From: Eubacteriales bacterium
GTDB taxonomy: Bacteria; Bacillota; Clostridia; Oscillospirales; CAG-272
Direction: 5' to 3'
DNA length: 57,539 bases
Assembly (NCBI GenBank): GCA_051867815.1
Contig: JBJDZD010000053.1
Coordinates: forward strand, 1 to 57,539
The translations under genes and the position numbers were made by a program. The notes beneath the pieces were generated by a model. The model had not been told where the DNA came from. It ran no database searches and saw nothing but the letters and a program-made list of their open reading frames with translations. Shown here in pieces: positions 1 through 57,539 of this stretch (positions are counted from its first letter, which is position 1; each line of letters begins with the position of its first letter).

Positions 1-178
1 GTCGGCCTACTCCGTCCGGCCGCTCGGTTGCTTTGCGACTTCGTCGCCCGGCGAAGGATATATAATTTCGTTCGGGCTACGGTGGCTTTATAACATCGAA
101 CTCCATAGTCCGCTTTTCTTTTTGACACCGTCGGCGCAAAAAGAAAAGCTCGCAAAAGAAAAACGCCATGGAGAATTT

Positions 179-241
179 CGCGCTCTGCGGAGCGCGACTC
201 AAGGCTCTGCCTTGAGAATCCGCAACCTTTTGAAAAAGGTT
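179..241. repeat. three consecutive short stem-loops, possibly an intergenic REP-like repeat element
   Basis: CGCGCTC-tgcg-GAGCGCG (179-196), CTCAAGG-ctctg-CCTTGAG (198-216) and AACCTTTT-ga-AAAAGGTT (224-241). ORFs across 77-310 are low-complexity with no RBS. Confidence 0.4.
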
Positions 242-335
242 GACCAAAACTTTCCGCATTTGGTTTGTGCACAGTCGGCGAGCTTGCTTTCCCGTTTATT
301 GTCTTTATAGTTCCGTGTGCTTGCGGTATATGTTT

Positions 336-917
336 TTACAGCTTCTTTACCCAAATATCTTGATCATTCCTGTGTTCAAGCCTGAAGCCTGCCGCTTTAT
401 AGATGTGGATCAGATGCGCGTAGTCATCCTCCGACACAGTATTGTGCTTGTTTGGATATGCCTCTGCATATACATATCCTTCGCGCTTTGCGTCGGCGCA
501 AGCATACTGCAGAAGCTCCGACGCCACACCGCGGTTTCTGTAATCGGGAACGACCTCAAAGCACATAATGCATTTCACATGTCCGGCCATGGACGGTTCG
601 GATGTAATTAAGTGCGGATAGCAAATTTTATCGTTGGCATTACACCATCCGACAGGCGCTCCGGACGCATATGCAAGATATCCGCGGAGCCTTCCTTGGT
701 CAATCAGCTTTTCGGCCGCTTCCTTTGTGGCTGCGCGCAAGCTTTTTTTACCGCGCACGACAGGGGCTTCGATCTCACAGCGATTTTCCTCGTCCGTCAT
801 ATTCCAGCAGGTACACATACAGACATTGTGAGAGTCGTTTTTTTGCACTTCACCGAAAAAGGTGAAAAAGTCCGATCTGGTGTCCGCGTGAAGCGGTAAA
901 ATCTCGAATTCCATCAT
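336..917 (-). CDS. GNAT family N-acetyltransferase
   Basis: 193 aa. Acetyl-CoA binding-type motif VVPDYRNRGVASELL. GAGGAA RBS upstream of MMEFEIL. Confidence 0.8.
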   Translation of the reverse strand: MMEFEILPLHADTRSDFFTFFGEVQKNDSHNVCMCTCWNMTDEENRCEIEAPVVRGKKSLRAATKEAAEKLIDQGRLRGYLAYASGAPVGWCNANDKICYPHLITSEPSMAGHVKCIMCFEVVPDYRNRGVASELLQYACADAKREGYVYAEAYPNKHNTVSEDDYAHLIHIYKAAGFRLEHRNDQDIWVKKL

Positions 918-924
918 CGATTCC

Positions 925-1473
925 TCAATAATTTGCCAATATTCGAGTAATCCATTGATCCAATAGATCCGCAGATTGCTCTGCGCTCAAGCCGGTTGTT
1001 TCCAAACGATCCATCTCAGGGTATTGATACTTTGTGCGCCCCGAGTAAACTTGATTGCGAAGCAAGGACCTATCGCACCACGTTCTGTCACTGCCGGGCA
1101 TCTTTTGATTTGATGCTTCCCCATGCCTGCTTTCGATTCTCTTTTTTAATTCCTCATCGTCACAGACGAGCGAGGCAAAATACATGTGCTTGCGTTTTTC
1201 CTTATCAATTCCGCAAAAGGCATCCGGATAAAGATCGGCACAAAATACAACCGCGCGGTTTGTTTGGTTGGCAACGTCAAAGCAAACGTCAACCCACGTT
1301 TTTCTGCAGTCGGAAATGACTTCAGAAAAAGCCACGACGTTGCACAGGTCTCCCTTGAGAATGATATATTTGTTGCTTTTGCGTGCAATCAGTATTTGGG
1401 AAATCGTTGATTTACCCACTCCAAGTGCGCCGCAAACGACAAATACGGGCATGCTTGCTTTGTTCATGATCAT
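925..1473 (-). CDS. P-loop NTPase / small-molecule kinase-like protein
   Basis: Walker A VVCGALGVGKST. Start moved to the internal ATG at 1473, preceded by GGAGGTAAA; the longer ORF would overlap the upstream gene. Confidence 0.65.
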   Translation of the reverse strand: MIMNKASMPVFVVCGALGVGKSTISQILIARKSNKYIILKGDLCNVVAFSEVISDCRKTWVDVCFDVANQTNRAVVFCADLYPDAFCGIDKEKRKHMYFASLVCDDEELKKRIESRHGEASNQKMPGSDRTWCDRSLLRNQVYSGRTKYQYPEMDRLETTGLSAEQSADLLDQWITRILANY

Positions 1474-1501
1474 TTTACCTCCAGATATATTTGATCCGGC
1501 G

Positions 1502-2272
1502 TTAAGCCAAATACATGCTTCGCAGTTCTTTGATGTCATCGACCGTCAGCTTCAGGCCACGGCGGAGAAACTCTTCCGTGCCGCCCCAGAATTCGTCGAT
1601 CTCCTCAAATGCCGCGCGCAGATAATCGTCCTGCGAGGAAAGCAGAAGGTAGAGCGAATACGCGGAGTGAATGCTGAGGGTGATGAGCGCCACGCCGAGG
1701 AATATCCATAGGTTTTTGAATCGGCAGGAGCGATTGGTGCGCATATAGTCGCGCATGATGTCGTCGCGGTCAACTCCGAGAGCGAGCAGAATGGCGGCGG
1801 ATGCGATGCCCGTGCGGTCCTTGCCCTGGGTGCAATGCCAAAGCACGGCTCCGTCCTCCTCCATGAGGGTGCGCATGAATTTGCGCAGAGCTTCGAGCGA
1901 CGGCTCGGAGGTGACCATGGTGCGGTAGGTCTGCGCAAGGTAGGCGCGCGCACCGCCGTCCACGTTCATGATCTTGCGCAGTATCGAGGGACCCGTCCGA
2001 CGGGTGACTGCCGGGTTTTGCTCGTCCGTGAGGGGAGGCAGGTGGAGGTAGTCAACGCCCTCGGGCACGATGTCGCGCCTGTGCGCAAGCTCGCCGGGCG
2101 CGCGGAGGTCGATGACGGCTTTCAGCCCCTTCTTGTCACGCAATTTATTTGCGGTTTTCAGTTTTATCTTTGCTAAGTGACCGCTGCGGTAGAGAAGCCG
2201 GGGGCGAACGACCTTGCCGTCTGCCGCCGGAATACCGCCCAGGTCACGGAAATTCTTGATCTTTCTTGCCAT
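1502..2272 (-). CDS. protein-tyrosine phosphatase (Y_phosphatase3-like)
   Basis: N-terminal NFRDLGG...LYRSG and CX5R catalytic loop HCTQGKDRTG. Start at MARKIKNF with a GGAG RBS. Confidence 0.8.
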   Translation of the reverse strand: MARKIKNFRDLGGIPAADGKVVRPRLLYRSGHLAKIKLKTANKLRDKKGLKAVIDLRAPGELAHRRDIVPEGVDYLHLPPLTDEQNPAVTRRTGPSILRKIMNVDGGARAYLAQTYRTMVTSEPSLEALRKFMRTLMEEDGAVLWHCTQGKDRTGIASAAILLALGVDRDDIMRDYMRTNRSCRFKNLWIFLGVALITLSIHSAYSLYLLLSSQDDYLRAAFEEIDEFWGGTEEFLRRGLKLTVDDIKELRSMYLA

Positions 2273-2361
2273 TGCTTGACTCCGTAAAACGAAATACATA
2301 TATATTATATCACATTATCGGTGATTTGTAAACAGGAAATCCGTAAAAATCCCGTAAGCAA

Positions 2362-2390
2362 AACGCCATGCGCCGACGGCGCATGGCGTT
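2362..2390 (-). terminator. stem-loop downstream of the M20 peptidase gene
   Basis: AACGCCATGCGCC-gac-GGCGCATGGCGTT, a perfect 13-bp stem. The flanking T-rich tract is weak on the minus strand. Confidence 0.5.
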
Positions 2391-2401
2391 GGTTTTGCTT
2401 T

Positions 2402-3838
2402 TCAGCACTTTTTCATAAGTCGGATGAAGAATTCGCAGGCATGCTCCAGGCATTCAAGGCGGATCTTTTCGTTGTTGCCGTGAATGGTGGCGCGCTCCCC
2501 GGCGGTCAGATCCATGGCGGAGAAGCGGTAAACACGGTCACAAATGCGACCCCAATGCCGGCTGTCCGAGCATTGCACCATCAGGTAGGGAGAAACGATG
2601 CAACCCTTCCAGGTGGATGCAACCGCACTTGCCACCTTGTCCCAGCCCTCACAGTCCGTGCGCGATATACGGCTGGGGTTCATGCCGTGAAGGCAGGAGA
2701 CCTCAACGCTCTCGTCGCCCACGGTCTTGTTGATGTAGGCAAGCGCGGAGTCCATGTCGTCCGCAGGGTTGAGGCGGATATTGGAAACCAGCGACGCCTC
2801 GGGCGGAATCACGTTCGATGCCGACGAGCCTTGCATTTGCGTGAACGCCACGGTGGTGCGCAGGAGGGCGTTCAGCTCGCCGCCGCTCTTTTTGCAGAGA
2901 AGGTCAAGCACGGGCAGGAAAATGCCGATGTTCGCGAAAATGATCCGGTAAGCAAACGAGGAATACCTTCCGAGGGTGTCAAACATCTGCGCCGCCGGAG
3001 GGGTGAGCTTGAGCTTAAACGGATTTGAAAGCATCCTCGTGCATGCGCGCGCAAGACGGTCAACGGGCGCACCCGGCTTCGGCGCGGATGCGTGACCGCC
3101 GCTTGAGCGGACAGTGTATCTGACGTCCATCATGCCCTTTTCGGCAATTCCTATAAGTCCGCAGGGCGCACTCACACCGGGGAAAACGTTTTCTACGACC
3201 GCACCTCCCTCGTCAATGACGAAGGCAGGTTCGATGCCTTGCTGCTCAAAGTAGTCGACGATTCGGATGGCACCGCGGCCATTGACCTCCTCGCCGCCCG
3301 AAAAAGCAAAATAAACGTCGTTTTCGGGGACGAAGCCCTCTCCGATAAGGTGGTCGGCGGCGAAGAGTATGCCGCCGAAGGTGACCTTCGTGTCAAGCGT
3401 GCCGCGCCCGATGATGCAGCCGTCCTTTACGATGCCCTCGAAAGCCGGGGTGTCCCAAAGCTCCTCGTTTACGGGAACGACGTCGTAATGCGCCATCATG
3501 ACGGCAGGAGCGCCGTGGTTTTTGCCGCTCCACTTAAAGAGCAGGCCGCGATCGTCAAATCGCGTGAATTCGCAAACGCGGTCAACGTTCGGGTAAAGCC
3601 GTGGCAACAGAGAGATCAGCTTTTCAAATTCCGCATCGTCCTCAAGGGATGGGTCACGGTAGGAAACGGTCTTGCATTTTACAAGCTCGATGAGGTTCTG
3701 CGCCGCCTTTTCGCGGTCAAATTCGACTGTGTCGGGGTCGATTTGCGGTTGCGCCTTCGGCTTGAAGGCAATGCCGCGAATGACGATGACGGCAAGAAAA
3801 ACCAAGAGCGCGGCAGGTATCAAAAGAAGCCAAGGCAT
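2402..3838 (-). CDS. M20/M25/M40 family metallopeptidase with an N-terminal membrane anchor
   Basis: Motifs MMAHYDVVPV and GRGTLDTK are typical of M20 peptidases. N-terminal TM segment PWLLLIPAALLVFLAVIVI. The ATG at 3838 lies 1 nt after the upstream stop. Confidence 0.8.
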   Translation of the reverse strand: MPWLLLIPAALLVFLAVIVIRGIAFKPKAQPQIDPDTVEFDREKAAQNLIELVKCKTVSYRDPSLEDDAEFEKLISLLPRLYPNVDRVCEFTRFDDRGLLFKWSGKNHGAPAVMMAHYDVVPVNEELWDTPAFEGIVKDGCIIGRGTLDTKVTFGGILFAADHLIGEGFVPENDVYFAFSGGEEVNGRGAIRIVDYFEQQGIEPAFVIDEGGAVVENVFPGVSAPCGLIGIAEKGMMDVRYTVRSSGGHASAPKPGAPVDRLARACTRMLSNPFKLKLTPPAAQMFDTLGRYSSFAYRIIFANIGIFLPVLDLLCKKSGGELNALLRTTVAFTQMQGSSASNVIPPEASLVSNIRLNPADDMDSALAYINKTVGDESVEVSCLHGMNPSRISRTDCEGWDKVASAVASTWKGCIVSPYLMVQCSDSRHWGRICDRVYRFSAMDLTAGERATIHGNNEKIRLECLEHACEFFIRLMKKC

Positions 3839-3839
3839 A

Positions 3840-4508
3840 TCAAAGCACTCCCTTCTTGTATAGGATGCGCGCGACGATAACGGTAAAGACAACGCCGACG
3901 GGTACCATTATGCCGACCGTTCCGGCGTTGAGAGCCGGGACGAAGATGAAGAGCAACAGCATCAGGATCACTGGAGCTATGGAGAGCTTGAGGTTTTTCG
4001 AGATGAAAACCACGGCAAGCCCGCCGAAGAGCGCGGGCAGTATCATGTCGAAAGCCGGCTCAAGGACGGGGGACTCCAGAATGGGCGTCAGGGGAACGAT
4101 GCAAATGACGCCGATGATGATTATGAGCGTGGTGACTATGCTTGAAACGGCAATGGCAATGGTGGAAATGACCTCGCCCTCCTCGTCGGACGCCTTAACG
4201 CCGGCACGGTCCATGGCATCTATGGCGCAGGGAAGCTTGAGGTTGGAAATGTTGCCGGTGATGAACGAAAGATAAGTGCCGCCTGCACCCAGCATGGGAA
4301 CGTAGGTGAATATTTCAACGATTCCGACCGCCCAATACATCGGCGCGGTGGCAAGCAGACCCTTGAGCAATACGGAAAAGTTCGGTACGGTACCGAATAT
4401 GAGCGAGAGCGAGAGGGGAAAGGCAAAAAGCACGAGGGCAACTGCAAAGCCCCATATTCTTCCGGCTCTGTGCGTGCCTTCCATATATGAAAGATCGGTG
4501 TTTTTCAT
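3840..4508 (-). CDS. integral membrane protein, uncharacterised
   Basis: 222 aa with multiple hydrophobic helices. AGGAGG RBS. Tightly packed with its neighbours. Confidence 0.6.
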   Translation of the reverse strand: MKNTDLSYMEGTHRAGRIWGFAVALVLFAFPLSLSLIFGTVPNFSVLLKGLLATAPMYWAVGIVEIFTYVPMLGAGGTYLSFITGNISNLKLPCAIDAMDRAGVKASDEEGEVISTIAIAVSSIVTTLIIIIGVICIVPLTPILESPVLEPAFDMILPALFGGLAVVFISKNLKLSIAPVILMLLLFIFVPALNAGTVGIMVPVGVVFTVIVARILYKKGVL

Positions 4509-4512
4509 GGAT

Positions 4513-5247
4513 TTAACCTCCTAAAAGCATGGTGAAGGGAATTGCCGAAGCCATTCCGATAATCAGGGAGAGGGGAAGCGCGTAGTCGGTCAGCCAGCGT
4601 ATCCTTGCCTTGGTGGCGATCGTGCCGCAGACAGCCATGACCACGGCAGAGGTGATCATTACGCAAACGGGAATAAGACCCGATGTGTCGCCCTTGACGA
4701 TGAGGCCGACATCACAAAAAACATAGCCGAGAAAGGCGGAAATCATACCGAGGAACATGGCGTTATTGAAGATCTCACCCCATTTTTTGTCCTTCATGCC
4801 AACCTTGGCAAGTCCGCTCTGGAGCTTTTTGGTGAGAATCGGAACGAGGATAAGACCGGCGGCGATGCCGATGGTCATGACCCATGCAATGGTTATGTAG
4901 ATCGAGGGGTCGGTGACGGTCGTGCCCGCGCTCATTCCGGCAGCCTCAAGCGCATTGCCTGCGGCAACGGTCTCGTATGTGATGGAGCCGATAACGGAAA
5001 GACGAAGCCATGGAAGAGGAACTCCGAGGCTTTTTGAGAGAGCAACGACGCCGACGAGTACGGCAATGGCAGGCGCAACCGTGAAGATGGCGGCGGAAAT
5101 GACCGTTTTCTTGATGTGTGCGCCGAGACCGAGCTGACGGGCGCGCTTTACGGCGCGGACGAGAAAATAGACCGATTGCATCAGTACGACGGCAATTATC
5201 GCACCCACAATGACGAAAAGGATAGGGGAATTAACGTTGAAGGGCAT
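4513..5247 (-). CDS. integral membrane protein, uncharacterised
   Basis: 244 aa and polytopic. GGGAGG RBS. Its start overlaps the PAP2 stop by 1 nt (TAATG). Confidence 0.6.
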   Translation of the reverse strand: MPFNVNSPILFVIVGAIIAVVLMQSVYFLVRAVKRARQLGLGAHIKKTVISAAIFTVAPAIAVLVGVVALSKSLGVPLPWLRLSVIGSITYETVAAGNALEAAGMSAGTTVTDPSIYITIAWVMTIGIAAGLILVPILTKKLQSGLAKVGMKDKKWGEIFNNAMFLGMISAFLGYVFCDVGLIVKGDTSGLIPVCVMITSAVVMAVCGTIATKARIRWLTDYALPLSLIIGMASAIPFTMLLGG

Positions 5248-6179
5248 TATTTTTTACCTCCCGGTTTTGGAAAATACTTGAACGTCATCGGCCAAAGAAT
5301 GCCGCCGACGATCACGATCAAAAAATAGCGTGCCGTTCGCGCCCAGGTGTCGGGCGGCAGAATGGCGTTGAGGGGAAATTTGAGCAGGGTCTTTGCCGCC
5401 AGAACAAGGGCAAGTCCGCCCACGACCTTGATTATCTGCGCCCACCAAACGCAAACGGTCTCGAATTTGACGAAATGCGTGTCAATGGGGTAGACCACAA
5501 GGAAGCCGAGCATGCAACCGAGCAGGGTATAGGCGTTTTTCTCAGCCGAGATGTAGTTGTGAATGTTTTCATCCGTGAAAACTTCATCGGGGAAGGGGAA
5601 AAAGGAGATGAAGCATAGATAAGCAACGACGAGGGCGGTGAGCGCGCCGAGGATTGAATACATCACGGCGGGCGAGCTTTCCGCTTTTTTGAAAAGCGGC
5701 GCACCGACGAATATGAGGACGAGCGCGACAGCTATCGAAACTCCGACGTCGGCAGGCGTGTGAACTCCGAGGTACATGCGTGAGAGGGGAACGAGAACGC
5801 AGAGCGCGATTGATACTATCGTGACGGCTTTGTTTTTCGTCGTCCGTGCAATGCCGCCGAAGGTGCCAACGGAGGTCTGCGTGTGTCCGCTGGGGAAGGA
5901 GTAGCCGGTTGCCGCCTCGCGCGCGGATTCCACTATCGTGAAGTTCGGGTCCTTGACCCACGGGCGCGGTATGCGGAAGAGCATTTTGAGAAATTGGTTG
6001 ATGACGGTGCCGACAAAGCCGATGCAGAGCAGAAAATATCCGCGGTATTTGTCAATGCACCAGAAAACTATCATGCCCACCGCCATAAATGCCGTCTCCT
6101 CACCGAGTACGGTGATAAACGAGAAGAAAAAATCCAGCACGGGATTTCTGATATCTTCCAGAAAATATAAAAATGACAT
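5247..6179 (-). CDS. PAP2 family lipid phosphatase
   Basis: PAP2 motifs KMLFRIPRP, PSGH and SRMYLGVHTPADV. Start at MSFLYF (6179) with a GGAGG RBS. Confidence 0.8.
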   Translation of the reverse strand: MSFLYFLEDIRNPVLDFFFSFITVLGEETAFMAVGMIVFWCIDKYRGYFLLCIGFVGTVINQFLKMLFRIPRPWVKDPNFTIVESAREAATGYSFPSGHTQTSVGTFGGIARTTKNKAVTIVSIALCVLVPLSRMYLGVHTPADVGVSIAVALVLIFVGAPLFKKAESSPAVMYSILGALTALVVAYLCFISFFPFPDEVFTDENIHNYISAEKNAYTLLGCMLGFLVVYPIDTHFVKFETVCVWWAQIIKVVGGLALVLAAKTLLKFPLNAILPPDTWARTARYFLIVIVGGILWPMTFKYFPKPGGKK

Positions 6180-6317
6180 GCTTTTAACCTCCGTATGCCG
6201 TAATGATCTCATGCGCATCGACCTGCGCAAGCAAGACTTTATGCGTTAATTATACCACCTCGGTCACGAATTTGCAACAATTTTTACAAAATTCAATAAA
6301 ATTTGAGGCAAAAAAAG

Positions 6318-6346
6318 TTGAAATCCTGCGCCAAATATGATATAAT
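6318..6346 (+). promoter_or_regulatory. sigma-A type promoter
   Basis: TTGAAA (6318-6323), 17-nt spacer, TATAAT (6341-6346), upstream of the 6377 gene. Confidence 0.6.
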
Positions 6347-6376
6347 TATCCCTATCCAATAAAAGGCGGTGAAATA

Positions 6377-7132
6377 ATGACAGACGTAAGAACAATGGCG
6401 TATATAAATCTCCATGCCGTGCTCGGCTCGATTCCGTTCCTGTGCGAGCTTGACGACGGCGCAAAGGAGCTTATCAAGGGCAAAAAGGTGACGGTCGGCT
6501 TTGAGGTCAAGGGCGGTCCCTCCGGCAGGCTCATCTTTGACGGCGAAAAATGCTCCTTCGCTTCGGGTTGCGAACCGTGTGTGGTCAAGTTGCCCTTCTC
6601 GTCCCCCGAAAAATTCAACGGAATGATCGACGGTGTGGTGACCCCCATCCCCTCCAAGGGATTTACGAAGATCGGATTCCTGACAGGCCCGTTTACAAAG
6701 CTGACGGACATCCTCTCCTCCTACCTCCGCGCCGATAAGGAGAAGCTCTCCGATCCCGTTTTCTTTGAAAAAAGTACGATACTCATGCTGCATTTGATCG
6801 CCTCCGCGGTCGCGCAGATCGGAAACGAGGATAAAGTGGGCCGTGCAAGCGCATCCTATATCGTTGACGGCATCATCGAGCTTGCGGTCGGCGACGAGCT
6901 TGCCGTCGGAATCGAGGCAAAGGACCATAAGCTGACCGCCCTCCATTCCGCCCCCGATACCTGCATGTCCTTTATGAGATTTGAGAGCATTCGCCTCGCT
7001 CGCGCACTCTTTGATGGTGAGGTCAATGCGGTCGCGTGCGTCGGTGAGGGCAAGATCCGCATCGGCGGTATGATCTCGCAGGTCGATAATATCAACAGGA
7101 TACTTGACCGCGTGGCACTTTATTTGGCTTGA
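6377..7132 (+). CDS. SCP2 sterol-binding-like domain protein (tentative)
   Basis: 251 aa. The C-terminal pattern GEGKIRIGGMISQVDNINRILDRVALYL resembles the SCP2 fold signature. An 8-nt gap to the next gene suggests co-transcription. Confidence 0.45.
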   Translation: MTDVRTMAYINLHAVLGSIPFLCELDDGAKELIKGKKVTVGFEVKGGPSGRLIFDGEKCSFASGCEPCVVKLPFSSPEKFNGMIDGVVTPIPSKGFTKIGFLTGPFTKLTDILSSYLRADKEKLSDPVFFEKSTILMLHLIASAVAQIGNEDKVGRASASYIVDGIIELAVGDELAVGIEAKDHKLTALHSAPDTCMSFMRFESIRLARALFDGEVNAVACVGEGKIRIGGMISQVDNINRILDRVALYLA

Positions 7133-7140
7133 GGTGAAAA

Positions 7141-8388
7141 ATGAGGAATATCAACAATTACGATAAGAGCCGCGAGGCGTTTGCTCGCGCAATGAAGGTC
7201 ATTCCCTCGGGAATTTACGGTCATCTCGGCCCTGCCGAGGGTTGTTACACCCCCGTTGAGGCGTTCCCGTTTTTCTCCTCGCGCGCACAGGGTACGTACG
7301 TTTGGGACCTCGACGGCAACAAGTTTATTGATTATATGTGCGCCTACGGCCCGAACGTCCTCGGATATAACGACCCGGACGTTGACCGCGCCGCCGCCGA
7401 GCAGAGAGCAATGGGCGACTGCACCACGCTTCCGTCCACCAGGATGATAGAGTTTGCGGAGCTGCTCGTCGATACCGTTGCCTCTGCCGATTGGGCTTTC
7501 TTCGCAAAGAACGGCAACGACGTCACCACTCTCGCCGTCATGACCGCGAGAGCGTATACACACCGCAAAAAGATCGTTTTCTTCAAGGGGTATTACCACG
7601 GCGTTTCGCCATGGACGCAGAAGATCGATTATTCCGGCGTCCTTGAAGAGGACGTAATGCATAATATTTACGTCAATTGGAACGATCTTGACGGACTTGA
7701 AAAGGTATTCAGGGAGAATAAGGGTCAGATCGCGGCGGTGATCGGCCAGCCGTATATGCACGGCAACTTCAAGGACAACGAGCTTCCGGCAAAGGGCTTC
7801 TGGCAAGAGGTGCGCAGAATGTGCACCGAAAACGGCACGGTGCTGGTGGTTGATGACGTCCGCGCAGGCTTCAGGCTTGATATTGCCGGCTCGGACCATT
7901 ATTTCGGCTTCGAGGCGGATCTGATATGCTTCTGCAAGGCACTTGCAAACGGCTATAACGTCTCCGCACTCTGCGGCAAGGAGTTCCTCAAGAATACCGT
8001 TTCGGGCATGTCGTACACGGGAAGCTATTGGCTCTCGGCTGTGCCTTTTGCCGCCGGAATCGCTTGTATAAATAAGATGAAGCAGCTTGATTGCCCACGC
8101 ATTCTCATCGAAAAGGGCACGAAGCTCAAGGAAGGTCTTATTGCCACCGCGCAGAGCTACGGTTTTGACTTGCACGTATCCGGCGTTCCCTCGCTGTTTT
8201 ATTTGCGAATTGCGGACGACCCCAGCCTGATGCTGCATCAGGAGTGGATAGCGGAGTGCGTCAAGCGCGGAGTGTTCTTCACGAATCACCACAACCACTT
8301 CATCAACGCCGCCCTCAGCGACGAGGATATCAAGGAAACCATCGAGATTGCCGACGAGGCTTTCTCCGTAATCAAAAAAAGACATTAA
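7141..8388 (+). CDS. class-III (HemL-like) PLP-dependent aminotransferase
   Basis: 415 aa. GSA-aminomutase-like N-terminus (FARAMKVIPSGIYG, YVWDLDGNKFIDY). VVDDVRAGFR and the FCKALANG Lys region. Confidence 0.85.
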   Translation: MRNINNYDKSREAFARAMKVIPSGIYGHLGPAEGCYTPVEAFPFFSSRAQGTYVWDLDGNKFIDYMCAYGPNVLGYNDPDVDRAAAEQRAMGDCTTLPSTRMIEFAELLVDTVASADWAFFAKNGNDVTTLAVMTARAYTHRKKIVFFKGYYHGVSPWTQKIDYSGVLEEDVMHNIYVNWNDLDGLEKVFRENKGQIAAVIGQPYMHGNFKDNELPAKGFWQEVRRMCTENGTVLVVDDVRAGFRLDIAGSDHYFGFEADLICFCKALANGYNVSALCGKEFLKNTVSGMSYTGSYWLSAVPFAAGIACINKMKQLDCPRILIEKGTKLKEGLIATAQSYGFDLHVSGVPSLFYLRIADDPSLMLHQEWIAECVKRGVFFTNHHNHFINAALSDEDIKETIEIADEAFSVIKKRH

Positions 8389-8542
8389 ATCAAAGCGGAC
8401 AGCCTCGCACATGGGACCGTCCGCTTCCATATTATCCCTGTTTTACAATAATAATTGATATAAATGTGAAGATGGGTTGAAGTTGGTCATGTATAATATA
8501 ACGTGAAAAATGATGAATGCATGAAAGGAACTGCATAATCCC

Positions 8543-9388
8543 ATGTTTTACATCCTCTACAATCCCCATGCAGGCAACGGCACGAGCGAACAGACCGCGC
8601 TCCGCCTCAAGGAAAGCGGCAAATACGAGCCGGCAGAGACCGTTGCAATGACCGATATCGCATCCTATACCGAATTTTTGGCAGATAAGGCAGATGCCAC
8701 CCTCATCATCTGCGGCGGCGACGGCACGCTCAACCGCTTTGTCAATGGGATCGAAGGCATCCCCCACGGCGACGTCTACTACATGGCGTCCGGCTCGGGC
8801 AACGACTTTTTGCGCGACCTCGGCATCACCGAGCAACAAGAACCTATCTGCATCAATAAGTACATAGAAAACCTCCCCGTTTGCGAGGTCAACGGCAAAA
8901 CGCTCAAGGTTCTCAACGGCGTCGGCTACGGCATCGACGGATATTGCTGTCTTGTCGGTGACAATCTCAAGGCACAGAACGTCAAGGACATCAACTACAC
9001 CGGCATTGCCATTAAGGGTCTGCTCTTCCACTATAAGCCCTCGGGCGGCACGGTAACGGTTGACGGCGAGAGCCGCCGTTACAAAAAGATATGGATCGCA
9101 TCGGGCATGAACGGCAGGTATTACGGCGGCGGCATGATGCCCACCCCCTCGCAGGACAGACTGGGCGGCAACGGCACCGTTTCCACCTGCGTTTTCCACG
9201 ATTCGGGCAAGCTCGGCACTCTCATGGTATTTCCCTCGCTCTTTAAGGGCGAGCATATCAACCACACGAAGAACGTGGACGTCCGCTCCGGCAAGAGAAT
9301 TACGGTTGAGTTTGATTCTCCCCGTCCCCTCCAGATCGACGGCGAAACCATCCCCGAGGTCAAAAAGTACAGCGTTTACTACCGCTGA
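8543..9388 (+). CDS. diacylglycerol kinase family lipid kinase (YegS/BmrU-like)
   Basis: Motifs GGDGTLN and GSGNDF. Confidence 0.85.
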   Translation: MFYILYNPHAGNGTSEQTALRLKESGKYEPAETVAMTDIASYTEFLADKADATLIICGGDGTLNRFVNGIEGIPHGDVYYMASGSGNDFLRDLGITEQQEPICINKYIENLPVCEVNGKTLKVLNGVGYGIDGYCCLVGDNLKAQNVKDINYTGIAIKGLLFHYKPSGGTVTVDGESRRYKKIWIASGMNGRYYGGGMMPTPSQDRLGGNGTVSTCVFHDSGKLGTLMVFPSLFKGEHINHTKNVDVRSGKRITVEFDSPRPLQIDGETIPEVKKYSVYYR

Positions 9389-9408
9389 AATAAATATTTT
9401 TGGAAAAA

Positions 9409-9432
9409 GACCGCATTTTGCGGTCTTTTTTT
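9409..9432 (+). terminator. rho-independent terminator
   Basis: GACCGC-atttt-GCGGTC followed by TTTTTTT. Confidence 0.75.
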
Positions 9433-9442
9433 CAAAAAGTAC

Positions 9443-9471
9443 TTGACAAATCATACTATGTGTGGTACAGT
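9443..9471 (+). promoter_or_regulatory. sigma-A promoter of the padR operon
   Basis: TTGACA (9443-9448), 17-nt spacer, TGgTACAGT extended -10 (9466-9471). Confidence 0.6.
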
Positions 9472-9494
9472 ATTATACGAAAGGAGGTATTTCG

Positions 9495-9812
9495 ATGGAT
9501 ATACAGCTCAAAAGAGGACTTCTTGATGTTTGCGTGCTTGCCGCCATCAAGAAGGAGGATTCATACGGTTATCAAATAATTAAAGACATGAAGCCATATG
9601 TTGAGATATCGGAATCAACGCTCTACCCCATTTTGCGCCGGCTTGAAGCCGCCGATCTGCTGAGTGTTCGCACAGCGGAGCATAGCGGGCGCTTGCGCAA
9701 ATACTATCACATCACGCCGGCAGGGTTGAAGCGAATAGATGATTTCAAAGACGAATGGAGAGAGATCATGTCGATTTACAGATTTGTCGCTAAGGAGGAC
9801 AAGGAAACATGA
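9495..9812 (+). CDS. PadR family transcriptional regulator
   Basis: LLDVCVLAAIKKEDSYGYQIIK...STLYPILRRLE winged-helix signature. AAGGAGG RBS before the ATG at 9495. Confidence 0.85.
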   Translation: MDIQLKRGLLDVCVLAAIKKEDSYGYQIIKDMKPYVEISESTLYPILRRLEAADLLSVRTAEHSGRLRKYYHITPAGLKRIDDFKDEWREIMSIYRFVAKEDKET

Positions 9813-10408
9813 CTAAAACAGAATTTTTGACCGAGCTGGAGCGTGCCCTTTCGGGGCTTCCGCAAGAGGATATAAGAAAAAGCCTTGATTTCTATGCGGA
9901 AATGATAGATGAGCGCACTGAGGACGGCGTCAGCGAGGAGGAGGCGGTTGCCGCGCTCGGCGATATTGGGAATATCAGAACGCAGATCATCGGCGAAGTG
10001 CCGCTGGGTCGAATCGTAAAAGAGCGCATCAAGCCAAATCGCAAGCTCCGCGCTTGGGAGATAGTGCTTATCGCACTCGGCTCACCCATATGGCTTTCGC
10101 TGGCGGTGGCGGCAATATCAATAATATTTGCGGTTTTCGCCGTGCTGTGGTCCGTTGATATTTCAATTTTCGCGGTAGCCTTCGGATGCGGAGCGTTCTT
10201 CATCGCATCCATACCGGCAGCCGTGGTATTCTTCATCAACGCCAACACGCCGAATGCCCTCTTTTTGCTGGGCTGCGGTATGCTCGGCGGCGGCCTGTGC
10301 CTGTTTATCTGCATGGCCGGAGTACATTGTGCTCGCGCATGCTTTTGGCTGTGCAAAAAGCTCATTCACGGCATTAAATCCGCGTTCACCGCGAAAGGAG
10401 ACGAATAA
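9809..10408 (+). CDS. DUF1700 (HAAS) membrane protein
   Basis: N-terminus MTKTEFLTELERALSGLPQEDIRKSLDFYAEMIDE followed by C-terminal TM helices. ATGA overlap with padR. Confidence 0.75.
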   Translation: MTKTEFLTELERALSGLPQEDIRKSLDFYAEMIDERTEDGVSEEEAVAALGDIGNIRTQIIGEVPLGRIVKERIKPNRKLRAWEIVLIALGSPIWLSLAVAAISIIFAVFAVLWSVDISIFAVAFGCGAFFIASIPAAVVFFINANTPNALFLLGCGMLGGGLCLFICMAGVHCARACFWLCKKLIHGIKSAFTAKGDE

Positions 10409-11367
10409 TGAAAAACAAATCACTTGGCACGGTAATCGTTGCCGTTTTACTGACTGTTGCCGGCATTGCTCTCGCCTGCGCGGCACTCATAATGATAGAT
10501 TTTGATTTTTTGCGCCTGTCAACGGACGATTTTGAGGAGGTCACGCATGTGATCGAGGGAGATTTTGACGGTTTGCGCATAGAAGTGGACACGCACGACG
10601 TTTCCATCCTTCCGTCCGAGGACGGAGCTTGCCGCCTGGTGGTGCACGAGAGCGAAAAAGTCAAATTCCGCATCGAGCAAAAGGGCGGCGTGCTTGAAAT
10701 CACCGTTGATAACAACATGAAGTGGTACGATCACATCGGTATCAGCTTCGGCAAAAAGTCGTTTACCCTCTACCTGCCCGAAAACGAGTATGAATCCCTC
10801 TCCGTAAGCACCGATACCGGAAACATTGACGTTCCCGATGGCTTTGCTTTCGGTGACGTTTCCTTGGAGACGGACACGGGTGACGTTGATATTTGCGGTG
10901 TCGTTTGTAACGCTCTTGATATCGACGGCGAAACGGGCAAGATCAAGCTCATGGATGTGAGCGCAGATCGGATCACGGCACAAACCTCAACGGGCGACGT
11001 TACGCTCCTTGAGGTCAAGTGCAATGAAATCAGGGCAAGGACCTCCACCGGCTTCGTACATCTTGAAGAAGCAAACAGCACGGGTATCACGGACGTCAAG
11101 ACCGGTACCGGTAAGGTGTCGCTCAACAAGTGTGTTTCCGGCGAGTTTCGCATCGAGACGAACACGGGTGACGTCAAATTCGACGCCTCGGATGCCGACG
11201 AGATATGGGTCAAGACCGGCACGGGCAGTGTTTCGGGTTATCTTCTCACAGAAAAGCTATTCACCGTAAACACCGGAACGGGAAAAATCGACGTTCCCGA
11301 AAGCCACGGGGATAAGCGTTGCAGCATCACTACGGGAACGGGTAATATTACGATCAGGATAGATTGA
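10408..11367 (+). CDS. DUF4097 beta-strand repeat protein
   Basis: Repeated T(D/S/G/N)TG(D/N/K)(V/I) units (TDTGNIDV, TSTGDVTL, TGTGKVSL and others). N-terminal TM segment. 1-nt overlap with the upstream gene. Confidence 0.8.
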   Translation: MKNKSLGTVIVAVLLTVAGIALACAALIMIDFDFLRLSTDDFEEVTHVIEGDFDGLRIEVDTHDVSILPSEDGACRLVVHESEKVKFRIEQKGGVLEITVDNNMKWYDHIGISFGKKSFTLYLPENEYESLSVSTDTGNIDVPDGFAFGDVSLETDTGDVDICGVVCNALDIDGETGKIKLMDVSADRITAQTSTGDVTLLEVKCNEIRARTSTGFVHLEEANSTGITDVKTGTGKVSLNKCVSGEFRIETNTGDVKFDASDADEIWVKTGTGSVSGYLLTEKLFTVNTGTGKIDVPESHGDKRCSITTGTGNITIRID

Positions 11368-11443
11368 GCTGAATGCATTGACAGCTCCGTTTTAGCGACG
11401 AAAACGCACATTTCGCTTAAGCACGAGTGATCTCATAAAAAAC

Positions 11444-11474
11444 GAGTCAAAAGCTCCTTGAAGGCTTTTGACTC
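11444..11474. terminator. bidirectional rho-independent terminator between convergent genes
   Basis: GAGTCAAAAGC-tccttgaag-GCTTTTGACTC with an A-run upstream and a T-run downstream. It overlaps the stop codon of the minus-strand gene. Confidence 0.75.
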
Positions 11475-12915
11475 AGTTTTTTCCGTGTACCTTACCGCAC
11501 CGCGGGCAAACGGTCTCACCGGTCTGTGTGACGGGCGTGATATTTCTGAACCGGCAAACGCCCTCGGCGCTTTCGGTGCGACTTTTGCCGCTTTTTGTGC
11601 GGAAATTCTTGATCGCGGTCAGGTAAAAGCTCTCGCCCGTGTCGGGGCAGGTCTCTTCCGATATAACGGTGCGGCATGCTCCGCATTCGTAAAGCGAGCC
11701 GCCACTCTCGGCGCGTTTAAGCGCTTTGCCGCAGAACGGGCAGGTGTCGCGCTTGCCGTCGGCGTAGACCATGGCGCGCAGGAGCAGCTGTTGTATGCGG
11801 CGGAATGAATCGATATCATGGAGGTCAAGGCGCAGGTCGGCATCACCGTTCGGGTCTGCCGCCAAAACCTCGTCCGCTTCGATATCCGCCCTTTCGTAAA
11901 GGCAAAGAGCCGTTTTATACTCGCGCTCCTTGCGGACCGTCAGCATCAGCGCACCGTGCTCGCGCCTGATATTCAGCGCAAAGCCGCCGAAAGAGGCGTC
12001 GACGTCGATATTCTTGAAGTCGATCTCTGCACGATCGTCAAATCTGAAGTTGAAATGGCCTGCGGCAAAAACGCACAGCAAGGAGCAATATGCAAAATAT
12101 TCGCTACGCTTCAGCCGCGGCTCGGGAACGACCGCACCGTCAAGCCCGATGCTTGAAAAATATTTGGCAAGCGAATAAAGACGGCGGTAATCCTTGTGTG
12201 AACGGAAAATATTCGTCTTTTTCAGCTCGAGCTTGTTTTTTCTCTTGCGACACTGCCGATAAACGGGGGCTTTCAGCCGTGAGCTGAGAGCATTTTCCAC
12301 GGTTCGGAGCTTTTCCGAGCAGCGCTCAATTGGAAGCAGATATTGGTCGTAGTCTCGCAGATATCCCGTGTGCAGCTTGCCGAGGGCAATAAAAAACATG
12401 GGGTGGTTCTCGCGCTCAAGGAGATTGAAGCGCAATTCGCGGTTAGCATGTAGCATATCTTGCAGAATACGCTGATTTTTGGCAACGAAAGAGAGGATCA
12501 GGTCAATCGTCTGCGCAAACACCAGGTTTTCGTATATTGCGTAGTCGTCATCCTGACGGACGGTCATCAGCTTGCGCGGCACGAGAGCGTCGCCCTTGAC
12601 GCTTTCCCACAGCTCGCTGTGAACGGCGATGTGTGAGAGCGTTTTGTTGTTGACTACGCGAACCGCTTCCGCAGGGAGTATTTCGCCGGAATCGCGCAAG
12701 CGAATGATGGGCAGGGCGAAAATGCGCTTGATCGAGGGGAGAACCGCGATTATTCGGTCAAGCACACCATCAAGCATGGCAAGATCCATGTCCTCGCGCA
12801 AAGCAAAGAGGTTCAGCCCCGACTGCACGTCGGTATCGAATTTTTCATAGCTTACCGCGTTTTCGGCGTATTGCTCCGCCGCCGCGTAACCTTCAAGTCT
12901 TTCGTCAGTCATCAT
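11473..12915 (-). CDS. McrC-like / DUF2357-like protein with a C-terminal double zinc ribbon; no evident PD-(D/E)xK motif
   Basis: 480 aa. The DDDYAIYENLVFAQTIDLIL segment resembles the DUF2357 (McrC N-terminal) ENR-type motif. C-terminus has CPFCG..CGAC and CPDTG..CPRCG (encoded about 11476-11750). The start overlaps the stop of the AAA+ gene. Confidence 0.55.
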   Translation of the reverse strand: MMTDERLEGYAAAEQYAENAVSYEKFDTDVQSGLNLFALREDMDLAMLDGVLDRIIAVLPSIKRIFALPIIRLRDSGEILPAEAVRVVNNKTLSHIAVHSELWESVKGDALVPRKLMTVRQDDDYAIYENLVFAQTIDLILSFVAKNQRILQDMLHANRELRFNLLERENHPMFFIALGKLHTGYLRDYDQYLLPIERCSEKLRTVENALSSRLKAPVYRQCRKRKNKLELKKTNIFRSHKDYRRLYSLAKYFSSIGLDGAVVPEPRLKRSEYFAYCSLLCVFAAGHFNFRFDDRAEIDFKNIDVDASFGGFALNIRREHGALMLTVRKEREYKTALCLYERADIEADEVLAADPNGDADLRLDLHDIDSFRRIQQLLLRAMVYADGKRDTCPFCGKALKRAESGGSLYECGACRTVISEETCPDTGESFYLTAIKNFRTKSGKSRTESAEGVCRFRNITPVTQTGETVCPRCGKVHGKN

Positions 12916-15286
12916 TCAGGCTCAAAATGAAGTCGGAACAACGGCAAAGACCGAGCTTTTCAAACTCCGCCGCCAATTCTTCCTTATCGACCACGCTCTT
13001 GAATTCCAGCTTGGCAACGACCTTGCTGAGCAGTATACGCTCCAGACCGTCCGAGATAGCCTTCTCCGTTGCGCCGAAGCAGGCGGCGTAAATACGGACG
13101 AAATCCTCCATTTGTCTTGCAATACGGTTGCCGAAGGATATGTTGTAGGGCGCGAGGAGTGCTTCGACCTCACCGACGACGGGCGCGGCTTCGATATCAA
13201 AGTAAACGGAAGCCTTTGCTTCCTCAAAAAGCTCGCACAGGGCGGCGGCGGAAAGGTATCTCTGAGCCATGGGTTCGCCATAGGAGCGCACCTTGGGCGC
13301 GCGCTTGTTGAAATTCATGGTGTGGGCGCGGTCGTAGACCTTATCGCTGATCTCAAACGTGCTTTCGTCGCGGTTTGCCGTTCCGACGAACCAAACGTTT
13401 TGCGGAATGCTTATCGTGGTGCCGTCCTTAAGACCGATATAGCGGTAGCTTAAGCTATCGCGGCGGCGGTAGAGCGGTGTGCCGAGGAGCTTTATTTCGC
13501 GGTGGCCCTCCTCGTTTTCCATGAGGGATAGAAAATCCGAGAAATAATACTCAATGCGCGAGAGATTCATCTCGTCGAGAACGATGAAGGTGGGTACTTC
13601 GGGCATAAGGCGCGCGCGGTAGAGCGCGAGAGTGAACTTTTTGGGCGTATAAATGCGGCTGAATTCATTGTAATAGCCGAGCAACTCGTTCTTATCACGC
13701 CACGCGGACTCAACCTCAACGATATTGCATTCACCGAGTACCGCTTCGGCAAAGATCTTGGGCAGGCTTGTCTTACCGGTTCCGCTCATGCCCTGCAATA
13801 TGGTAAGTCTGGTCGCGCCGAGACCTGCAATGAAAGCGGCGACATCCTCCGGCGTGTAAATGAGGTGCAGGCGCGAGTCGCGCGCGTATTTTACGACGAA
13901 ATCAACTATCTCGCCGAGAGTGGGATTCTCGAAAGCGTTTACATCCTTGTCCTCAAGGGAAGCTCGCATCGACTCGTATCCGTTATCGATCGAGGTGAAC
14001 GCCGGGCATGGGTCGTGGTCGCCGGGGGAGAGGGGCGCGGTGCTTTCCTCGGGCATCGGTGCGGAAAAACCGGACGGGTCATAGATCGCGCCTGCGCCGC
14101 TCAGGAAAACGGTCAGCTCGCTCTTTGTGCCGCGCGAATAGGGCTTGCGCAAAAGCATCAGACAAAGCACGCCCACCGCGGCAATGAAGAACCAAAACAC
14201 GGAGCTTTTCACCTCGTAGGTGAATTGGAATTTTTCCGGATCAAAAAACTGTTCCCAATAACCGTGATCAAAGTCGGCAAGCACGCGTAGTATCCAAGCG
14301 GTGATGATATCCTTGTTTATATCCTTGGCAATCGAAAAATACAAGCCGAAAACGCCGATGACGAAGGTGGTAACGGTACCGACGACTGTTTGCAGAATTG
14401 AGAGCTGCCAGAAGGCCTTTGATCGACCGATGAGGGCGCAGAGGGAGGTAAGAATAAAAGCGCAGTTCGCGGCAACGAAGACAACGACGAAGAAGGTGAG
14501 TATCTGCATGCTTCCCGGAACCTCGGCTGTTCCCTTAAGGGCTTCGAGGCCGTTAAAGTACATTTCGGGAGAATCAAAGCTCGGCTTGACCGTTAAAATA
14601 TCGCCGAGTGCGGCGAATATCGCAAGTAAGGTAACGGCACTTGCGTATATAAACTGCTCAATGCGCACCCCTGCGGCGGTTTTCTTCGGCTTGCGAGCTT
14701 CGTCCGCCGGTGTGATATTGCGCGTAAGGAATACGAAGATAATGACGATGCATACGGATATCAACAGGGGTGGGCAGAAGCAATGCCCGTATGTGAAGGG
14801 GAAGTCGTCGCGCATGTTTTGCGTGCAGGAAAAGAGTATGCTTGCTACATAGAAAGCGCCGGTGACGGATACGGTGTATACTGTCAGTGCTTGAGCCAAA
14901 CCGAAGAATCTTTCGTCGCTCGCGCCGTATCTGCGTACGACGCGCAAGAGCATAAAGGCGCCCACCGTGCCGAAAATCACTATCGCAACGAATACCGCTA
15001 CCGTTCCGATGGCGACGAAGTCGGTATAGAACATTTGACCGCCGACGACGATGATATCCTTCGTAAGATCGAAGATGTTCGTAGCCTTGACTATTATTTC
15101 GGCGGCGTTGCCCTGAATGTCAATATAACTGATTTTGTTGAAAGGAACGTTTATCAGCCAAAAAATCAGCATCGTCGAGATGATGCACAGGCCGAGGACG
15201 GTCAGCCTTCGCGCGCGGTCGCTGAATGCCGGGAGAGTGATGATGGTTTGACCGCCCTTACTATTTTGATTCTTATTCGTTGTCAT
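12905..15286 (-). CDS. polytopic membrane domain fused to a McrB-type (AAA_5) NTPase
   Basis: 793 aa. About 8 hydrophobic helices in residues 1-385. Walker A GMSGTGKT (13769-13792). Walker B plus McrB-style helix VLDEMNLSRIEYYFSDFLS (from 13566-13583). GTANRDE resembles McrB GTMNTADRS. GGGGG RBS. Confidence 0.65.
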   Translation of the reverse strand: MTTNKNQNSKGGQTIITLPAFSDRARRLTVLGLCIISTMLIFWLINVPFNKISYIDIQGNAAEIIVKATNIFDLTKDIIVVGGQMFYTDFVAIGTVAVFVAIVIFGTVGAFMLLRVVRRYGASDERFFGLAQALTVYTVSVTGAFYVASILFSCTQNMRDDFPFTYGHCFCPPLLISVCIVIIFVFLTRNITPADEARKPKKTAAGVRIEQFIYASAVTLLAIFAALGDILTVKPSFDSPEMYFNGLEALKGTAEVPGSMQILTFFVVVFVAANCAFILTSLCALIGRSKAFWQLSILQTVVGTVTTFVIGVFGLYFSIAKDINKDIITAWILRVLADFDHGYWEQFFDPEKFQFTYEVKSSVFWFFIAAVGVLCLMLLRKPYSRGTKSELTVFLSGAGAIYDPSGFSAPMPEESTAPLSPGDHDPCPAFTSIDNGYESMRASLEDKDVNAFENPTLGEIVDFVVKYARDSRLHLIYTPEDVAAFIAGLGATRLTILQGMSGTGKTSLPKIFAEAVLGECNIVEVESAWRDKNELLGYYNEFSRIYTPKKFTLALYRARLMPEVPTFIVLDEMNLSRIEYYFSDFLSLMENEEGHREIKLLGTPLYRRRDSLSYRYIGLKDGTTISIPQNVWFVGTANRDESTFEISDKVYDRAHTMNFNKRAPKVRSYGEPMAQRYLSAAALCELFEEAKASVYFDIEAAPVVGEVEALLAPYNISFGNRIARQMEDFVRIYAACFGATEKAISDGLERILLSKVVAKLEFKSVVDKEELAAEFEKLGLCRCSDFILSLNDD

Positions 15287-15314
15287 GGCTTGACCCCCTC
15301 GAAGATATATATCA

Positions 15315-15343
15315 ATTATAACAGCTTTTTATCAATCTGTCAA
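15315..15343 (-). promoter_or_regulatory. consensus sigma-A promoter of the McrBC-like operon
   Basis: On the minus strand: TTGACA (15338-15343), 17-nt spacer, TATAAT (15315-15320). Confidence 0.7.
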
Positions 15344-15373
15344 GTTTTCGGTAGTTTTTCCGTAATATTAAGA

Positions 15374-15412
15374 CGAAAAAAATCGCCCGAGGTTTCATTT
15401 CTTCGGGCGATT
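15374..15412 (-). terminator. rho-independent terminator of the ddh-dapB-dapA operon
   Basis: AATCGCCCGA / TCGGGCGATT stem followed on the minus strand by TTTTT. A second hairpin, TTGAACAAAAA / TTTTTGTTCAA, lies at 15420-15451. Confidence 0.75.
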
Positions 15413-15459
15413 CTCCGTATTGAACAAAAAGGGGAGTGAATTTTTGTTCAATTTGATTA

Positions 15460-16434
15460 TTACAGCATTTTTGCTCTCAGCTCTTCCGCAGAGAGGGGAG
15501 AGAGGTCTGCCGGTGCGACGTCAAAGAGGGTCTTGCAGCCCGTGCTTCCGCGACGAGCCATGCGGTCGACGGCTCTTGCGCAGGAAACGAGAACGCTTGC
15601 GGTGAATTCGGGGTTGGAATCGAGCGTCAGCGAAAACTCAACGGTGTGAGCATGCTCGCCCGAAAAGCCCGTGGAGCCGTTTCTTATAACCGAGCCGCCG
15701 TGCGGAAGCTCGGAATGGTTCTCGCGAAGCTCCTCTGCACTTACGAAGGTCACCGTGGTATCGTAATCGAAAAAATAATTGGGCATATTCTTGATCTCGG
15801 CTTCAATGCGAGATAGGTCTGCGCCCTCCGCGGCAACCACATAGCATTCTCTGGTGTGCTTCTGCCTTGTGGTAAGCTCGGGACATTCACCGGAGCGGAC
15901 GGCGGCGAGCGCCTCGGGCACGGGGACCGTGTATTGGCGCGCGTCAAGCACGCCCTCAATGCGACGAATCGCATCGGAGTGACCCTGGCTTACGCCGCGT
16001 CCCCAGAAGGTGTAGTCCTTACCATCGGGAAGAACGGCAGATGCGTAAAGGCGCGCAATGGAGAAAAGTCCCGGATCCCAGCCGCCCGAAATGAGGGCAA
16101 CGTGAGAAGTTCTTTGTGCCGCCTCATTTACACGCGCGAAATGCTCCGGGATCTTTGCGTGGGTGTCGAAGCTGTCAACGACGTTGAAGCTTTCGGCAAG
16201 GATGTGGGTCATGCGAGGAAGGTCGGTCGCGCTTCCTCCGCAGAGGATGACGACGTCGATCTCGTTCTTAAAATCAAATATTGCAGATGCCGGATAGACC
16301 GGTGTACCGTTCGTGACGACCGCTTTCGGGTCGCGGCGTGTGAAAACGCCGACAAGCTCGGCATCCTTATGGTATTTTACCGCCGCTTCGACGCCTCTGC
16401 CGAGGTTGCCGTAGCCGTATATTGCTATTTTCAT
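15460..16434 (-). CDS. ddh: meso-diaminopimelate D-dehydrogenase
   Basis: MKIAIYGYGNLGRGVE Rossmann N-terminus and a length of about 325 aa. Sits in an operon with dapB and dapA. The ORF's upstream extension is rejected. Confidence 0.85.
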   Translation of the reverse strand: MKIAIYGYGNLGRGVEAAVKYHKDAELVGVFTRRDPKAVVTNGTPVYPASAIFDFKNEIDVVILCGGSATDLPRMTHILAESFNVVDSFDTHAKIPEHFARVNEAAQRTSHVALISGGWDPGLFSIARLYASAVLPDGKDYTFWGRGVSQGHSDAIRRIEGVLDARQYTVPVPEALAAVRSGECPELTTRQKHTRECYVVAAEGADLSRIEAEIKNMPNYFFDYDTTVTFVSAEELRENHSELPHGGSVIRNGSTGFSGEHAHTVEFSLTLDSNPEFTASVLVSCARAVDRMARRGSTGCKTLFDVAPADLSPLSAEELRAKML

Positions 16435-16438
16435 GAGT

Positions 16439-17212
16439 TTAACCAACTTTCGTGGGAGTTTTTGCGCCGCCGAGGAGGGAATACATATCGTACGTTCCCG
16501 GCTCACAGCCGCAAAGGAACGCGGCGGCGGCAAGTGCGCCCTCGGCAAAGAGTGCGCGAGAGTGTGCCTCGTGCTTGAGGGTTATGGTTTGATTTTGCGT
16601 GCCTATCATTATTTCATGCTCGCCGACGATATTGCCCATGCGGATGGCGTGGATGCCTATCTCGTCCTTCGTACGCTTGCCCTGACCGCTTCTGCCGCAA
16701 TGGGCGGTGGCGGATGGGCGAACCTCGGTGAGTGCTTCGGCAAGCATCAGAGCCGTTCCGCTGGGGGCGTCGAGCTTGCGGTCGTGGTGCTTTTCGATGA
16801 TCTCGATCTCCGCATCGGGGAAGGCGGAGGCCGCCTGCTTTGCAAGCTCGCAAAGGAGCGCAACGCCGAGCGACATGTTGGCGGAGAAAAAGAGTGGTAT
16901 CTGCTCGCCCGCGGCGGCAATCATCGCCCTTTCTTCCGGTGTGTGTCCCGTGGTGCAAAGGACGGTGGGGAGTCTGCGCTCGACGGCAAATCTCAAAAGC
17001 TCGGGGGTGACGCTGTGATGCGAGAAATCAACTATGCAGTCGATATCGACGTTGCCGACATCGGAAAAGCTTTTGTAGACTGCGTAGGTCTCGCCGCCCT
17101 TGGCAAAGGCATCGACACCGCCGACGCATTCGCCGCCGCGGTAGCCCGACTCGCAGAGAGCGACGACCTCGCGGCCCATATGACCGCAAATTCCGCTGAC
17201 AAATATTTTCAT
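16439..17212 (-). CDS. dapB: 4-hydroxy-tetrahydrodipicolinate reductase
   Basis: MKIFVSGICGHMGREV and EIIEKHHDRKLDAPSGTA (the E-x-HH-x-K-x-DAPSGTA signature). ATGA overlap with the dapA stop. Confidence 0.85.
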   Translation of the reverse strand: MKIFVSGICGHMGREVVALCESGYRGGECVGGVDAFAKGGETYAVYKSFSDVGNVDIDCIVDFSHHSVTPELLRFAVERRLPTVLCTTGHTPEERAMIAAAGEQIPLFFSANMSLGVALLCELAKQAASAFPDAEIEIIEKHHDRKLDAPSGTALMLAEALTEVRPSATAHCGRSGQGKRTKDEIGIHAIRMGNIVGEHEIMIGTQNQTITLKHEAHSRALFAEGALAAAAFLCGCEPGTYDMYSLLGGAKTPTKVG

Positions 17213-18093
17213 ATCAGATTCTCCGCTCTCATGAGGTCGAGAAGAACGGCCTCGTTTTTCGGCTCCATGGGGGTCAGGGGCAGGCGCAGATAATTCTCGC
17301 CGAAGCCCATTGCCGCGCAAGCCGCTTTTGCCGGGATCGGGTTGACCTCGCAGAAAAGGGCGTTTATGAGGGGTAGATAATGCAGCTGCATCTCGCGCGC
17401 ACCGGCAATATCACCGGCGAGGAACTTTTTGCACATCTGCGAGGTCTCGGCCGGCAAAATATTGGAAAGGACGGAGATAACGCCCTTGCCGCCGAGCGAC
17501 ATGATGGGAACTATCTGGTCGTCATTTCCGGAATAAATGTCGATCTTGTCGCCTGCAAGAGCCGCAAGCTGTGCTATCTGCGAAATGTTTCCGCTGGCTT
17601 CCTTGATCGCAACGATGTTTTCATGCTCGGCAAGGCGCGCGACTGTCGCAGGGAGCAGATTGCATCCCGTGCGCGAGGGGACGTTATAAAGTATGCAGGG
17701 CTTGCTCGAAGCGTCTGCAATGGCGCGGAAGGAGCGCTCCATGCCTGCTTGAGTGGCTTTGTTGTAATAGGGGGTGACGAGCAGCATGGCATCCGCACCG
17801 ACGGCGCAGGCGTACTCGGTCAACTCAATGGCGTAGGCAACGTCATTGGAGCCTGTGCCGGCAATGACCGGAACTCTGCCTGCAACTCTGTCAACACAGA
17901 ATTTGATAGCTTCCTTATGCTCGCGATCGTTGAGGGTGGAGCCTTCGCCCGTTGTTCCGACGGCAACGAGCGCATCTATGCCGTTTTCTATCTGAAAGTC
18001 GATAAGCTTCCCGAAATTTTCATAATCAATTCCCGATTCGTTAAGGGGCGTGACGAGAGCAGTCGCCGCTCCCGTAAAAACGGTGTTTTTCAT
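17209..18093 (-). CDS. dapA: 4-hydroxy-tetrahydrodipicolinate synthase
   Basis: TALVTP...GTTGE...YNVP...AIKEASG signature. GGAGG RBS before the ATG at 18093. Confidence 0.9.
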   Translation of the reverse strand: MKNTVFTGAATALVTPLNESGIDYENFGKLIDFQIENGIDALVAVGTTGEGSTLNDREHKEAIKFCVDRVAGRVPVIAGTGSNDVAYAIELTEYACAVGADAMLLVTPYYNKATQAGMERSFRAIADASSKPCILYNVPSRTGCNLLPATVARLAEHENIVAIKEASGNISQIAQLAALAGDKIDIYSGNDDQIVPIMSLGGKGVISVLSNILPAETSQMCKKFLAGDIAGAREMQLHYLPLINALFCEVNPIPAKAACAAMGFGENYLRLPLTPMEPKNEAVLLDLMRAENLI

Positions 18094-18132
18094 TTTATAC
18101 CTCCGTTTGATTTCATAAATTTCCAATTTATA

Positions 18133-18161
18133 ATTTTATCACTTTAATCCGAAATTGTCAA
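18133..18161 (-). promoter_or_regulatory. sigma-A promoter of dapA
   Basis: On the minus strand: TTGACA (18156-18161), 17-nt spacer, TGaTAAAAT (18133-18138). The leader is only about 35 nt. Confidence 0.6.
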
Positions 18162-18184
18162 TAGTTTTGGATCGATTTCTTGCT

Positions 18185-19540
18185 TTATCTGTCGGCAAGT
18201 CGGGTGTATTCCTGCTCGGGCTTTACATTGATATACGCCGGGCGGATGATCTTACCTGCGTTTTGGATCTCCTCTAAGCGGTGCGCGCTCCAGCCGGCTA
18301 TTCTCGCAACCGCAAATATGGGGGTGAACAGCTCGTACGGCAGGCCGAGCATACGGTAGACCATGCCCGAATAAAAGTCCACGTTTGCGCTGACGCCTTT
18401 GTAGATGCGGCGCTTTTCGGCGATGACCTCGGGCGCGATCTTTTCAACGGTCTTGTAAAGCTCGAATTCCTCCGTCATGCCCTTTTCCGCCGAAAGCTTT
18501 TCCGCATAGGTGCGCAATATTTCCGCGCGTGGGTCGGAAAGCGAGTAGACGGCGTGTCCCATGCCGTAAATCAGACCTGTGCGGTCAAAGGCTTCTTTGT
18601 CAAGCAGACGTACGAGATAATCCTTGACCTCGGCGACGTTCTTGGTGTTCACAGACTGCTTCATGTCGTCAAACATCTGAACGACCTTGACGTTTGCGCC
18701 GCCGTGGCGCGGTCCCTTGAGCGAGCCGAGAGCCGCTGATATGGCGGAATAGGTATCGGTGCCCGATGAGGTCACCACGTGGGTCGTGAAGGTGGAGTTG
18801 TTACCTCCGCCATGCTCCGCGTGCAAAACGAGGGCAAGGTCGAGAAGCTTGGCTTCAAGGGGAGAAAATTCACCGTCCTCGCGAAGGAGATAGAGGAGAT
18901 TTTCCGCCGTTGACAGCTCCTTTTTCGGGTAATGGATGAAAAGGCTGTTTCCGTTGTGATAATGCTGGAAGGAATGGTAGCTGTAAACGGCTATGAGGGG
19001 CAGCTGTGCGATGAGGGACAGGCATTGGCGAAGGACGTTGGGCGTATCTATGCTGTCGGGGTTGTCGTCGTAGGCGTAGAGTGCAAGAACGCTTCGCGAG
19101 ATGATGTTCATCATGTCGCGGCCGGGAGCCTTGAGTATCATATCGCGAACGAATGAGGGCGGCAGGGAGCGGTAGAGTGAGAGCTGCTCGCGGAAAGCAG
19201 CAAGCTCCGCACGGCTCGGTAGCTTGGAGGTAAGCAGAAGATACGCCGTTTCCTCAAAGCCCGGGCGGTCGTCGGCAAGAAAGCCGTCAACGAGCGAGCG
19301 GATGTTGATACCTCTGTAATAAAGCTCTCCGCGGCAGGGAACGACGTTTCCCTCGGCATCCGCCGCCTTTGATTTTATATGCGAGATCTCGGTAAGTCCC
19401 GCCACGACACCGTTTCCGTCGATGTCTCGCAGGCCGCGCTTGACATCATGCTCGCGATACATATCGGAGCTGATACGATTATTCTCTCCGGACTTGCCGG
19501 CAAGCTCCCTGATATACGGTGTTATTTCGGAATAATTCAT
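18185..19540 (-). CDS. citrate synthase
   Basis: 451 aa. Citrate synthase motifs LHAEHGGGNNSTF and GMGHAVY. Confidence 0.85.
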   Translation of the reverse strand: MNYSEITPYIRELAGKSGENNRISSDMYREHDVKRGLRDIDGNGVVAGLTEISHIKSKAADAEGNVVPCRGELYYRGINIRSLVDGFLADDRPGFEETAYLLLTSKLPSRAELAAFREQLSLYRSLPPSFVRDMILKAPGRDMMNIISRSVLALYAYDDNPDSIDTPNVLRQCLSLIAQLPLIAVYSYHSFQHYHNGNSLFIHYPKKELSTAENLLYLLREDGEFSPLEAKLLDLALVLHAEHGGGNNSTFTTHVVTSSGTDTYSAISAALGSLKGPRHGGANVKVVQMFDDMKQSVNTKNVAEVKDYLVRLLDKEAFDRTGLIYGMGHAVYSLSDPRAEILRTYAEKLSAEKGMTEEFELYKTVEKIAPEVIAEKRRIYKGVSANVDFYSGMVYRMLGLPYELFTPIFAVARIAGWSAHRLEEIQNAGKIIRPAYINVKPEQEYTRLADR

Positions 19541-19750
19541 GGTTTTTCTCCTTTATGTGCGCAGAGGGGCAATGCGTTATCGCATTGCCCCAATTTGTTC
19601 AGTTGAATTTGATAACAGTATGAAATAATGATATCACATTTTAGCCGTATTGTCAAGTTTTTTTCGTAAATCCGACTCAACCCCTTGCATTACTTTATAT
19701 AATATGATATAATTACTTTGTCTAACTAATAGGAATTCAGGAGATATCTT

Positions 19751-20122
19751 ATGAAACTTGCCGAATCGGGGGAAATGTACCTCGAAACCATATATCTTCT
19801 TTCGCAGTCGTCGAGCGCGGTGCGCTCCGTTGACGTTGCGGAAAGTCTCGGATATTCCAAGCCGAGCGTCAGCCGTGCCATCGGAATACTGAAAACCGGG
19901 GAATACGTCACCGTTGACCGTTCGGGCTTTATCACGCTGACCGAAAAGGGGTACCAAACGGCTCATAATCTCTACGAACGCCACACGATACTGACGGATA
20001 TGCTCGTTTGGCTCGGAGTTGACCAAAGCATTGCCGCCGAGGACGCATGCAAGATCGAGCACGTTATAAGCGCAGAGTCTTTCGAAGCCATAAAGAATCA
20101 TATCAGAGGTAAAAAATTATGA
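19751..20122 (+). CDS. DtxR/MntR family metal-dependent transcriptional regulator
   Basis: SGEMYLETIYLL...VRSVDVAESLGYSKPSVSRAI...ERHTILTDML. Confidence 0.85.
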   Translation: MKLAESGEMYLETIYLLSQSSSAVRSVDVAESLGYSKPSVSRAIGILKTGEYVTVDRSGFITLTEKGYQTAHNLYERHTILTDMLVWLGVDQSIAAEDACKIEHVISAESFEAIKNHIRGKKL

Positions 20123-22389
20123 CGACATTCATCCGCATCATTCCCTACGTTGTAATTCTGGCGATAGCCGCTATCATCGGCTTCGCCAAAGGCGCGAAAA
20201 AGAGTCTGATATCCCTCATCAGGACGTTTGCGTCGCTTACCGTAGCTTTTATTGCGGTCGCCGTGTTCTGCCGCACCGTCCCCGGAAGCACGCTTTTGGC
20301 GCAGCTGTTTGCCTCATCCGACACCGAGCTGCTTCAGTCATCCGCAATTCAAAACGTTATCGGCGATATTGCTTACAGCCTTGCCGCGCCGTTTGCCTTC
20401 CTCGTGCTTTTCATCATAGTTGATCTGATCATGCGCATACCTGCCGCCGTGATAGGCCGCGCCGTGGGCACGGATGCACCCTCATCAACGGGCGGACGCA
20501 TGGCAGGTGCAGCTCTTAAAGCTGTCACGGCGTTTGCGGTTCTGCTCGTACTCACCATGCCCTTCGCGAACGTTTTTTGCTCGCTGACGGACGGCGTTCT
20601 TAAGATCACGAATGCCGCCAAGGAAGAAAACGTTCAGGTAGACACCGAGAGTCCCGATATCGTGATCGCCGGCGAATATTATCTGACGGACGGGAACGGC
20701 ATCCTCAACACGGAAGAGGTTGACCGTATGGCGGCAGATATAGTTGAACCCGTCCGCGCGGACGTTATGGTCAAGCTCTCCTATTCATTCCCCATGCGCT
20801 TGATGTGCAATGCCATGACGGGCGCGACCGACGCAAGCCGGGGAGCGCGCAACGAGCTTTCACAGCTCTTTGACGTTGCGGCGGCGGCAGTCAGCTTTGT
20901 ATCTCCGCTCGAAGATTACGGCGACAATCAAAAGGAGGCGATCTCGCTGATAGTTGAATATATTGCCGAATCCAAAGCTCACTGCGAGGCTGTGGCGGAC
21001 GCGGTCGCCTACCTTGCGCAAAACGTCATCGAGGAGGGTGACACACCCCTCGGTGAGGGCAATATCACGATAATCACCTCGCCCCTGTTTGACATCCTCG
21101 CAAATACCACTCCGGACACGGTCGCAGAGGATTTTTACACTCTTCGCGACATCATCGTCATCATGATCGATTACGATATTCCGGCAGAGATTGCCGTCGC
21201 GCTTGCGAATGAGTCGCCCGAAGCACTTGTGAGGACTTTTGCCAACGAGGAATTCCTTTACGAATTGCTCGGCAGTCTTTACGCAAACGATGACTACCGC
21301 CACATGATCGCGCCCGTGCTTGACTATGCCTTCACGGTCATCATGCAGGAATTCGATCCGACCGTCGCGCGCATGTATGTAGCCAAGGTCCCCGAAAGCT
21401 ACACCGAAGACTTTTTGCGCAGCGAGGCGAAAATATTCTCGTCTGTATTTAAGGACGGATACGAGATAATGCAGATTGCTCCCAATCTCAGCGGATCCGG
21501 CTCATATTCCGTTATACTTAACACCGATCTTTCGGCATTCGGTCGTTTCGTTGATACCACTCGTGCAAGCGTGATGATCGGCGACGGTGTGACAGAGCTT
21601 TTCCTGGCAATTCTGAGAAGCAGCTCCTTTGACAGCCTGCGCAGCGTAGCGGATGTTCTCGTCAAAAATATCGAGTCCGGAACGGATGTAAGTGTTGAGA
21701 GCCTGCTCATTGCAACGCAGAACTTTATTAAAATATCCGACTTGTGCATTTCCGAGGGTAAAACCGACACTCTTACCGTTGCCTCTGCCATGCGCGAGAT
21801 AAATACGGCTTGCGACGAGGAAACTGCGAAACTCCTTAAGGAAATTATTGTGGAAAGCGACATCGTATCCGAGATAGTTGCCACGGATAACAAGAATGAA
21901 GACGCGGCCGACACTGCTTCAAAGGCTGTCGGCGTTATGATCGAAGAGCTGGCTACCGGTGATTTTACCGACGAGGAATACGAAGAAGAGGCCAAGGCAA
22001 TCGATATTTCCATGAAGATACTCAGCGCAACCACTCAAGAGGAGGTTGATGAGCTTTACAGCGACGAGGAAAACACTCGCGAAATGGTTGAGGTCATGGC
22101 AAACTCCAAGATCGCATCCGCCGCCATGATCGAGATAGCGTATGAGGACGGCGACCCGAGCAAGCCCCTCACCGACGATGCCCTCGACCTCAAGGATAAG
22201 GTTAGCGAGACGGGCAGGGATAATGTCCGCGAGGAATGTAAGGAGTATTATATGGATGTCCTCTCAAAGGGAGAGGACACCTCTCAGATAGAAATTAATT
22301 TCAAAGCCCTTTCGGCAATCCTCGACCTCGGAATCACCGATGACGTGCTCGGATCGTGGAGTGCGGAAGCTAATGAACCTACTGCATAA
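20119..22389 (+). CDS. large acidic membrane protein with a CvpA-like N-terminus, uncharacterised
   Basis: 756 aa. N-terminal TM helices followed by a long D/E-rich domain. ATGA overlap with the regulator's stop. Confidence 0.6.
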   Translation: MTTFIRIIPYVVILAIAAIIGFAKGAKKSLISLIRTFASLTVAFIAVAVFCRTVPGSTLLAQLFASSDTELLQSSAIQNVIGDIAYSLAAPFAFLVLFIIVDLIMRIPAAVIGRAVGTDAPSSTGGRMAGAALKAVTAFAVLLVLTMPFANVFCSLTDGVLKITNAAKEENVQVDTESPDIVIAGEYYLTDGNGILNTEEVDRMAADIVEPVRADVMVKLSYSFPMRLMCNAMTGATDASRGARNELSQLFDVAAAAVSFVSPLEDYGDNQKEAISLIVEYIAESKAHCEAVADAVAYLAQNVIEEGDTPLGEGNITIITSPLFDILANTTPDTVAEDFYTLRDIIVIMIDYDIPAEIAVALANESPEALVRTFANEEFLYELLGSLYANDDYRHMIAPVLDYAFTVIMQEFDPTVARMYVAKVPESYTEDFLRSEAKIFSSVFKDGYEIMQIAPNLSGSGSYSVILNTDLSAFGRFVDTTRASVMIGDGVTELFLAILRSSSFDSLRSVADVLVKNIESGTDVSVESLLIATQNFIKISDLCISEGKTDTLTVASAMREINTACDEETAKLLKEIIVESDIVSEIVATDNKNEDAADTASKAVGVMIEELATGDFTDEEYEEEAKAIDISMKILSATTQEEVDELYSDEENTREMVEVMANSKIASAAMIEIAYEDGDPSKPLTDDALDLKDKVSETGRDNVREECKEYYMDVLSKGEDTSQIEINFKALSAILDLGITDDVLGSWSAEANEPTA

Positions 22390-22402
22390 AGATATGAAAG
22401 AT

Positions 22403-22437
22403 CGCGCCGCCCCATCGGGTCGGCGCGGTTTTATTTT
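22403..22437 (+). terminator. rho-independent terminator between convergent genes
   Basis: CGCGCCGCCCC-atc-GGGTCGGCGCG followed by GTTTTATTTTA. Confidence 0.7.
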
Positions 22438-22442
22438 ATCCG

Positions 22443-24143
22443 TTATCTGTAAAATGCGTTTCCGCCGATGAATTCGCGGATGATGCTTGTGGGCGGAATC
22501 TCGTCGTCAACGTCCGCCTCGTGGATATAGTTGAGTATCTTGACCATTGCGCGCACCTGCTCGTAGCATTCCTCCTCGGGGCCTACGGCACAAAGCAGAG
22601 GATAGATGTGCTTTTTCAGAACTGCAAGCTCGTAAAGAGTGGAGCTGTTGAAGATCATGTCCGCCTCCTCCTGGAAGGGCATTATCCAGCGGCTCTCGCC
22701 GCGGCGCACGGAATCCCACATTGCCAGCGTTGCCTGTACGGGCGAATTCCTCGTATCGTAATCGCGCACCGTGCGGCGAAGCAGGCGCAGATAGCTTGAG
22801 GGGATGCGGTTGTGGTCGTCAAGGCTGAGAGGCAAAAGAGGGCTGATAAAGACCTTGAATACCGAATTTCGGTCAAAATCGGGCGGCAGGAGTACCGGGT
22901 TGAGCGCGTGGATGCCCTCAATGATGATAACGGCATCGTCGTCGAGCTTCAGCACCCTGCCCTTCCATTCGCGCTTGCCGGTTTTGAAGTTGAAGCAGGG
23001 CAGTTCAACCTCCTCACCGTGAAGGAGCGCGGAAAACTGCTTGCCGAAAAGCTCCGTGTCGAGCGTGTTGATGTGTTCAAGGTCGATCTTGCCGTCCTCG
23101 CCCGGCTCTATGGTGTCCCGGTTGCGGTAGTAATCATCAAGACTCATGAGTATCGGGCGCTTGCCGTGGCACCTCAGCTGTGTGGCAAGACGATTTGCCG
23201 ACGTGGTCTTGCCAGAGGAGCTGGGGCCTGCAAGCATGACGGCATGCGCGCCGCGCTCGCAGATCCTATCCGCAATTTGCGAGAAATTCTTCTCGTGGAG
23301 TGCCTCGTTTACGCGAATAAGCTCGCGGATCTTGCCGGAATCGGTCATTTCGTTGAGGTCCGCGACCGTTTCACATTGCATCAGCTCGCCCCAACGCTTG
23401 CCCTCGTCGTAAACGTTCATGAAATTCGTCATTTCCTTGTAGTCGGAGACGCGGTCGGGATCATTTCTGTCCGGGAACACGAAAATAAAGCCCGAGCGCG
23501 AGGGAATGATGTCCCAAGCGCGCAAATAGCCCGTTGAAGGCGCCATTTCGCCGTAATAATAGTCAAGGAAGTCGCCGTCTCCGTAAACATCGAGCGTGGG
23601 CGAGGTGCGGTAGGAGAGCAGGCGCGATTTATCAAACTGGCCGCGGCGCGTGAAATAATCCATTGCCTCCGAGGTGGAAATGCGGTGTCGGATCAGCGGA
23701 ATATCTTCTTTTACTATCTCGCAGACACATTTCTTCAATTTTTCAGCCGAGAAATCCTCCGCTCCCGAGACCTTGATGTACATTCCCGAGCCGACGGTGC
23801 AGTTCATCTTTGCTCTTGCCTTCGGCCAGAGCTTTCGAATGGCGTAAAAGAGAACGAACTGCGCGGTGCGGCGGTAGGTGTCCTTGCCGCTGGGGTCGGT
23901 GTAGCGGATGAGGTGAACGCCGCCGTCCGATGCCGCCATCGCCTTGCGGATGGATTCACGCTCGTGAGACGCGTCCTTTTCGCGCATGGGGATGTAATTC
24001 AAGGTGAAGATCTCACCTGCGATCTTTGCGGCGATCGGGTCGGTCGAGAGCTTGCCCGTAACAAGTCCCATTTCCTTAACTATGTCAAGCAGGCTTTGTC
24101 CTGTTTTTACCCAATATACGTATCCGTCAATATTTAATTTCAT
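22443..24143 (-). CDS. uridine kinase / phosphoribulokinase-family nucleoside kinase with an N-terminal TGS-like extension
   Basis: Walker A LAGPSSSGKTTSANRL. AGGAGG RBS before the ATG at 24143. Confidence 0.65.
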   Translation of the reverse strand: MKLNIDGYVYWVKTGQSLLDIVKEMGLVTGKLSTDPIAAKIAGEIFTLNYIPMREKDASHERESIRKAMAASDGGVHLIRYTDPSGKDTYRRTAQFVLFYAIRKLWPKARAKMNCTVGSGMYIKVSGAEDFSAEKLKKCVCEIVKEDIPLIRHRISTSEAMDYFTRRGQFDKSRLLSYRTSPTLDVYGDGDFLDYYYGEMAPSTGYLRAWDIIPSRSGFIFVFPDRNDPDRVSDYKEMTNFMNVYDEGKRWGELMQCETVADLNEMTDSGKIRELIRVNEALHEKNFSQIADRICERGAHAVMLAGPSSSGKTTSANRLATQLRCHGKRPILMSLDDYYRNRDTIEPGEDGKIDLEHINTLDTELFGKQFSALLHGEEVELPCFNFKTGKREWKGRVLKLDDDAVIIIEGIHALNPVLLPPDFDRNSVFKVFISPLLPLSLDDHNRIPSSYLRLLRRTVRDYDTRNSPVQATLAMWDSVRRGESRWIMPFQEEADMIFNSSTLYELAVLKKHIYPLLCAVGPEEECYEQVRAMVKILNYIHEADVDDEIPPTSIIREFIGGNAFYR

Positions 24144-24158
24144 GATTTTCCTCCTATT

Positions 24159-24191
24159 AAAAAAGATGACTACCATTAATTAATGGTAGTC
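24159..24191 (-). promoter_or_regulatory. perfect 24-bp palindrome plus U-tract in the 5' leader (attenuator or operator)
   Basis: GACTACCATTAATTAATGGTAGTC (24168-24191), followed on the minus strand by ATCTTTTTT and then AGGAGG (24150-24155). Confidence 0.5.
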
Positions 24192-24265
24192 AACCGTATG
24201 TTGGTTGGTAGAAACGCTTACACATACCGTAAGCATATACCTTAGTTTATTATTCCATTTTGATT

Positions 24266-24294
24266 AGTATACCACATTTTTTGGAAATTGTCAA
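24266..24294 (-). promoter_or_regulatory. sigma-A promoter of the kinase gene
   Basis: On the minus strand: TTGACA (24289-24294), 17-nt spacer, TGgTATACT (24266-24271). Confidence 0.6.
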
Positions 24295-24299
24295 TATTT

Positions 24300-25091
24300 T
24301 CAGAGAATTTCTTTGACAACCGCCATAAATTCGGCGTTTATAGTGCGATTTGAGGCAAAAACAGACGAGGGAGCGGAAAAAGTAATGGCTTTGCCGTCCT
24401 TATCGGTAATGATTCCGCCTGCTTCGCGAATGAGTAGCTCGCCTGCCGCGATATCCCAGGGCGATAGCATAAGCTCAAAGAATATATCGTTCCTTCCCGC
24501 CGCGAGATAAGCCAGATCAAGCGCCGCCGCGCCGGGGCGGCGGATGTCGCTGCAGCGGCGGTAGAGCGCGTGCGCAAGGCGGAAGGTACCCTCGCCGAGA
24601 GTGTCCTTGTAGTAGGGACAGGTGCCGAAAGCGACTATGGCGTGGGGCATATTACGGCTTGAGGTCTGCATCGGCTTGCCGTTAAAAAATGCGCCGCCGC
24701 CACGAACTGCCGAGAACATTTCGTCGAGGTAGGGGTCGTAGACCGCGGCAAAAACGGTCTGTCCGCGCGAGAAAAGCGCGAGCGAGATGCAGGAATGCTT
24801 GTATTCATGCACAAAATTCGAGGTACCGTCAATGGGGTCGATGACGAAGCAGTATTCGCGGTCGAGGTCGGCGGCGTTATTCTCCTTTTCCTCCGCGAAG
24901 AAAAAAGCGTCGGGAATCAGCTTTTTTATCTCGCCGATCAAAAAGTTTTGCACGGCGACATCGTAAAGCGTCACCATATTTGCGGCATCGCCGCCCTTTT
25001 CGCTGACCGCACCCTCAATGTCGCGCGCGCCCGTCATTATCCTGCCTGCTTCGCGAATGAGAGAAAGCAGCTCTTTTTCAAAATATTTCAT
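24300..25091 (-). CDS. inositol monophosphatase family protein
   Basis: Motifs FVIDPIDGTSNF and WDIAAG. Confidence 0.85.
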   Translation of the reverse strand: MKYFEKELLSLIREAGRIMTGARDIEGAVSEKGGDAANMVTLYDVAVQNFLIGEIKKLIPDAFFFAEEKENNAADLDREYCFVIDPIDGTSNFVHEYKHSCISLALFSRGQTVFAAVYDPYLDEMFSAVRGGGAFFNGKPMQTSSRNMPHAIVAFGTCPYYKDTLGEGTFRLAHALYRRCSDIRRPGAAALDLAYLAAGRNDIFFELMLSPWDIAAGELLIREAGGIITDKDGKAITFSAPSSVFASNRTINAEFMAVVKEIL

Positions 25092-25945
25092 CGTGTTTTC
25101 TCCTGCTTTGTTTTTGGGTTGTATCTCAGCTCGTTTACCGAATAGACGGTCACGAACGCCTTCGGATCGATCTTTTTGACGAAATCCATCAGCTTGCGGT
25201 ATTCGTTCTTATCAACGATGGTGACGACCTCGCGGCGAACCGAGCCGTCGTAAGCTCCGATGCCGTCGTAGAGGGTCGCTCCGCTGTGCAGCTCGTGGAG
25301 CAGATAATCAACGATCTCGTCATTCTTCGGCGAGAGGATGCAAACGCGTCGTTTGATATTCAGCCCGAAAATGAACTTGTCGACTATCATGCCGCTGAAA
25401 TATGTGCCGAGCAAGCTCAGCACCACCGTTTTGGTGTCGTAAACCAAGAGGGTGGTCATTGCAACGAGCATGCCGGAGAGCGATATTGCCGTTCCAAGCT
25501 CCATGCGCAGATGCTTGTTGAGTATTTTTGCGACGATATCGAGGCCGCCCGACGAGGCGTTGCGGGAGAAAAGTATCGCCATGGCGACGCCGACGACGAG
25601 TATGTAGCAGACCATGTCGATCAGGGGGTCGTTTGTCAGCGACTGAAAATCAGGGAAGATGATCTCATAGACGCCGATAGTGACCGGCACGAGGATGGTG
25701 GTGTAGACCGTTTTTGCGCCGAACTCGCGACCCACGAGCAAAAAGCCGAGAATCAGCAGAATGATGTTAAGCGCAAGCGATATCACGGATACCGGCAGGG
25801 GGATGAAATTGGATAGCACCATGGCAAGTGCCGAGCCGCTTCCCACGGCAATATGACTGGGGAGCATGAAAAAGAATATTGCCGTTGCCGAAAGCACGGC
25901 GCCGAAGGTGATCACAGCATATTCCTTAAGAGCGCGTTTGAGCAT
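25088..25945 (-). CDS. YitT family membrane protein (DUF2179 C-terminal domain)
   Basis: Polytopic N-terminus and a soluble C-terminal domain. Start at MLKRALKEY (25945). ATGA overlap with the downstream gene. Confidence 0.7.
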   Translation of the reverse strand: MLKRALKEYAVITFGAVLSATAIFFFMLPSHIAVGSGSALAMVLSNFIPLPVSVISLALNIILLILGFLLVGREFGAKTVYTTILVPVTIGVYEIIFPDFQSLTNDPLIDMVCYILVVGVAMAILFSRNASSGGLDIVAKILNKHLRMELGTAISLSGMLVAMTTLLVYDTKTVVLSLLGTYFSGMIVDKFIFGLNIKRRVCILSPKNDEIVDYLLHELHSGATLYDGIGAYDGSVRREVVTIVDKNEYRKLMDFVKKIDPKAFVTVYSVNELRYNPKTKQEKTR

Positions 25946-25971
25946 GCTTTGAGTCCTCGATTTGAATGAAT

Positions 25972-27279
25972 TTAATTTTTCTTTGCGCGAGCGGAGCGCT
26001 CCTTTGCGAGGAGGTATATCTCCTCGGTGGCGAACGCTATCTTGGTTATTTGGTCGCGCTTTGAGAGGTAGCACCAGAAGCTGTCCTTGGGGACGGAGAT
26101 ATCTATGCAGTCGCCGTTTCCGAGGTAATCGTATTCTATATGCATGCTGTCAAGGTCGAGCGCCGGACGGAAAAGGGTGGTCGGTGCGCCGCCGTAGTAG
26201 GATTCAACGTCCACGCGCGTGCCCTCAGGCGTTTGTTCAACTCGGCCCTTGCCCTGCTGGTAGAATTTAGTCCATCCGGGCAGGGTTTCAATGCGTGCAT
26301 CCTCGTCGATGAAGTGGTAGGTGCCGTTTCGCACCTCCTCGCGAACGCATGCGCGCTCCCATTTCGTCCAATCCGGGATATGCTCGTAGACGGTATCGCC
26401 GCCGTCGGTGGCGTGCAGTCTGCCGTATTCGTCCTGCTCCCAGCGCGCGCCGCACGCTTCGCACCAAAGCTCGGTGCCGCCGGAGTGCATCTCGAATTCC
26501 TTTCCGCAACGCGGACATTTGTAGAGGATGGAGTGCAGGCCGTCAGCGCGCCCGGGGTCGTCAATGACGATCTTGTTTTCGTACTGCCATGCGTAATCGT
26601 CGTAAACGAATGCCTCGGCAATACGGGCGTTGACTTCATCCGCCTTGATGACAGCCGCCTCGTCGGGCGTGACGATCGGGCGGATCTCACCCTCGACGTA
26701 CGTGAATTTGTTTTTCTTGTTCCATTGCGGCTGGGTAACGAAATTACCGTGCAGAGTCAGCACGGCAACCGGCACCTTGAGCATCTGAACGAGCGCTCCG
26801 AGGGAGGGCGGCAGATAAGAGGTGGTGCCGTCCAGCGAATAGCGGCTCTCGGGGTATAGCACGAATATCGCCTTAAGCTCCTGTATGGTGTATTTGATAT
26901 TGCGCACGAGGTTGAGGTCCTGGATGAACTTGCGCTTGCCGATAACGCCGAGCAGATCCATAAGCGGTAGGGTGAAGTCGCGGAAGCCCTCAAGGGTCAT
27001 GACGTTGACCAGCTTCGCCGGATGCGTTGCCCGATACATCATATTCAGATCGACCCTGGAGGCGTGATTGATCAGGAGAATATAGGGCTTGCCGTCGAGT
27101 ATTTCCATATTCGTGCGGACGAGCTTAGCATTTCTCTTTTTCAGATCCGGCCACGAGATGATGGTTTTTGCGAGCCACGGAAAGAAGGTGCGCTTCTTCG
27201 GCTTGCGGCGCGTGTTGAATACCTTGATGTTTGCCGGTGGCTCTGGAATGAGCTTGTGAAGCTTTTCGGAGGTTTCCAT
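25972..27279 (-). CDS. PlsC-type lysophospholipid acyltransferase with an internal zinc ribbon
   Basis: HX4D motif in LLINHASRVDL. CPRCG...CEACG. AAGGAG RBS before METSEKL. Confidence 0.7.
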   Translation of the reverse strand: METSEKLHKLIPEPPANIKVFNTRRKPKKRTFFPWLAKTIISWPDLKKRNAKLVRTNMEILDGKPYILLINHASRVDLNMMYRATHPAKLVNVMTLEGFRDFTLPLMDLLGVIGKRKFIQDLNLVRNIKYTIQELKAIFVLYPESRYSLDGTTSYLPPSLGALVQMLKVPVAVLTLHGNFVTQPQWNKKNKFTYVEGEIRPIVTPDEAAVIKADEVNARIAEAFVYDDYAWQYENKIVIDDPGRADGLHSILYKCPRCGKEFEMHSGGTELWCEACGARWEQDEYGRLHATDGGDTVYEHIPDWTKWERACVREEVRNGTYHFIDEDARIETLPGWTKFYQQGKGRVEQTPEGTRVDVESYYGGAPTTLFRPALDLDSMHIEYDYLGNGDCIDISVPKDSFWCYLSKRDQITKIAFATEEIYLLAKERSARAKKN

Positions 27280-27327
27280 GATGAACTCCTTTATCTGTAA
27301 TTTTTGATGAATACTGCTCAAAGTTCT

Positions 27328-27355
27328 GCCGAAGAAGCCCGTGGGCTTCTTCGGC
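27328..27355 (-). terminator. stem-loop downstream of the tRNA ligase gene
   Basis: GCCGAAGAAGCCC-gt-GGGCTTCTTCGGC, a 13-bp stem. No clear U-tract. Confidence 0.5.
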
Positions 27356-27369
27356 AAGTAAAGCGTTTA

Positions 27370-28659
27370 TCAGGGATGCAGACGATCCGGTCCTCTGAAG
27401 AGGAACATTGCTTCCTTGATCGGAATTCCGAGGAAGAGCATGGTCAGTCTGTCAATGCCAATGGCAAATCCGCCGTGAGGAGGACAGCCGTAGCGGAAAA
27501 ATTCGGTGTAGAACTTAACGTCCTCGCCCAGACCCTTTTCTGCGGCATTCGCGCAGAGGTGGTCGTAGCGATGCTCGCGCTGTGCGCCTGAGGTGATCTC
27601 AACGCCGCGCCAGATAAGGTCGTAGCCCTGGGGAACTCCATTCTCGTCACGCATGTGATAGAAGGGACGCTTGTCCTGTGCGAAATCGGTAACAAAGAGG
27701 AATTCGTGGCCGTAAAGCTCTTTTACGAGCTTGTGCGTCATGCGCTCGGCGTCGGTAGTCAGGTCGCCTTTTTCGCTCTCGGGGCAGGTGTAGCCGTAAC
27801 GCTCCTCGAGCAGGCGATAGATCTCGGCAACGGAGAGAACGGGGAAGGGGGTGGTGGGAACGACGGTCTCAATGCCGAAGAGACGCTGAATGTCGTCACC
27901 GAACTTTTCCTTAACTCTGCCGAGAACGTATGTCAGCATTTCTTCCTCAAGAGCCATTACGTCCTTGAAGGATTCGATGTAGCTGAATTCAAGGTCGAAA
28001 CTGGTGAACTCGGTTGCGTGCTTGTTGGTGTGGGACTTTTCCGCGCGGAAGCAGGGTGCGCACTCGAAAACTCGCTCAAGTCCGGATGCCATTGCCATCT
28101 GCTTGTAGAATTGGGGCGACTGCGCAAGGTATGCGTCGCGGTCGAAGTAGTTGAGCTTAAAGACCTCGGAGCCGGATTCGCTTGCCGCGCCGATTATCTT
28201 GGGGAAGTGAAGCTCGATGAACCTGTTCTCGAGCAAATAGTCGCGCATGGACGCCGTGATCTCGCTCTGAACGCGGAAAATCAGGCTGTTGCGCTCGGTG
28301 CGCAGATCGATCCAGCGGTAGTCAAGACGGCTGTCGATTGCGGAGTCCTCCTTAATGGGGAGGGCATCGGCAATGGATTCAACGCGGATAGATTCGGGCA
28401 GGATCTCAATGCCGCCGAGCTTGACGTAGTCGTTTGCCACTGCCTCGCCCTCGATGGTTACGACGGAATCGAGGGTCAGAGTGTCAACGATGGCGGCGAG
28501 GTCGGGATGCTCCTCCTTGACGAGCGTTACCTGAATTTTGCCGGTGATATCGCGGATGACGATGAAGGCCATCGTGCGCTTGTTGCGCAGATTTTCAATA
28601 AAACCGGCGATCTTGACCTTCTCGCCGGCCACAACGTTTGCAATATGCGTTCTTTTCAT
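27370..28659 (-). CDS. aspS: class IIb aminoacyl-tRNA ligase, most likely aspartate--tRNA ligase (type 2); Asn specificity not excluded
   Basis: 430 aa from MKRTHIANV. OB-fold N-terminus and FRAEKSHTNKHATEF (motif 2 region). C-terminus GIDRLTMLFLG...GPDRLHP. Confidence 0.75.
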   Translation of the reverse strand: MKRTHIANVVAGEKVKIAGFIENLRNKRTMAFIVIRDITGKIQVTLVKEEHPDLAAIVDTLTLDSVVTIEGEAVANDYVKLGGIEILPESIRVESIADALPIKEDSAIDSRLDYRWIDLRTERNSLIFRVQSEITASMRDYLLENRFIELHFPKIIGAASESGSEVFKLNYFDRDAYLAQSPQFYKQMAMASGLERVFECAPCFRAEKSHTNKHATEFTSFDLEFSYIESFKDVMALEEEMLTYVLGRVKEKFGDDIQRLFGIETVVPTTPFPVLSVAEIYRLLEERYGYTCPESEKGDLTTDAERMTHKLVKELYGHEFLFVTDFAQDKRPFYHMRDENGVPQGYDLIWRGVEITSGAQREHRYDHLCANAAEKGLGEDVKFYTEFFRYGCPPHGGFAIGIDRLTMLFLGIPIKEAMFLFRGPDRLHP

Positions 28660-28705
28660 TTTTACAGTCCTTTCAAAGACAAACGGATTATTTACATACA
28701 TTATA

Positions 28706-28734
28706 ATAATATCACAAAACCGATCAAAAGTCAA
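28706..28734 (-). promoter_or_regulatory. sigma-A promoter of aspS
   Basis: On the minus strand: TTGACT (28729-28734), 17-nt spacer, TATTAT (28706-28711). Confidence 0.55.
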
Positions 28735-28760
28735 TAGCTTTGTATCGAATTCACGCTTTG

Positions 28761-28797
28761 GGAAAAAGAAAAGCTCCGAGGGGAAATAACCCTCGGA
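28761..28797 (-). terminator. rho-independent terminator of the flavodiiron gene
   Basis: TCCGAGGG-gaaataa-CCCTCGGA, then on the minus strand GCTTTTCTTTTTCC. Confidence 0.75.
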
Positions 28798-28807
28798 ACT
28801 TATCGAT

Positions 28808-30121
28808 TTATGCTTTTTCGGAAAAATGGGATGCATCCATGCCGCAAAGAGGGCATTTGAAATCGCTTGGAAGCTCTTCTGCTTCAAACGTATAACCGCA
28901 AATATCGCAGGTGAATTTTTTCAAAGCCGCTTTCGGCTCTTCTGCCGCTTCGCATGCTTCTTCTTTACAAGTGCAAAGCTCCTCTGCAAGTGCGTCAAGC
29001 TGTGCCTCGCTTGCTTCGTTCAATGAGGAGGTGATCTTGACGGTCGTATCCGTATAGGTAAGGGACTTGCTCTTTTCAAGCATGGTTTTCATCACCTTTG
29101 CCGCGGTCGGTGCCCAGCTTCCGTTTTCAATGAATGCAACGGTACGGTTCTGATAATTGCGCTCGGTGAGATGCTCGATAAATTCGCGCATGAACGGGAA
29201 AATTTCACCGTTATACGTGGTGGTTGCAATAACCAGCTTGCTGTAACGGAAAGCATTTGCCACGGCACTTGACATATCTTCTCTTGCAAGATCCGTTACG
29301 ACTACATTCTTCGCACCTTTTGCAAGAAGCTTTTCTTCCAGCGCAAGCGCGGCCTTCTTGGTATTGCCGTAAACGGAAGTGTAAGCGATGAAAATTCCTT
29401 TCTCTTCAGGCTCATAGCTCGACCAGGTGTTGTAAAGATTCAAATAATAATCGAGGTTTTCGGCAAGAGCAGGGCCATGGAGAGGACAAACGGTGGCAAT
29501 TTCAAGGCCTTGCAGCTTTTTGAGAAGCGCCTGAACCTGAGCGCCGTATTTGCCGACGATGCCGAAATAATAACGTCTTGCTTCGGAAATCCAACCTTCT
29601 TCTGCGTCGAGTGCACCGAATTTACCGAACCCGTCTGCGGAAAAGAGAACTTTGTCTTTGCTGTCATAGGTCACGATAACCTCCGGCCAATGCACCATCG
29701 GCGCGGTAAAAAACTTAAGCGTATGCGTGCCGAGAGCGAGAGTGCTTCCCTCGCCGACCACCATCTGCCTTTCGCCGAAATCGCTGCCGTAGAAATTCTT
29801 CATCATGTTAAACGCTTTTGCGGAAGAAACCACGGTGGCATCGGGATAGGTATTCATAAAGCGTGCGATACCTGCGGAGTGGTCCGGCTCCATGTGCTGA
29901 ACGATCAGATAGTCGGGTGCTTTACCTGCAAGGGCTTTTTCAATATTTTCAAGCCATTCCGTTGTGAAATGCGCCTCAACCGTGTCCATTACTGCGATCT
30001 TTTCGTCCACGATGGCGTAAGAATTGTATGCCATACCGTTGGGAACGGTATATTGACCTTCAAAAAGATCAACCTTGCGGTCATTCACGCCTATATATTT
30101 TATGTCGTCAGTGATAAACAT
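28808..30121 (-). CDS. FprA-type flavodiiron protein fused to a C-terminal rubredoxin-like domain
   Basis: MBL-like HMEPDHSAG diiron motif and a flavodoxin-like middle region. C-terminus CDICG...CPLCG. Confidence 0.8.
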   Translation of the reverse strand: MFITDDIKYIGVNDRKVDLFEGQYTVPNGMAYNSYAIVDEKIAVMDTVEAHFTTEWLENIEKALAGKAPDYLIVQHMEPDHSAGIARFMNTYPDATVVSSAKAFNMMKNFYGSDFGERQMVVGEGSTLALGTHTLKFFTAPMVHWPEVIVTYDSKDKVLFSADGFGKFGALDAEEGWISEARRYYFGIVGKYGAQVQALLKKLQGLEIATVCPLHGPALAENLDYYLNLYNTWSSYEPEEKGIFIAYTSVYGNTKKAALALEEKLLAKGAKNVVVTDLAREDMSSAVANAFRYSKLVIATTTYNGEIFPFMREFIEHLTERNYQNRTVAFIENGSWAPTAAKVMKTMLEKSKSLTYTDTTVKITSSLNEASEAQLDALAEELCTCKEEACEAAEEPKAALKKFTCDICGYTFEAEELPSDFKCPLCGMDASHFSEKA

Positions 30122-30307
30122 TTTATATTCCTCCGATTTTAATTGGTATTATATTATCATATCACATTTTATCCCGAATGTCCATTGTTTTTTTAATAAT
30201 TCATAAAATGTTTTTATTTCAGTTGGCTCTCAAAGATAATGCAACGACGAAAATGCAAAACGATCGCATTTCGAAGTTATTTCGGCAATGAAAATACTTA
30301 ATTTTAC

Positions 30308-30336
30308 TTGAAAAATCCCACTTTGTGTGTTATAAT
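30308..30336 (+). promoter_or_regulatory. sigma-A promoter
   Basis: TTGAAA (30308-30313), 17-nt spacer, TATAAT (30331-30336). Confidence 0.6.
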
Positions 30337-30367
30337 TGTCTTATAATGCATATTCAGGGAGGAAATC

Positions 30368-32854
30368 ATGAAACTCAAGTCAATTGCGGCATTATTTTTG
30401 GTTTTCGTAATTATGCTCGGGGCTGTCGGCTGTACCGTTTCGGGCGGCACGGACACGACGGGCGACCAAACCACCGATACTTCGGTCGGTTCGGACGAAA
30501 CGTCTTCATCCGATACGTCCGGCTCGGACGAGACGACCGCAGAGGTCGATTCCGGCTTGCCTGAGGGTCAGCGCCTCATTTTCTTTGAGGATTTTGAGGA
30601 TGAGAGGGTTTCCGACAACTCGGACGAGGTGCTTGCATCCCTCGGATGGGTCAAGGATTCGATCGCAGGCGGAGCCTACGCCGATAACACCACGTCGTAC
30701 TCCATCGTCAGCAAGGACGGCTCAAAGCAGCTCTATCTCGTGAACAATCAGAGCGGCGGCACGGATTCGTATCTGACTATACTTTCTTCCGCTCTCATGG
30801 GTAAATACCATGCGAAGAACTATACGTATCAATACGACATAAATTACGAAAGCTCCGGGGACACGAAGCGGTATATAGCGCTTGTCAGCGAGTATAACGG
30901 ACAGTTTTACAACAGCTTCCACCTGCGGAACAACGGAACGGCGAACAACCAATGCCACGACGGCGGCTCATGGCTGACCTACGACGTAAGCGGCGAGTAT
31001 AACGCCGCGGCAACGGATGAAAACGCGATCTCCAACAAGCTCCTGGGCGTGCCGTACTCCTCGTCGGCAACTCCTCTGCAGGGCGTTTCTATCTCGATAC
31101 GCTACGTCGTTGACTGGGAAAACGGCAACAGCGTTTATCTCCGCGTCAACACCGCGGGCTACGTTAACACGGGCGAATGGATTCTCGTTTCGAAGCTCGA
31201 TAAAAGTGCCGGCGGCGCATCACGCTTCACTCCGGATGTCGGAGGAGCCGGAATCACGCTTAAGACCGGCGCAAGGATAAACGGATACGTTGATAACATC
31301 ATTATTTGGGAGGGTGTCGGCGACGAACCCGAGGACAAGAGTGCGCCCCTCTTGAATTCCAAGATGACGGAATGCTCCGGCCACGTTTTTGTCGGCTCCG
31401 GCGCCTGCAACGATCCCAATAAATGCATGTATTGCGGCATTCTGTCCGAAAACAACCGCGGCCACAATTACGTTGCGGTTGACGGCATTTCCGACCTGCG
31501 TTGCTCCGATTGCATGGGCTTCAAGAGCGCCATCGAAAGGGGCTGGCTCTTGCCGCAGGTGCCTGCCTACGTTGGCGGCGCTCAGGCATATAACGTCTAC
31601 CTTGCAGGTCACGGCATCGCGGACAGCAGCTTCAGGCTTGAGGACGATTCCAAGATGCAGATAGTCACTAAGACCAACGAAACGCATTTTGCGGCGTACC
31701 GCGATACTTTGTTAAGCTACGGTGCAACCGAGGTCTACAACTACACCTGTGACGGCAATATTTATTATCAATACGATTTCCGCGGCGAAGCGTATGTTTA
31801 CACCTACTATACCGCCTCCGTCAAGGAAGTCCGCATCATCTACGATAATCACAGCGATTGTTCTCCTCAGGATTTCGGCTACACCTACGAGAAAAAAGAA
31901 GGCGACAGTACGGTCTTTTATCAGTACGGAGTACCGATGAAGGACGGCTCCGCAGAGGACGGATACAAGATAAACCACGGCCACGTCTACGTCATGAAGC
32001 TTGCGGACAACTCCGTTTTCATCATTGACGGCGGCGGATATCAGCAGTTCGACGAGGCGCAGGCGGATAATTTCATGAAATTCCTGCGTGATATCACCGG
32101 AGTGCCGGAGGGCGAGAAGATAAAGGTGGCGGCGTGGTATATCTCGCACGGCCATCAGGACCACATGGCGGGAGTTTGCATATTCGTCAAGAAATATCAT
32201 GCCGAGGTGGATTTCGACCGTATTTTCTTCAATCTCCCCTCGAAAAACATGCCGGTGGGCGTGTTTGCCGGCGCAACGAGTCACGGCAATCTCATCGGTT
32301 ATATTGATAAATACCTTCGCGACGACGACGTTCAGTACATCAAGATCCACACGGGTCAGAACTTCAATCTCGCGGACGTTCAGGTCAAGGTACTCTATAC
32401 TCACGAGGATCTGGTTGACCCGATCACGGGTGCCAGCGAGGTTGCAAACGACTACAACAACTCCTGCTCGATAATAAAGATAATCTTTGACGGCAAGGAG
32501 CTGCTCTTCCTCGGCGACGTCAACAAGCCGGCGATGGAGATATTGATTGCCAACAACAGCGCAGAGACCATAAAATCGGACGTTATTCAGCTTGCGCATC
32601 ACGTGCTCAATGACCTTTCCAAGCTCTACGACATAACCCGGGCTTCAGTCGTTTTCTCGCCCCAGTCCTATTACGGCGCAACGCTCAACAGTACCAGAAA
32701 GAAGACTCTCGAGACTGCGCTCAAGTACGTGGAGGATGACATGATCTTCTACGCAAACGTAGCAACCTACGGCGTTGAGTTTAAGGACGGCAAGTTCCAA
32801 AAGGTCTATGAAAGTCCTACGCTTTTCGTAAAGTACACCGGCTGGAGCTGGTGA
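30368..32854 (+). CDS. secreted lipoprotein with a C-terminal metallo-beta-lactamase fold (ComEC/Rec2-related hydrolase-like)
   Basis: Lipobox LGAVGC, a S/T/D-rich linker, and the HxHxDH motif SHGHQDH. Confidence 0.65.
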   Translation: MKLKSIAALFLVFVIMLGAVGCTVSGGTDTTGDQTTDTSVGSDETSSSDTSGSDETTAEVDSGLPEGQRLIFFEDFEDERVSDNSDEVLASLGWVKDSIAGGAYADNTTSYSIVSKDGSKQLYLVNNQSGGTDSYLTILSSALMGKYHAKNYTYQYDINYESSGDTKRYIALVSEYNGQFYNSFHLRNNGTANNQCHDGGSWLTYDVSGEYNAAATDENAISNKLLGVPYSSSATPLQGVSISIRYVVDWENGNSVYLRVNTAGYVNTGEWILVSKLDKSAGGASRFTPDVGGAGITLKTGARINGYVDNIIIWEGVGDEPEDKSAPLLNSKMTECSGHVFVGSGACNDPNKCMYCGILSENNRGHNYVAVDGISDLRCSDCMGFKSAIERGWLLPQVPAYVGGAQAYNVYLAGHGIADSSFRLEDDSKMQIVTKTNETHFAAYRDTLLSYGATEVYNYTCDGNIYYQYDFRGEAYVYTYYTASVKEVRIIYDNHSDCSPQDFGYTYEKKEGDSTVFYQYGVPMKDGSAEDGYKINHGHVYVMKLADNSVFIIDGGGYQQFDEAQADNFMKFLRDITGVPEGEKIKVAAWYISHGHQDHMAGVCIFVKKYHAEVDFDRIFFNLPSKNMPVGVFAGATSHGNLIGYIDKYLRDDDVQYIKIHTGQNFNLADVQVKVLYTHEDLVDPITGASEVANDYNNSCSIIKIIFDGKELLFLGDVNKPAMEILIANNSAETIKSDVIQLAHHVLNDLSKLYDITRASVVFSPQSYYGATLNSTRKKTLETALKYVEDDMIFYANVATYGVEFKDGKFQKVYESPTLFVKYTGWSW

Positions 32855-32900
32855 GGTGCGCACCTGCGGCGTTATGATATACCGAAAGACAAATCAAACG

Positions 32901-32935
32901 GGGGGAACACGTATTTGTGTTCCCCCTGCTTTTAA
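32901..32935 (+). terminator. rho-independent terminator
   Basis: GGGGGAACAC-gtattt-GTGTTCCCCC followed by TGCTTTT. Confidence 0.75.
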
Positions 32936-34317
32936 TTCATGTTTTCGTATCCGATGACGGTCTGGAGAAGAGTCTGCGCATATATTCTAACGAAGAAGTC
33001 ATTCGGGTGGTTAATGTTATTTCCCGAATAGTCGCAAAATTCCTTATGTTCAAGCACGGCAAGACTTACCGAGGTCATACAGCAGGTGCCGCATGAAATT
33101 CCGTTTGCACGATAGTTCTTTGCAAGATTTTTCAGATAATTCTGCTGCTGATCCTGGTACCCGTACCAACCGTTTGTGGAATTCGGATTCGGGACCATGG
33201 TGGACATCAGCACAATATTTGCTTCGGGCCTGAGCTGAAGTACACCGTCAACGATTGCTTTTAAGTTGCTCCTGGTTTCTCCGGGAGCAAAGTTATCATT
33301 CATTCCGAAGGCAACGACAAACAGATCACAGCCGTGTGCCTCTATCTTATCCTTTACGAAGGTGTCGAGGTACTTAACGCCGTCAGTGGATCTCCAACCG
33401 CCTATGGAGGTATTTACGTAAGTTATTGTACCTCGATTGCCTGCAACGTAATCCTCGGCAGGTACGTTCGAGGTTGCGGCGTTGTTGTTCGGAGCGATCA
33501 GATTGGCAGCCTCATAGTGCACCGTGTATGAAAATAGGTCGGCAAGCGCTTGTACGAACATGATGGGATAGCTTGGATTATACGGTGCGTAATTGCAGAT
33601 CCAGCTTGCATTTGCTCCGTACGTTATGCTGTCACCGTAAAACATTACGGTGACGTCCTCACCGTTTTGAAGCTTCTTGATAAAGCTTGCATATACTTCA
33701 AGCTCCGAGGGTTGCATATATCCTTCCCACGTTTTATTATGTGTGTAGTTTACGCAAACCTGCCAGTTTGTCATGGCCTGACCCTCTCCCCAGTAAGTCA
33801 AGACGCGCTTACCGTCATGCTTTGTTTGAAGGATCGAGCCGGGGGCGTCGTAATATACCTCTGAGGTGATCACAGGGATTGAGGAGGTCTCGGTTACCTT
33901 AAGCATTCCGTCCTCAACCACGTAGTCCGTTCCCTCCGTGTATTTTATACTTCCGTCATAAGAGGTGACGGAAATTACGGTATCGATAGGGAAGAGGAGG
34001 CTCTTTTTATCCCCCTTGCCTATAAACATGACGGTTTCGTCCATGGTGCCATCCGTTAAAAATATCGGCTGCATAAGCTCGTCCAGAACGGACATTTTTA
34101 CGTCAAGCTTCAATTCGTCTTTAATGTTCATTTGGGTTTCCTCATCAGTTGTTTCGTTTTCCGTGTTCGAAGAGTCGTCGGGCAAATTTGCGCTCTCGTC
34201 GGAACTGTTTGTGCTGTCCGTGCCTTTTCCGTTGTCGTCGCATGCGCATAAAACGGCTGCTGATGCCAAGAGCGCGAAAGCGAGGAAAAGAGACGCTTTT
34301 TTTACGATCGTTCTCAT
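32932..34317 (-). CDS. SGNH/GDSL hydrolase lipoprotein
   Basis: Signal peptide and lipobox (AVLCAC). GDSIT block (FYGDSITYG). FGMNDN block. Confidence 0.7.
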   Translation of the reverse strand: MRTIVKKASLFLAFALLASAAVLCACDDNGKGTDSTNSSDESANLPDDSSNTENETTDEETQMNIKDELKLDVKMSVLDELMQPIFLTDGTMDETVMFIGKGDKKSLLFPIDTVISVTSYDGSIKYTEGTDYVVEDGMLKVTETSSIPVITSEVYYDAPGSILQTKHDGKRVLTYWGEGQAMTNWQVCVNYTHNKTWEGYMQPSELEVYASFIKKLQNGEDVTVMFYGDSITYGANASWICNYAPYNPSYPIMFVQALADLFSYTVHYEAANLIAPNNNAATSNVPAEDYVAGNRGTITYVNTSIGGWRSTDGVKYLDTFVKDKIEAHGCDLFVVAFGMNDNFAPGETRSNLKAIVDGVLQLRPEANIVLMSTMVPNPNSTNGWYGYQDQQQNYLKNLAKNYRANGISCGTCCMTSVSLAVLEHKEFCDYSGNNINHPNDFFVRIYAQTLLQTVIGYENMN

Positions 34318-34542
34318 GCGGATCTCCATTCATTGTTTTCAATATCCCATTTTCGGAGGATTCATATATTAAAGGATGCTTTTATTATGCAGCTGCTTTG
34401 CGTCCTTGTCAAGGTGGTTTTAACTTAATTTCGTGTTTTTGGAGCATAGATCGGATATTTCCGGTGCTTCGCAGCATTACTGCCTCGAAGCACTGTTCGT
34501 TATAGGCAAACCGCGCCCGACAAAGCCGGGCGCGGTGTTATT

Positions 34543-36255
34543 TCAGTCGATGGTCTTATCGAGGTTGTATCTCATGATCTTTTTGGATGTGTTCTTGACG
34601 AACTCTTCCTTACGGATCTTTACAAGGCCGACCTTCTTGTAGGGTGCCATGCGGCTGTTGGCGATCTTGACGTGCTCGTCGAAGTATTCCTTTATATCGG
34701 TTACGCCGTCGCCTTTAAGCTGCTCGTAGTCGGGGAATATCTCCGCAACGATAACCTCTCTTTCGGGGTTTGCCTTGCTCTCGCCTGCGTAAACGACTAC
34801 CTCAAGCACGCCGCGGATGCGCGATATTTCGGTTTCGATCTCCTCGGGATATACGTTCTTGCCGTTTGAGAAAATAATGAGGTTCTTGAGACGGCCGGTG
34901 ATGTAGAGCCAGCCGTCCTCGTCGAGCTTACCGTAGTCACCCGTGTGGAAGAAGCCGTCCGCGTCGATGACCTTTGCGGTTGTCTCAGGCTCCTCGTAGT
35001 AGCCGAGCATGACGTTTGGTCCTTTAACGCAGATCTCACCCTCGCCGTTCTCGTCGGGATTGTCGATCTTGACCTCCTCACCTATGATGGGCAGGCCGAC
35101 GCTTCCGGTCTTTTGCCACTCGTTTCTGTTGCAGCTTACGAGGGGAGAGCATTCGGTGATGCCGTAGCCGTTGAGGACGGTGATGCCGATAGCATCAAAG
35201 AAATCAATGATGTCCTGATTGAGTGCCGCTCCGCCGCTGATGATCATTTCAAGCTCGCCGCCGAAGGTCTCGTGAACCTGCGCAAAAATCTGACGGCGAC
35301 GGTCGATGCCTATCTTGCGGAGCGCATTGGAAATCTTCATGCCGGTGCGCAGCTTTTTGTCTATGCCGTTCTTTTCGGCGGTTGCCCAGATGCGGCGGTA
35401 AAGAGTTTCAACGAAGAGGGGAACGAGGATGAGGTGCTTCGGCTTCTGCTCCTTAAGCTCATTGAGCAGATACTTGACGCCCGACGTGATATAGACCTCA
35501 CAGCCCTGCGCGTAGTGGCCGATGTAGTTGACGGTCGAGCCGAAGGTGTGATGGGGAGGCAGAACGTTGAGGGTCTTGCGGGAGATGTCAAAGAGGTACA
35601 TGCCCTGCGTCATATCCGTTACGAGGTTGGTCTGCGAGAGCATTACGCCCTTGCCCTTTCCGGTGGTGCCGGAGGTGAAAACGATCGTGGCAAGGCGGTC
35701 GGGGTCGATCTCGTAGTCGTAGTAGGAATTGTCGCCTGCGGCGAATTTCTTGTTGCCCTCCTCGATGAGGGTGTCGATCGCAAGGTCATTCTCACTCAGC
35801 GGATCACCGTTTATGCAAACATAGATCTCTGCCTTGGTGTTTGCCTTGATGTAATCGAGCTTGCCTGCAATCTCGGCGCCGTAGAAAACGGCGTGGCAGG
35901 ATGCGCGCTCCATGGTAGCCGCAAGGTCGGGCGCAGGCATTTCCTTGTCAAGCGGAACGGTAACGGCGCCTATTGCCATCAGAGAGAAGTGAGAATAGAC
36001 CCATCCGATGCTTGCCGCGCCGATGATGGCTACCTTCTTGTCGCGCAGGCCGAGAGCGATCTCCTCCGTGCCGAGACCGCGGATGTTGTCGCGCGACTCG
36101 GAATACGTTACTCTGATCGTTTCTGCGTCGCGAGGATTCTTTTTATAGGAGAGTGCCGGCTTGTCCGGAAATTTTTCGGCCGACTGCTCGACCATAAATC
36201 TGATATCGCGAAAAAATGTGGTTTCATAAAGCGGATAAGGCTTTTTTCTGTTCAT
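34543..36255 (-). CDS. long-chain fatty acid--CoA ligase (AMP-binding enzyme)
   Basis: AMP-binding motif FTSGTTGKGKGV and the GDYG...GWLYITGRLK block. Confidence 0.85.
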   Translation of the reverse strand: MNRKKPYPLYETTFFRDIRFMVEQSAEKFPDKPALSYKKNPRDAETIRVTYSESRDNIRGLGTEEIALGLRDKKVAIIGAASIGWVYSHFSLMAIGAVTVPLDKEMPAPDLAATMERASCHAVFYGAEIAGKLDYIKANTKAEIYVCINGDPLSENDLAIDTLIEEGNKKFAAGDNSYYDYEIDPDRLATIVFTSGTTGKGKGVMLSQTNLVTDMTQGMYLFDISRKTLNVLPPHHTFGSTVNYIGHYAQGCEVYITSGVKYLLNELKEQKPKHLILVPLFVETLYRRIWATAEKNGIDKKLRTGMKISNALRKIGIDRRRQIFAQVHETFGGELEMIISGGAALNQDIIDFFDAIGITVLNGYGITECSPLVSCNRNEWQKTGSVGLPIIGEEVKIDNPDENGEGEICVKGPNVMLGYYEEPETTAKVIDADGFFHTGDYGKLDEDGWLYITGRLKNLIIFSNGKNVYPEEIETEISRIRGVLEVVVYAGESKANPEREVIVAEIFPDYEQLKGDGVTDIKEYFDEHVKIANSRMAPYKKVGLVKIRKEEFVKNTSKKIMRYNLDKTID

Positions 36256-36468
36256 TTTTTATTGATCCTCCGTGGATACATATTTTTCTGATTATAATTA
36301 TACAACTAATTGGAAAAATAGTCAAGAAAAAGTTGAAAAATCAACAATAATTGTTATTCGTTGCGGCAAATCGTAATCGACAAAAACCGTCACACGCCGC
36401 CCGTCTCCGACATAAAATGGTATTGAGGAGCAACGCTCTTCAAAAGAAAAATTTTTCGGAGGTCAACC

Positions 36469-36612
36469 ATGAATAACAACTGCCTTTGCGGACTTTTCAA
36501 CAACAATGAGTGCCTGATTTGGGTAATCATTGCCATTCTCGTAGTTCTTGCACTCACCTGCAACACCGGCTGCGGATGCAACTCCGGCGGCAACTACGGC
36601 TGCGGCTGCTGA
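36469..36612 (+). CDS. 47-aa Cys/Gly/Asn-rich small membrane peptide (YjcZ-like architecture); absent from the ORF track, which lists no ORF shorter than 60 aa
   Basis: MNNNCLCGLFNNNECLIWVIIAILVVLALTCNTGCGCNSGGNYGCGC. GGAGG at 36458-36462, 6 nt before the ATG. A strong terminator follows immediately. Confidence 0.55.
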   Translation: MNNNCLCGLFNNNECLIWVIIAILVVLALTCNTGCGCNSGGNYGCGC

Positions 36613-36632
36613 CACCAATAGGCGCTGAAAAG

Positions 36633-36666
36633 CCCCCGAGAGCCTCGGCTCTCGGGGGTCGTTTTA
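36633..36666 (+). terminator. rho-independent terminator
   Basis: CCCCCGAGAGCC / GGCTCTCGGGGG stem followed by TCGTTTTA. Confidence 0.75.
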
Positions 36667-36681
36667 TGTGGTTTTGCGCGT

Positions 36682-37569
36682 TTATTTATCCGCTTTTCTG
36701 AGTTTAGCGGCGTTTCTGCTGTACGCGGTGTATTCCGTGACGCCCGTGATGGTCTCACCGTCGATCTGGACGGAGCAAGGCTCGTCGAAACGAACGGTGA
36801 TCTCGTCGCCCTTGAGAAAATCTACGTACTTTGTGTGTCTTGCGTGAGTTCCCTTGAAAATTTCGGGGAATATGGCCAGGATGCGTACGCGAGATAGGTT
36901 GTGCGCGATTACGAGGGTTATCTTGCCGTCCTCACAGAGGCGGTCGTGCTCCGGCGCTATCATCATGCCGCCGCCGAAATAACGACCGTTGCATGCCGGA
37001 GCGAGCCAGACCTTCTCGTAGGTTTTGGTGACGCCGTCAACGGTTACACTCGCGCGGCGCGGCTTGTACTCGGATGCCAGACAACGCAGAGCAATGGCGG
37101 TATAGTTAATAGGTTTGTTGGTTTTTTGGCGCTCGCGGTTGCCTATCTCGCAGACAAGACCGTCGATGCCGAGGCTGACGCTGTTGACAAAGAGGCGTTC
37201 CTTGCCGTCGATGCGTACGAAGGGCAGGTCGGTTATGTATTTTGACAGGTCAAAGGGGGCGTCACCGGCACTCTTCCCGATGTCTTTAAGGAAGTCGTTG
37301 CCGCTTCCGGCACCGTAGAACCATATCTGCTGTTTGATGTTTAGGCCGCGCGTTTCGTTAACGAAATTGTGGAGCGTGCCGTCGCCTCCGGTGAGAATGA
37401 CGATGCAGTCGTCGTCGCAGGAAACGAAAAAGTCGTAAAAGCTACCCAGCGCCGCAAGATCCACGTAGCGAACCTCGCCGTCGGTCAAAATCGAACTGAG
37501 CGCGTGAGCCTGAGCCTCAGCTTTTCCGTTGTTTGCCAGAGGGTTGTATAAAACACAATAATTCTTCAC
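36682..37569 (-). CDS. diacylglycerol kinase family lipid kinase (second paralogue)
   Basis: Motifs GGDGTLHNF and GSGNDF. Probable GTG start at 37569 with a GGAGAG RBS; this matches the N-terminus of the paralogue at 8543. Confidence 0.8.
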   Translation of the reverse strand: MKNYCVLYNPLANNGKAEAQAHALSSILTDGEVRYVDLAALGSFYDFFVSCDDDCIVILTGGDGTLHNFVNETRGLNIKQQIWFYGAGSGNDFLKDIGKSAGDAPFDLSKYITDLPFVRIDGKERLFVNSVSLGIDGLVCEIGNRERQKTNKPINYTAIALRCLASEYKPRRASVTVDGVTKTYEKVWLAPACNGRYFGGGMMIAPEHDRLCEDGKITLVIAHNLSRVRILAIFPEIFKGTHARHTKYVDFLKGDEITVRFDEPCSVQIDGETITGVTEYTAYSRNAAKLRKADK

Positions 37570-37725
37570 GTTGCTCTCCAAAAAACATAATCGATTAATT
37601 ATATCGTATTTTGTTGAATTTTGCAAGTCAATTTTTGAAATAATTCAAGAATTATCGATAATTCCTTGCAGAAAAACACAGCAGCATGGCATACTCGGAC
37701 GGCATGCTGCCTTTATGTATCGTTT

Positions 37726-39708
37726 TCAAACCTTTGCGGTTGCGTTGACCTCGGATGGCTCGCGGAAGGTGGGGACGACTTCTTTGAGCGCACGCTTTGC
37801 AGAGGCATCGTCGCCGGAATTGACCGCTGTTTGCAGGATCGCGAGCTTTTCCGATATCTCCTTACTTGAAAGGGGAGCGTCACGCTCAATGAAGATCATG
37901 CTGTTCGCGGTCTTGTCAAGCTCCTCGGTTTTGATGAGAAGCTCCTCATACAGCTTTTCGCCGGGGCGCAGACCGGTCTCGATTATGTCGATGTCATCGT
38001 AGGGCTTGAAGCCGCTGAGGCGGATCATGTTTTCCGCAAGCTCGAGGATCTTTATCGGCTTGCCCATATCAAGCACGAACAGCTCACCGTTATTTGCCAT
38101 AACGCCGGATTGAAGAACGAGCTGGCTCGCTTCCGGAATTGTCATAAAGTAGCGAATGATGCGCTTGTCCGTGACCGTGACCGGTCCGCCGCCTGCAATC
38201 TGACGCTTAAAGAGGGGAATGACCGAGCCGGCGCTGCCGAGGACGTTGCCGAAACGTGTCGCGCTGAACACGGTATGGCTTCTTTCCGATGCATGACTGA
38301 GCACTATCATCTCGCACATGCGCTTGGTGGCGCCCATGACGTTGGTGGGATTGACCGCTTTATCCGTGGAGACCATGATGAAGCGACCCACATGGTATTT
38401 CTCCGCAAGCTCCACGGCGTTGAGAGTGCCGAATACGTTATTCTTGACTGCCTCACAGCAGTTATGCTCCATGAGGGGGACGTGCTTGTGCGCCGCGGCG
38501 TGAAGGAGAACGTCGGGGCGGTGTGTAGCCATAACCTTCTCAAGGCCTTGGCGGTCGGTTACCGAAACTATTTCTACCTGAACGTTGAGCGCATCTTTGT
38601 AAATTCTTTTAAGGTCCTGTTCAAGATCGTACGCGCCGTTTTCATATACGTCGAGAATGACCAGCTTTTTCGGTCCCATCTGAGCGATCTGACGGCAAAG
38701 CTCACTGCCTATGGAGCCGCCGCCGCCCGTTATAAGGACCACCTTGTCACGGTAATAATCCGCGGCAGTGCTGTCCTTGACGTTTATCGGCTCGCGGAAG
38801 AGAAGCTCTTCGATGTCGAATTCACGCAGTCGGCGCTTGCCGGATGCGGCGTTTTGCATGACGGGGAAGTCGTATACCTTGATGCGACAGCCCGTTTCCT
38901 TATAGTGGTCATAAAGCTCCTTTTTGCGCTCGGGGGACACCTGCGGCAGGGCAAAAACTATTTCGTTTATTTTGTAGGATTCTATTTTGCTTTCAAGTGC
39001 GTCATCGTCGGAGAATACGGGAAGATTCATGATCTCGCGGCCGATCTTGGAGCGGTCAACGTCGATGAAGAAGCAGGGGGTGTAGTGCGCGTGGGGGTTG
39101 TTCAAAAGCTCCTCTGCGAGCATTACGCCGACGCGTCCCGCGCCTGCAATCGCAATACGGGCCTTTTCATCGGGCTTCTCGGCGGATGCGGGGCTTGGGT
39201 TGACGTCTGCGGATATTGAAAGTCCGCTGATAATGCTTATGACCGACCAAAAGAGACCGCCGTGCTTGCCTGAGCGGTTAAAAAGCTCGTAGAGATAGTG
39301 ATATGCAAGACGAAGGCTGATTACGAGGAGCAGATTGATCGCGGCAAACGAAAGCACGCGAATGAACTCAACGCTTGCGAAGAACGGCATTCTTTGGATG
39401 ACGTAATAGATCACTCCGGCGACAAAATCCGAAAGTATCAGACGAATGTACGCGGAAGCTCCGCCGTAACGCCACACTTGATTATATACTTTTCCGATCA
39501 GTCTGCATGCGAATACGCAACCGGTGGCAAGTATGATATGAAGTGTAAGCCACATCGGCTGTAATTTGGTCTCGCCGCTGGGATTTATTCCGAATATCAG
39601 AAATTCCGCGACCAAAAGCATGATCAGGTCATAAAAGAATATCAGCCGTCGGCGGCCGTTGAATTTTCGGGGCGTGGTCTGAGCGGAGGCTTTGTTTTGC
39701 TCTTTCAC
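37726..39708 (-). CDS. CapD/PglF-type membrane-bound NDP-sugar 4,6-dehydratase (polysaccharide biosynthesis protein)
   Basis: N-terminal TM helices. Rossmann motifs IAGAGRVG and VLITGGGGSIGSEL. Confidence 0.85.
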   Translation of the reverse strand: MKEQNKASAQTTPRKFNGRRRLIFFYDLIMLLVAEFLIFGINPSGETKLQPMWLTLHIILATGCVFACRLIGKVYNQVWRYGGASAYIRLILSDFVAGVIYYVIQRMPFFASVEFIRVLSFAAINLLLVISLRLAYHYLYELFNRSGKHGGLFWSVISIISGLSISADVNPSPASAEKPDEKARIAIAGAGRVGVMLAEELLNNPHAHYTPCFFIDVDRSKIGREIMNLPVFSDDDALESKIESYKINEIVFALPQVSPERKKELYDHYKETGCRIKVYDFPVMQNAASGKRRLREFDIEELLFREPINVKDSTAADYYRDKVVLITGGGGSIGSELCRQIAQMGPKKLVILDVYENGAYDLEQDLKRIYKDALNVQVEIVSVTDRQGLEKVMATHRPDVLLHAAAHKHVPLMEHNCCEAVKNNVFGTLNAVELAEKYHVGRFIMVSTDKAVNPTNVMGATKRMCEMIVLSHASERSHTVFSATRFGNVLGSAGSVIPLFKRQIAGGGPVTVTDKRIIRYFMTIPEASQLVLQSGVMANNGELFVLDMGKPIKILELAENMIRLSGFKPYDDIDIIETGLRPGEKLYEELLIKTEELDKTANSMIFIERDAPLSSKEISEKLAILQTAVNSGDDASAKRALKEVVPTFREPSEVNATAKV

Positions 39709-39737
39709 TTTAACACTTCCTTTCGGATATGCCGGTC

Positions 39738-41105
39738 TTATCCGTAAATGAACTTATTGATTCGCGTTGCCGCCTTTTGAATGTCAAAGTAGAGGACTTC
39801 CATGCCCTTATAGGTCTTGAATTCAAAGGCATCCCTGTATGGAACGCTCTGGGTGCTTAAGGTTATTTTTGAGGAGTTGCCGACGAGGGACGAGGCGTAC
39901 GAGCAAAGCTCGCTCAGGGGGATGTTGGTCTTGACGAGCTTGAGTACGTATTCGGCAAGATCATATATCTCAAAAAGGCTCTTTTCGTTGATTATCTTGT
40001 TTGCAATTGCCTTTACTGTGTCCTGCTGACGGCGGATGCGGTCAAAATCGCCTGCGGGTGACTCACGGTTGCGCAAATGTGTCATAACCATTTTGCTGTC
40101 GCACAGATAGGTTCCCGGAGCCAAGTTGGTGCCCCAATACTGATTGTAAAGATCAACCTCCTCTTGAGTAAAGGTCAGGTTGACGCCGCCCAGATAGTCA
40201 AGGAAATTTTTTACACCGTTGAAATCGATAACGACGAACTGCTGGATGTCGAGATCGAATATCTGGTTAACCGTATTGATTGCAAGTCCGACGCCGTCGA
40301 AAAAGTATGCGGTGTTGAGGCGGTTCCAATCGTAGCCCTCGATGGGCACGAAGGCATCGCGCATAAGGGACGTCAGCTTGACCTCGTATGTCTTTTTATT
40401 GTACGACACCACTATCATGGCGTCGCTTCTGCCGCGGTCCGCCGTGACGTTGCGCGAGTCGGTGGCGAATACGAGGATGTTGACGATATCGGGATCTTTT
40501 TGCTCGACCTTGTATATCGGGGTCTTGCCGTAGACGCTGATGATATGGGGCGAGTTCTCAAAGGACGGCTCCGTTCCGCCGGGCCATGTCGTTTCAACGG
40601 GTTTTTCCGTTTCGACGGGTTTCGTCGTTTCAACGGGTTTCGTCGTTTCAACGGGTTTCGTCGTTTCGGCGGGCTTCGTCGTTTCGACCGGCGTCGTTGT
40701 TTCGACGGGAGGCTCGGAGGTCTCGGGAGGAGAAACGACGGTGGTCTCATCGGGGGACGAGGTGATCTCAGGCTCAAGCGATGTATCGTCCGTGGGGGCA
40801 GTGGTCGTCACGTCGGTGTCGGAGGTGCCGGTATCGGTCCCGTCTTGAGCGGTATCGTCCGAGGTGGCGTCGCCCGGCTCGGTCTCGGGGTCGAAATTCG
40901 GATATGGGGGCAGGGTGTACTCATCAGTTCTTTCGACGGGCGGAATGTTTTCGTATGAATATAGGAAAAATTTAATCACAAGGGATATTCCGGCAACCAA
41001 AACCGTGATAAGAACGGCGGCGAGGATGAGTGCGATGACGATTAATATTATCTTAAGCGCACGGGGCATCTTGAATTTGAGTTTTTTCATGGTTTTCACT
41101 TTCAA
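39738..41105 (-). CDS. LCP (LytR-CpsA-Psr) family protein with a T/P/E-rich tandem-repeat linker
   Basis: TM anchor, (P)VETTK repeats, and the LCP core ILVFATDSR...RSDAMIVVSY. Confidence 0.8.
   Translation of the reverse strand: MKVKTMKKLKFKMPRALKIILIVIALILAAVLITVLVAGISLVIKFFLYSYENIPPVERTDEYTLPPYPNFDPETEPGDATSDDTAQDGTDTGTSDTDVTTTAPTDDTSLEPEITSSPDETTVVSPPETSEPPVETTTPVETTKPAETTKPVETTKPVETTKPVETEKPVETTWPGGTEPSFENSPHIISVYGKTPIYKVEQKDPDIVNILVFATDSRNVTADRGRSDAMIVVSYNKKTYEVKLTSLMRDAFVPIEGYDWNRLNTAYFFDGVGLAINTVNQIFDLDIQQFVVIDFNGVKNFLDYLGGVNLTFTQEEVDLYNQYWGTNLAPGTYLCDSKMVMTHLRNRESPAGDFDRIRRQQDTVKAIANKIINEKSLFEIYDLAEYVLKLVKTNIPLSELCSYASSLVGNSSKITLSTQSVPYRDAFEFKTYKGMEVLYFDIQKAATRINKFIYG
40588..40708 (-). 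repeat. 18-bp in-frame tandem repeat, about 6-7 copies, encoding (K)PVETT units
   Basis: Repeated GTTTCAACGGGTTTCGTC-type units. The protein reads ETTKPAETTKPVETTKPVETTKPVETEKPVETT. Confidence 0.8.
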
Positions 41106-41119
41106 AACTGATTTGATTG

Positions 41120-42304
41120 TTAGAGACCGAGCTTTTTGAGCATTGCTTGCGTGTCGCTTCGTCCCTCTGCGGTAATGCTGTGATTTATTCTGATCTCATT
41201 GGCAATGCGCTTGGAGGTCGTTCCGCGAAACAGACGGAACCAGCGGTGAACCTGACAAAAAGGAAGCAAAAGCCGGTGCTTTTGAAGGATGGGGTAGTCG
41301 TATTTGATGTGGTCGTAGGGCAGGAAGAGCCTTGAGAGCAGGTAGCCGATGCGGCCTTTCCTTTCCGCGCGGTTCATCTTAACTCGGTTGGCTGTGTTTC
41401 CGTAGATGCCGCCGCCCATTATAAAATCCTCTATACGCGCGAGGATGTCGGGGTCGTCGTATTCGGGGGTAGTGTTGCCGAACCATTTATTTGCCAGCTG
41501 ACGCATGGCGTTCTCGAAGTCGGCGTAGCCGCCTTGGCAGACGAGCGCGTGCGCGGCATCGGCATCAAAGCCGGGGCAACGGTTGCGAAGAACGTAAATA
41601 TCCATCACGGTGCGAATACCGCAACCGCCGTAAAGAAAATGCTTTACCATGTGCGCAATATGATAGAAATAGGCAAAATCAAACGGAAGCTCCATGCGGT
41701 GCGCCGACCCCTCGGCGGGGACTGCAACGTCCCAAACGCGGCGCAGTATTTTTGCCGCCTCGGAGTGATCCTTTTCTTCTGCAAGCGTGAAATGCAATTC
41801 AAGGTGAACGCCGTGCGGAGAAACGAGCTTAACGTCGTGTCCGCCCTCCTTGAGCTTGGTGTACGAAAGGCGTTCTGTCAATTCCCGGCATGCGAGGCTC
41901 AGCTGCTCGCGCTTGATGAGGATATCAACGTCACAGCTCGTTCGCATTTCGGGCACGGGATAGTATTTGCTGAGCATCGCGCCCTTGAGGAGGATGTAAT
42001 CAACACCCAGCTCCTCAAAGAATGAGGAAAGCTCCGCAAGAGCGTAGGTTCTGCCCTCGTAGCGGTAAGCCGCCGCGATAAGGGCACTTTTGTAGCTGTC
42101 AGCGATGGGAGTGCCTGCACCGGCACCGATTCGGTAGAGAACGGAGCCGACCATGTGCTGAAGGTCGTGGGGGGAAGAAAGATGAAAGAGCGCGCAGAGA
42201 ACGTTCGGGTCGTCGAGAGACCGAATCTCATCCTCGCTGAGAACATCCGTTGGTGCCGTTTCGCATAATTCAATTTGAAGAAGCTTAATAAGAAGTTCTC
42301 TCAT
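41120..42304 (-). CDS. NTP_transf_5-like nucleotidyltransferase family protein
   Basis: LKGAMLSKYYPVPEMRTSCDVDILI resembles the signature of the uncharacterised nucleotidyltransferase family. Confidence 0.55.
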   Translation of the reverse strand: MRELLIKLLQIELCETAPTDVLSEDEIRSLDDPNVLCALFHLSSPHDLQHMVGSVLYRIGAGAGTPIADSYKSALIAAAYRYEGRTYALAELSSFFEELGVDYILLKGAMLSKYYPVPEMRTSCDVDILIKREQLSLACRELTERLSYTKLKEGGHDVKLVSPHGVHLELHFTLAEEKDHSEAAKILRRVWDVAVPAEGSAHRMELPFDFAYFYHIAHMVKHFLYGGCGIRTVMDIYVLRNRCPGFDADAAHALVCQGGYADFENAMRQLANKWFGNTTPEYDDPDILARIEDFIMGGGIYGNTANRVKMNRAERKGRIGYLLSRLFLPYDHIKYDYPILQKHRLLLPFCQVHRWFRLFRGTTSKRIANEIRINHSITAEGRSDTQAMLKKLGL

Positions 42305-42316
42305 TCGGACCTCCGT

Positions 42317-42778
42317 TTAAGTATTGACCGAGCGGTGCAGTTTGCCGTAAACGGCGAAGATGAAGGGGCGGCAGAACCTTGTGGGATACCAAAGAGCGTC
42401 GCGAAGCTTATATACAAAGCAGTCTGCCCGGCGCGTTTTGCCCTTCCGCGTTACGGCGACGACTTCGGCGAGTGCCTGATCGGGATTTATGATCTCGCAC
42501 CACGACTGCGCATCGCCGTTCATGAGCATTCGTCCGTCCGGAAGGCACTTTCTCACGCGGTGAAGGACAAAGGAGCCGTTTTCCCTGCGGAAAAAGACTA
42601 TCCGGCCGCGCTTATATGCGCTTTTTTTCTCAAGCCACACCGTATCCGTGCCTTCCTTAAGGAAGGGAAGCATGCTTGAACCCGTTACGACGACGGGTAT
42701 AGCGGCGCCGTCGGAGAGGAGAGCGGCAAGCTCATCTCCGGAGTGTTCGGGGTCAATTATCTTGATTTTTTCGTTCAT
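42317..42778 (-). CDS. S24/S26 (signal-peptidase-I / LexA-like) serine peptidase
   Basis: TGSSMLPFL nucleophile motif, RGRIVFF, and the LHRVRK Lys region. Confidence 0.6.
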   Translation of the reverse strand: MNEKIKIIDPEHSGDELAALLSDGAAIPVVVTGSSMLPFLKEGTDTVWLEKKSAYKRGRIVFFRRENGSFVLHRVRKCLPDGRMLMNGDAQSWCEIINPDQALAEVVAVTRKGKTRRADCFVYKLRDALWYPTRFCRPFIFAVYGKLHRSVNT

Positions 42779-42819
42779 TGTGACATTAGAGCGACGGTAA
42801 GAGTCGCCATGGCTCAGCG

Positions 42820-44313
42820 TTAATTCTTGTATGAGAGGTGTGCCGTTTTGGGACGGCGTCTTTTCTTCGGCTTGCCGTCACCGTAGCTGTAACCGTAGCC
42901 GTAATTATAATCGTAGCCGTAGTAGCCGTAGCCGTAACCGTAGCCGCGTGCGCCGGAGCTTACACCGTTGAGGATACAGCCGATGACGGGAACATTTGCG
43001 GAGATAAGCGCGTCAAGGACGGAGCGGATGCGGTTCGTGCGCACCATATCCTGCTTTATAACGAAGATGGCGGCGTCCGCTACCTGAGCGATGAGCGCCG
43101 GCTCCGAGGTGATGCCGATCGGAGAGGTGTCGATTATTACGTAATCGTATTCTCCGCGCAGACGCTCGATCAGGGTCTGAAGCCTGCTTACGTCGAATAT
43201 CTTCCAAAGGGAATGCCTTTTGCTGTTGAAGTTGAGAACGTCGAGCGAAACGGAAGAATTGACCTCGTATTTCGTGATAATCTCAATGTCGTCAGTGTCC
43301 GGCATTTCCGGTTTTTCGTCCTGACAGAGGCGGAAATTGACGTTGGGATTTCTTACGTCCGCATCAATGATGATTACTTTTTTGTTCATCATGGCAAGAG
43401 AAACGGCAAGGTTTGAGGATACGGAGGTCTTACCCTCGCCGGGAGCGGCACTTGTTATCATGATGACCTTGCGCCCGTCACAAGCCGATATAATGGAGTT
43501 TCGCAGGGCGCGGAAGGCTTCAAGATAGCCGTCACCGATGAGGGGATTGTTTATCATGATGGAGCGGTTTATCTCCTTGTTGTAACGCTTGAACGTTACG
43601 CTCGGTAGAGTACCGAGACAGCTTTGGTTGAGCTGAGTGCGGATGTCGGAGCGCTCGCGCACGGTCTTTCTCAGCATGACGTAGGCAAAGACCCATACAA
43701 GACCGACGACGAATCCGATGATGGCGCCCTTGAGGGTTTGGGTGCGGTAGGAAAACTGATTTGAAGGTGTCGTCGGAAGCACCGGCTCGGTCAGAATATT
43801 GAGCTTCGTGTTTCCTATGACGTGCTGAGCGACCTCGGGGTATTTGCGAATGACGGACTGAAGCACGTCATACGTCAGCTGTGGTGCGGAGCCTGTGGCG
43901 GTGATGGTGAACATATTGGTTCCCTTGACCACGGATGCTGTGAGCACGCAGGGAAAATAGCTGAGTCCGAGGTCGTTGCAGACCACCTCCTGCAGGATAT
44001 AGCTCTTTATGATGCTCGGGAAGGTCGAGGAGAGGCGTGAGGCGGTGATGCGGTTGGTTGCAAAGGACTGCGAGCTTAAGCCCAAGCCGCCGGACATTTG
44101 CGTTTGCACCGTAAACGTGACGGACGCCTGATATACGGGAGTAAAGTTTACGTAGCTCCTCACGAACATTACTCCGGCGAAGAGGATGGCAAGGGCGACG
44201 CAAAGCCACCAGAATCTCAAAAATCCCATCCAGAAATGCGCAATATTCAGTTTTTGAAGCTGCTCCTGCTCGGAGGAGATCCTGTTTTCACTTGAATTCT
44301 TGGAATTACTCAT
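42820..44313 (-). CDS. fused Wzz-domain / BY-kinase (polysaccharide co-polymerase tyrosine autokinase)
   Basis: Two TM helices flank a periplasmic-type domain. Walker A GEGKTS, A' IIIDADVRNP, B VIIDTSP. C-terminal Tyr cluster GYGYGYGYYGYDYNYGYGYSYG. Confidence 0.8.
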   Translation of the reverse strand: MSNSKNSSENRISSEQEQLQKLNIAHFWMGFLRFWWLCVALAILFAGVMFVRSYVNFTPVYQASVTFTVQTQMSGGLGLSSQSFATNRITASRLSSTFPSIIKSYILQEVVCNDLGLSYFPCVLTASVVKGTNMFTITATGSAPQLTYDVLQSVIRKYPEVAQHVIGNTKLNILTEPVLPTTPSNQFSYRTQTLKGAIIGFVVGLVWVFAYVMLRKTVRERSDIRTQLNQSCLGTLPSVTFKRYNKEINRSIMINNPLIGDGYLEAFRALRNSIISACDGRKVIMITSAAPGEGKTSVSSNLAVSLAMMNKKVIIIDADVRNPNVNFRLCQDEKPEMPDTDDIEIITKYEVNSSVSLDVLNFNSKRHSLWKIFDVSRLQTLIERLRGEYDYVIIDTSPIGITSEPALIAQVADAAIFVIKQDMVRTNRIRSVLDALISANVPVIGCILNGVSSGARGYGYGYGYYGYDYNYGYGYSYGDGKPKKRRRPKTAHLSYKN

Positions 44314-44325
44314 TTGTTACACCGT

Positions 44326-45846
44326 TTATTCTTTGTCGGAATCGTTATTTGTGTATTCCGAATATTTGGAGTAGCTTTCGTAGGCTCCGTTCCGGTCGTA
44401 GCCGTAACCGTGCTTGCGGCCGTAGCCGTAGCCGTTATAGTAGCCGCCGTAGGCGCCGGATTCATCCGAGCCGAGCTGGCCGAGGAGGTTGAATTCCCTG
44501 TGAACGTCGTTGAGGATGCAACCGCAGAAGTTCCCGCTTTCGGAGAGCGAGAGAACGGCATCGTTGATTGCTGCGGTGTGGACGCAGTCCGTGCGGACTG
44601 CAAGCAGGGAACGGTCGGAATGCTGAACCAGACCGGCAACGTCCGCCGCGACGGAGAGTGGCGGCGTATCGATTATCAGGAAATCGTAATCGGATGCGCG
44701 CAGGGTGTCGAAAAACTGTCCCATACGGTCGGAATAAAGCCAATCCGCATAGTTGGCGTAGCTCTTTTTGTTCAGTGCGAGGTCAAGGCTCATCTGCTTG
44801 TATTGATGGAAACGGTAATCGGAGAGTGTTTTTGAACCCGAAAGGAGCGCGCCGAGGTCGTCGGTCACTTCATCACGCAAGCCGAAAACCTTGTGCAGCG
44901 CCGGCTTCTTGAAGTCCATATCCAAAAGCGCGACCTTGTGATTGCGGCTTGCAAGAGCGAGTGCAATGTTGGCGGCTATGGTAGATTTGCCCTCGTTTTC
45001 GCCAAGGGACGTGATAAGGAAGGTCTTTGCGCCTTCATTTCTCTGTATGTATTCAAGCTTCGTTGCGAGCTTGTGATAATGCTCCGTAAAGCGGAAGCTG
45101 GAAAACGCATTGGTTATCAAACGCGAGCTTTTTTTTCGTTTGAGCATATCCTTAAGGGTCAGATGAGGCTTTTCGTGGCCTATTATGCCGAAGAGAGAGG
45201 CATCTATCTCGTCGTGGAAGGTCTGCTCGTCCTTGACCGTATCGCGCATCAGCGAGATCCAGATTATGGCGACGAGAGCGACGAGTGCGCAGCCGAAAAC
45301 GGCAATGGAACGGTTCCGATCCGAAATGTGATTCGACGGGGATTTCGGAAGGTTGGGTTGGCGCATGATCTCAATGACGGAGTCCGAAAAGACTGCTTCG
45401 GAGATCTGCGGATATATCTCGAGGATCGAGGTAAGCTCCTTGTACGACAGCTCGGGGGACGGAGTCGTTACGCTGACGGTGAAAATGTTCGTGTTGCTCA
45501 GCACCGAGGAGGAAACGCTTCCGACGAAGCCGTCCATGCCCAAGTTGTCGGCGGCGTACGCCTTCATGGTCGGCTGAACGAATACGTTCGTGAATATTTC
45601 CGCCATTTCGGAGGAGGCATCGAGGTTGGCGTACGTATATGAAGCGGAATTCTTCAGGTTTACTATCAGGGTTGCCGAGCTTGTGTACATGGGGGTGTAC
45701 ATGCTGCCGTTCCACATATCGACCGACATAAAGCCGATGAGGGACGCAAGCACCACGACCCAGATGTTTTTTATGATATCGCGCAGTATGCTGTAAGGCT
45801 CAATATGAAGTTTTGCTTTGCTTGCCGATTTGCTCATATTCTGCAC
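44326..45846 (-). CDS. second fused Wzz-domain / BY-kinase
   Basis: Walker A GENEGKST, A' LLDMDFKKP, B LIIDTPP. C-terminal Tyr cluster YGGYYNGYGYGRKHGYGY. Confidence 0.8.
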   Translation of the reverse strand: MQNMSKSASKAKLHIEPYSILRDIIKNIWVVVLASLIGFMSVDMWNGSMYTPMYTSSATLIVNLKNSASYTYANLDASSEMAEIFTNVFVQPTMKAYAADNLGMDGFVGSVSSSVLSNTNIFTVSVTTPSPELSYKELTSILEIYPQISEAVFSDSVIEIMRQPNLPKSPSNHISDRNRSIAVFGCALVALVAIIWISLMRDTVKDEQTFHDEIDASLFGIIGHEKPHLTLKDMLKRKKSSRLITNAFSSFRFTEHYHKLATKLEYIQRNEGAKTFLITSLGENEGKSTIAANIALALASRNHKVALLDMDFKKPALHKVFGLRDEVTDDLGALLSGSKTLSDYRFHQYKQMSLDLALNKKSYANYADWLYSDRMGQFFDTLRASDYDFLIIDTPPLSVAADVAGLVQHSDRSLLAVRTDCVHTAAINDAVLSLSESGNFCGCILNDVHREFNLLGQLGSDESGAYGGYYNGYGYGRKHGYGYDRNGAYESYSKYSEYTNNDSDKE

Positions 45847-45847
45847 C

Positions 45848-46663
45848 TCACTCCTCTACGATGACGGTCGTAACCGCGTGGCTTGCGCGACCCAGACTGT
45901 CATTTACGCGGTAATGTATCTCGTAAACGCCGGGCTTTGAAAGGTCAAGGTTCGTATCCGTAATGATCTCAGCGGAGATATCGTTGCCGTCGTAGTCACG
46001 GCAGGAGATCATATTTGCGTCAATGTCGAAGCTGTCTCCGACCTTGAGGTAGGTAAGATACTGACCAAGCTCGAATTTCGGGGCGGAAAGACTGCGCTCC
46101 TCAATGTAAACGGGAAGCTCGATGCTGGTGACGTCGCCCTTGCTGTTGGTAACTCTGGCAAGGATCTTATATGCGCCTGCAACTGAGGTCGAATATTCAT
46201 CTGCCGTTATGATGACCCTGTTGCTGATGTCGCCGTCAATGGAGCAGGTCGCGCCGAGGAGCTTGCGGACGTCGGCAACCTGCGAAACGCCGAAAACAAG
46301 CGAGCCGGAAAGGGTGAAGCGCGGGCGTTCGTAATCGACGTACGTTATCTTTCTCGTGGCGGATGCAGTATGGTTGTCGCTGTCGCAAACGGCGTATTCA
46401 ACTATGCAAACGCCGATCTCGGTGAAACGCGAGATGGATTCCACTATGATCTTGTCGGTCAGATCACCGTCTTTTGCATCGTAAGCGGTAACGCCGACGA
46501 GCAGGTCGTCTTTCGTAGCCGATATGCTGACATTTAACATTTCATCCGCGACTGTGATCACGGGATAGGTCTTATCCGTATTTTGCTGTCCGACCTTAAA
46601 AAAGCAAAATAGGACGAGGGTGACGGAAAAAAGCACAAGCACGCTTGCTCGAAGTATCTTCAT
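45848..46663 (-). CDS. membrane-anchored protein with three Ig-like (DUF5011-type) repeats
   Basis: N-terminal TM segment. Repeated A.D..DGD(L/I)(T/S)...V...Y pattern. Confidence 0.55.
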   Translation of the reverse strand: MKILRASVLVLFSVTLVLFCFFKVGQQNTDKTYPVITVADEMLNVSISATKDDLLVGVTAYDAKDGDLTDKIIVESISRFTEIGVCIVEYAVCDSDNHTASATRKITYVDYERPRFTLSGSLVFGVSQVADVRKLLGATCSIDGDISNRVIITADEYSTSVAGAYKILARVTNSKGDVTSIELPVYIEERSLSAPKFELGQYLTYLKVGDSFDIDANMISCRDYDGNDISAEIITDTNLDLSKPGVYEIHYRVNDSLGRASHAVTTVIVEE

Positions 46664-46690
46664 ACTGCAACAACTCCTGTATATTTGAAA

Positions 46691-47431
46691 TTAACTGTAT
46701 AATTCGATTTTTTCGTTCTTAATGATGTGAAGGGGATTGATACTGACTAAGATGTCCGCGTAATCCTCGGAGATCTCCTCGCACATCCAGCGGTGAAATT
46801 CGTCAAGTGCCGGAGTGCGACGGTATGGGCTGTGGGCATCGCTGGCGGCAACGTCCGCAAGGTGCTCGCGGATCATCATATCCGCAACACGTGCGGCACC
46901 GTGCCCGAAGGCGCCGGCAATACTGCCCTTGTTCATCTGCAGGATCGCACCGGTTCGCTTCAGACGGTAAAGATTTTCCGTATCCTCGGCAACGAAAGCG
47001 TAGCGTTCGGGATGAGCGATGACGGGAACAAGACCTGCGGCGAATATTTCATTCAGGGCGGCGAAAACGGCGCGCTCGCTTATTAAGGGGTCAAACTCGA
47101 TAAGGGGATAAACGGTGCGGTTCAGCGTTAAGAGCCGCTCTGCCTTTAAGAGCGCGATTGCTTCAAGGTAGTCCTCGTCAAGATATATCTCCTGGCCGGG
47201 CAGAAGCTCCAGCCGGACTCCGGCATCCGAGAGGGCATTTCTCGCCTGATCAAAGGCGTCGGTAAGCTGTGCAAGACCGTAGCGACCGTCGGGATAAAAA
47301 TGCGGAGTACAGACTATGCATTCCGTTCCCCGTCGGGAAGCAAGTTCGGCCATTTTGACGGTTTCGTCCGGAAAGAACGCTCCGTCGTCAAGCCCCGGAA
47401 GTATATGGCAATGAATATCGTAAAATCTCAT
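46691..47431 (-). CDS. CpsB/CapC-type PHP-family protein-tyrosine phosphatase
   Basis: MRFYDIHCHILPGLDDGA N-terminal signature. Confidence 0.85.
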   Translation of the reverse strand: MRFYDIHCHILPGLDDGAFFPDETVKMAELASRRGTECIVCTPHFYPDGRYGLAQLTDAFDQARNALSDAGVRLELLPGQEIYLDEDYLEAIALLKAERLLTLNRTVYPLIEFDPLISERAVFAALNEIFAAGLVPVIAHPERYAFVAEDTENLYRLKRTGAILQMNKGSIAGAFGHGAARVADMMIREHLADVAASDAHSPYRRTPALDEFHRWMCEEISEDYADILVSINPLHIIKNEKIELYS

Positions 47432-47494
47432 ATTTGATACCTGCAGAGCCGAAAGTGTTAAAAATGCATAATTAATTTAATTATCCATTTTATA

Positions 47495-47523
47495 ATTATA
47501 TCACACAATATTATATTTGTCAA
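47495..47523 (-). promoter_or_regulatory. consensus sigma-A promoter of the cpsB-led operon
   Basis: On the minus strand: TTGACA (47518-47523), 17-nt spacer, TGaTATAAT (47495-47500). Confidence 0.7.
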
Positions 47524-47549
47524 GAGCGGCAGACATTTGCCCGCCGCTC
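47524..47549 (-). terminator. stem-loop after the PqqD-like gene (putative terminator)
   Basis: GAGCGGC...GCCGCTC, a 7-bp stem with a 12-nt loop. The U-tract is weak. Confidence 0.35.
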
Positions 47550-47559
47550 CCCATGTGAT

Positions 47560-47826
47560 TTATTCGGTTACAAGCCCCGCCTCGCGAAGCATGACTGAGA
47601 AGGCGTCGTAGTCGGCGCGCAGTACCTGCTCGTCAACCTCGTATTCCTCAAGGAGGGACGCGATTATCTCGCTTTCGGTCAACCCATCGGAAAGACCCTT
47701 CCAAATAAACGCGCCGACCTCAGTCACCGAAAAAATGCCGTTTGATCGAAGAGCCGCCTCGCCTATGGGGATAAGGATATATTCACCCGCGACCTCACGG
47801 ATGACGATGTTCTTTTCAATCTTCAT
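47560..47826 (-). CDS. PqqD-family (RRE-type) peptide chaperone
   Basis: 88 aa. REVAGEYILIPIG...TEVGAFIWKGL...SEIIASLLEEYEVD is typical PqqD-family architecture. Confidence 0.7.
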   Translation of the reverse strand: MKIEKNIVIREVAGEYILIPIGEAALRSNGIFSVTEVGAFIWKGLSDGLTESEIIASLLEEYEVDEQVLRADYDAFSVMLREAGLVTE

Positions 47827-47828
47827 GA

Positions 47829-48929
47829 TTATTGCTCCTTGTATTTCTCGTAAACAAGTTTATTGTAATGCTTGGTCATACGGCAAACGTATTCGGGCAG
47901 AACGTCCGATCGGCCGCTTTCCGCAAAGCAGGCGGCGGCACAGGCACCGCACCTGACTTTTTGAGGGCAATCCGTACATTCCTTCGGCATCCGGATGGTC
48001 TTTGCAAATGCTTTGACGGCTTCCCAAGCCACCGTAAAGCCAAGCTCGCACACATTCCACCCCTCGTGCGGAAACATACCGCAGGGGAGCATTCTGCCGT
48101 CCCAGGTGACCCAGAAGGCGGTCGAACCGGCTCTGCAACGAATGCCCTCGCTGACGTCGGAGACGCAGATGTCGTCATCGGGTATGCACGCGGCGGCGTT
48201 GAGCCTGAGCTGCTCCGGGGTGAGAACCTGCTCGCGGCATTTGAGCAGATAGTACGCCGCTTCCTCGGCGTTGAAACGCGCCGGGGAGATGCCGTACTTG
48301 TCCTTGTCGATGCGTACGGGAGGATACATATAGGTGGTTGCCTGGACGGGAACGCCGAGCTGTGCCGCAAAGGCGTGGATCTCTTCGATCCGGTCGGCGT
48401 TGTAGGGGGTGACGGTGGAGTTGAGCTTCACGGAAACACCGGCACGGTGTAAGCGGATGATGTTATTTTTGACCGTTTCCGCCATCGGGCGGCCGCAGAG
48501 CCTTTCGTAGCCCTCATCGGTGCATGCGTACAGCGAAATATTCATGCGCAGGGGCGGATGCTTGACGAAAAACTCAAACATTTCGTCGTCAACGAGGGAT
48601 GCGTTCGTGTTTATTGAGATGAGAAGCCCCATTTCGATCAGAGCGCCGTAAATCTCTTTGAAATCAGGGCGGAGAAGCGGTTCGCCGCCGGTCAGAAGGA
48701 GAAATACCATGCCGCTGTCCCTTGCGGCGCGGCCAAGCTTTATCCATTCGGACGCGCTTAAAAGCTCCTTGTGGTTCGGCGTGTGAACGTAGCACATTTT
48801 GCAGTTGAAATTGCAGTTCGAGGTAAGCTCGAAGTTGCCGGCTATGGGCAGACCGAGTGCGGCACCCTTGGCGTGGATGAAGCGCGACCACATAGGCTCC
48901 GCACCGCTGAGATCTATTTTCTTATCCAT
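47829..48929 (-). CDS. radical SAM / SPASM-domain peptide-modifying enzyme
   Basis: CX3CX2C motif CNFNCKMC (48792-48815). C-terminal Cys clusters CRAGS...PCG and CTDCPQKVRCGACAAAC. GGAGA RBS before MDKKIDL. Confidence 0.8.
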   Translation of the reverse strand: MDKKIDLSGAEPMWSRFIHAKGAALGLPIAGNFELTSNCNFNCKMCYVHTPNHKELLSASEWIKLGRAARDSGMVFLLLTGGEPLLRPDFKEIYGALIEMGLLISINTNASLVDDEMFEFFVKHPPLRMNISLYACTDEGYERLCGRPMAETVKNNIIRLHRAGVSVKLNSTVTPYNADRIEEIHAFAAQLGVPVQATTYMYPPVRIDKDKYGISPARFNAEEAAYYLLKCREQVLTPEQLRLNAAACIPDDDICVSDVSEGIRCRAGSTAFWVTWDGRMLPCGMFPHEGWNVCELGFTVAWEAVKAFAKTIRMPKECTDCPQKVRCGACAAACFAESGRSDVLPEYVCRMTKHYNKLVYEKYKEQ

Positions 48930-49660
48930 TTCAATTTCTCCAATTCTCTTGCCGCGTCGGGGTCGTTTATGCAGCTGTAGCAGGAAACGTCCGCTTCGCT
49001 TATCAGATCGGCGACGAGGGCGGTAATGCAGGCGCACGAAACGGGGTCGCTCTCGTCATACGAGCATTGGCAAACGATGTGCATGAAAAGCTCGTGCGGA
49101 CGGAGGGGAAGAAGCTCGTTGCGCTCGCCCTGCTTCAGCACCGTGACAAGACCGATCGGCGCACTGACATTGCGGCAGATACCCGATGTGCCGCAAACGT
49201 ACACTCCGTTTGCGTACCGGACGCCGTTTTTCCTTGATACGAGAACGCGGTCGCCGTTAATTATCTCGCCGCCGACGGTATTTACCCAATGTGACGCGAG
49301 AGTAGATTTTCCCGTTCCGCTCGGGGCGGTGATGAGGAGCGCGCGGCCGCCCGTGACCGCATATGCGGCGTGGAGTATGAAGGCGTCCTTTTCGATCATC
49401 AGGCAGGGCGCTTTAGCCAGCGACAGCAGATGAACGCCGTTTATTTTGCCTGCATTTTCGGGGTTTACGGGCAGGTAGACCGTGTTTTCGCGGCGTGTCG
49501 GCTCGACGGCCATGCCGCTTTTGCCGTCAATGAAGGCTTTCAGGGTGAAATCCGCCGGTACTTCCTCACCAACGAGAAAATTTTCCAGCTTTTCGTTAAG
49601 CGCAAGCGGAAAATCGGCTTCTATGGCAAAAACTATGCCCCCGAATGAATATTTACTCAT
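48914..49660 (-). CDS. HPr-kinase-related P-loop protein
   Basis: ITAPSGTGKSTLA P-loop in the C-terminal half, as in the HprK catalytic domain. The stop overlaps the radical SAM start by 16 nt. Confidence 0.55.
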   Translation of the reverse strand: MSKYSFGGIVFAIEADFPLALNEKLENFLVGEEVPADFTLKAFIDGKSGMAVEPTRRENTVYLPVNPENAGKINGVHLLSLAKAPCLMIEKDAFILHAAYAVTGGRALLITAPSGTGKSTLASHWVNTVGGEIINGDRVLVSRKNGVRYANGVYVCGTSGICRNVSAPIGLVTVLKQGERNELLPLRPHELFMHIVCQCSYDESDPVSCACITALVADLISEADVSCYSCINDPDAARELEKLKWIRK

Positions 49661-50444
49661 CGTAGGTAACGAACATGATCTCCGTCATGTGGGAATATGC
49701 GTGGGGGGCGTAGGCGTTGTAGGTCGCGCCGGCTTTCAGACCGCCCATGATGCGGAAACGGTATGTGATGCCGCCGAAGTAACCGCCGTCCGCCTTGGAT
49801 TTGTAATAGACAACGATATCGCCTGTAATATTCTTATCGGATGTGTTTGTTACGGCTATGGTGCCGGTTTGGCAGGTAAAGGACAGCGTGTCCTCGTGCA
49901 GGGAAGGCTCGGAGCGGAAGAACACCTGATAGCCGACCTCAAGCTCCAGGGAGAAAATCTTTTCGGGTGCCTTTATTGCTTCCTCGTTGCAGACGTATAT
50001 GGACTTCAAGGGTGGAAGCGTGGTCAATTCAAAATCGTAATCCTTGCCGTTGACGGTCAGGGTCACGGTCATGTATTCGAGGGTTTGCCCGGTGGTATTC
50101 GTAAAAGCCGCAACGAGAACGTTCTCGATTTCGCTGTCGCGGCCGTCCTCGGGGAAATAGCCCGTTGCGGTGTAAAGACGGGAGATCTGTATGCCCGACG
50201 CCGCCTCGGCAGGCAACGAAATCCCCTCAAGAGCCACGGGCGAGAGCTGTGAGGACGAGGGATTATTCCGATCGGGGGCAAAGGTGTCGTCAAGGATGCC
50301 GCTTTGCGTGGGGTCCGGCTCACTTGGGAGTTTGCAGGACGGCACAATTGCGGCAAGCGCAAAGCAAGCCGCAATCAAAACGAACGCGACCAAGCCCTCA
50401 ATAAGCCCCTGCGCCTTCTGCGCTTTCTTTATGTTTTTCTTCAT
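49653..50444 (-). CDS. N-terminally anchored extracytoplasmic protein, uncharacterised
   Basis: 263 aa. Single TM segment LIEGLVAFVLIAACFALAAIV. AAGGA RBS. Confidence 0.5.
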   Translation of the reverse strand: MKKNIKKAQKAQGLIEGLVAFVLIAACFALAAIVPSCKLPSEPDPTQSGILDDTFAPDRNNPSSSQLSPVALEGISLPAEAASGIQISRLYTATGYFPEDGRDSEIENVLVAAFTNTTGQTLEYMTVTLTVNGKDYDFELTTLPPLKSIYVCNEEAIKAPEKIFSLELEVGYQVFFRSEPSLHEDTLSFTCQTGTIAVTNTSDKNITGDIVVYYKSKADGGYFGGITYRFRIMGGLKAGATYNAYAPHAYSHMTEIMFVTYDE

Positions 50445-50461
50445 GATGATTCCTTAACGTC

Positions 50462-50492
50462 AGGCCCTGCCTGCCCAAGGCAGACAGGGCCT
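50462..50492 (-). promoter_or_regulatory. strong intra-operon stem-loop immediately after the small-peptide ORF
   Basis: AGGCCCTGCCTGCC-caa-GGCAGACAGGGCCT, a 14-bp stem with one mismatch. No U-tract. Confidence 0.55.
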
Positions 50493-50506
50493 TGTATGCA
50501 GTAATA

Positions 50507-50758
50507 TCAGGAGCCGAAGATTACTTGAGTCCCGTACGGTACGTGATAGCAGATTCCTCCCGGATTGGACTGCGTATCACAACCTGCGGTTGGTCCGGCA
50601 AACAATACGGAGTCGTTACCGAAAATATCGCCAACAGGGTATCCGCAACTCGTTTCGCTACTGTATGTATGAGTATCAAGCGTGCAATCGCCTGCAATGC
50701 TGGTGCTCATTTTGAAATTTACGAAGTCGATATCGGGTTTTATATAGATTTTCTTCAT
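50507..50758 (-). CDS. 83-aa Cys-containing peptide ending in Ser; candidate RiPP precursor
   Basis: MKKIYIKPDIDFVNFKM...GDC..SC..GC..IC...VIFGS. No signal peptide. GGAGA RBS 5 nt upstream. Confidence 0.45.
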   Translation of the reverse strand: MKKIYIKPDIDFVNFKMSTSIAGDCTLDTHTYSSETSCGYPVGDIFGNDSVLFAGPTAGCDTQSNPGGICYHVPYGTQVIFGS

Positions 50759-50775
50759 TGCCGTCTCCTGCCACT

Positions 50776-51699
50776 TCAGTTTTGCGCGGCCTGCGCAGAG
50801 GATGCAACACCCTCTGCGTCGTAAGCCGTGACTTCGACGGGATCTTCGCCGTCAACGCAGACCGCGAAGATCCGTTTTACGGTTTCCGTGCCGTCGTGTT
50901 CAAGATCAACGACGGTCTCGGTAATGTAATGCTTGATGATATTGCCGTTTACGATGACGTACTCAACGTCGTCGGAAACTTCAATGATGAGCTGATTCTT
51001 GCCGTCCGCGCGTCTGCCAAGCTCTGCATCGAACTTCTCGGGAGCGAAGTGACGGTCTGCAAGACCCTGCATGATCTTGCTTGCCTCGTAAGAGCTGTCG
51101 CTTTCGACGCTGTTATTACCGAACAGGTTGCCGAGAATGGAGCTGATGAGGAAGCCGAGCAGGTTGCCGGAGTTATTTGTGGCGGCAATCGGCTCGGATG
51201 CCGTGCCGTCGCAATCGTAAGCAACGATTTCAAGCTCGCTCTTTGCGGAAGCTGTATACAGCCACACGGTGTATTCGCCGCCGTCGATATCAACGCCGAA
51301 TTCCTTTTCGAGGTTGCGCATCGAGCCGAAGCGGGCGGTTACCTGATAGGTCGAGGTTACCTTTTGGAGTGCCGTGCCGTTTACGGTGAGGCTTGCAACG
51401 TCATTCGAGGTTACGATGAGGAGGGATTCGATTGCAAATCTGCCGATGCCTATGCTCTTCTTCTTGTACCGGATGTATTCAGGCTCGAAAATGGGGTTGG
51501 CAAGGCGCTTTGCGTGATCGATAACATCCTCGTCAACGACGAGCTTGACATAGTGTGCTGCTTCTTCCTCAACCTCGGAGTCTGCCTCTGCAGGCTCATA
51601 GGCAACGGGTGCGGATCCATCTTCGGAAGCTGCACAAAACAGCAGCTTCGCCGCAAACCTCGGGGAATATGGAAACGTCGTCGCTTGCGCAGGAAACAT
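50776..51699 (-). CDS. hypothetical protein, or the frameshifted C-terminal part of the giant vWA protein
   Basis: 307-aa ORF whose first 104 nt overlap the 3' end of the 1510-aa ORF in the +1 frame. No internal Met for about 125 codons and no clear RBS. Confidence 0.4.
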   Translation of the reverse strand: MFPAQATTFPYSPRFAAKLLFCAASEDGSAPVAYEPAEADSEVEEEAAHYVKLVVDEDVIDHAKRLANPIFEPEYIRYKKKSIGIGRFAIESLLIVTSNDVASLTVNGTALQKVTSTYQVTARFGSMRNLEKEFGVDIDGGEYTVWLYTASAKSELEIVAYDCDGTASEPIAATNNSGNLLGFLISSILGNLFGNNSVESDSSYEASKIMQGLADRHFAPEKFDAELGRRADGKNQLIIEVSDDVEYVIVNGNIIKHYITETVVDLEHDGTETVKRIFAVCVDGEDPVEVTAYDAEGVASSAQAAQN

Positions 51700-54600
51700 C
51701 CGATACGACCTTATCTGCCTTCTCGGTGACCTTAATACCGGTCAGCGAGAGGATGTTTTCGCAGTTGCCTGCCGCCGCACCGTTGGAAACGGTGATGACG
51801 GGAGTGGACCATTCCTTGGCTTCTTCGTTGTAAGTCCAAAGGGATGCGAGGTTCGTAAGCTCGTAGTACATATCCGTCGCGGTTGCGATATTCGTGGAGG
51901 TGTTGATGCTGATCCCATTGCCGTCGTTGCAGTTGACGTTGAGGACGGCGGAGGTGCCGTATGCGAGCTTGACGCCGATCATGGCCTTATCCGGATTGAA
52001 GTTTGTTACGAGCTTGAAGGAGATGGACTGACCGCCTGCGAGGTAGACCTCGTTGTTTGGCCCGGGGTTGGCGTAATCGTAGGGATTGCCCGTGGAAGCG
52101 ATACCGTCAACGAATACAACGCCGTCAAGCACGTCGGTGGTATTGGGATCGGTGACTGTCAGGCCTTCGAGGATCTTATCTCTGATGGAAACGTAGGTGG
52201 GATTGTACTCGCCGTCGTCCTTGTATGCGTTGTTTATACTGTCGCTTGTGTTATTGGGATCAACGGGGTCGTAGATCCTGATGGAATCGAGGACGAAGCC
52301 GTACTCACCTGCTCCGGTGTGGTCGAAGGCGGAGCTGTAGCCTGCCTTGATTCTGACGGTATAAGTGCCCCATTCAAGGTCTGTGACCTTAATGACGGGT
52401 ACCTGATAGATAGCGCCCTTGTCGGTTTCCGTCCACTCGCCGGTTTCTTCGTTGTAGTCGTATCCGTAGTAGTTATCGACCATGAGGCTCCTGACGGTCA
52501 CGCCATCCTTATCGAAGACCTGAACGAGTATAAGACCCGTTGTGTTGTCGGTCAGAGAGATGATGTCGAAGCCGGTGCCGGTGAACTCAAATACGGCGTA
52601 GGGGCAATTTGCGCCGCCGGTTGCGGCATTGACCGTTACCTTCTTTGCGTTGCCGAGGCTGTAGCTTGTGGAGACGGAATAAATACCGTCGAAGCCGTAG
52701 ATGTAGTTGCGGTCAATGGAAGCCGTGTTGTACTCGCCGGGGCGGTCCTCCCCCTGAGAGGGATTGGAATTGCCTGCCGTGCCGTAAGTACCGAGGTCGA
52801 ACCATTTACCGATTCCGTCCTCACCGCTTGCCGCAGAATCCACGAATCGTACGAATGTTTCCTCGAAATAGATCGTGGTAGCCGGAATGATGGTCAGAGT
52901 GTCGTAGTAGTAGCCCCGGTTTGCAAAGGGATTACCCGAGGCATCGTTGCCCTCAAACCTGACGGCGTATGTGAACTGCTCCGAGTCGGGCATTGACACG
53001 TCGCTCAGCTGATAAACGAGCGTACCGTTTGCGGAAAGCGTTACCTTGCCGTACTTGCCGGTGTAGGACTGCCCGTAGCTTGCCACGTGGTTGGATTCCG
53101 TCCAGAACTGTTCGTCGCCTATATAGCCGAGAGTGGAGCCGCCGACGATGTCTTCAAAGGCCTTGTTGTACTCGCCGACTGCAACGAGCTGACCGTTGGT
53201 ACCGAACATATCGTTTGTGAGAACGTTGACCTCAACCGGAAGCCCGTAGTCGATGATAACGGTATCCGGGAGAGCCTGAGGAGTCCAAAGAACTGCGAAC
53301 CATACGACGGTATGAGTGTAGTCGTTGGCGCTGTTGGGCGGTGTGGTGGCGTTTGTGAAGGCATTTGCGTTACCGAGGAGGTACCGGGTGACATAGGTGG
53401 AAGCCGCCTTGCCGTCGCCCGAGGTGATTTCCCAAGAACCGGTTGAGTTGGAGTTGATCGTGATCTTATAAACGGAGGCCGCGTCGTAGAGTTCGTATCC
53501 GGTGGGAAGAACACCCAAGGACCGGACTTCAATGGAGGCAACTTGGTCTATGTTGTTAAGGAATATTTCCTCATAGACGACGGGGGAGGTGACTGCGATC
53601 TTGTTAGCGAAGGAGCCGGTCTGCCCCGTTGCCTTGTTGACGATTACCTCACCGGCGGAGTTTACGAGATAGAAGGCGTATGAAACGTTCGCGCCTGCCC
53701 AAGCCATGGTGGGCGAGGTGGTTTCGATCTTGCAGGGATTGCCGAGATAGTTGTCGTAATAAAGAGTAGCATAGTTGTTGGTTGCGTAGGAGCCGGGAGC
53801 CTTTTGGCCTTCCAGGGAGCCGTCGAGGTAGACGTAGTAGCGGATGGCCTGCTCGTTGGTCTTAACAGTACCTACGCTCCAATGGAAGGATTCAGCCGGA
53901 AGGGTGCGCGTAAGGGAAGTGCCCTTGATGAGTGTGGTTACGGGGGATGTGTTGGTGTTGTACAGGAAGCTTGCGGCATAGATGACGCCCTTCTTGTAAA
54001 CCACCGTCTTATCCGTGGTAGTGTCAAGGGATACATCCTCGCCTGAGGCGTTTCTGTCAACTTCGATGAGGATGTAGTCGTCCTCGTCGGTGATGGCATA
54101 AGTGCCGTCCGCTTGGAGGGTAGCACCGTAGATGCCGTCGCCGTCAGCGTCGATCTTCGTTGAGTAAGCTCTTGTGCCTGCGTAGTTGAATACGATTGCT
54201 TCTGTGACCGTGCCGGTATCCTGACGGGTACCGATGGAGTGGAGCTTATCTTCGGGAGAGCCTTCCGCGATCCATTCCTGACGGGTGTAGATATCGTATT
54301 CAAGCACCTCGATGACGGAGGCGACAGACTTATCGATCAATGTGCTGCCGGTGCTTTTGTATTCGTGTGTACCGAGCAGAAGGTTGAAGCTGTCGCCCAT
54401 CCGGTCTTCGAAGTGAGCGTTGCTTGCCGCATATGCGATCTCCTCGCCGATGGCGTCGAATGCGTGGTCAAGCTCAGCGGCGGAGGTTACCTTATAGAAA
54501 TACTGAGTGCTGTCGTTTGCGTCATGCGTTGCAATGGAAGCGATGGATTTATCCTGATATTCAAGATTGGTATTTCCGTCGTCCTGAGTATCGAAGGAGA

Positions 54601-56128
54601 TTGCGAACATCTTTGCGCCGAGGCCGGGGAGGCTGTACATATTCTTAAGACCCTGCTCGCTGCCCTGTGCATCCCTGAGGACGTCAACAAGACCCTCGGT
54701 GGACTTACGGATAACGTTGTAGTACTGCTCGGGGTCACCCTTGACGGCGTTTGCCATACGATGCTCGTTTACATAGCCGTCACCGTCGGTATCTGCGGTG
54801 TTGAAGTAGTAAAGATGCTCGGTGCAGTTCATAAGACTTTTCCAGTAGCTTTTATCCATCGTTGTGGTGATGGAGCCGGGCAATGGCTGACCGTCTGTGA
54901 ACGTCGGGGCGCCGCCGACTATCCATTTCTCCCAAGATTCGGATCGACCCTGGGAGTGGTAGTAGTTCCACTGCATTGTCGCACCGTCGGACATGAAGAT
55001 GACGTAGAGGTCACGTTCATCACCCTTGAGAAGGTTCCTCTGCTGCTTGGCGTACGCCATTTGATAGATGGCGTCCATTGCGTAGTCGTAGTTGGTACCG
55101 GAGTGGCAAGTGAATGAGTAGCTTTCGGGAAGCTCGGTGGCCTTCACGAAAGCATCTGCGCTCAGTTCCCCGCTGCCGGTGAAAATACTTGAATTGGAAT
55201 TTGCGTTATAGTCAGCATCTGCGGTGCGGTCGTTTGCATCGCGGTCGTAGGGTGTACCAGATACTGTATGCCTTTCGCCGAAGAAGCCGTTGAAGTCAGC
55301 AATGGCAACGTCAATGTCAAGCACTTCACCGTCTGTGCCGGGTGTCTTGAGCTTCGCAATAAGGTTTGCAAGAGAAGTCTCAAGAACGCTTACGCGCTTA
55401 TACCGGGAGCCGCAGGAGCAGCCCTGCTTGTGACATCTTACACACCAGGTCGCCATGGAAGAAGACGTATCGAGCATGATGATGAGGTCTGCGCCCTTCT
55501 TGGAAGCGACGCCGGAGACCGCAAGCTCGACCTGAGCAACACCGGATGCCTGAAAATCTATGCCGGTTGCGGTCTTGGAGACCTTGATCGCGCCTTCGTC
55601 GGGGTATTCGGGGTAGTTATTTACGTAAACTTCGGAGACATGGAGGGTGAAGCCGCCGCCGCTCGTACTGCTGCCGTAGGTGATGTAAAGGCCGGACTGA
55701 TCGCCCGCGGTCTTTGTCCCCGAGTGGTTGAGCATGTTGAGAGTGAGCGGTACTTCTGCGATTGCATCTTCGCCCTCGTACTTAACCTTGATCATAACCG
55801 GGTTGCCGTCCTTATCGGTAATGGCGGCGGAGCCGGTGGAATACCGATCGACATAACCTTCGGAGGGCCATTCGATGCTCTCTGTCTTTCGTGGCTGAAC
55901 GCAAACGTTGACGGTGCCGAGGTCATTGCCATTATAGGAGATATTAAGGGTGGGGCAGTCGGCCGTATTAAAGCCGCCGTCCAATACGTATATCGGCTCT
56001 GAGGTCGAGCTTGTCGCCGATGCAAGATCTTCCGCCATGGCGACTATCACGCTTGCAGGCAAGACGGATATGATCATCATGAGGGTGAGCAACCAAGCGG
56101 TCAGTCTCCTGAAAGAAAATTGTTTCAT
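51596..56128 (-). CDS. giant secreted vWA-domain surface protein
   Basis: Signal peptide MKQFSFRRLTAWLLTLMMIISVLPASVIVAMA. MIDAS-type DLIIMLDTSSSM. AAGGAGG RBS. No LPXTG motif seen. Confidence 0.8.
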   Translation of the reverse strand: MKQFSFRRLTAWLLTLMMIISVLPASVIVAMAEDLASATSSTSEPIYVLDGGFNTADCPTLNISYNGNDLGTVNVCVQPRKTESIEWPSEGYVDRYSTGSAAITDKDGNPVMIKVKYEGEDAIAEVPLTLNMLNHSGTKTAGDQSGLYITYGSSTSGGGFTLHVSEVYVNNYPEYPDEGAIKVSKTATGIDFQASGVAQVELAVSGVASKKGADLIIMLDTSSSMATWCVRCHKQGCSCGSRYKRVSVLETSLANLIAKLKTPGTDGEVLDIDVAIADFNGFFGERHTVSGTPYDRDANDRTADADYNANSNSSIFTGSGELSADAFVKATELPESYSFTCHSGTNYDYAMDAIYQMAYAKQQRNLLKGDERDLYVIFMSDGATMQWNYYHSQGRSESWEKWIVGGAPTFTDGQPLPGSITTTMDKSYWKSLMNCTEHLYYFNTADTDGDGYVNEHRMANAVKGDPEQYYNVIRKSTEGLVDVLRDAQGSEQGLKNMYSLPGLGAKMFAISFDTQDDGNTNLEYQDKSIASIATHDANDSTQYFYKVTSAAELDHAFDAIGEEIAYAASNAHFEDRMGDSFNLLLGTHEYKSTGSTLIDKSVASVIEVLEYDIYTRQEWIAEGSPEDKLHSIGTRQDTGTVTEAIVFNYAGTRAYSTKIDADGDGIYGATLQADGTYAITDEDDYILIEVDRNASGEDVSLDTTTDKTVVYKKGVIYAASFLYNTNTSPVTTLIKGTSLTRTLPAESFHWSVGTVKTNEQAIRYYVYLDGSLEGQKAPGSYATNNYATLYYDNYLGNPCKIETTSPTMAWAGANVSYAFYLVNSAGEVIVNKATGQTGSFANKIAVTSPVVYEEIFLNNIDQVASIEVRSLGVLPTGYELYDAASVYKITINSNSTGSWEITSGDGKAASTYVTRYLLGNANAFTNATTPPNSANDYTHTVVWFAVLWTPQALPDTVIIDYGLPVEVNVLTNDMFGTNGQLVAVGEYNKAFEDIVGGSTLGYIGDEQFWTESNHVASYGQSYTGKYGKVTLSANGTLVYQLSDVSMPDSEQFTYAVRFEGNDASGNPFANRGYYYDTLTIIPATTIYFEETFVRFVDSAASGEDGIGKWFDLGTYGTAGNSNPSQGEDRPGEYNTASIDRNYIYGFDGIYSVSTSYSLGNAKKVTVNAATGGANCPYAVFEFTGTGFDIISLTDNTTGLILVQVFDKDGVTVRSLMVDNYYGYDYNEETGEWTETDKGAIYQVPVIKVTDLEWGTYTVRIKAGYSSAFDHTGAGEYGFVLDSIRIYDPVDPNNTSDSINNAYKDDGEYNPTYVSIRDKILEGLTVTDPNTTDVLDGVVFVDGIASTGNPYDYANPGPNNEVYLAGGQSISFKLVTNFNPDKAMIGVKLAYGTSAVLNVNCNDGNGISINTSTNIATATDMYYELTNLASLWTYNEEAKEWSTPVITVSNGAAAGNCENILSLTGIKVTEKADKVVSDVSCASDDVSIFPEVCGEAAVLCSFRRWIRTRCL

Positions 56129-56306
56129 GTTTCCTCCTTTTGCATATTTGTATGCGATTAAAATTCATCCTGATTACATATATATAGATGGAGTGCTCGG
56201 AAAATTCCGTCTCTCGGCGTAATTTTTCAGGGAAAAGATATAAATCCGCCTCAAGGTCAAGTTAACTTGTAAAAAAACTTAAGATTATTATGAAATTTTT
56301 ATTCAT

Positions 56307-56341
56307 AATAAAAAAGAGGTGCCATCCGAGGGACGGCACCT
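56307..56341 (-). terminator. rho-independent terminator of the esterase gene
   Basis: AGGTGCC...GGCACCT stem followed on the minus strand by CTTTTTTATT. Confidence 0.7.
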
Positions 56342-56351
56342 GAAAGGCGTT

Positions 56352-57299
56352 CTATTTGCTGTTGTTGATGATGTATTCCGCGAAGGTGCGGCCGAGGGCC
56401 AGCATGGAGAGGGAATCGTAGTGACCCCAATCGGGGTCGCCCTCCGGCTCCAGGTGAACCGTGTAGCCGGCATCAATGGTGGAAAAGTAGAAATTCAGCG
56501 GTGAGAGGAGGGAGAAGGCAAGCTTTGCCTCGTTTATCTCGGGATATGCCGGCTCGCAGTAGGGGCTGTTTGAAATGCCGGCGTCGATGAAGAGGATACC
56601 GTCCTCGCGCGCGTACGCGGCAAGGTCCTCGCGCAGATATGCGGCAAAGGCGGTCTGATTTTCAAGATATTTTGACGCTTTGAAATCGGTGGTGTCGGAT
56701 TCGCCCTGCATCCAACATATCGCTTGGATGCGCGCGTCGTAGCCGTGCGAGACGAGGGCGGACATTTGCGTTTCGATGAAGACGAGAGCGGCTTCGTAGA
56801 TCGAGCCGCGCGCGCCACCGCAGAGCCAGTGATGGTGCAGAGAATAGCCGGACATCGTGTATTTGAGGATGAAAACGGTCTCGTCGGGGTAGGCGAGGGC
56901 GAGCTTTTCCGCCATCCCCAGCTCCGGGCCGAAGCAGCCCTCTGCCGAAACGGTCAGGTCAACGGGAACAAACTCGCCATGCGAGGAGTATTTGTGATCG
57001 TCAAGGCAGAAATTAATGAGAACCGAGTCAAACCCCGAGCTGTAACGCGTGAAATCGTCGGCGGAAACGTTCTTTTGGAGATAGTCGTTCAGCGAACAGC
57101 CGGTGGCGTTGCTCTGACCGAGCAGGAGGATGACCCGTGCTCGCTTTCCGCCGCCGTCGGGAAGTGAGGTGGGGGAGGTGTAGTCGGTATTCATGTTGAG
57201 CCACGCAGTCGTGTCCACGTCCTCGCCGGAGCCGCCCGTCAGCGGCGCGCACGAGGGGAGCAGAGCGAGCGCAAGCAAGATGATCAGCAGTCTTTTCAT
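56352..57299 (-). CDS. SASA/DUF303-type carbohydrate (sialate-like) O-acetylesterase lipoprotein
   Basis: Lipobox LLPSC. GQSN block (LLLGQSNATG). Confidence 0.6.
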   Translation of the reverse strand: MKRLLIILLALALLPSCAPLTGGSGEDVDTTAWLNMNTDYTSPTSLPDGGGKRARVILLLGQSNATGCSLNDYLQKNVSADDFTRYSSGFDSVLINFCLDDHKYSSHGEFVPVDLTVSAEGCFGPELGMAEKLALAYPDETVFILKYTMSGYSLHHHWLCGGARGSIYEAALVFIETQMSALVSHGYDARIQAICWMQGESDTTDFKASKYLENQTAFAAYLREDLAAYAREDGILFIDAGISNSPYCEPAYPEINEAKLAFSLLSPLNFYFSTIDAGYTVHLEPEGDPDWGHYDSLSMLALGRTFAEYIINNSK

Positions 57300-57392
57300 A
57301 AAAACGGTAATTCCTTTTTCGGTGTTTTATTAATTATAGCACAATCGGGGAAATAATTCAAGAAAAAGCATCAGAAAAACGCAAAAACATAT

Positions 57393-57420
57393 TGACAAAC
57401 CGGCCGGAATGGTGTATAAT
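57393..57420 (+). promoter_or_regulatory. consensus sigma-A promoter upstream of the tRNA
   Basis: TTGACA (57393-57398), 17-nt spacer, TATAAT (57415-57420). Confidence 0.7.
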
Positions 57421-57464
57421 ATAATCCACGAGTTCTGCAAACGGCCGCTCGCGCGAGTATATAC

Positions 57465-57539
57465 GGAGATGTACTCAAGAGGCCGAAGAGGCGCCCCTGC
57501 TAAGGGTGTAGGTCGGGCAACCGGCGCGAGAGTTCAAAT
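57465..57539 (+). tRNA. tRNA-Ser (anticodon GCU), truncated at the window edge
   Basis: Acceptor GGAGATG. Anticodon stem CGCCC/GGGTG with loop CTGCTAA. Long variable arm. The T-arm GAGAG-TTCAAAT is cut by the end of the window. Confidence 0.85.

Follow-up and report, generated by a model that had tools for sequence, protein, structure and literature searches.

A membrane-fused McrB-like GTPase and its CnuC-like partner: a hitherto undescribed offshoot among the restriction-like systems of the CoCoNuT branch

Contig JBJDZD010000053.1 from an Eubacteriales bacterium (CAG-272), an uncultured member of the gut Clostridia, carries two intact, overlapping minus-strand genes of 793 and 480 aa, which an earlier note had read as a candidate defence module. 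The locus raises two questions: (i) to which known system the pair is related; and (ii) whether it is a mobile anti-phage cassette or a resident function of its host. The window was the whole stretch of DNA analysed (57,539 nucleotides), and the features of the locus within it are as follows.

11444-11474, both strands: bidirectional intrinsic terminator with a 12-bp stem, common to the convergent DUF4097 gene
11473-12915, minus: gene 2 (480 aa), McrC/CnuC-like partner lacking nuclease motifs (ORF, homologues, full-length alignment)
11476-11757, minus: gene 2 residues 387-480, zinc region with ribbon 1, the FRNIT motif and a further site (C423/C470/C473/H477)
11818-12129, minus: gene 2 residues 263-366, helix plus beta domain of five or six strands at the McrC nuclease position, without catalytic residues
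12511-12738, minus: gene 2 residues 60-135, DUF2357 core (HSELW, PRKL, YAIYEN), including a beta hairpin predicted at 103-113
12905-15286, minus: gene 1 (793 aa), NxD-branch McrB-like GTPase fused to a membrane domain (ORF, PADLOC, Pfam, BLASTP)
12908-14014, minus: gene 1 residues 425-793, helical lead-in (DPCPAF), then AAA+ core and lid, with near-invariant blocks in 26 homologues
14015-14149, minus: gene 1 residues 380-424, RKPYSRG motif followed by a variable, low-confidence linker
14150-15220, minus: gene 1 residues 23-379, eight predicted transmembrane helices whose outside loops contain short beta strands
15315-15343, minus: sigma-70/sigmaA-type promoter, TTGACA, 17 nt, TG-n-TATAAT

The two genes overlap by 11 nt (ATGATGACTGA). 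The overlapping genes, perfect promoter and bidirectional terminator claimed earlier were all recovered: the ORFs are as described, the promoter matches the consensus at 12/12 positions and also carries the extended -10 TG, and the 11444-11474 hairpin has T-runs on both strands and was therefore assigned as bidirectional. The upstream ddh operon ends at its own terminator (approximately 15376-15410). In 16 related loci, gene 1 is likewise preceded, at a distance of 20-40 nt, by a promoter matching at least 11/12 positions. Hundreds of homologues of the pair, together with dN/dS values of 0.25 (gene 1) and 0.15 (gene 2) against the nearest relative, indicate that both are real genes. They are always adjacent, in B-then-C order, usually behind their own strong promoter and among housekeeping genes.

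In gene 1, a variable linker connects an eight-helix membrane domain with an NxD-type McrB GTPase under strong constraint, in agreement with the earlier description of an McrB-type NTPase with a polytopic membrane N-terminus; all motifs quoted at that time were present, including four hydrophobic stretches. The GTPase half carries Walker A GMSGTGKT (499-506), Walker B IVLDEMN (568-574) and the signature GTANRDE (635-641). This signature is the shortened NxD(E) form, invariant in 26/26 homologues, and NxD(E) defines the branch that contains the CoCoNuTs (PMC11090510). Membership of this branch, as read from sequence, was the point that the earlier note missed. The AAA core showed a mean identity of 81% in a family of approximately 45% overall, and dN/dS fell from 0.12 across residues 425-793 to 0.04 in codons 501-600; the GTPase is thus constrained like a housekeeping enzyme. 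BLASTP placed the GTPase half at 53% and 44% identity to a coiled-coil CnuB-like GTPase of CoCoNuT-like operons. The PADLOC candidate profile PDC-M26A matched gene 1 (E=1.3e-51) and also CoCoNuT-like CnuB proteins; its best-scoring stretch shown covers residues 472-601 and excludes the membrane half, and another stretch also matched. A literature search did not find a description of PDC-M26. Gene 1 itself scored below threshold against Pfam AAA_5 (19.1 bits; threshold, 22) and gene 2 below threshold against DUF2357 (E=0.11), and these assignments rest on family-level and transitive evidence, AAA_5 being found in 25/26 gene 1 homologues and DUF2357 in 21/28 gene 2 homologues, with scores above the gathering score in distant relatives.

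Hydropathy analysis gave eight transmembrane segments in the N-terminal half, and AF2 modelled eight long helices (23-46, 89-118, 124-158, 172-187, 201-227, 258-287, 292-319 and 364-379). The K/R-rich loops fit an N-in/C-in topology, and the GTPase should face the cytoplasm. Some homologues have 12 transmembrane segments instead of eight. Identity within the membrane domain is only 25-35% across the family, and E210, G246, S289, G314, Y316 and N324 are invariant. In the RKPYSRG motif, R380, P382 and Y383 are invariant; the linker that follows varies in length and composition, and residues 384-408 have a pLDDT below 50.

Gene 2 (655 homologues found) encodes a CnuC-like protein that has a DUF2357 core and zinc ribbons but lacks nuclease catalytic residues, and its alignment with the CnuC-like partners in CoCoNuT-like operons spans the full length. 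The DUF2357 core, which includes DDDYAIYEN at 122-130, reaches 65% identity, second to helix 367-386 (80%), yet has low pLDDT. The zinc region matches Zn_ribbon_IS1595 (E=8.8e-5). Two Cys4 ribbons had been proposed: the first was confirmed (C392, C395, C411 and C414, within CPFCG 392-396 and CGAC 411-414), and the second, spanning CPDTG 423-427 and CPRCG 470-474, proved to be a site of C423, C470 and C473 with a near-invariant H477, with CxxC at 423-426 in distant relatives. The zinc-site Cys and His residues are invariant or near-invariant, and their layout is kept in distant relatives.

A conventional type IV (McrBC) restriction enzyme, with a nuclease too divergent to be recognised, would account for the helix and beta-sheet domain at 263-366 (pLDDT approximately 94), which occupies the place of the McrC nuclease. 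This reading is highly improbable. No invariant acidic/Lys D..(D/E)xK triad was found across 28 close or 35 distant homologues, no nuclease Pfam family was found in the 28 homologues, and gene 2 matched no nuclease fold in the PDB, as expected from the earlier claim of an McrC/DUF2357-like protein without a detectable nuclease. Moreover, membrane helices stand in place of the McrB domain that reads modified DNA. Gene 1 shares the AAA+ fold, Walker A/B and sensor-1 Asn motifs with canonical McrBC (E. coli, Thermococcus gammatolerans), and in both cases the DUF2357 partner is encoded immediately downstream; however, sequence and fold similarity are weak (E=0.007 to E. coli McrB; E=4.5e-3 for the fold match to T. 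gammatolerans McrB), gene 1 has NxD in place of NxxD, and gene 2 carries zinc ribbons instead of a PD-(D/E)xK nuclease.

The pair is closest to the type II-like form of the CoCoNuT CnuB/CnuC core, in which CnuC has a dead nuclease and zinc ribbons (Bell et al., eLife 2024, PMC11090510), and such McrC homologues have already been described in the NxD/CoCoNuT branch (PMC11090510). Both have the NxD(E) signature, with 44-53% identity in the GTPase half, a DUF2357 core lacking catalytic nuclease residues, CPxC zinc ribbons, and overlapping reading frames in B-then-C order. In contrast to CoCoNuTs, the GTPase of the pair is joined to a polytopic membrane domain (8-TM, or 12-TM in some homologues) instead of a coiled coil, CnuH helicase, CnuE/HEPN and TerY-P genes are missing, and the genes occupy a syntenic housekeeping chromosome context and not islands or plasmids. 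CoCoPALM, in which an FtsB-like transmembrane and coiled-coil segment is attached to an NxD McrB-like GTPase, has been named but not analysed (PMC11090510). It is likewise a membrane-attached NxD-branch GTPase, which suggests that this branch was recruited to membrane-associated roles more than once; by description it is set apart by a single FtsB-like helix, coiled coils and signal-peptidase or pilus-assembly neighbours, whereas the pair has eight helices and neither a coiled coil nor such neighbours. The pair represents an offshoot of the CoCoNuT branch that had not been described before, quite possibly a pared-down, membrane-anchored form derived from the CnuB/CnuC (McrB/McrC-like) core.

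The membrane domain could be an anchor only, placing a CnuBC-like GTPase where it surveys nucleic acids (DNA entry, membrane-bound RNA) while an unlinked host nuclease cleaves in trans. Nucleic-acid binding has been proposed for CnuC-like zinc ribbons (PMC11090510), ribbon 1 bears a weak resemblance to the RNA-binding ribbon of ribosomal eL43 (E=0.017), and poor conservation is common in anchors. We consider this quite unlikely: eight to twelve helices, structured outside loops and several invariant residues exceed the needs of an anchor, and no locus has a nuclease gene linked to the pair, although CoCoNuTs with a dead CnuC nuclease are reported always to encode a nuclease alongside (PMC11090510).

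Genomic context was examined in approximately 18 loci with about 10 clearly distinct arrangements, all found through the pair itself. The order dapA-dapB-ddh-gene1-gene2 is kept in 13 loci across species, and in other clades the pair follows the atp operon or lies beside polA/coaE, proCAB or rpsI/rplM. No defence genes or mobile elements occurred within +/-10 kb of the pair in these loci, and no close homologues were found on plasmids or phages. Among 93 flanking proteins from 8 further loci, PADLOC matched just two, a PcrA-like helicase and a tandem ABC ATPase, in both cases through generic domains. The homologues thus lie in syntenic housekeeping contexts without a link to defence islands, a result that the earlier note had itself named as counting against a defence module. 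The synonymous divergence of the pair matches that of the flanking genes (dS of 0.44 for gene 2 and 0.39 for the GTPase half; 0.31-0.54 for ddh, dapB, dapA and citrate synthase), and GC content is flat across the region.

These observations weigh against abortive-infection defence, in which the zinc-ribbon C protein would sense a phage cue and activate a B hexamer whose membrane domain depolarises or permeabilises the membrane, killing or arresting the infected cell; so do the housekeeping-like constraint on the GTPase core and the failure of PADLOC models to match gene 2 or its relatives. Other results point towards it. Outside the pair's family, all identifiable relatives are encoded in conflict-type operons, some of which are carried by plasmids or a phage-like scaffold; these CoCoNuT-like operons are predicted to be immune, and those of the CnuC-like relatives encode an Upf1-like helicase and a protein of approximately 530 aa. 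Gene 1 matches a candidate-defence model, no enzymatic effector was found besides the membrane domain, and a strong constitutive promoter would suit a standing sentinel. Evolution is fast in the first 100 residues of gene 1, which span TM1 and the first outside loop (dN 0.20, dN/dS 0.63), and dS in codons 101-400 is approximately ten-fold below background, a mosaic that suggests recombination, which is common in conflict genes. On balance, abortive infection appears less likely than a cellular role.

We tentatively prefer a vertically inherited cellular or hard-wired lineage function to a mobile anti-phage cassette, with inheritance plausibly within a clade of animal-gut Clostridia. The conflict-operon relatives, the fast N-terminus and the mosaic dS count against this cellular reading, as does the finding that no conserved partner gene points to a cellular process. 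Its lineage restriction is a further objection: the pair was absent near 80 Ddh-anchored loci (Ddh 65-78% identical), which indicates a lineage-restricted distribution. For the cellular function, solved McrBC structures offer a model. B would form a membrane-tethered hexameric ring, and the conserved DUF2357 hairpin of C (103-113), a candidate pore-inserting, GTPase-stimulating finger, would enter it and switch on GTP hydrolysis, while the zinc-ribbon and beta-domain end of C may sense a ligand or bind a partner. Because nuclease, helicase and HEPN partners are all missing, motor work would pass via the linker to the membrane domain, which might gate, remodel or move a membrane or envelope component; that B forms hexamers, that its GTPase is stimulated and that there is a membrane output are what we infer from this analogy.

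The predicted membrane fold offers a lead, not a classification. Its four-helix units and outside beta strands resemble, in fold only, claudin/TARP four-helix bundles (best Foldseek probabilities 0.97-0.99) and LetA of the LetAB lipid transporter (9n8w_A, probability 0.77), with TM-scores to target of 0.25-0.5 and weak E-values (0.08-0.3); no sequence family match was found. Within the domain, the two halves can be aligned in register, with a weak internal-repeat alignment (E=0.029, probability 1.7%).

The operon comprises two intact minus-strand genes, namely, gene 1, which encodes a predicted McrB-like GTPase (B) with an N-terminal membrane half, and gene 2, which encodes its McrC/CnuC-like partner (C). 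The reading frames overlap by 11 nt (ATGATGACTGA). The gene pair, perfect promoter and bidirectional terminator described in the earlier note were all located at the positions quoted there, and every motif that it quoted was found in gene 1 or gene 2. The features were as follows:

12905..15286, minus strand: gene 1, intact open reading frame, 793 aa
11473..12915, minus strand: gene 2, intact open reading frame, 480 aa
15343..15315, minus strand: perfect TTGACA-17-TATAAT promoter with an extended -10 TG, read from the sequence
11444-11474, both strands: hairpin with T-runs on both strands, serving gene 2 and the convergent DUF4097 gene
about 15376-15410, minus strand: separate terminator closing the dapA-dapB-ddh operon, a GC-rich stem followed by T7

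The span from promoter to terminator holds the two genes only, and its neighbours are Ddh and a PadR/HAAS/Toastrack module. A promoter matching at least 11 of the 12 consensus positions was present 5' of gene 1 in 16 related loci. Homologues of each gene number in the hundreds, and comparison with the nearest relative (the L156 locus; one genome pair) indicated purifying selection, with dN/dS values of 0.25 for gene 1 and 0.15 for gene 2. An 11-bp inverted repeat, TTGAACAAAAA...TTTTTGTTCAA, forms a second hairpin 3' of the ddh stop (about 15420-15451, minus strand), and the two post-ddh hairpins (15376-15451, minus strand) together provide insulation between the ddh operon and the promoter of gene 1.

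The C-terminal half of gene 1 is a predicted GTPase of the McrB-like branch. Walker A (GMSGTGKT, residues 499-506), Walker B (IVLDEMN, 568-574) and the signature WF(V/I)GTANRDEST were invariant in an alignment of 26 homologues, in which mean identity reached 81% in the AAA core and 65% in the lid. GTANRDE is the N-x-D-E form of the motif; the one-residue-shorter N-x-D(-E) motif defines the McrB-like GTPase branch that also holds CoCoNuTs and CoCoPALMs (Bell et al., eLife 2024, PMC11090510). The AAA_5 assignment of the earlier note applied to the family, with 25 of the 26 homologues matching at E<=0.01; the window protein itself scored 19.1 bits against a cut-off of 22. Its match to E. coli McrB was weak (E=0.007), and a search of PDB sequences with the narrow gene 1 family profile lost even this match and returned no McrB. 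Strong matches were confined to NxD relatives (PADLOC model PDC-M26A, E=1e-51; BLASTP, E=7e-55). Foldseek with the gene 1 model returned nothing below E=1e-3; the C-terminal half was matched to dynein, MCM and the McrB of Thermococcus gammatolerans (6ut4_D, E=4.5e-3).

The N-terminal half is a polytopic membrane domain. Residues 1-385 form eight predicted membrane helices with no Pfam domain, and no nucleic-acid reader domain was found at this N-terminus. The approximately eight hydrophobic helices noticed earlier were recovered as eight Kyte-Doolittle segments and as eight long helices in the AF2 model (pLDDT 75.8), in which the outside loops supply short beta strands:

AF2 long helices of gene 1: residues 23-46, 89-118, 124-158, 172-187, 201-227, 258-287, 292-319 and 364-379

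K/R-rich loops alternate between the segments in a manner fitting an N-in/C-in topology, which places the C-terminal domain in the cytoplasm. Mean identity over the 26 homologues was 25% in TM1-4 and 35% in TM5-8, and the invariant residues of the membrane domain were E210, G246, S289, G314, Y316, N324 and RxPY at 380-383. Alignment of TM1-4 with TM5-8 by hhalign was in register and weak (E=0.029, probability 1.7%), so that an internal duplication of four-helix halves is only suggested. Foldseek probability was high for the matches of the membrane half to claudins, TARPs and LetA, whose E-values were about 0.08-0.3; this predicted likeness to claudins and LetA is a lead only. Some gene 1 homologues (P0168, P0180, P0183, P0190, P0201, P0212 and P0237) belong to a size class of 880-900 aa with about 12 TM helices, the extra N-terminal residues (about 130; columns 1-140 of the gene 1 alignment, A2) containing about four more hydrophobic helices.

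Conservation of gene 2 was read from a 28-sequence alignment, in which HSExW, P(R/K)KL, YxxYEN, LLxRxxH, KLH, FRxxKDY, GHF, DxxSFRR, CPFCG...CxxC and RN were invariant. The DUF2357 segment proposed earlier is supported by sequence comparison as membership at the family level: 21 of the 28 homologues matched at E<=0.01 (best 7e-6) and profile-linked relatives scored 31.3 and 36.4 bits against a gathering cut-off of 23.3, while the window protein gave E=0.11, below the Pfam threshold. The AF2 model of gene 2 (pLDDT 76.8, pTM 0.73) was confident nearly throughout except at residues 72-123, the part that matches DUF2357 and that contains a predicted hairpin (103-113). This stretch falls within a region of 65% identity, exceeded only by helix 367-386 (80%), and the combination of high conservation with poor single-chain confidence is as would be expected for a segment that folds on a partner. 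Two Cys4 ribbons had also been claimed; the quoted motifs are present, but in this family the second site has only three cysteines (C423, C470 and C473) with a near-invariant H477.

The apparent lack of a nuclease signature in gene 2 was borne out. No nuclease family was found among the 28 members searched, alignments of close and distant relatives contained no conserved catalytic D..(D/E)xK triad, and Foldseek of the model against the PDB gave a best E of 0.24 with no nuclease fold among the matches. Since no PDB match fell below this value, the structural search neither confirms nor excludes a McrC or nuclease fold. The gene 2 family profile gave non-significant matches only to PDB sequences (an eL43-type ribbon, E=0.017; synaptotagmin C2, E>0.1). 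Residues 263-366 form a confidently modelled helix-plus-beta domain, and the label 'inactivated PD-(D/E)xK', by analogy with type II CnuC, was not adopted for it. The position of this domain is the sole basis for regarding the pair as a cryptic ordinary restriction enzyme, a reading that we consider scarcely credible.

A profile search of 1.84 billion representatives recovered 1,419 relatives. The more distant ones are proteins of 600-920 aa that share the whole gene 2 layout (DUF2357 core, TNIF, (D/I)NSFRR, CPxCG...CxxC, CxxC, F(K/R)NI and CPxCG). Their genes lie in four-gene operons, the other products being a Upf1-like helicase, an approximately 530-aa protein and a McrB-like GTPase that has a GTAN(K/Q)DE motif and a long coiled coil rich in E and K; a Ser/Thr kinase is also present in some cases. 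The same four-gene operon is carried by Deinococcus and Nostoc plasmids and by an unverified 'Bacteriophage sp.' scaffold, and it matches the CoCoNuT architecture, for which CnuC proteins that carry CPxC ribbons and an inactivated nuclease are also described (PMC11090510). The GTPase half of gene 1 showed 53% and 44% identity to one coiled-coil CnuB-like protein, and the PDC-M26A model matches both proteins alike. Because of the shared gene 2 layout, the CoCoNuT-type operons, these identities and the common PDC-M26A match, the pair is a derivative of the CnuB/CnuC core that has lost the helicase and HEPN-type companions and has a polytopic membrane domain in place of the coiled coil. On the faecal phage-labelled scaffold (L157, MT835511.1, human faeces), the full CoCoNuT-like operon spans 118-7812 and encodes the helicase, a 535-aa protein, an 824-aa coiled-coil NxD GTPase and a 689-aa DUF2357/zinc-ribbon protein. 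About 1 kb downstream is the gene of a LexA-like repressor.

The pair resembles McrBC and CnuBC at the level of motor plus plug, and CoCoNuTs in combining an NxD McrB-like GTPase with a DUF2357 partner. However, canonical McrBC has a reader domain and a nuclease, and the pair has neither. CoCoNuTs carry a long coiled coil in CnuB or in a separate CnuA, and E/K-rich coiled coils of this kind are present in the relatives L068_825 and L065_737, whereas gene 1 has membrane helices there. They also have tandem or associated nucleases, but an active CnuC nuclease, a HEPN CnuE and CnuH helicase fusions were absent from the window operon and from related loci. CoCoPALM has a single FtsB-like TM helix with a coiled coil and signal-peptidase or pilus-assembly neighbours, in contrast to gene 1, which has eight helices and lacks a coiled coil, and no such neighbours were found in any locus. 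Only the A profile of PADLOC PDC-M26 matches the pair, and gene 2 had no PADLOC match at E<=1. A nuclease-dead, zinc-ribbon McrC is already described in CoCoNuTs. In the McrBC census (PMC11090510), CoCoPALM is the only system for which membrane attachment is named, and the accessible part of its supplementary text contains nothing on membrane forms; our literature search found no mention of PDC-M26 and no description of a polytopic-membrane McrB. Membrane fusion also occurs in a second, more distant lineage (L072, 7706-14498 of JGI metagenome 3300010049), in which the order is C, lipoprotein, B. It encodes a 613-aa C-like protein, a 510-aa lipoprotein with acidic repeats of about 24 residues ('WDYV.F.ELLDNEDFM.VYRELL') and a 937-aa NxD McrB-like protein that has about nine membrane helices and an N-terminus rich in Pro, Gln and Tyr, in a housekeeping context with a different gene order.

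The carriers of the pair are uncultured animal-gut Clostridia (Eubacteriales, Acutalibacteraceae, Oscillospiraceae and Ca. Scatosoma), with 54 GTDB species represented, and gene 1 lies directly upstream of gene 2 in every locus whose contig permits the check. The order dapA-dapB-ddh-gene1-gene2 is kept in 13 loci (L004, L005, L012-L019, L021, L156 and the window), over which gene 2 identity falls to 55-61% while that of Ddh remains at 81-84% and that of DapA at about 88%. The window flanks encode PAP2, an aminotransferase, DAGK, PadR-HAAS-Toastrack, Ddh, DapB and citrate synthase. The settings in other clades were as follows:

near ddh, pcrA and DUF2179
directly after the F1Fo ATP synthase operon and before mscS
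between fba/pfkB and polA-coaE
beside proC-proA-proB

No defence system was found within 6-10 kb on either side of the pair in about 18 loci, so that the enrichment beside known defence genes or mobile elements anticipated for a defence module did not appear. Pfam matches of 93 flanking proteins from eight more loci were metabolic, and PADLOC matched two of these proteins, a PcrA-like UvrD helicase and a tandem ABC ATPase, in each case through generic homology. A single tandem ABC ATPase accounted for all of the mad3, mad8 and AriA matches in the flanks, which were dismissed as generic. GC content is even across the region, and no close homologues were found on plasmids or phages. The dS values of gene 2 (0.44) and the GTPase half (0.39) against the nearest relative lie inside the range of the flanking genes (0.31-0.54; one genome pair), and gene 2 and the GTPase half therefore diverged in place. 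Flat GC, the absence of plasmid or phage homologues, flank-like dS and the conserved promoter are signs of vertical descent. On account of the synteny, the lack of defence neighbours and the strong constraint on the motor, a domesticated or hard-wired cellular role appears quite plausible, somewhat short of probable.

Several observations point against a simple 'core gene' picture. All pair loci were found via the pair itself, and the pair was nearby in none of 80 Ddh-anchored metagenome loci (Ddh 65-78% identical, i.e. other lineages). One metagenome-assembled genome, RGIG3910 (JAFTKV01), apparently holds two different copies (L026 and L032), with gene 2 48% and 44% identical to that of the window, which could be paralogues or bin contamination. 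Gene 1 is also a mosaic when window 14087-15286 (codons 1-400) is compared with L156 10001-11200. Codons 1-100 evolve fast (dN 0.20, dS 0.32, dN/dS 0.63), and codons 101-400 have a dS of 0.014-0.077 against a background of 0.3-0.5; this ten-fold synonymous deficit suggests recent recombination of the TM2-8 segment or could reflect synonymous constraint. The fast evolution of the outward-facing N-terminus, together with the fact that every outside relative is a conflict system, favours an abortive-infection role, which we consider rather unlikely given the housekeeping neighbourhoods. Membrane-tethered surveillance of nucleic acids with a nuclease acting in trans would accommodate the zinc ribbons of gene 2 and the poorly conserved membrane domain, and is judged improbable.

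A mechanism may be outlined beyond the directly observed architecture, CnuBC relationship, missing nuclease motifs, operon structure and housekeeping context. By analogy with solved McrBC (Niu et al. 2020, as summarised in a citing paper), which is the basis for the hexamer and the McrC-stimulated GTPase, B would assemble into a hexameric ring, and entry of the DUF2357 hairpin of C into the pore of this ring would stimulate GTP hydrolysis through a conserved basic residue, the obvious candidate lying within PRKL (113-116). Six variable linkers of about 40 residues each would tether the ring under the membrane, and the zinc-ribbon and beta-domain end of C would bind a triggering ligand or partner. 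As there is no enzymatic effector, the output is taken to be a conformational change in a 48-helix membrane assembly. We tentatively suggest that a clade of gut Clostridia may have domesticated a McrBC-type GTPase motor as a core membrane machine that is inherited vertically, with the nuclease-free C as switch and the claudin/LetA-like eight-helix domain as working part, for example in moving or gating lipid or envelope components. If true, this would mark the first time that the McrBC module is coupled to a membrane for a non-immune purpose.

Among GTP-driven restriction enzymes McrBC is the textbook example, and the related CoCoNuTs are predicted to be immune systems that target RNA. A motor-plus-plug core without any nuclease, joined to a polytopic membrane domain, implies that this motor can couple to an entirely different output. 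If immune, the pair would give type IV-like systems a new effector logic, in which a membrane effector gated by a GTPase resides in the core genome; if cellular, it would clearly exemplify exaptation, an immune motor having been taken over for envelope or membrane biology in gut Firmicutes that are abundant but uncultured. The finding is in silico and concerns uncultured organisms, and the architecture is clear-cut. The family, with at least 655 clusters at 90% identity and 54 GTDB species, is large, sharply defined and unannotated, its members being labelled only 'hypothetical protein' or 'AAA family ATPase'.

Two further features of the region were observed. The PadR-HAAS (DUF1700-like)-Toastrack/DUF4097 module (9462-11367, plus strand) lies between the DAGK gene and gene 2. 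The same position is occupied directly by DAGK in L004 and L005 and by a TMEM164-family gene in L156, and DAGK lies about 2.4 kb downstream of gene 2 in the L012 clade; the module therefore looks like a lineage-specific insertion. A 756-aa open reading frame at 20119-22389 (plus strand) had no Pfam match at E<=1e-5, and L156 carries a 755-aa gene in the syntenic position, next to an iron-dependent repressor.

Follow-up and report, generated by a model that had tools for sequence, protein, structure and literature searches.

What does the compact block of five genes at positions 47560-50758 produce, given that it sets a small cysteine-containing peptide beside a kinase-like protein, a radical SAM enzyme and a PqqD protein? 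The block lies in a window of 57,539 nucleotides, which is the whole stretch of DNA analysed. Most likely, this gut-Clostridia gene set would cross-link and phosphorylate a small cysteine-rich peptide. The closest described system is the LPP (Linear Polyphosphorylated Peptides) pathway (Popov et al., Nat Commun 2026;17:6633, published May 2026; PMC13381572), which comprises an HprK-like kinase, a discrete RRE, a SipW-like leader peptidase, an NTP_transf_5 protein and an exporter, in capsule loci. The block probably comprises the precursor gene and the core enzyme genes of a conserved RiPP-type cassette, itself a radical SAM-bearing relative of LPP, a reading that includes the pathway proposed below. 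LPP, first described in 2026, is extended in this cassette by three components: a radical SAM enzyme, a giant surface protein and a protein anchored in the membrane.

All five genes are carried by the minus strand. A previous sequence-only reading had described them as co-oriented, and their positions, motifs, overlaps (49653/49660 and 48914/48929) and 2-nt gap (47826/47829) were found as it had claimed. The features of the locus are as follows.

50507..50758, minus strand: precursor peptide gene (83 aa)
49653..50444, minus strand: gene of the membrane-anchored protein p263 (263 aa)
48914..49660, minus strand: HprK-like P-loop kinase gene (248 aa, Walker A APSGTGKST, invariant NGD)
47829..48929, minus strand: radical SAM/SPASM gene (CX3CX2C and seven conserved C-terminal Cys, without a fused RRE)
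47560..47826, minus strand: discrete PqqD-type RRE gene (Pfam PF05402)
51596..56128, minus strand: giant surface protein, N-terminal 1510 aa (signal peptide, VWA-type motif)
50776..51699, minus strand: giant surface protein, C-terminal ~300 aa in another frame (tblastn with the intact L007 homologue)
50462..50492, minus strand: hairpin after the peptide stop codon (perfect 14-bp GC-rich stem, no T-run)
56317..56341, minus strand: intrinsic-terminator-like hairpin (11-bp stem, T-run) closing the upstream esterase gene
47495..47523, minus strand: sigma-70 promoter (perfect consensus 12/12, extended -10) preceding the downstream CpsB block
42820..47431, minus strand: co-occurring capsule-type module, consisting of the next three entries
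46691-47431, minus strand: CpsB phosphatase gene
45848-46663, minus strand: Ig-like surface protein gene
44326-45846 and 42820-44313, minus strand: two Wzz/BY-kinase-like protein genes
42317..42778, minus strand: SipW/archaeal-type signal-peptidase-I-like (SpI-like) gene, candidate leader peptidase and LppS counterpart
41120..42304, minus strand: NTP_transf_5 nucleotidyltransferase gene, LppN/PsmN counterpart
39738..41105, minus strand: LytR-CpsA-Psr (LCP) family protein gene, a recurrent cassette neighbour

Relatives of the kinase-like protein were found in 404 species genomes, mostly of Clostridia, and at least 494 are present in the protein collection. An identical order of genes was seen in dozens of unrelated contigs, from metagenomes as well as genomes, and the arrangement is thus not due to chance. 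Among 83 loci, the kinase-like gene was counted in 80, the radical SAM gene in 74, PqqD in 61, the giant in 53, p263 in 40, the peptide in 37 (by blastp cluster; higher by HMM), an ABC exporter in 28, the SpI-like gene in 17 and NTP_transf_5 in 16. The last two genes, therefore near the cassette in only ~20 % of the loci, lie here 5–6 kb downstream of the block and behind a separate promoter. Together with ABC genes, they are interleaved with the core genes in four loci (L044, L046, L064 and L074) and form one tight operon with the radical SAM and kinase genes in Desulfosporosinus-type loci. Both downstream genes, which the sequence-only reading had missed, probably belong to the unit. An adjacent MsbA-like pump is the exporter in many relatives. 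A Pfam and NCBIfam scan of a greedy ORF set of the 57.5-kb window, from which a few ORFs under ~160 aa were excluded, found no Asn-synthase-like lasso cyclase, no Transglut_core3 protease and no ABC exporter, in line with the former statement that lasso cyclase and B2 protease are missing.

A ribosome-binding site (AGGAGA) precedes the precursor gene at a distance of 6 nt. Its leader, MKKIYIKPDIDFVNFKMSTSIA, carries a YxxPxI motif of the RRE-binding type, and the core contains four Cys (Cys25, Cys38, Cys60 and Cys70) and a CYHVP motif before it ends in VIFGS with Ser83 at the C-terminus. The family comprises 54 distinct peptides. They begin with a leader of the lasso/LPP type (MKKxYxKPxI…IA), mostly contain four Cys, carry a CYHxP motif and, in 49 of the 54 cases, end in Ser. 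Individual positions are highly conserved (Y5 49/50, P8 48/50, A22 47/50, C25 49/50, C70 47/50, Y71 48/50), and Cys25 stands three residues past the 'IA' junction. The number of Cys is four in 33 of 50 peptides and nearly always three to five. The sequence-only reading had taken this ORF for the precursor of a RiPP-type operon and had made that depend on conservation next to homologous enzyme sets; since the ORF does belong to a family conserved beside such sets, both the precursor and the operon are borne out.

The conserved unit also includes the giant gene, which had been overlooked and which opens a new transcription unit past the terminator-like hairpin at 56317..56341. In addition to its signal peptide, this giant secreted protein shows a VWA-type DxSxS motif (LDTSSSM, read directly from the translation) and a weak GBS104-like tip-pilin Ig match, and its homologues bear VWA and GBS104-like Ig domains. 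In the window, the gene is frameshifted between 51719 and 51597 (frames -2 then -3 in tblastn with the intact homologue), which is either real or an assembly error, and this copy may therefore be defective. The p263 protein possesses an N-terminal transmembrane helix (residues 12-36 in an AlphaFold model, pLDDT 85), confirming the anchor proposed before, followed by a disordered linker and two beta-sandwich domains, in which no catalytic signature was found.

These neighbours raise the question whether the modified 83-aa product is a free natural product at all, or whether it rather serves the giant VWA protein as a small cross-linked partner, as its subunit or as its anchor. For this there is a precedent in QHNDH, where the radical SAM enzyme QhpD cross-links QhpC in the cytoplasm, and QhpC, after leader cleavage and export by a dedicated ABC transporter, joins large secreted subunits (PMC7876137). 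The giant gene stands directly upstream of the peptide gene in 43 of 55 cases, even where other genes are shuffled, and a conserved hairpin closes the giant-plus-peptide unit (50462..50492; -31.9 kcal/mol, z -4.15; equivalents in 40 of 54 related loci vs 19 of 270 control windows); this hairpin appears to be of the attenuator/stabiliser type. All giants share a family-specific conserved region of ~400 aa (aa ~1020-1480), p263 is co-conserved, and the conserved C-terminal module of the peptide (CYHxP…FxS) is unusual when compared to the variable cores of antibiotic RiPPs. However, the long-peptide variants L029, L030 and L049 and the Desulfosporosinus-type loci have no giant gene, which is thus not obligatory, and the core is hypervariable in its middle part, a feature of secreted bioactive peptides. 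We consider this alternative possible but rather unlikely.

The radical SAM ORF extends from 47829 to 49037, with the real start at Met37 (48929), which is conserved in 74 of 76 homologues. The enzyme carries CNFNCKMC, whose CX3CX2C pattern is invariant, and the C-terminal Cys cluster formerly assigned to a SPASM domain could be substantiated, as its seven Cys are kept in 75-76 of the 76 homologues. Among solved structures, the peptide maturases SkfB (nearest by sequence, 8.7e-13), PqqE and SuiB are closest, which supports the earlier interpretation as a peptide maturase. The PqqD protein matches Pfam PF05402 (E 6.9e-17). In LPP, which has no radical SAM enzyme, the RRE was shown to serve the peptidase and is assumed to recruit the kinase (PMC13381572); therefore, the presence of PqqD is by itself no proof that the peptide is a substrate of the radical SAM enzyme. 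Accordingly, the peptide might be an LPP-type phosphopeptide only, with PqqD serving kinase and peptidase and the radical SAM enzyme acting on the giant, p263 or a capsule glycan or lipid. The setting in polysaccharide loci would suit this, as would the NCBIfam scores of the enzyme, which are as good for the non-peptide families AhbD, MoaA and NirJ2 as for PqqE and MftC, all far below cut-offs. Against it, 74 of the 80 loci with the kinase gene also contain the radical SAM gene, with most apparent absences at contig ends, and in Desulfosporosinus-type loci Cys-containing precursor genes adjoin the radical SAM gene, whereas Cys-poor ones adjoin a second kinase gene. The Cys content of the family, the nearest solved structures and the missing RRE of the radical SAM enzyme itself, which fits the use of a discrete one, also render this explanation improbable.

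The top PDB fold matches of the P-loop protein were HPr kinase/phosphorylase entries and the related PEPCK (probability 1.0), and hhalign aligned it over its full length with the gene in the kinase position of the published P. contaminans LPP locus (98.3 %, E 1.5e-14). This remote homology to a gene placed and typed as LppK, together with the fold, upheld the HprK-related assignment. The homologues, which fall in the Pfam ScmC family, all keep Walker A and the acidic NGD motif. To our knowledge, no phosphorylation is known for ScmC proteins, which NCBIfam defined in radical SAM/PqqD cassettes (family descriptions). Instead of phosphorylating the peptide, the protein might assist the radical SAM enzyme as an ATP-dependent scaffold or accessory factor. 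The name 'ScmC', the almost always adjoining radical SAM gene (in most of the related loci in which the two genes were located) and the NCBIfam matches to curated kinase families (all far below cut-offs) would allow such a role, but it is highly improbable in view of the HPr kinase fold, the invariant motifs, the full-length homologue at the LppK position, the Ser kinase activity shown experimentally for LppK and PsmK (PMC13381572; PMC6993621) and the assignment of LPP kinases themselves to TIGR04249/ScmC (PMC13381572).

The preferred reading, a cross-linked and phosphorylated peptide, can be laid out as a pathway in which architecture and motifs come from the sequence and structure evidence given here and the remainder from characterised homologues, with LppK, LppS and the LPP RRE as experimental precedents (PMC13381572). 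The giant and peptide genes are arranged for co-transcription, and the hairpin would limit read-through into the enzyme genes. PqqD may bind the YxKPxI leader, as do LPP and lasso RREs. The radical SAM/SPASM enzyme would then introduce cross-links into the core, for which Cys thioethers are the likeliest bond type in view of the SPASM domain, the nearest relatives and the richness of the core in Cys. The HprK-like kinase would phosphorylate a Ser, NTP_transf_5 may extend the phosphate with a sugar as PsmN does, and the SipW-like peptidase may cleave the leader near the conserved 'IA' by analogy to LppS. Finally, export would bring the product to the cell surface, where it would act alongside p263, the giant VWA protein and the capsule module.

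The evidence on the phosphorylated residue is ambiguous. PsmK and PsmN act on a C-terminal Ser, and the C-terminal Ser of 49 of 54 peptides fits such a paeninodin/pseudomycoidin-type phosphorylation (PMC6993621). However, the LPP kinase targets core Ser3 and not the C-terminus (PMC13381572), the residue three past the 'IA' junction is Cys25 in the present family, and the related radical SAM-linked peptides of Desulfosporosinus do not end in Ser. The near-invariant Ser83 may be the best candidate, the alternative being an LPP-like site where leader and core meet. Of the hybrid product formerly proposed, cross-linking and phosphorylation remain the best reading, whereas the C-terminal position is less secure.

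Several known systems resemble the cassette in part. The SynChlorMet (Scm) cassette (NCBIfam TIGR04248-TIGR04251) also combines an HprK-like 'ScmC', radical SAM/SPASM enzyme(s) and a PqqD homologue, but it occurs in other taxa and has two radical SAM enzymes instead of one, the bit scores of the window proteins are 18, 56/50 and 16, where the cut-offs stand at 125, 400 and 100, and in the present cassette the precursor is identified. QHNDH gamma-subunit maturation (QhpC/QhpD/QhpE/QhpF) shares a small Cys-rich leader polypeptide, a radical SAM/SPASM enzyme and a large secreted partner from the same operon (PMC7876137). This is an analogy without a demonstrated sequence relationship; the cassette lacks quinone cofactor, dehydrogenase and subtilisin-like protease, and QHNDH lacks a kinase. 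With sactipeptide and ranthipeptide maturases (SkfB, CteB, PapB and relatives), the cassette has in common CX3CX2C, the full 7-Cys SPASM and a Cys-rich peptide with an N-terminal leader. However, its RRE is separate and not fused, its precursor is longer, its curated family scores are far below cut-offs, and it adds kinase, SpI-like peptidase and NTP_transf_5. Paeninodin and pseudomycoidin clusters share an HprK-like kinase and an NTP_transf_5-type enzyme, which there yield poly-phosphate and then hexose on the C-terminal Ser, as well as a [Y/W]xxPx(L/I)-type leader, a discrete RRE and a precursor ending in Ser (PMC6993621), but the window is without macrolactam cyclase or B2 cysteine protease, and its Cys-rich core of 60 aa comes with a radical SAM enzyme.

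LPP is closer, as homologues of all its components except the exporter are present in the window. Both have a leader starting with MKKxYxxPx(V/I), a discrete PqqD-type RRE, an HprK-like kinase (typed TIGR04249/04352/04355 in LPP), a SipW/archaeal-type SpI-like peptidase and NTP_transf_5, often in capsule loci and in many relatives with an MsbA-like exporter. The RRE and SpI-like protein of the window match proteins in the supplement of the LPP paper and are closest to 'other RRE' and SpI proteins (SSN clusters 4 and 9), which were listed but not studied there. In contrast to LPP, the extended leader motif VLxHQxIxFETxxS is missing, no exporter was found in the window and the hosts are Clostridia instead of Bacilli. 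The claim that the locus matches no described class therefore does not hold for the kinase, RRE, SipW-like and NTP_transf_5 part, which corresponds to LPP (PMC13381572). It does stand for the radical SAM/SPASM enzyme, for which the LPP co-occurrence table has no entry, for the Cys-rich core with its conserved CYHxP…FxS end in place of the variable LPP tails, and for the co-conserved giant VWA protein and p263.

The cassette comprises five co-oriented genes on the minus strand, each lying where the sequence-only reading had placed it, down to the overlapping starts and stops and the 2-nt gap.

50507-50758, minus strand: precursor peptide, 83 aa, with an AGGAGA ribosome-binding site 6 nt upstream
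49653-50444, minus strand: p263, a TM-anchored protein of 263 aa
48914-49660, minus strand: P-loop kinase-like protein, 248 aa, with the motif APSGTGKST
47829-49037, minus strand: radical SAM enzyme (ORF); comparison with homologues places its true start codon, an ATG, at 48929
47560-47826, minus strand: PqqD protein, 88 aa

Pfam and NCBIfam searches agreed with the domain identities that had been proposed (radical SAM, PqqD and HprK-related). The radical SAM enzyme matched Pfam Radical_SAM (4.7e-25) and, below the cut-off, SPASM (2.3e-3), and the PqqD protein matched the PqqD domain in Pfam (E 6.9e-17). NCBIfam matches of the P-loop protein were weak (HprK_rel_B 1.7e-7, HprK_rel_A 8.6e-5, ScmC 1.5e-3), and none of the cassette proteins searched reached the cut-off of a curated NCBIfam family. 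Elsewhere in the window, large ORFs of 461-828 aa (30368-32854, 20119-22389, 12905-15286, 11473-12915 and 25972-27357) gave no Pfam match at E <= 1e-5.

When 5.8 billion proteins were searched through a word index, the peptide had one homologue cluster of 43 % identity, also 83 aa long, on whose contigs the same gene order was found: giant VWA protein, peptide, a protein of about 300 aa, ScmC-family protein and radical SAM enzyme. ORFs were then called in 83 non-redundant loci and searched with the window proteins and subsequently with a peptide HMM, leading to 54 distinct peptides in conserved synteny. Conservation of the 83-aa ORF beside homologous enzyme sets, on which the sequence-only reading depended, is thereby established, and a chance ORF is ruled out. 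The family consensus is MKKxYxKPxIxFExFxLSxxIA(G/A/S)x0-1C … C … F … C … CYH(V)P…(I/V/L)FxS-stop. Among 50 short peptides, the leader keeps Y5 (49/50), K7 (44/50), P8 (48/50) and A22 (47/50), and the core keeps C25 (49/50), C38 (41/50), C60 (45/50), C70 (47/50), Y71 (48/50) and F81 (39/50). Four cysteines are present in 33 of these 50, and intact sequences always have at least three. The C-terminal residue is Ser in 49 of the 54 peptides. In the window, the N-terminus MKKIYIKPDI contains the [Y]xxP RRE-binding motif, and there is a single peptide gene without a second precursor copy. Members of the window family have S (23), T (9), D (6) or N (5) at leader position 18 (window 50705-50707), where leaders of the Desulfosporosinus type have Glu (…EExFA); the pattern is acidic-or-phosphorylatable. 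A lipoprotein or Sec signal was considered since 'IAGxC' resembles a lipobox, but the hydrophobic h-region is absent.

Long-peptide variants of about 131-180 aa were found in loci L029, L030 (Anaerostipes butyraticus), L049 and L087 (Faecalicatena contorta). They keep the leader MK(K/R)xYxxP and end in Ser (…YQLS, …YNVS, …KALS), except for the 131-aa peptide of L087 (…ASV). In three of these four loci the giant gene upstream is absent, so the cassette does not always require the giant protein. Gene copy number also varies: locus L031 carries the giant-peptide pair duplicated in tandem (3460-3798 and 8783-9118), and a Selenomonadaceae locus (L045, 7260-8851) has three tandem peptide genes with ends …FNSL instead of …FxS.

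Most of the 83 loci examined, largely from gut and rumen Clostridia, contain the cassette, and every cassette member seen is annotated 'hypothetical'. This includes the relatives of the kinase-like protein, of which at least 494 were found among proteins. In a separate, alignment-based scan of species-representative genomes, 404 had such relatives; a genome scan with the single protein yielded zero matches. The relatives come from families such as Oscillospiraceae, Lachnospiraceae, Acutalibacteraceae, Peptostreptococcaceae and Selenomonadaceae, and cultured strains are also among the carriers, for example Clostridium celatum DSM 1785, Anaerostipes butyraticus JCM 17466 and Faecalicatena contorta.

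The kinase-like protein has the features of the HPr kinase/phosphorylase superfamily, namely the P-loop, a following acidic motif and the fold of the HprK C-terminal domain. Its AlphaFold model (pLDDT 93) found HPr kinase/phosphorylase (3tqf, 1knx, 1ko7 and 1kkl) and the related PEPCK fold as best PDB matches in Foldseek (probability 1.0, E ~1e-6), and a PDB profile search with the kinase alignment gave marginal matches only. The Walker A motif (APSGTGKST) and an NGD motif show no variation among 21 diverse members, and we take NGD to occupy the position of the HprK catalytic acidic pair. In the pseudomycoidin kinase PsmK the metal-binding pair is D158/D159 (PMC6993621).

In the radical SAM enzyme, the CX3CX2C motif (C75/C79/C82) and seven C-terminal cysteines are kept in 75-76 of 76 homologues, as is Cys181. 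It carries no fused RRE. Family assignment by sequence alone is not decisive, because NCBIfam scores were equally weak for AhbD, MoaA, NirJ2, MftC and PqqE. Scores against curated maturase families (StsB, SkfB, PapB, WgkB and others) were 40-64 bits compared with cut-offs of 300-650. The nearest solved structures by sequence are the peptide maturases SkfB (8.7e-13), PqqE and SuiB; this, together with the lack of a sulfatase, dismisses an enzyme of the anaerobic-sulfatase-maturase type acting on a neighbouring enzyme.

Upstream of the peptide lies the gene of a giant protein of about 1000-3000 aa, which is the immediate neighbour of 43 of 55 peptide genes. The giant proteins combine a signal peptide with VWA and GBS104-like tip-pilin Ig domains, and they share a family-specific region of ~400 aa (window residues ~1020-1480), for which a PDB profile search gave marginal matches only. 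Their C-terminal anchors vary between a dockerin, SLH, a TM segment and an amphipathic W/F-basic helix, and their modes of surface attachment are thus diverse. Among giants such as those of L001, L031, L035, L048, L055, L060, L064, L070 and L081, many have a short W/F-rich basic amphipathic helix of this kind at the C-terminus (…GGWLGKWFN, …SKLFGR, …NNIISRWF). In the window copy, a frameshift located between positions 51719 and 51597 of the minus strand leaves ORFs of 1510 aa and 307 aa; relative to the intact homologue in L007, the reading frame switches there from -2 to -3. Either the frameshift is real and reflects a pseudogene or phase variation, or the assembly is wrong at this point. Homologues of p263 occur in 40 of the 83 loci. 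In its predicted model, a TM helix is followed by a disordered linker and two beta-sandwich domains, and the fold search returned generic tandem beta-sandwich matches only (transglutaminase C-terminal barrels, RbmA and FN3, TM-scores 0.13-0.20), which point to no particular function.

The following transcription signals were found around these genes:

56317-56341, minus strand: strong intrinsic terminator, upstream of the giant gene
50462-50492, minus strand: perfect 14-bp GC-rich hairpin directly 3' of the peptide stop, -31.9 kcal/mol, z -4.15, no T-run
47495-47523, minus strand: sigma-70 promoter with 12/12 consensus and extended -10, between PqqD and CpsB

The terminator and the promoter make the genes from giant to PqqD one unit and the capsule-type block that follows a second one. 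Equivalent hairpins after the peptide gene were present in 40 of 54 loci versus 19 of 270 control windows, with medians of -24.9 versus -11.7 kcal/mol. The hairpin is kept as a feature and not as a sequence, has T-runs in some relatives and resembles the attenuators of RiPP operons or an mRNA stabiliser. RiPP operons are usually laid out as precursor, then attenuator, then enzymes, and by analogy giant and peptide would be the high-expression unit of the cassette.

The second unit contains two genes that were overlooked in the sequence-only reading, one for a protein resembling SipW/archaeal-type signal peptidases (SpI-like) and one for an NTP_transf_5 protein:

39738-47431, minus strand: capsule-type block with CpsB, an Ig-like protein, two BY-kinase-like proteins, SpI-like, NTP_transf_5, LCP and then a CapD-like enzyme
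42317-42778, minus strand: SpI-like protein, 153 aa, with a GSSMLPF…HR motif and a match to TIGR02228 (5.4e-6) below cut-off
41120-42304, minus strand: NTP_transf_5 protein (PF14907, E 1.3e-37)

The SpI-like gene lies 5 kb downstream of the cassette behind its own promoter. No glycosyltransferase, flippase, polymerase or ABC exporter was found in the 57.5-kb window.

The analysis shows which parts make up the cassette, how far they are conserved, how they fold and which characterised enzymes they are homologous to; the steps of the most likely pathway are inferred. PqqD would bind the YxKPxI leader, the radical SAM/SPASM enzyme would cross-link the Cys-rich core, and the HprK-like kinase would (poly)phosphorylate a Ser. 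NTP_transf_5 may then attach a hexose to the phosphate, like the pseudomycoidin enzyme PsmN (PMC6993621), and the SpI-like peptidase may take off the leader near the conserved 'IA', after which the product would be exported and would work on the cell surface together with the capsule module, p263 and the giant protein. A purely linear product is argued against because the radical SAM/SPASM enzyme is co-conserved. With regard to the phosphorylation site, the near-invariant C-terminal Ser argues, by analogy, for the paeninodin/pseudomycoidin mode; an alternative precedent is core Ser3 of the Linear Polyphosphorylated Peptides (LPP; PMC13381572).

A speculative reading, which we regard as rather unlikely, is that the RiPP machinery here builds a cell-surface component and not an antibiotic, i.e. 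a cross-linked phospho-(glyco)sylated small protein docking on, priming or anchoring the giant VWA/pilin-like adhesin. The VWA metal site might then dock to the phosphorylated C-terminus, and the product might link the adhesin to capsule/LCP machinery in gut Clostridia. The maturation of the QHNDH gamma-subunit (PMC7876137) offers a functional analogy for a peptide that is the partner of the giant protein. The proposed pathway would join radical SAM cross-linking and HprK-type (poly)phosphorylation, two modifications not yet seen on one peptide, and would extend the recent LPP family into dominant gut anaerobes. The fixed genetic coupling to an adhesin-like giant and to capsule-regulation genes suggests a role of LPP-type peptides in surface, biofilm or adhesion biology. 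The interest of the cassette rests on its wide spread in gut Clostridia, the candidate combination of modifications and the tie to the giant adhesin-like protein.

Several known systems share parts of the cassette. As in sactipeptide and ranthipeptide maturases, the radical SAM enzyme combines CX3CX2C with a SPASM-type region (seven C-terminal Cys; Pfam SPASM sub-threshold), and Cys-to-carbon thioether cross-links are candidates in view of the Cys-rich core seen in the sequence. A paeninodin-type precursor ends in a Ser that the HprK-like kinase phosphorylates. Most window-family peptides also end in a Ser, which is a candidate site; the Desulfosporosinus-type peptides linked to radical SAM genes carry hA-x-x-S-x-C and have no C-terminal Ser. 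A lasso peptide is ruled out: in the window ORFs scanned, domain searches bore out the reported absence of both the Asn-synthetase-like macrolactam cyclase and the B2 Transglut_core3 protease. A true SynChlorMet cassette (TIGR04248-04251) is excluded by scores far under the cut-offs (ScmC 18/125, ScmD 16/100, ScmE 56/400 and ScmF 50/400 bits/cut-off). The view that no described class was at hand holds insofar as our literature search found no publication describing this cassette; it does not hold in that LPP is the nearest described system.

The LPP clusters of Popov et al. (Nat Commun 2026, PMC13381572) come from Bacilli, where they sit inside capsule loci, and encode a precursor with YxxPxVLxHQxIxFETxxS, the HprK-like kinase LppK, the discrete RRE LppB, LppS, an MsbA-like exporter and NTP_transf_5. 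LppS, a SipW/archaeal-type signal-peptidase-like leader peptidase, was shown to cleave after T-1 in an RRE-dependent manner, and LppK to put 1-4 phosphates on core Ser3; the final product and its function stay unknown in that study (PMC13381572). In its domain table the kinases are assigned to TIGR04249/04352/04355 and there is no radical SAM group, and radical SAM or SPASM are never mentioned in its text or supplements (PMC13381572).

The window shares with LPP the [Y]xxP motif of the precursor, the SpI-like leader peptidase, NTP_transf_5 and an LppK-type kinase, the last judged from its HPr kinase fold, the same weak NCBIfam matches as used in PMC13381572 and a profile comparison. This was made with the LPP locus of Paenibacillus contaminans, chosen because its SpI, RRE and precursor are listed in the supplement of PMC13381572. 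A 263-aa gene at the kinase position there, which shows LPP kinase NCBIfam matches, aligned over its full length with the profile of the window kinase family (hhalign 98.3 % probability, E 1.5e-14), whereas phmmer with the window kinase did not match it. The extended LPP leader with T-1 cleavage and Ser3 is not found in the window family, which has no HQ and no FET and carries the invariant Cys25 three residues after 'IA', where LPP has its phospho-acceptor Ser3. The MsbA-like exporter is missing from the window, whereas an ABC exporter is present in 28 of the 83 related loci. The window PqqD scored 7-19 bits against LPP RREs and 16-24 bits against lasso RREs, compared with 48-70 bits against 'other RRE' of SSN clusters 4 and 9, which are listed but not studied in the LPP supplement (PMC13381572). 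Similarly, the SpI-like protein scored 8-31 bits (25-31, one at 8) against LPP peptidases of SSN cluster 1 and 39-56 bits against SpI of clusters 4 and 9. The cassette thus falls outside the published definition of LPP in view of the leader, the missing window exporter, an RRE that judged by score lies outside the LPP group, and the additional, class-defining radical SAM enzyme.

Genes for SpI-like, NTP_transf_5 and ABC proteins are interleaved with the core genes in L044, L046, L064 and L074. The cluster-4-type loci compared came from Desulfosporosinus, Peptococcaceae and an Oscillospiraceae MAG, and in four of the five analysed (L092-L095) the ABC exporter lies beside the cassette: the genes for PqqD, radical SAM, kinase, SpI and ABC are tightly packed into a single operon, with NTP_transf_5 and BY-kinase genes nearby in some. 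In L092-L094 (a Peptococcaceae MAG, Desulfosporosinus hippei DSM 8344 and Desulfosporosinus sp. HMP52) the operon spans roughly 5000-12000, and L092 and L094 have a second kinase paralogue. Cluster-4-type loci contain two classes of short precursors with one leader type. Cys-containing ones adjoin the radical SAM gene, whereas Cys-poor LPP-like ones in L092-L094 lie upstream, and those of L092 immediately precede the second kinase gene. The two classes are a natural dissection of two modification routes, and their placement is the best comparative evidence for the radical SAM enzyme acting on Cys-bearing peptides, as the operons are for its belonging to one pathway with kinase, peptidase and exporter. 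By analogy, the cassette would work like an LPP system fused with a maturase of the sactipeptide/ranthipeptide type.
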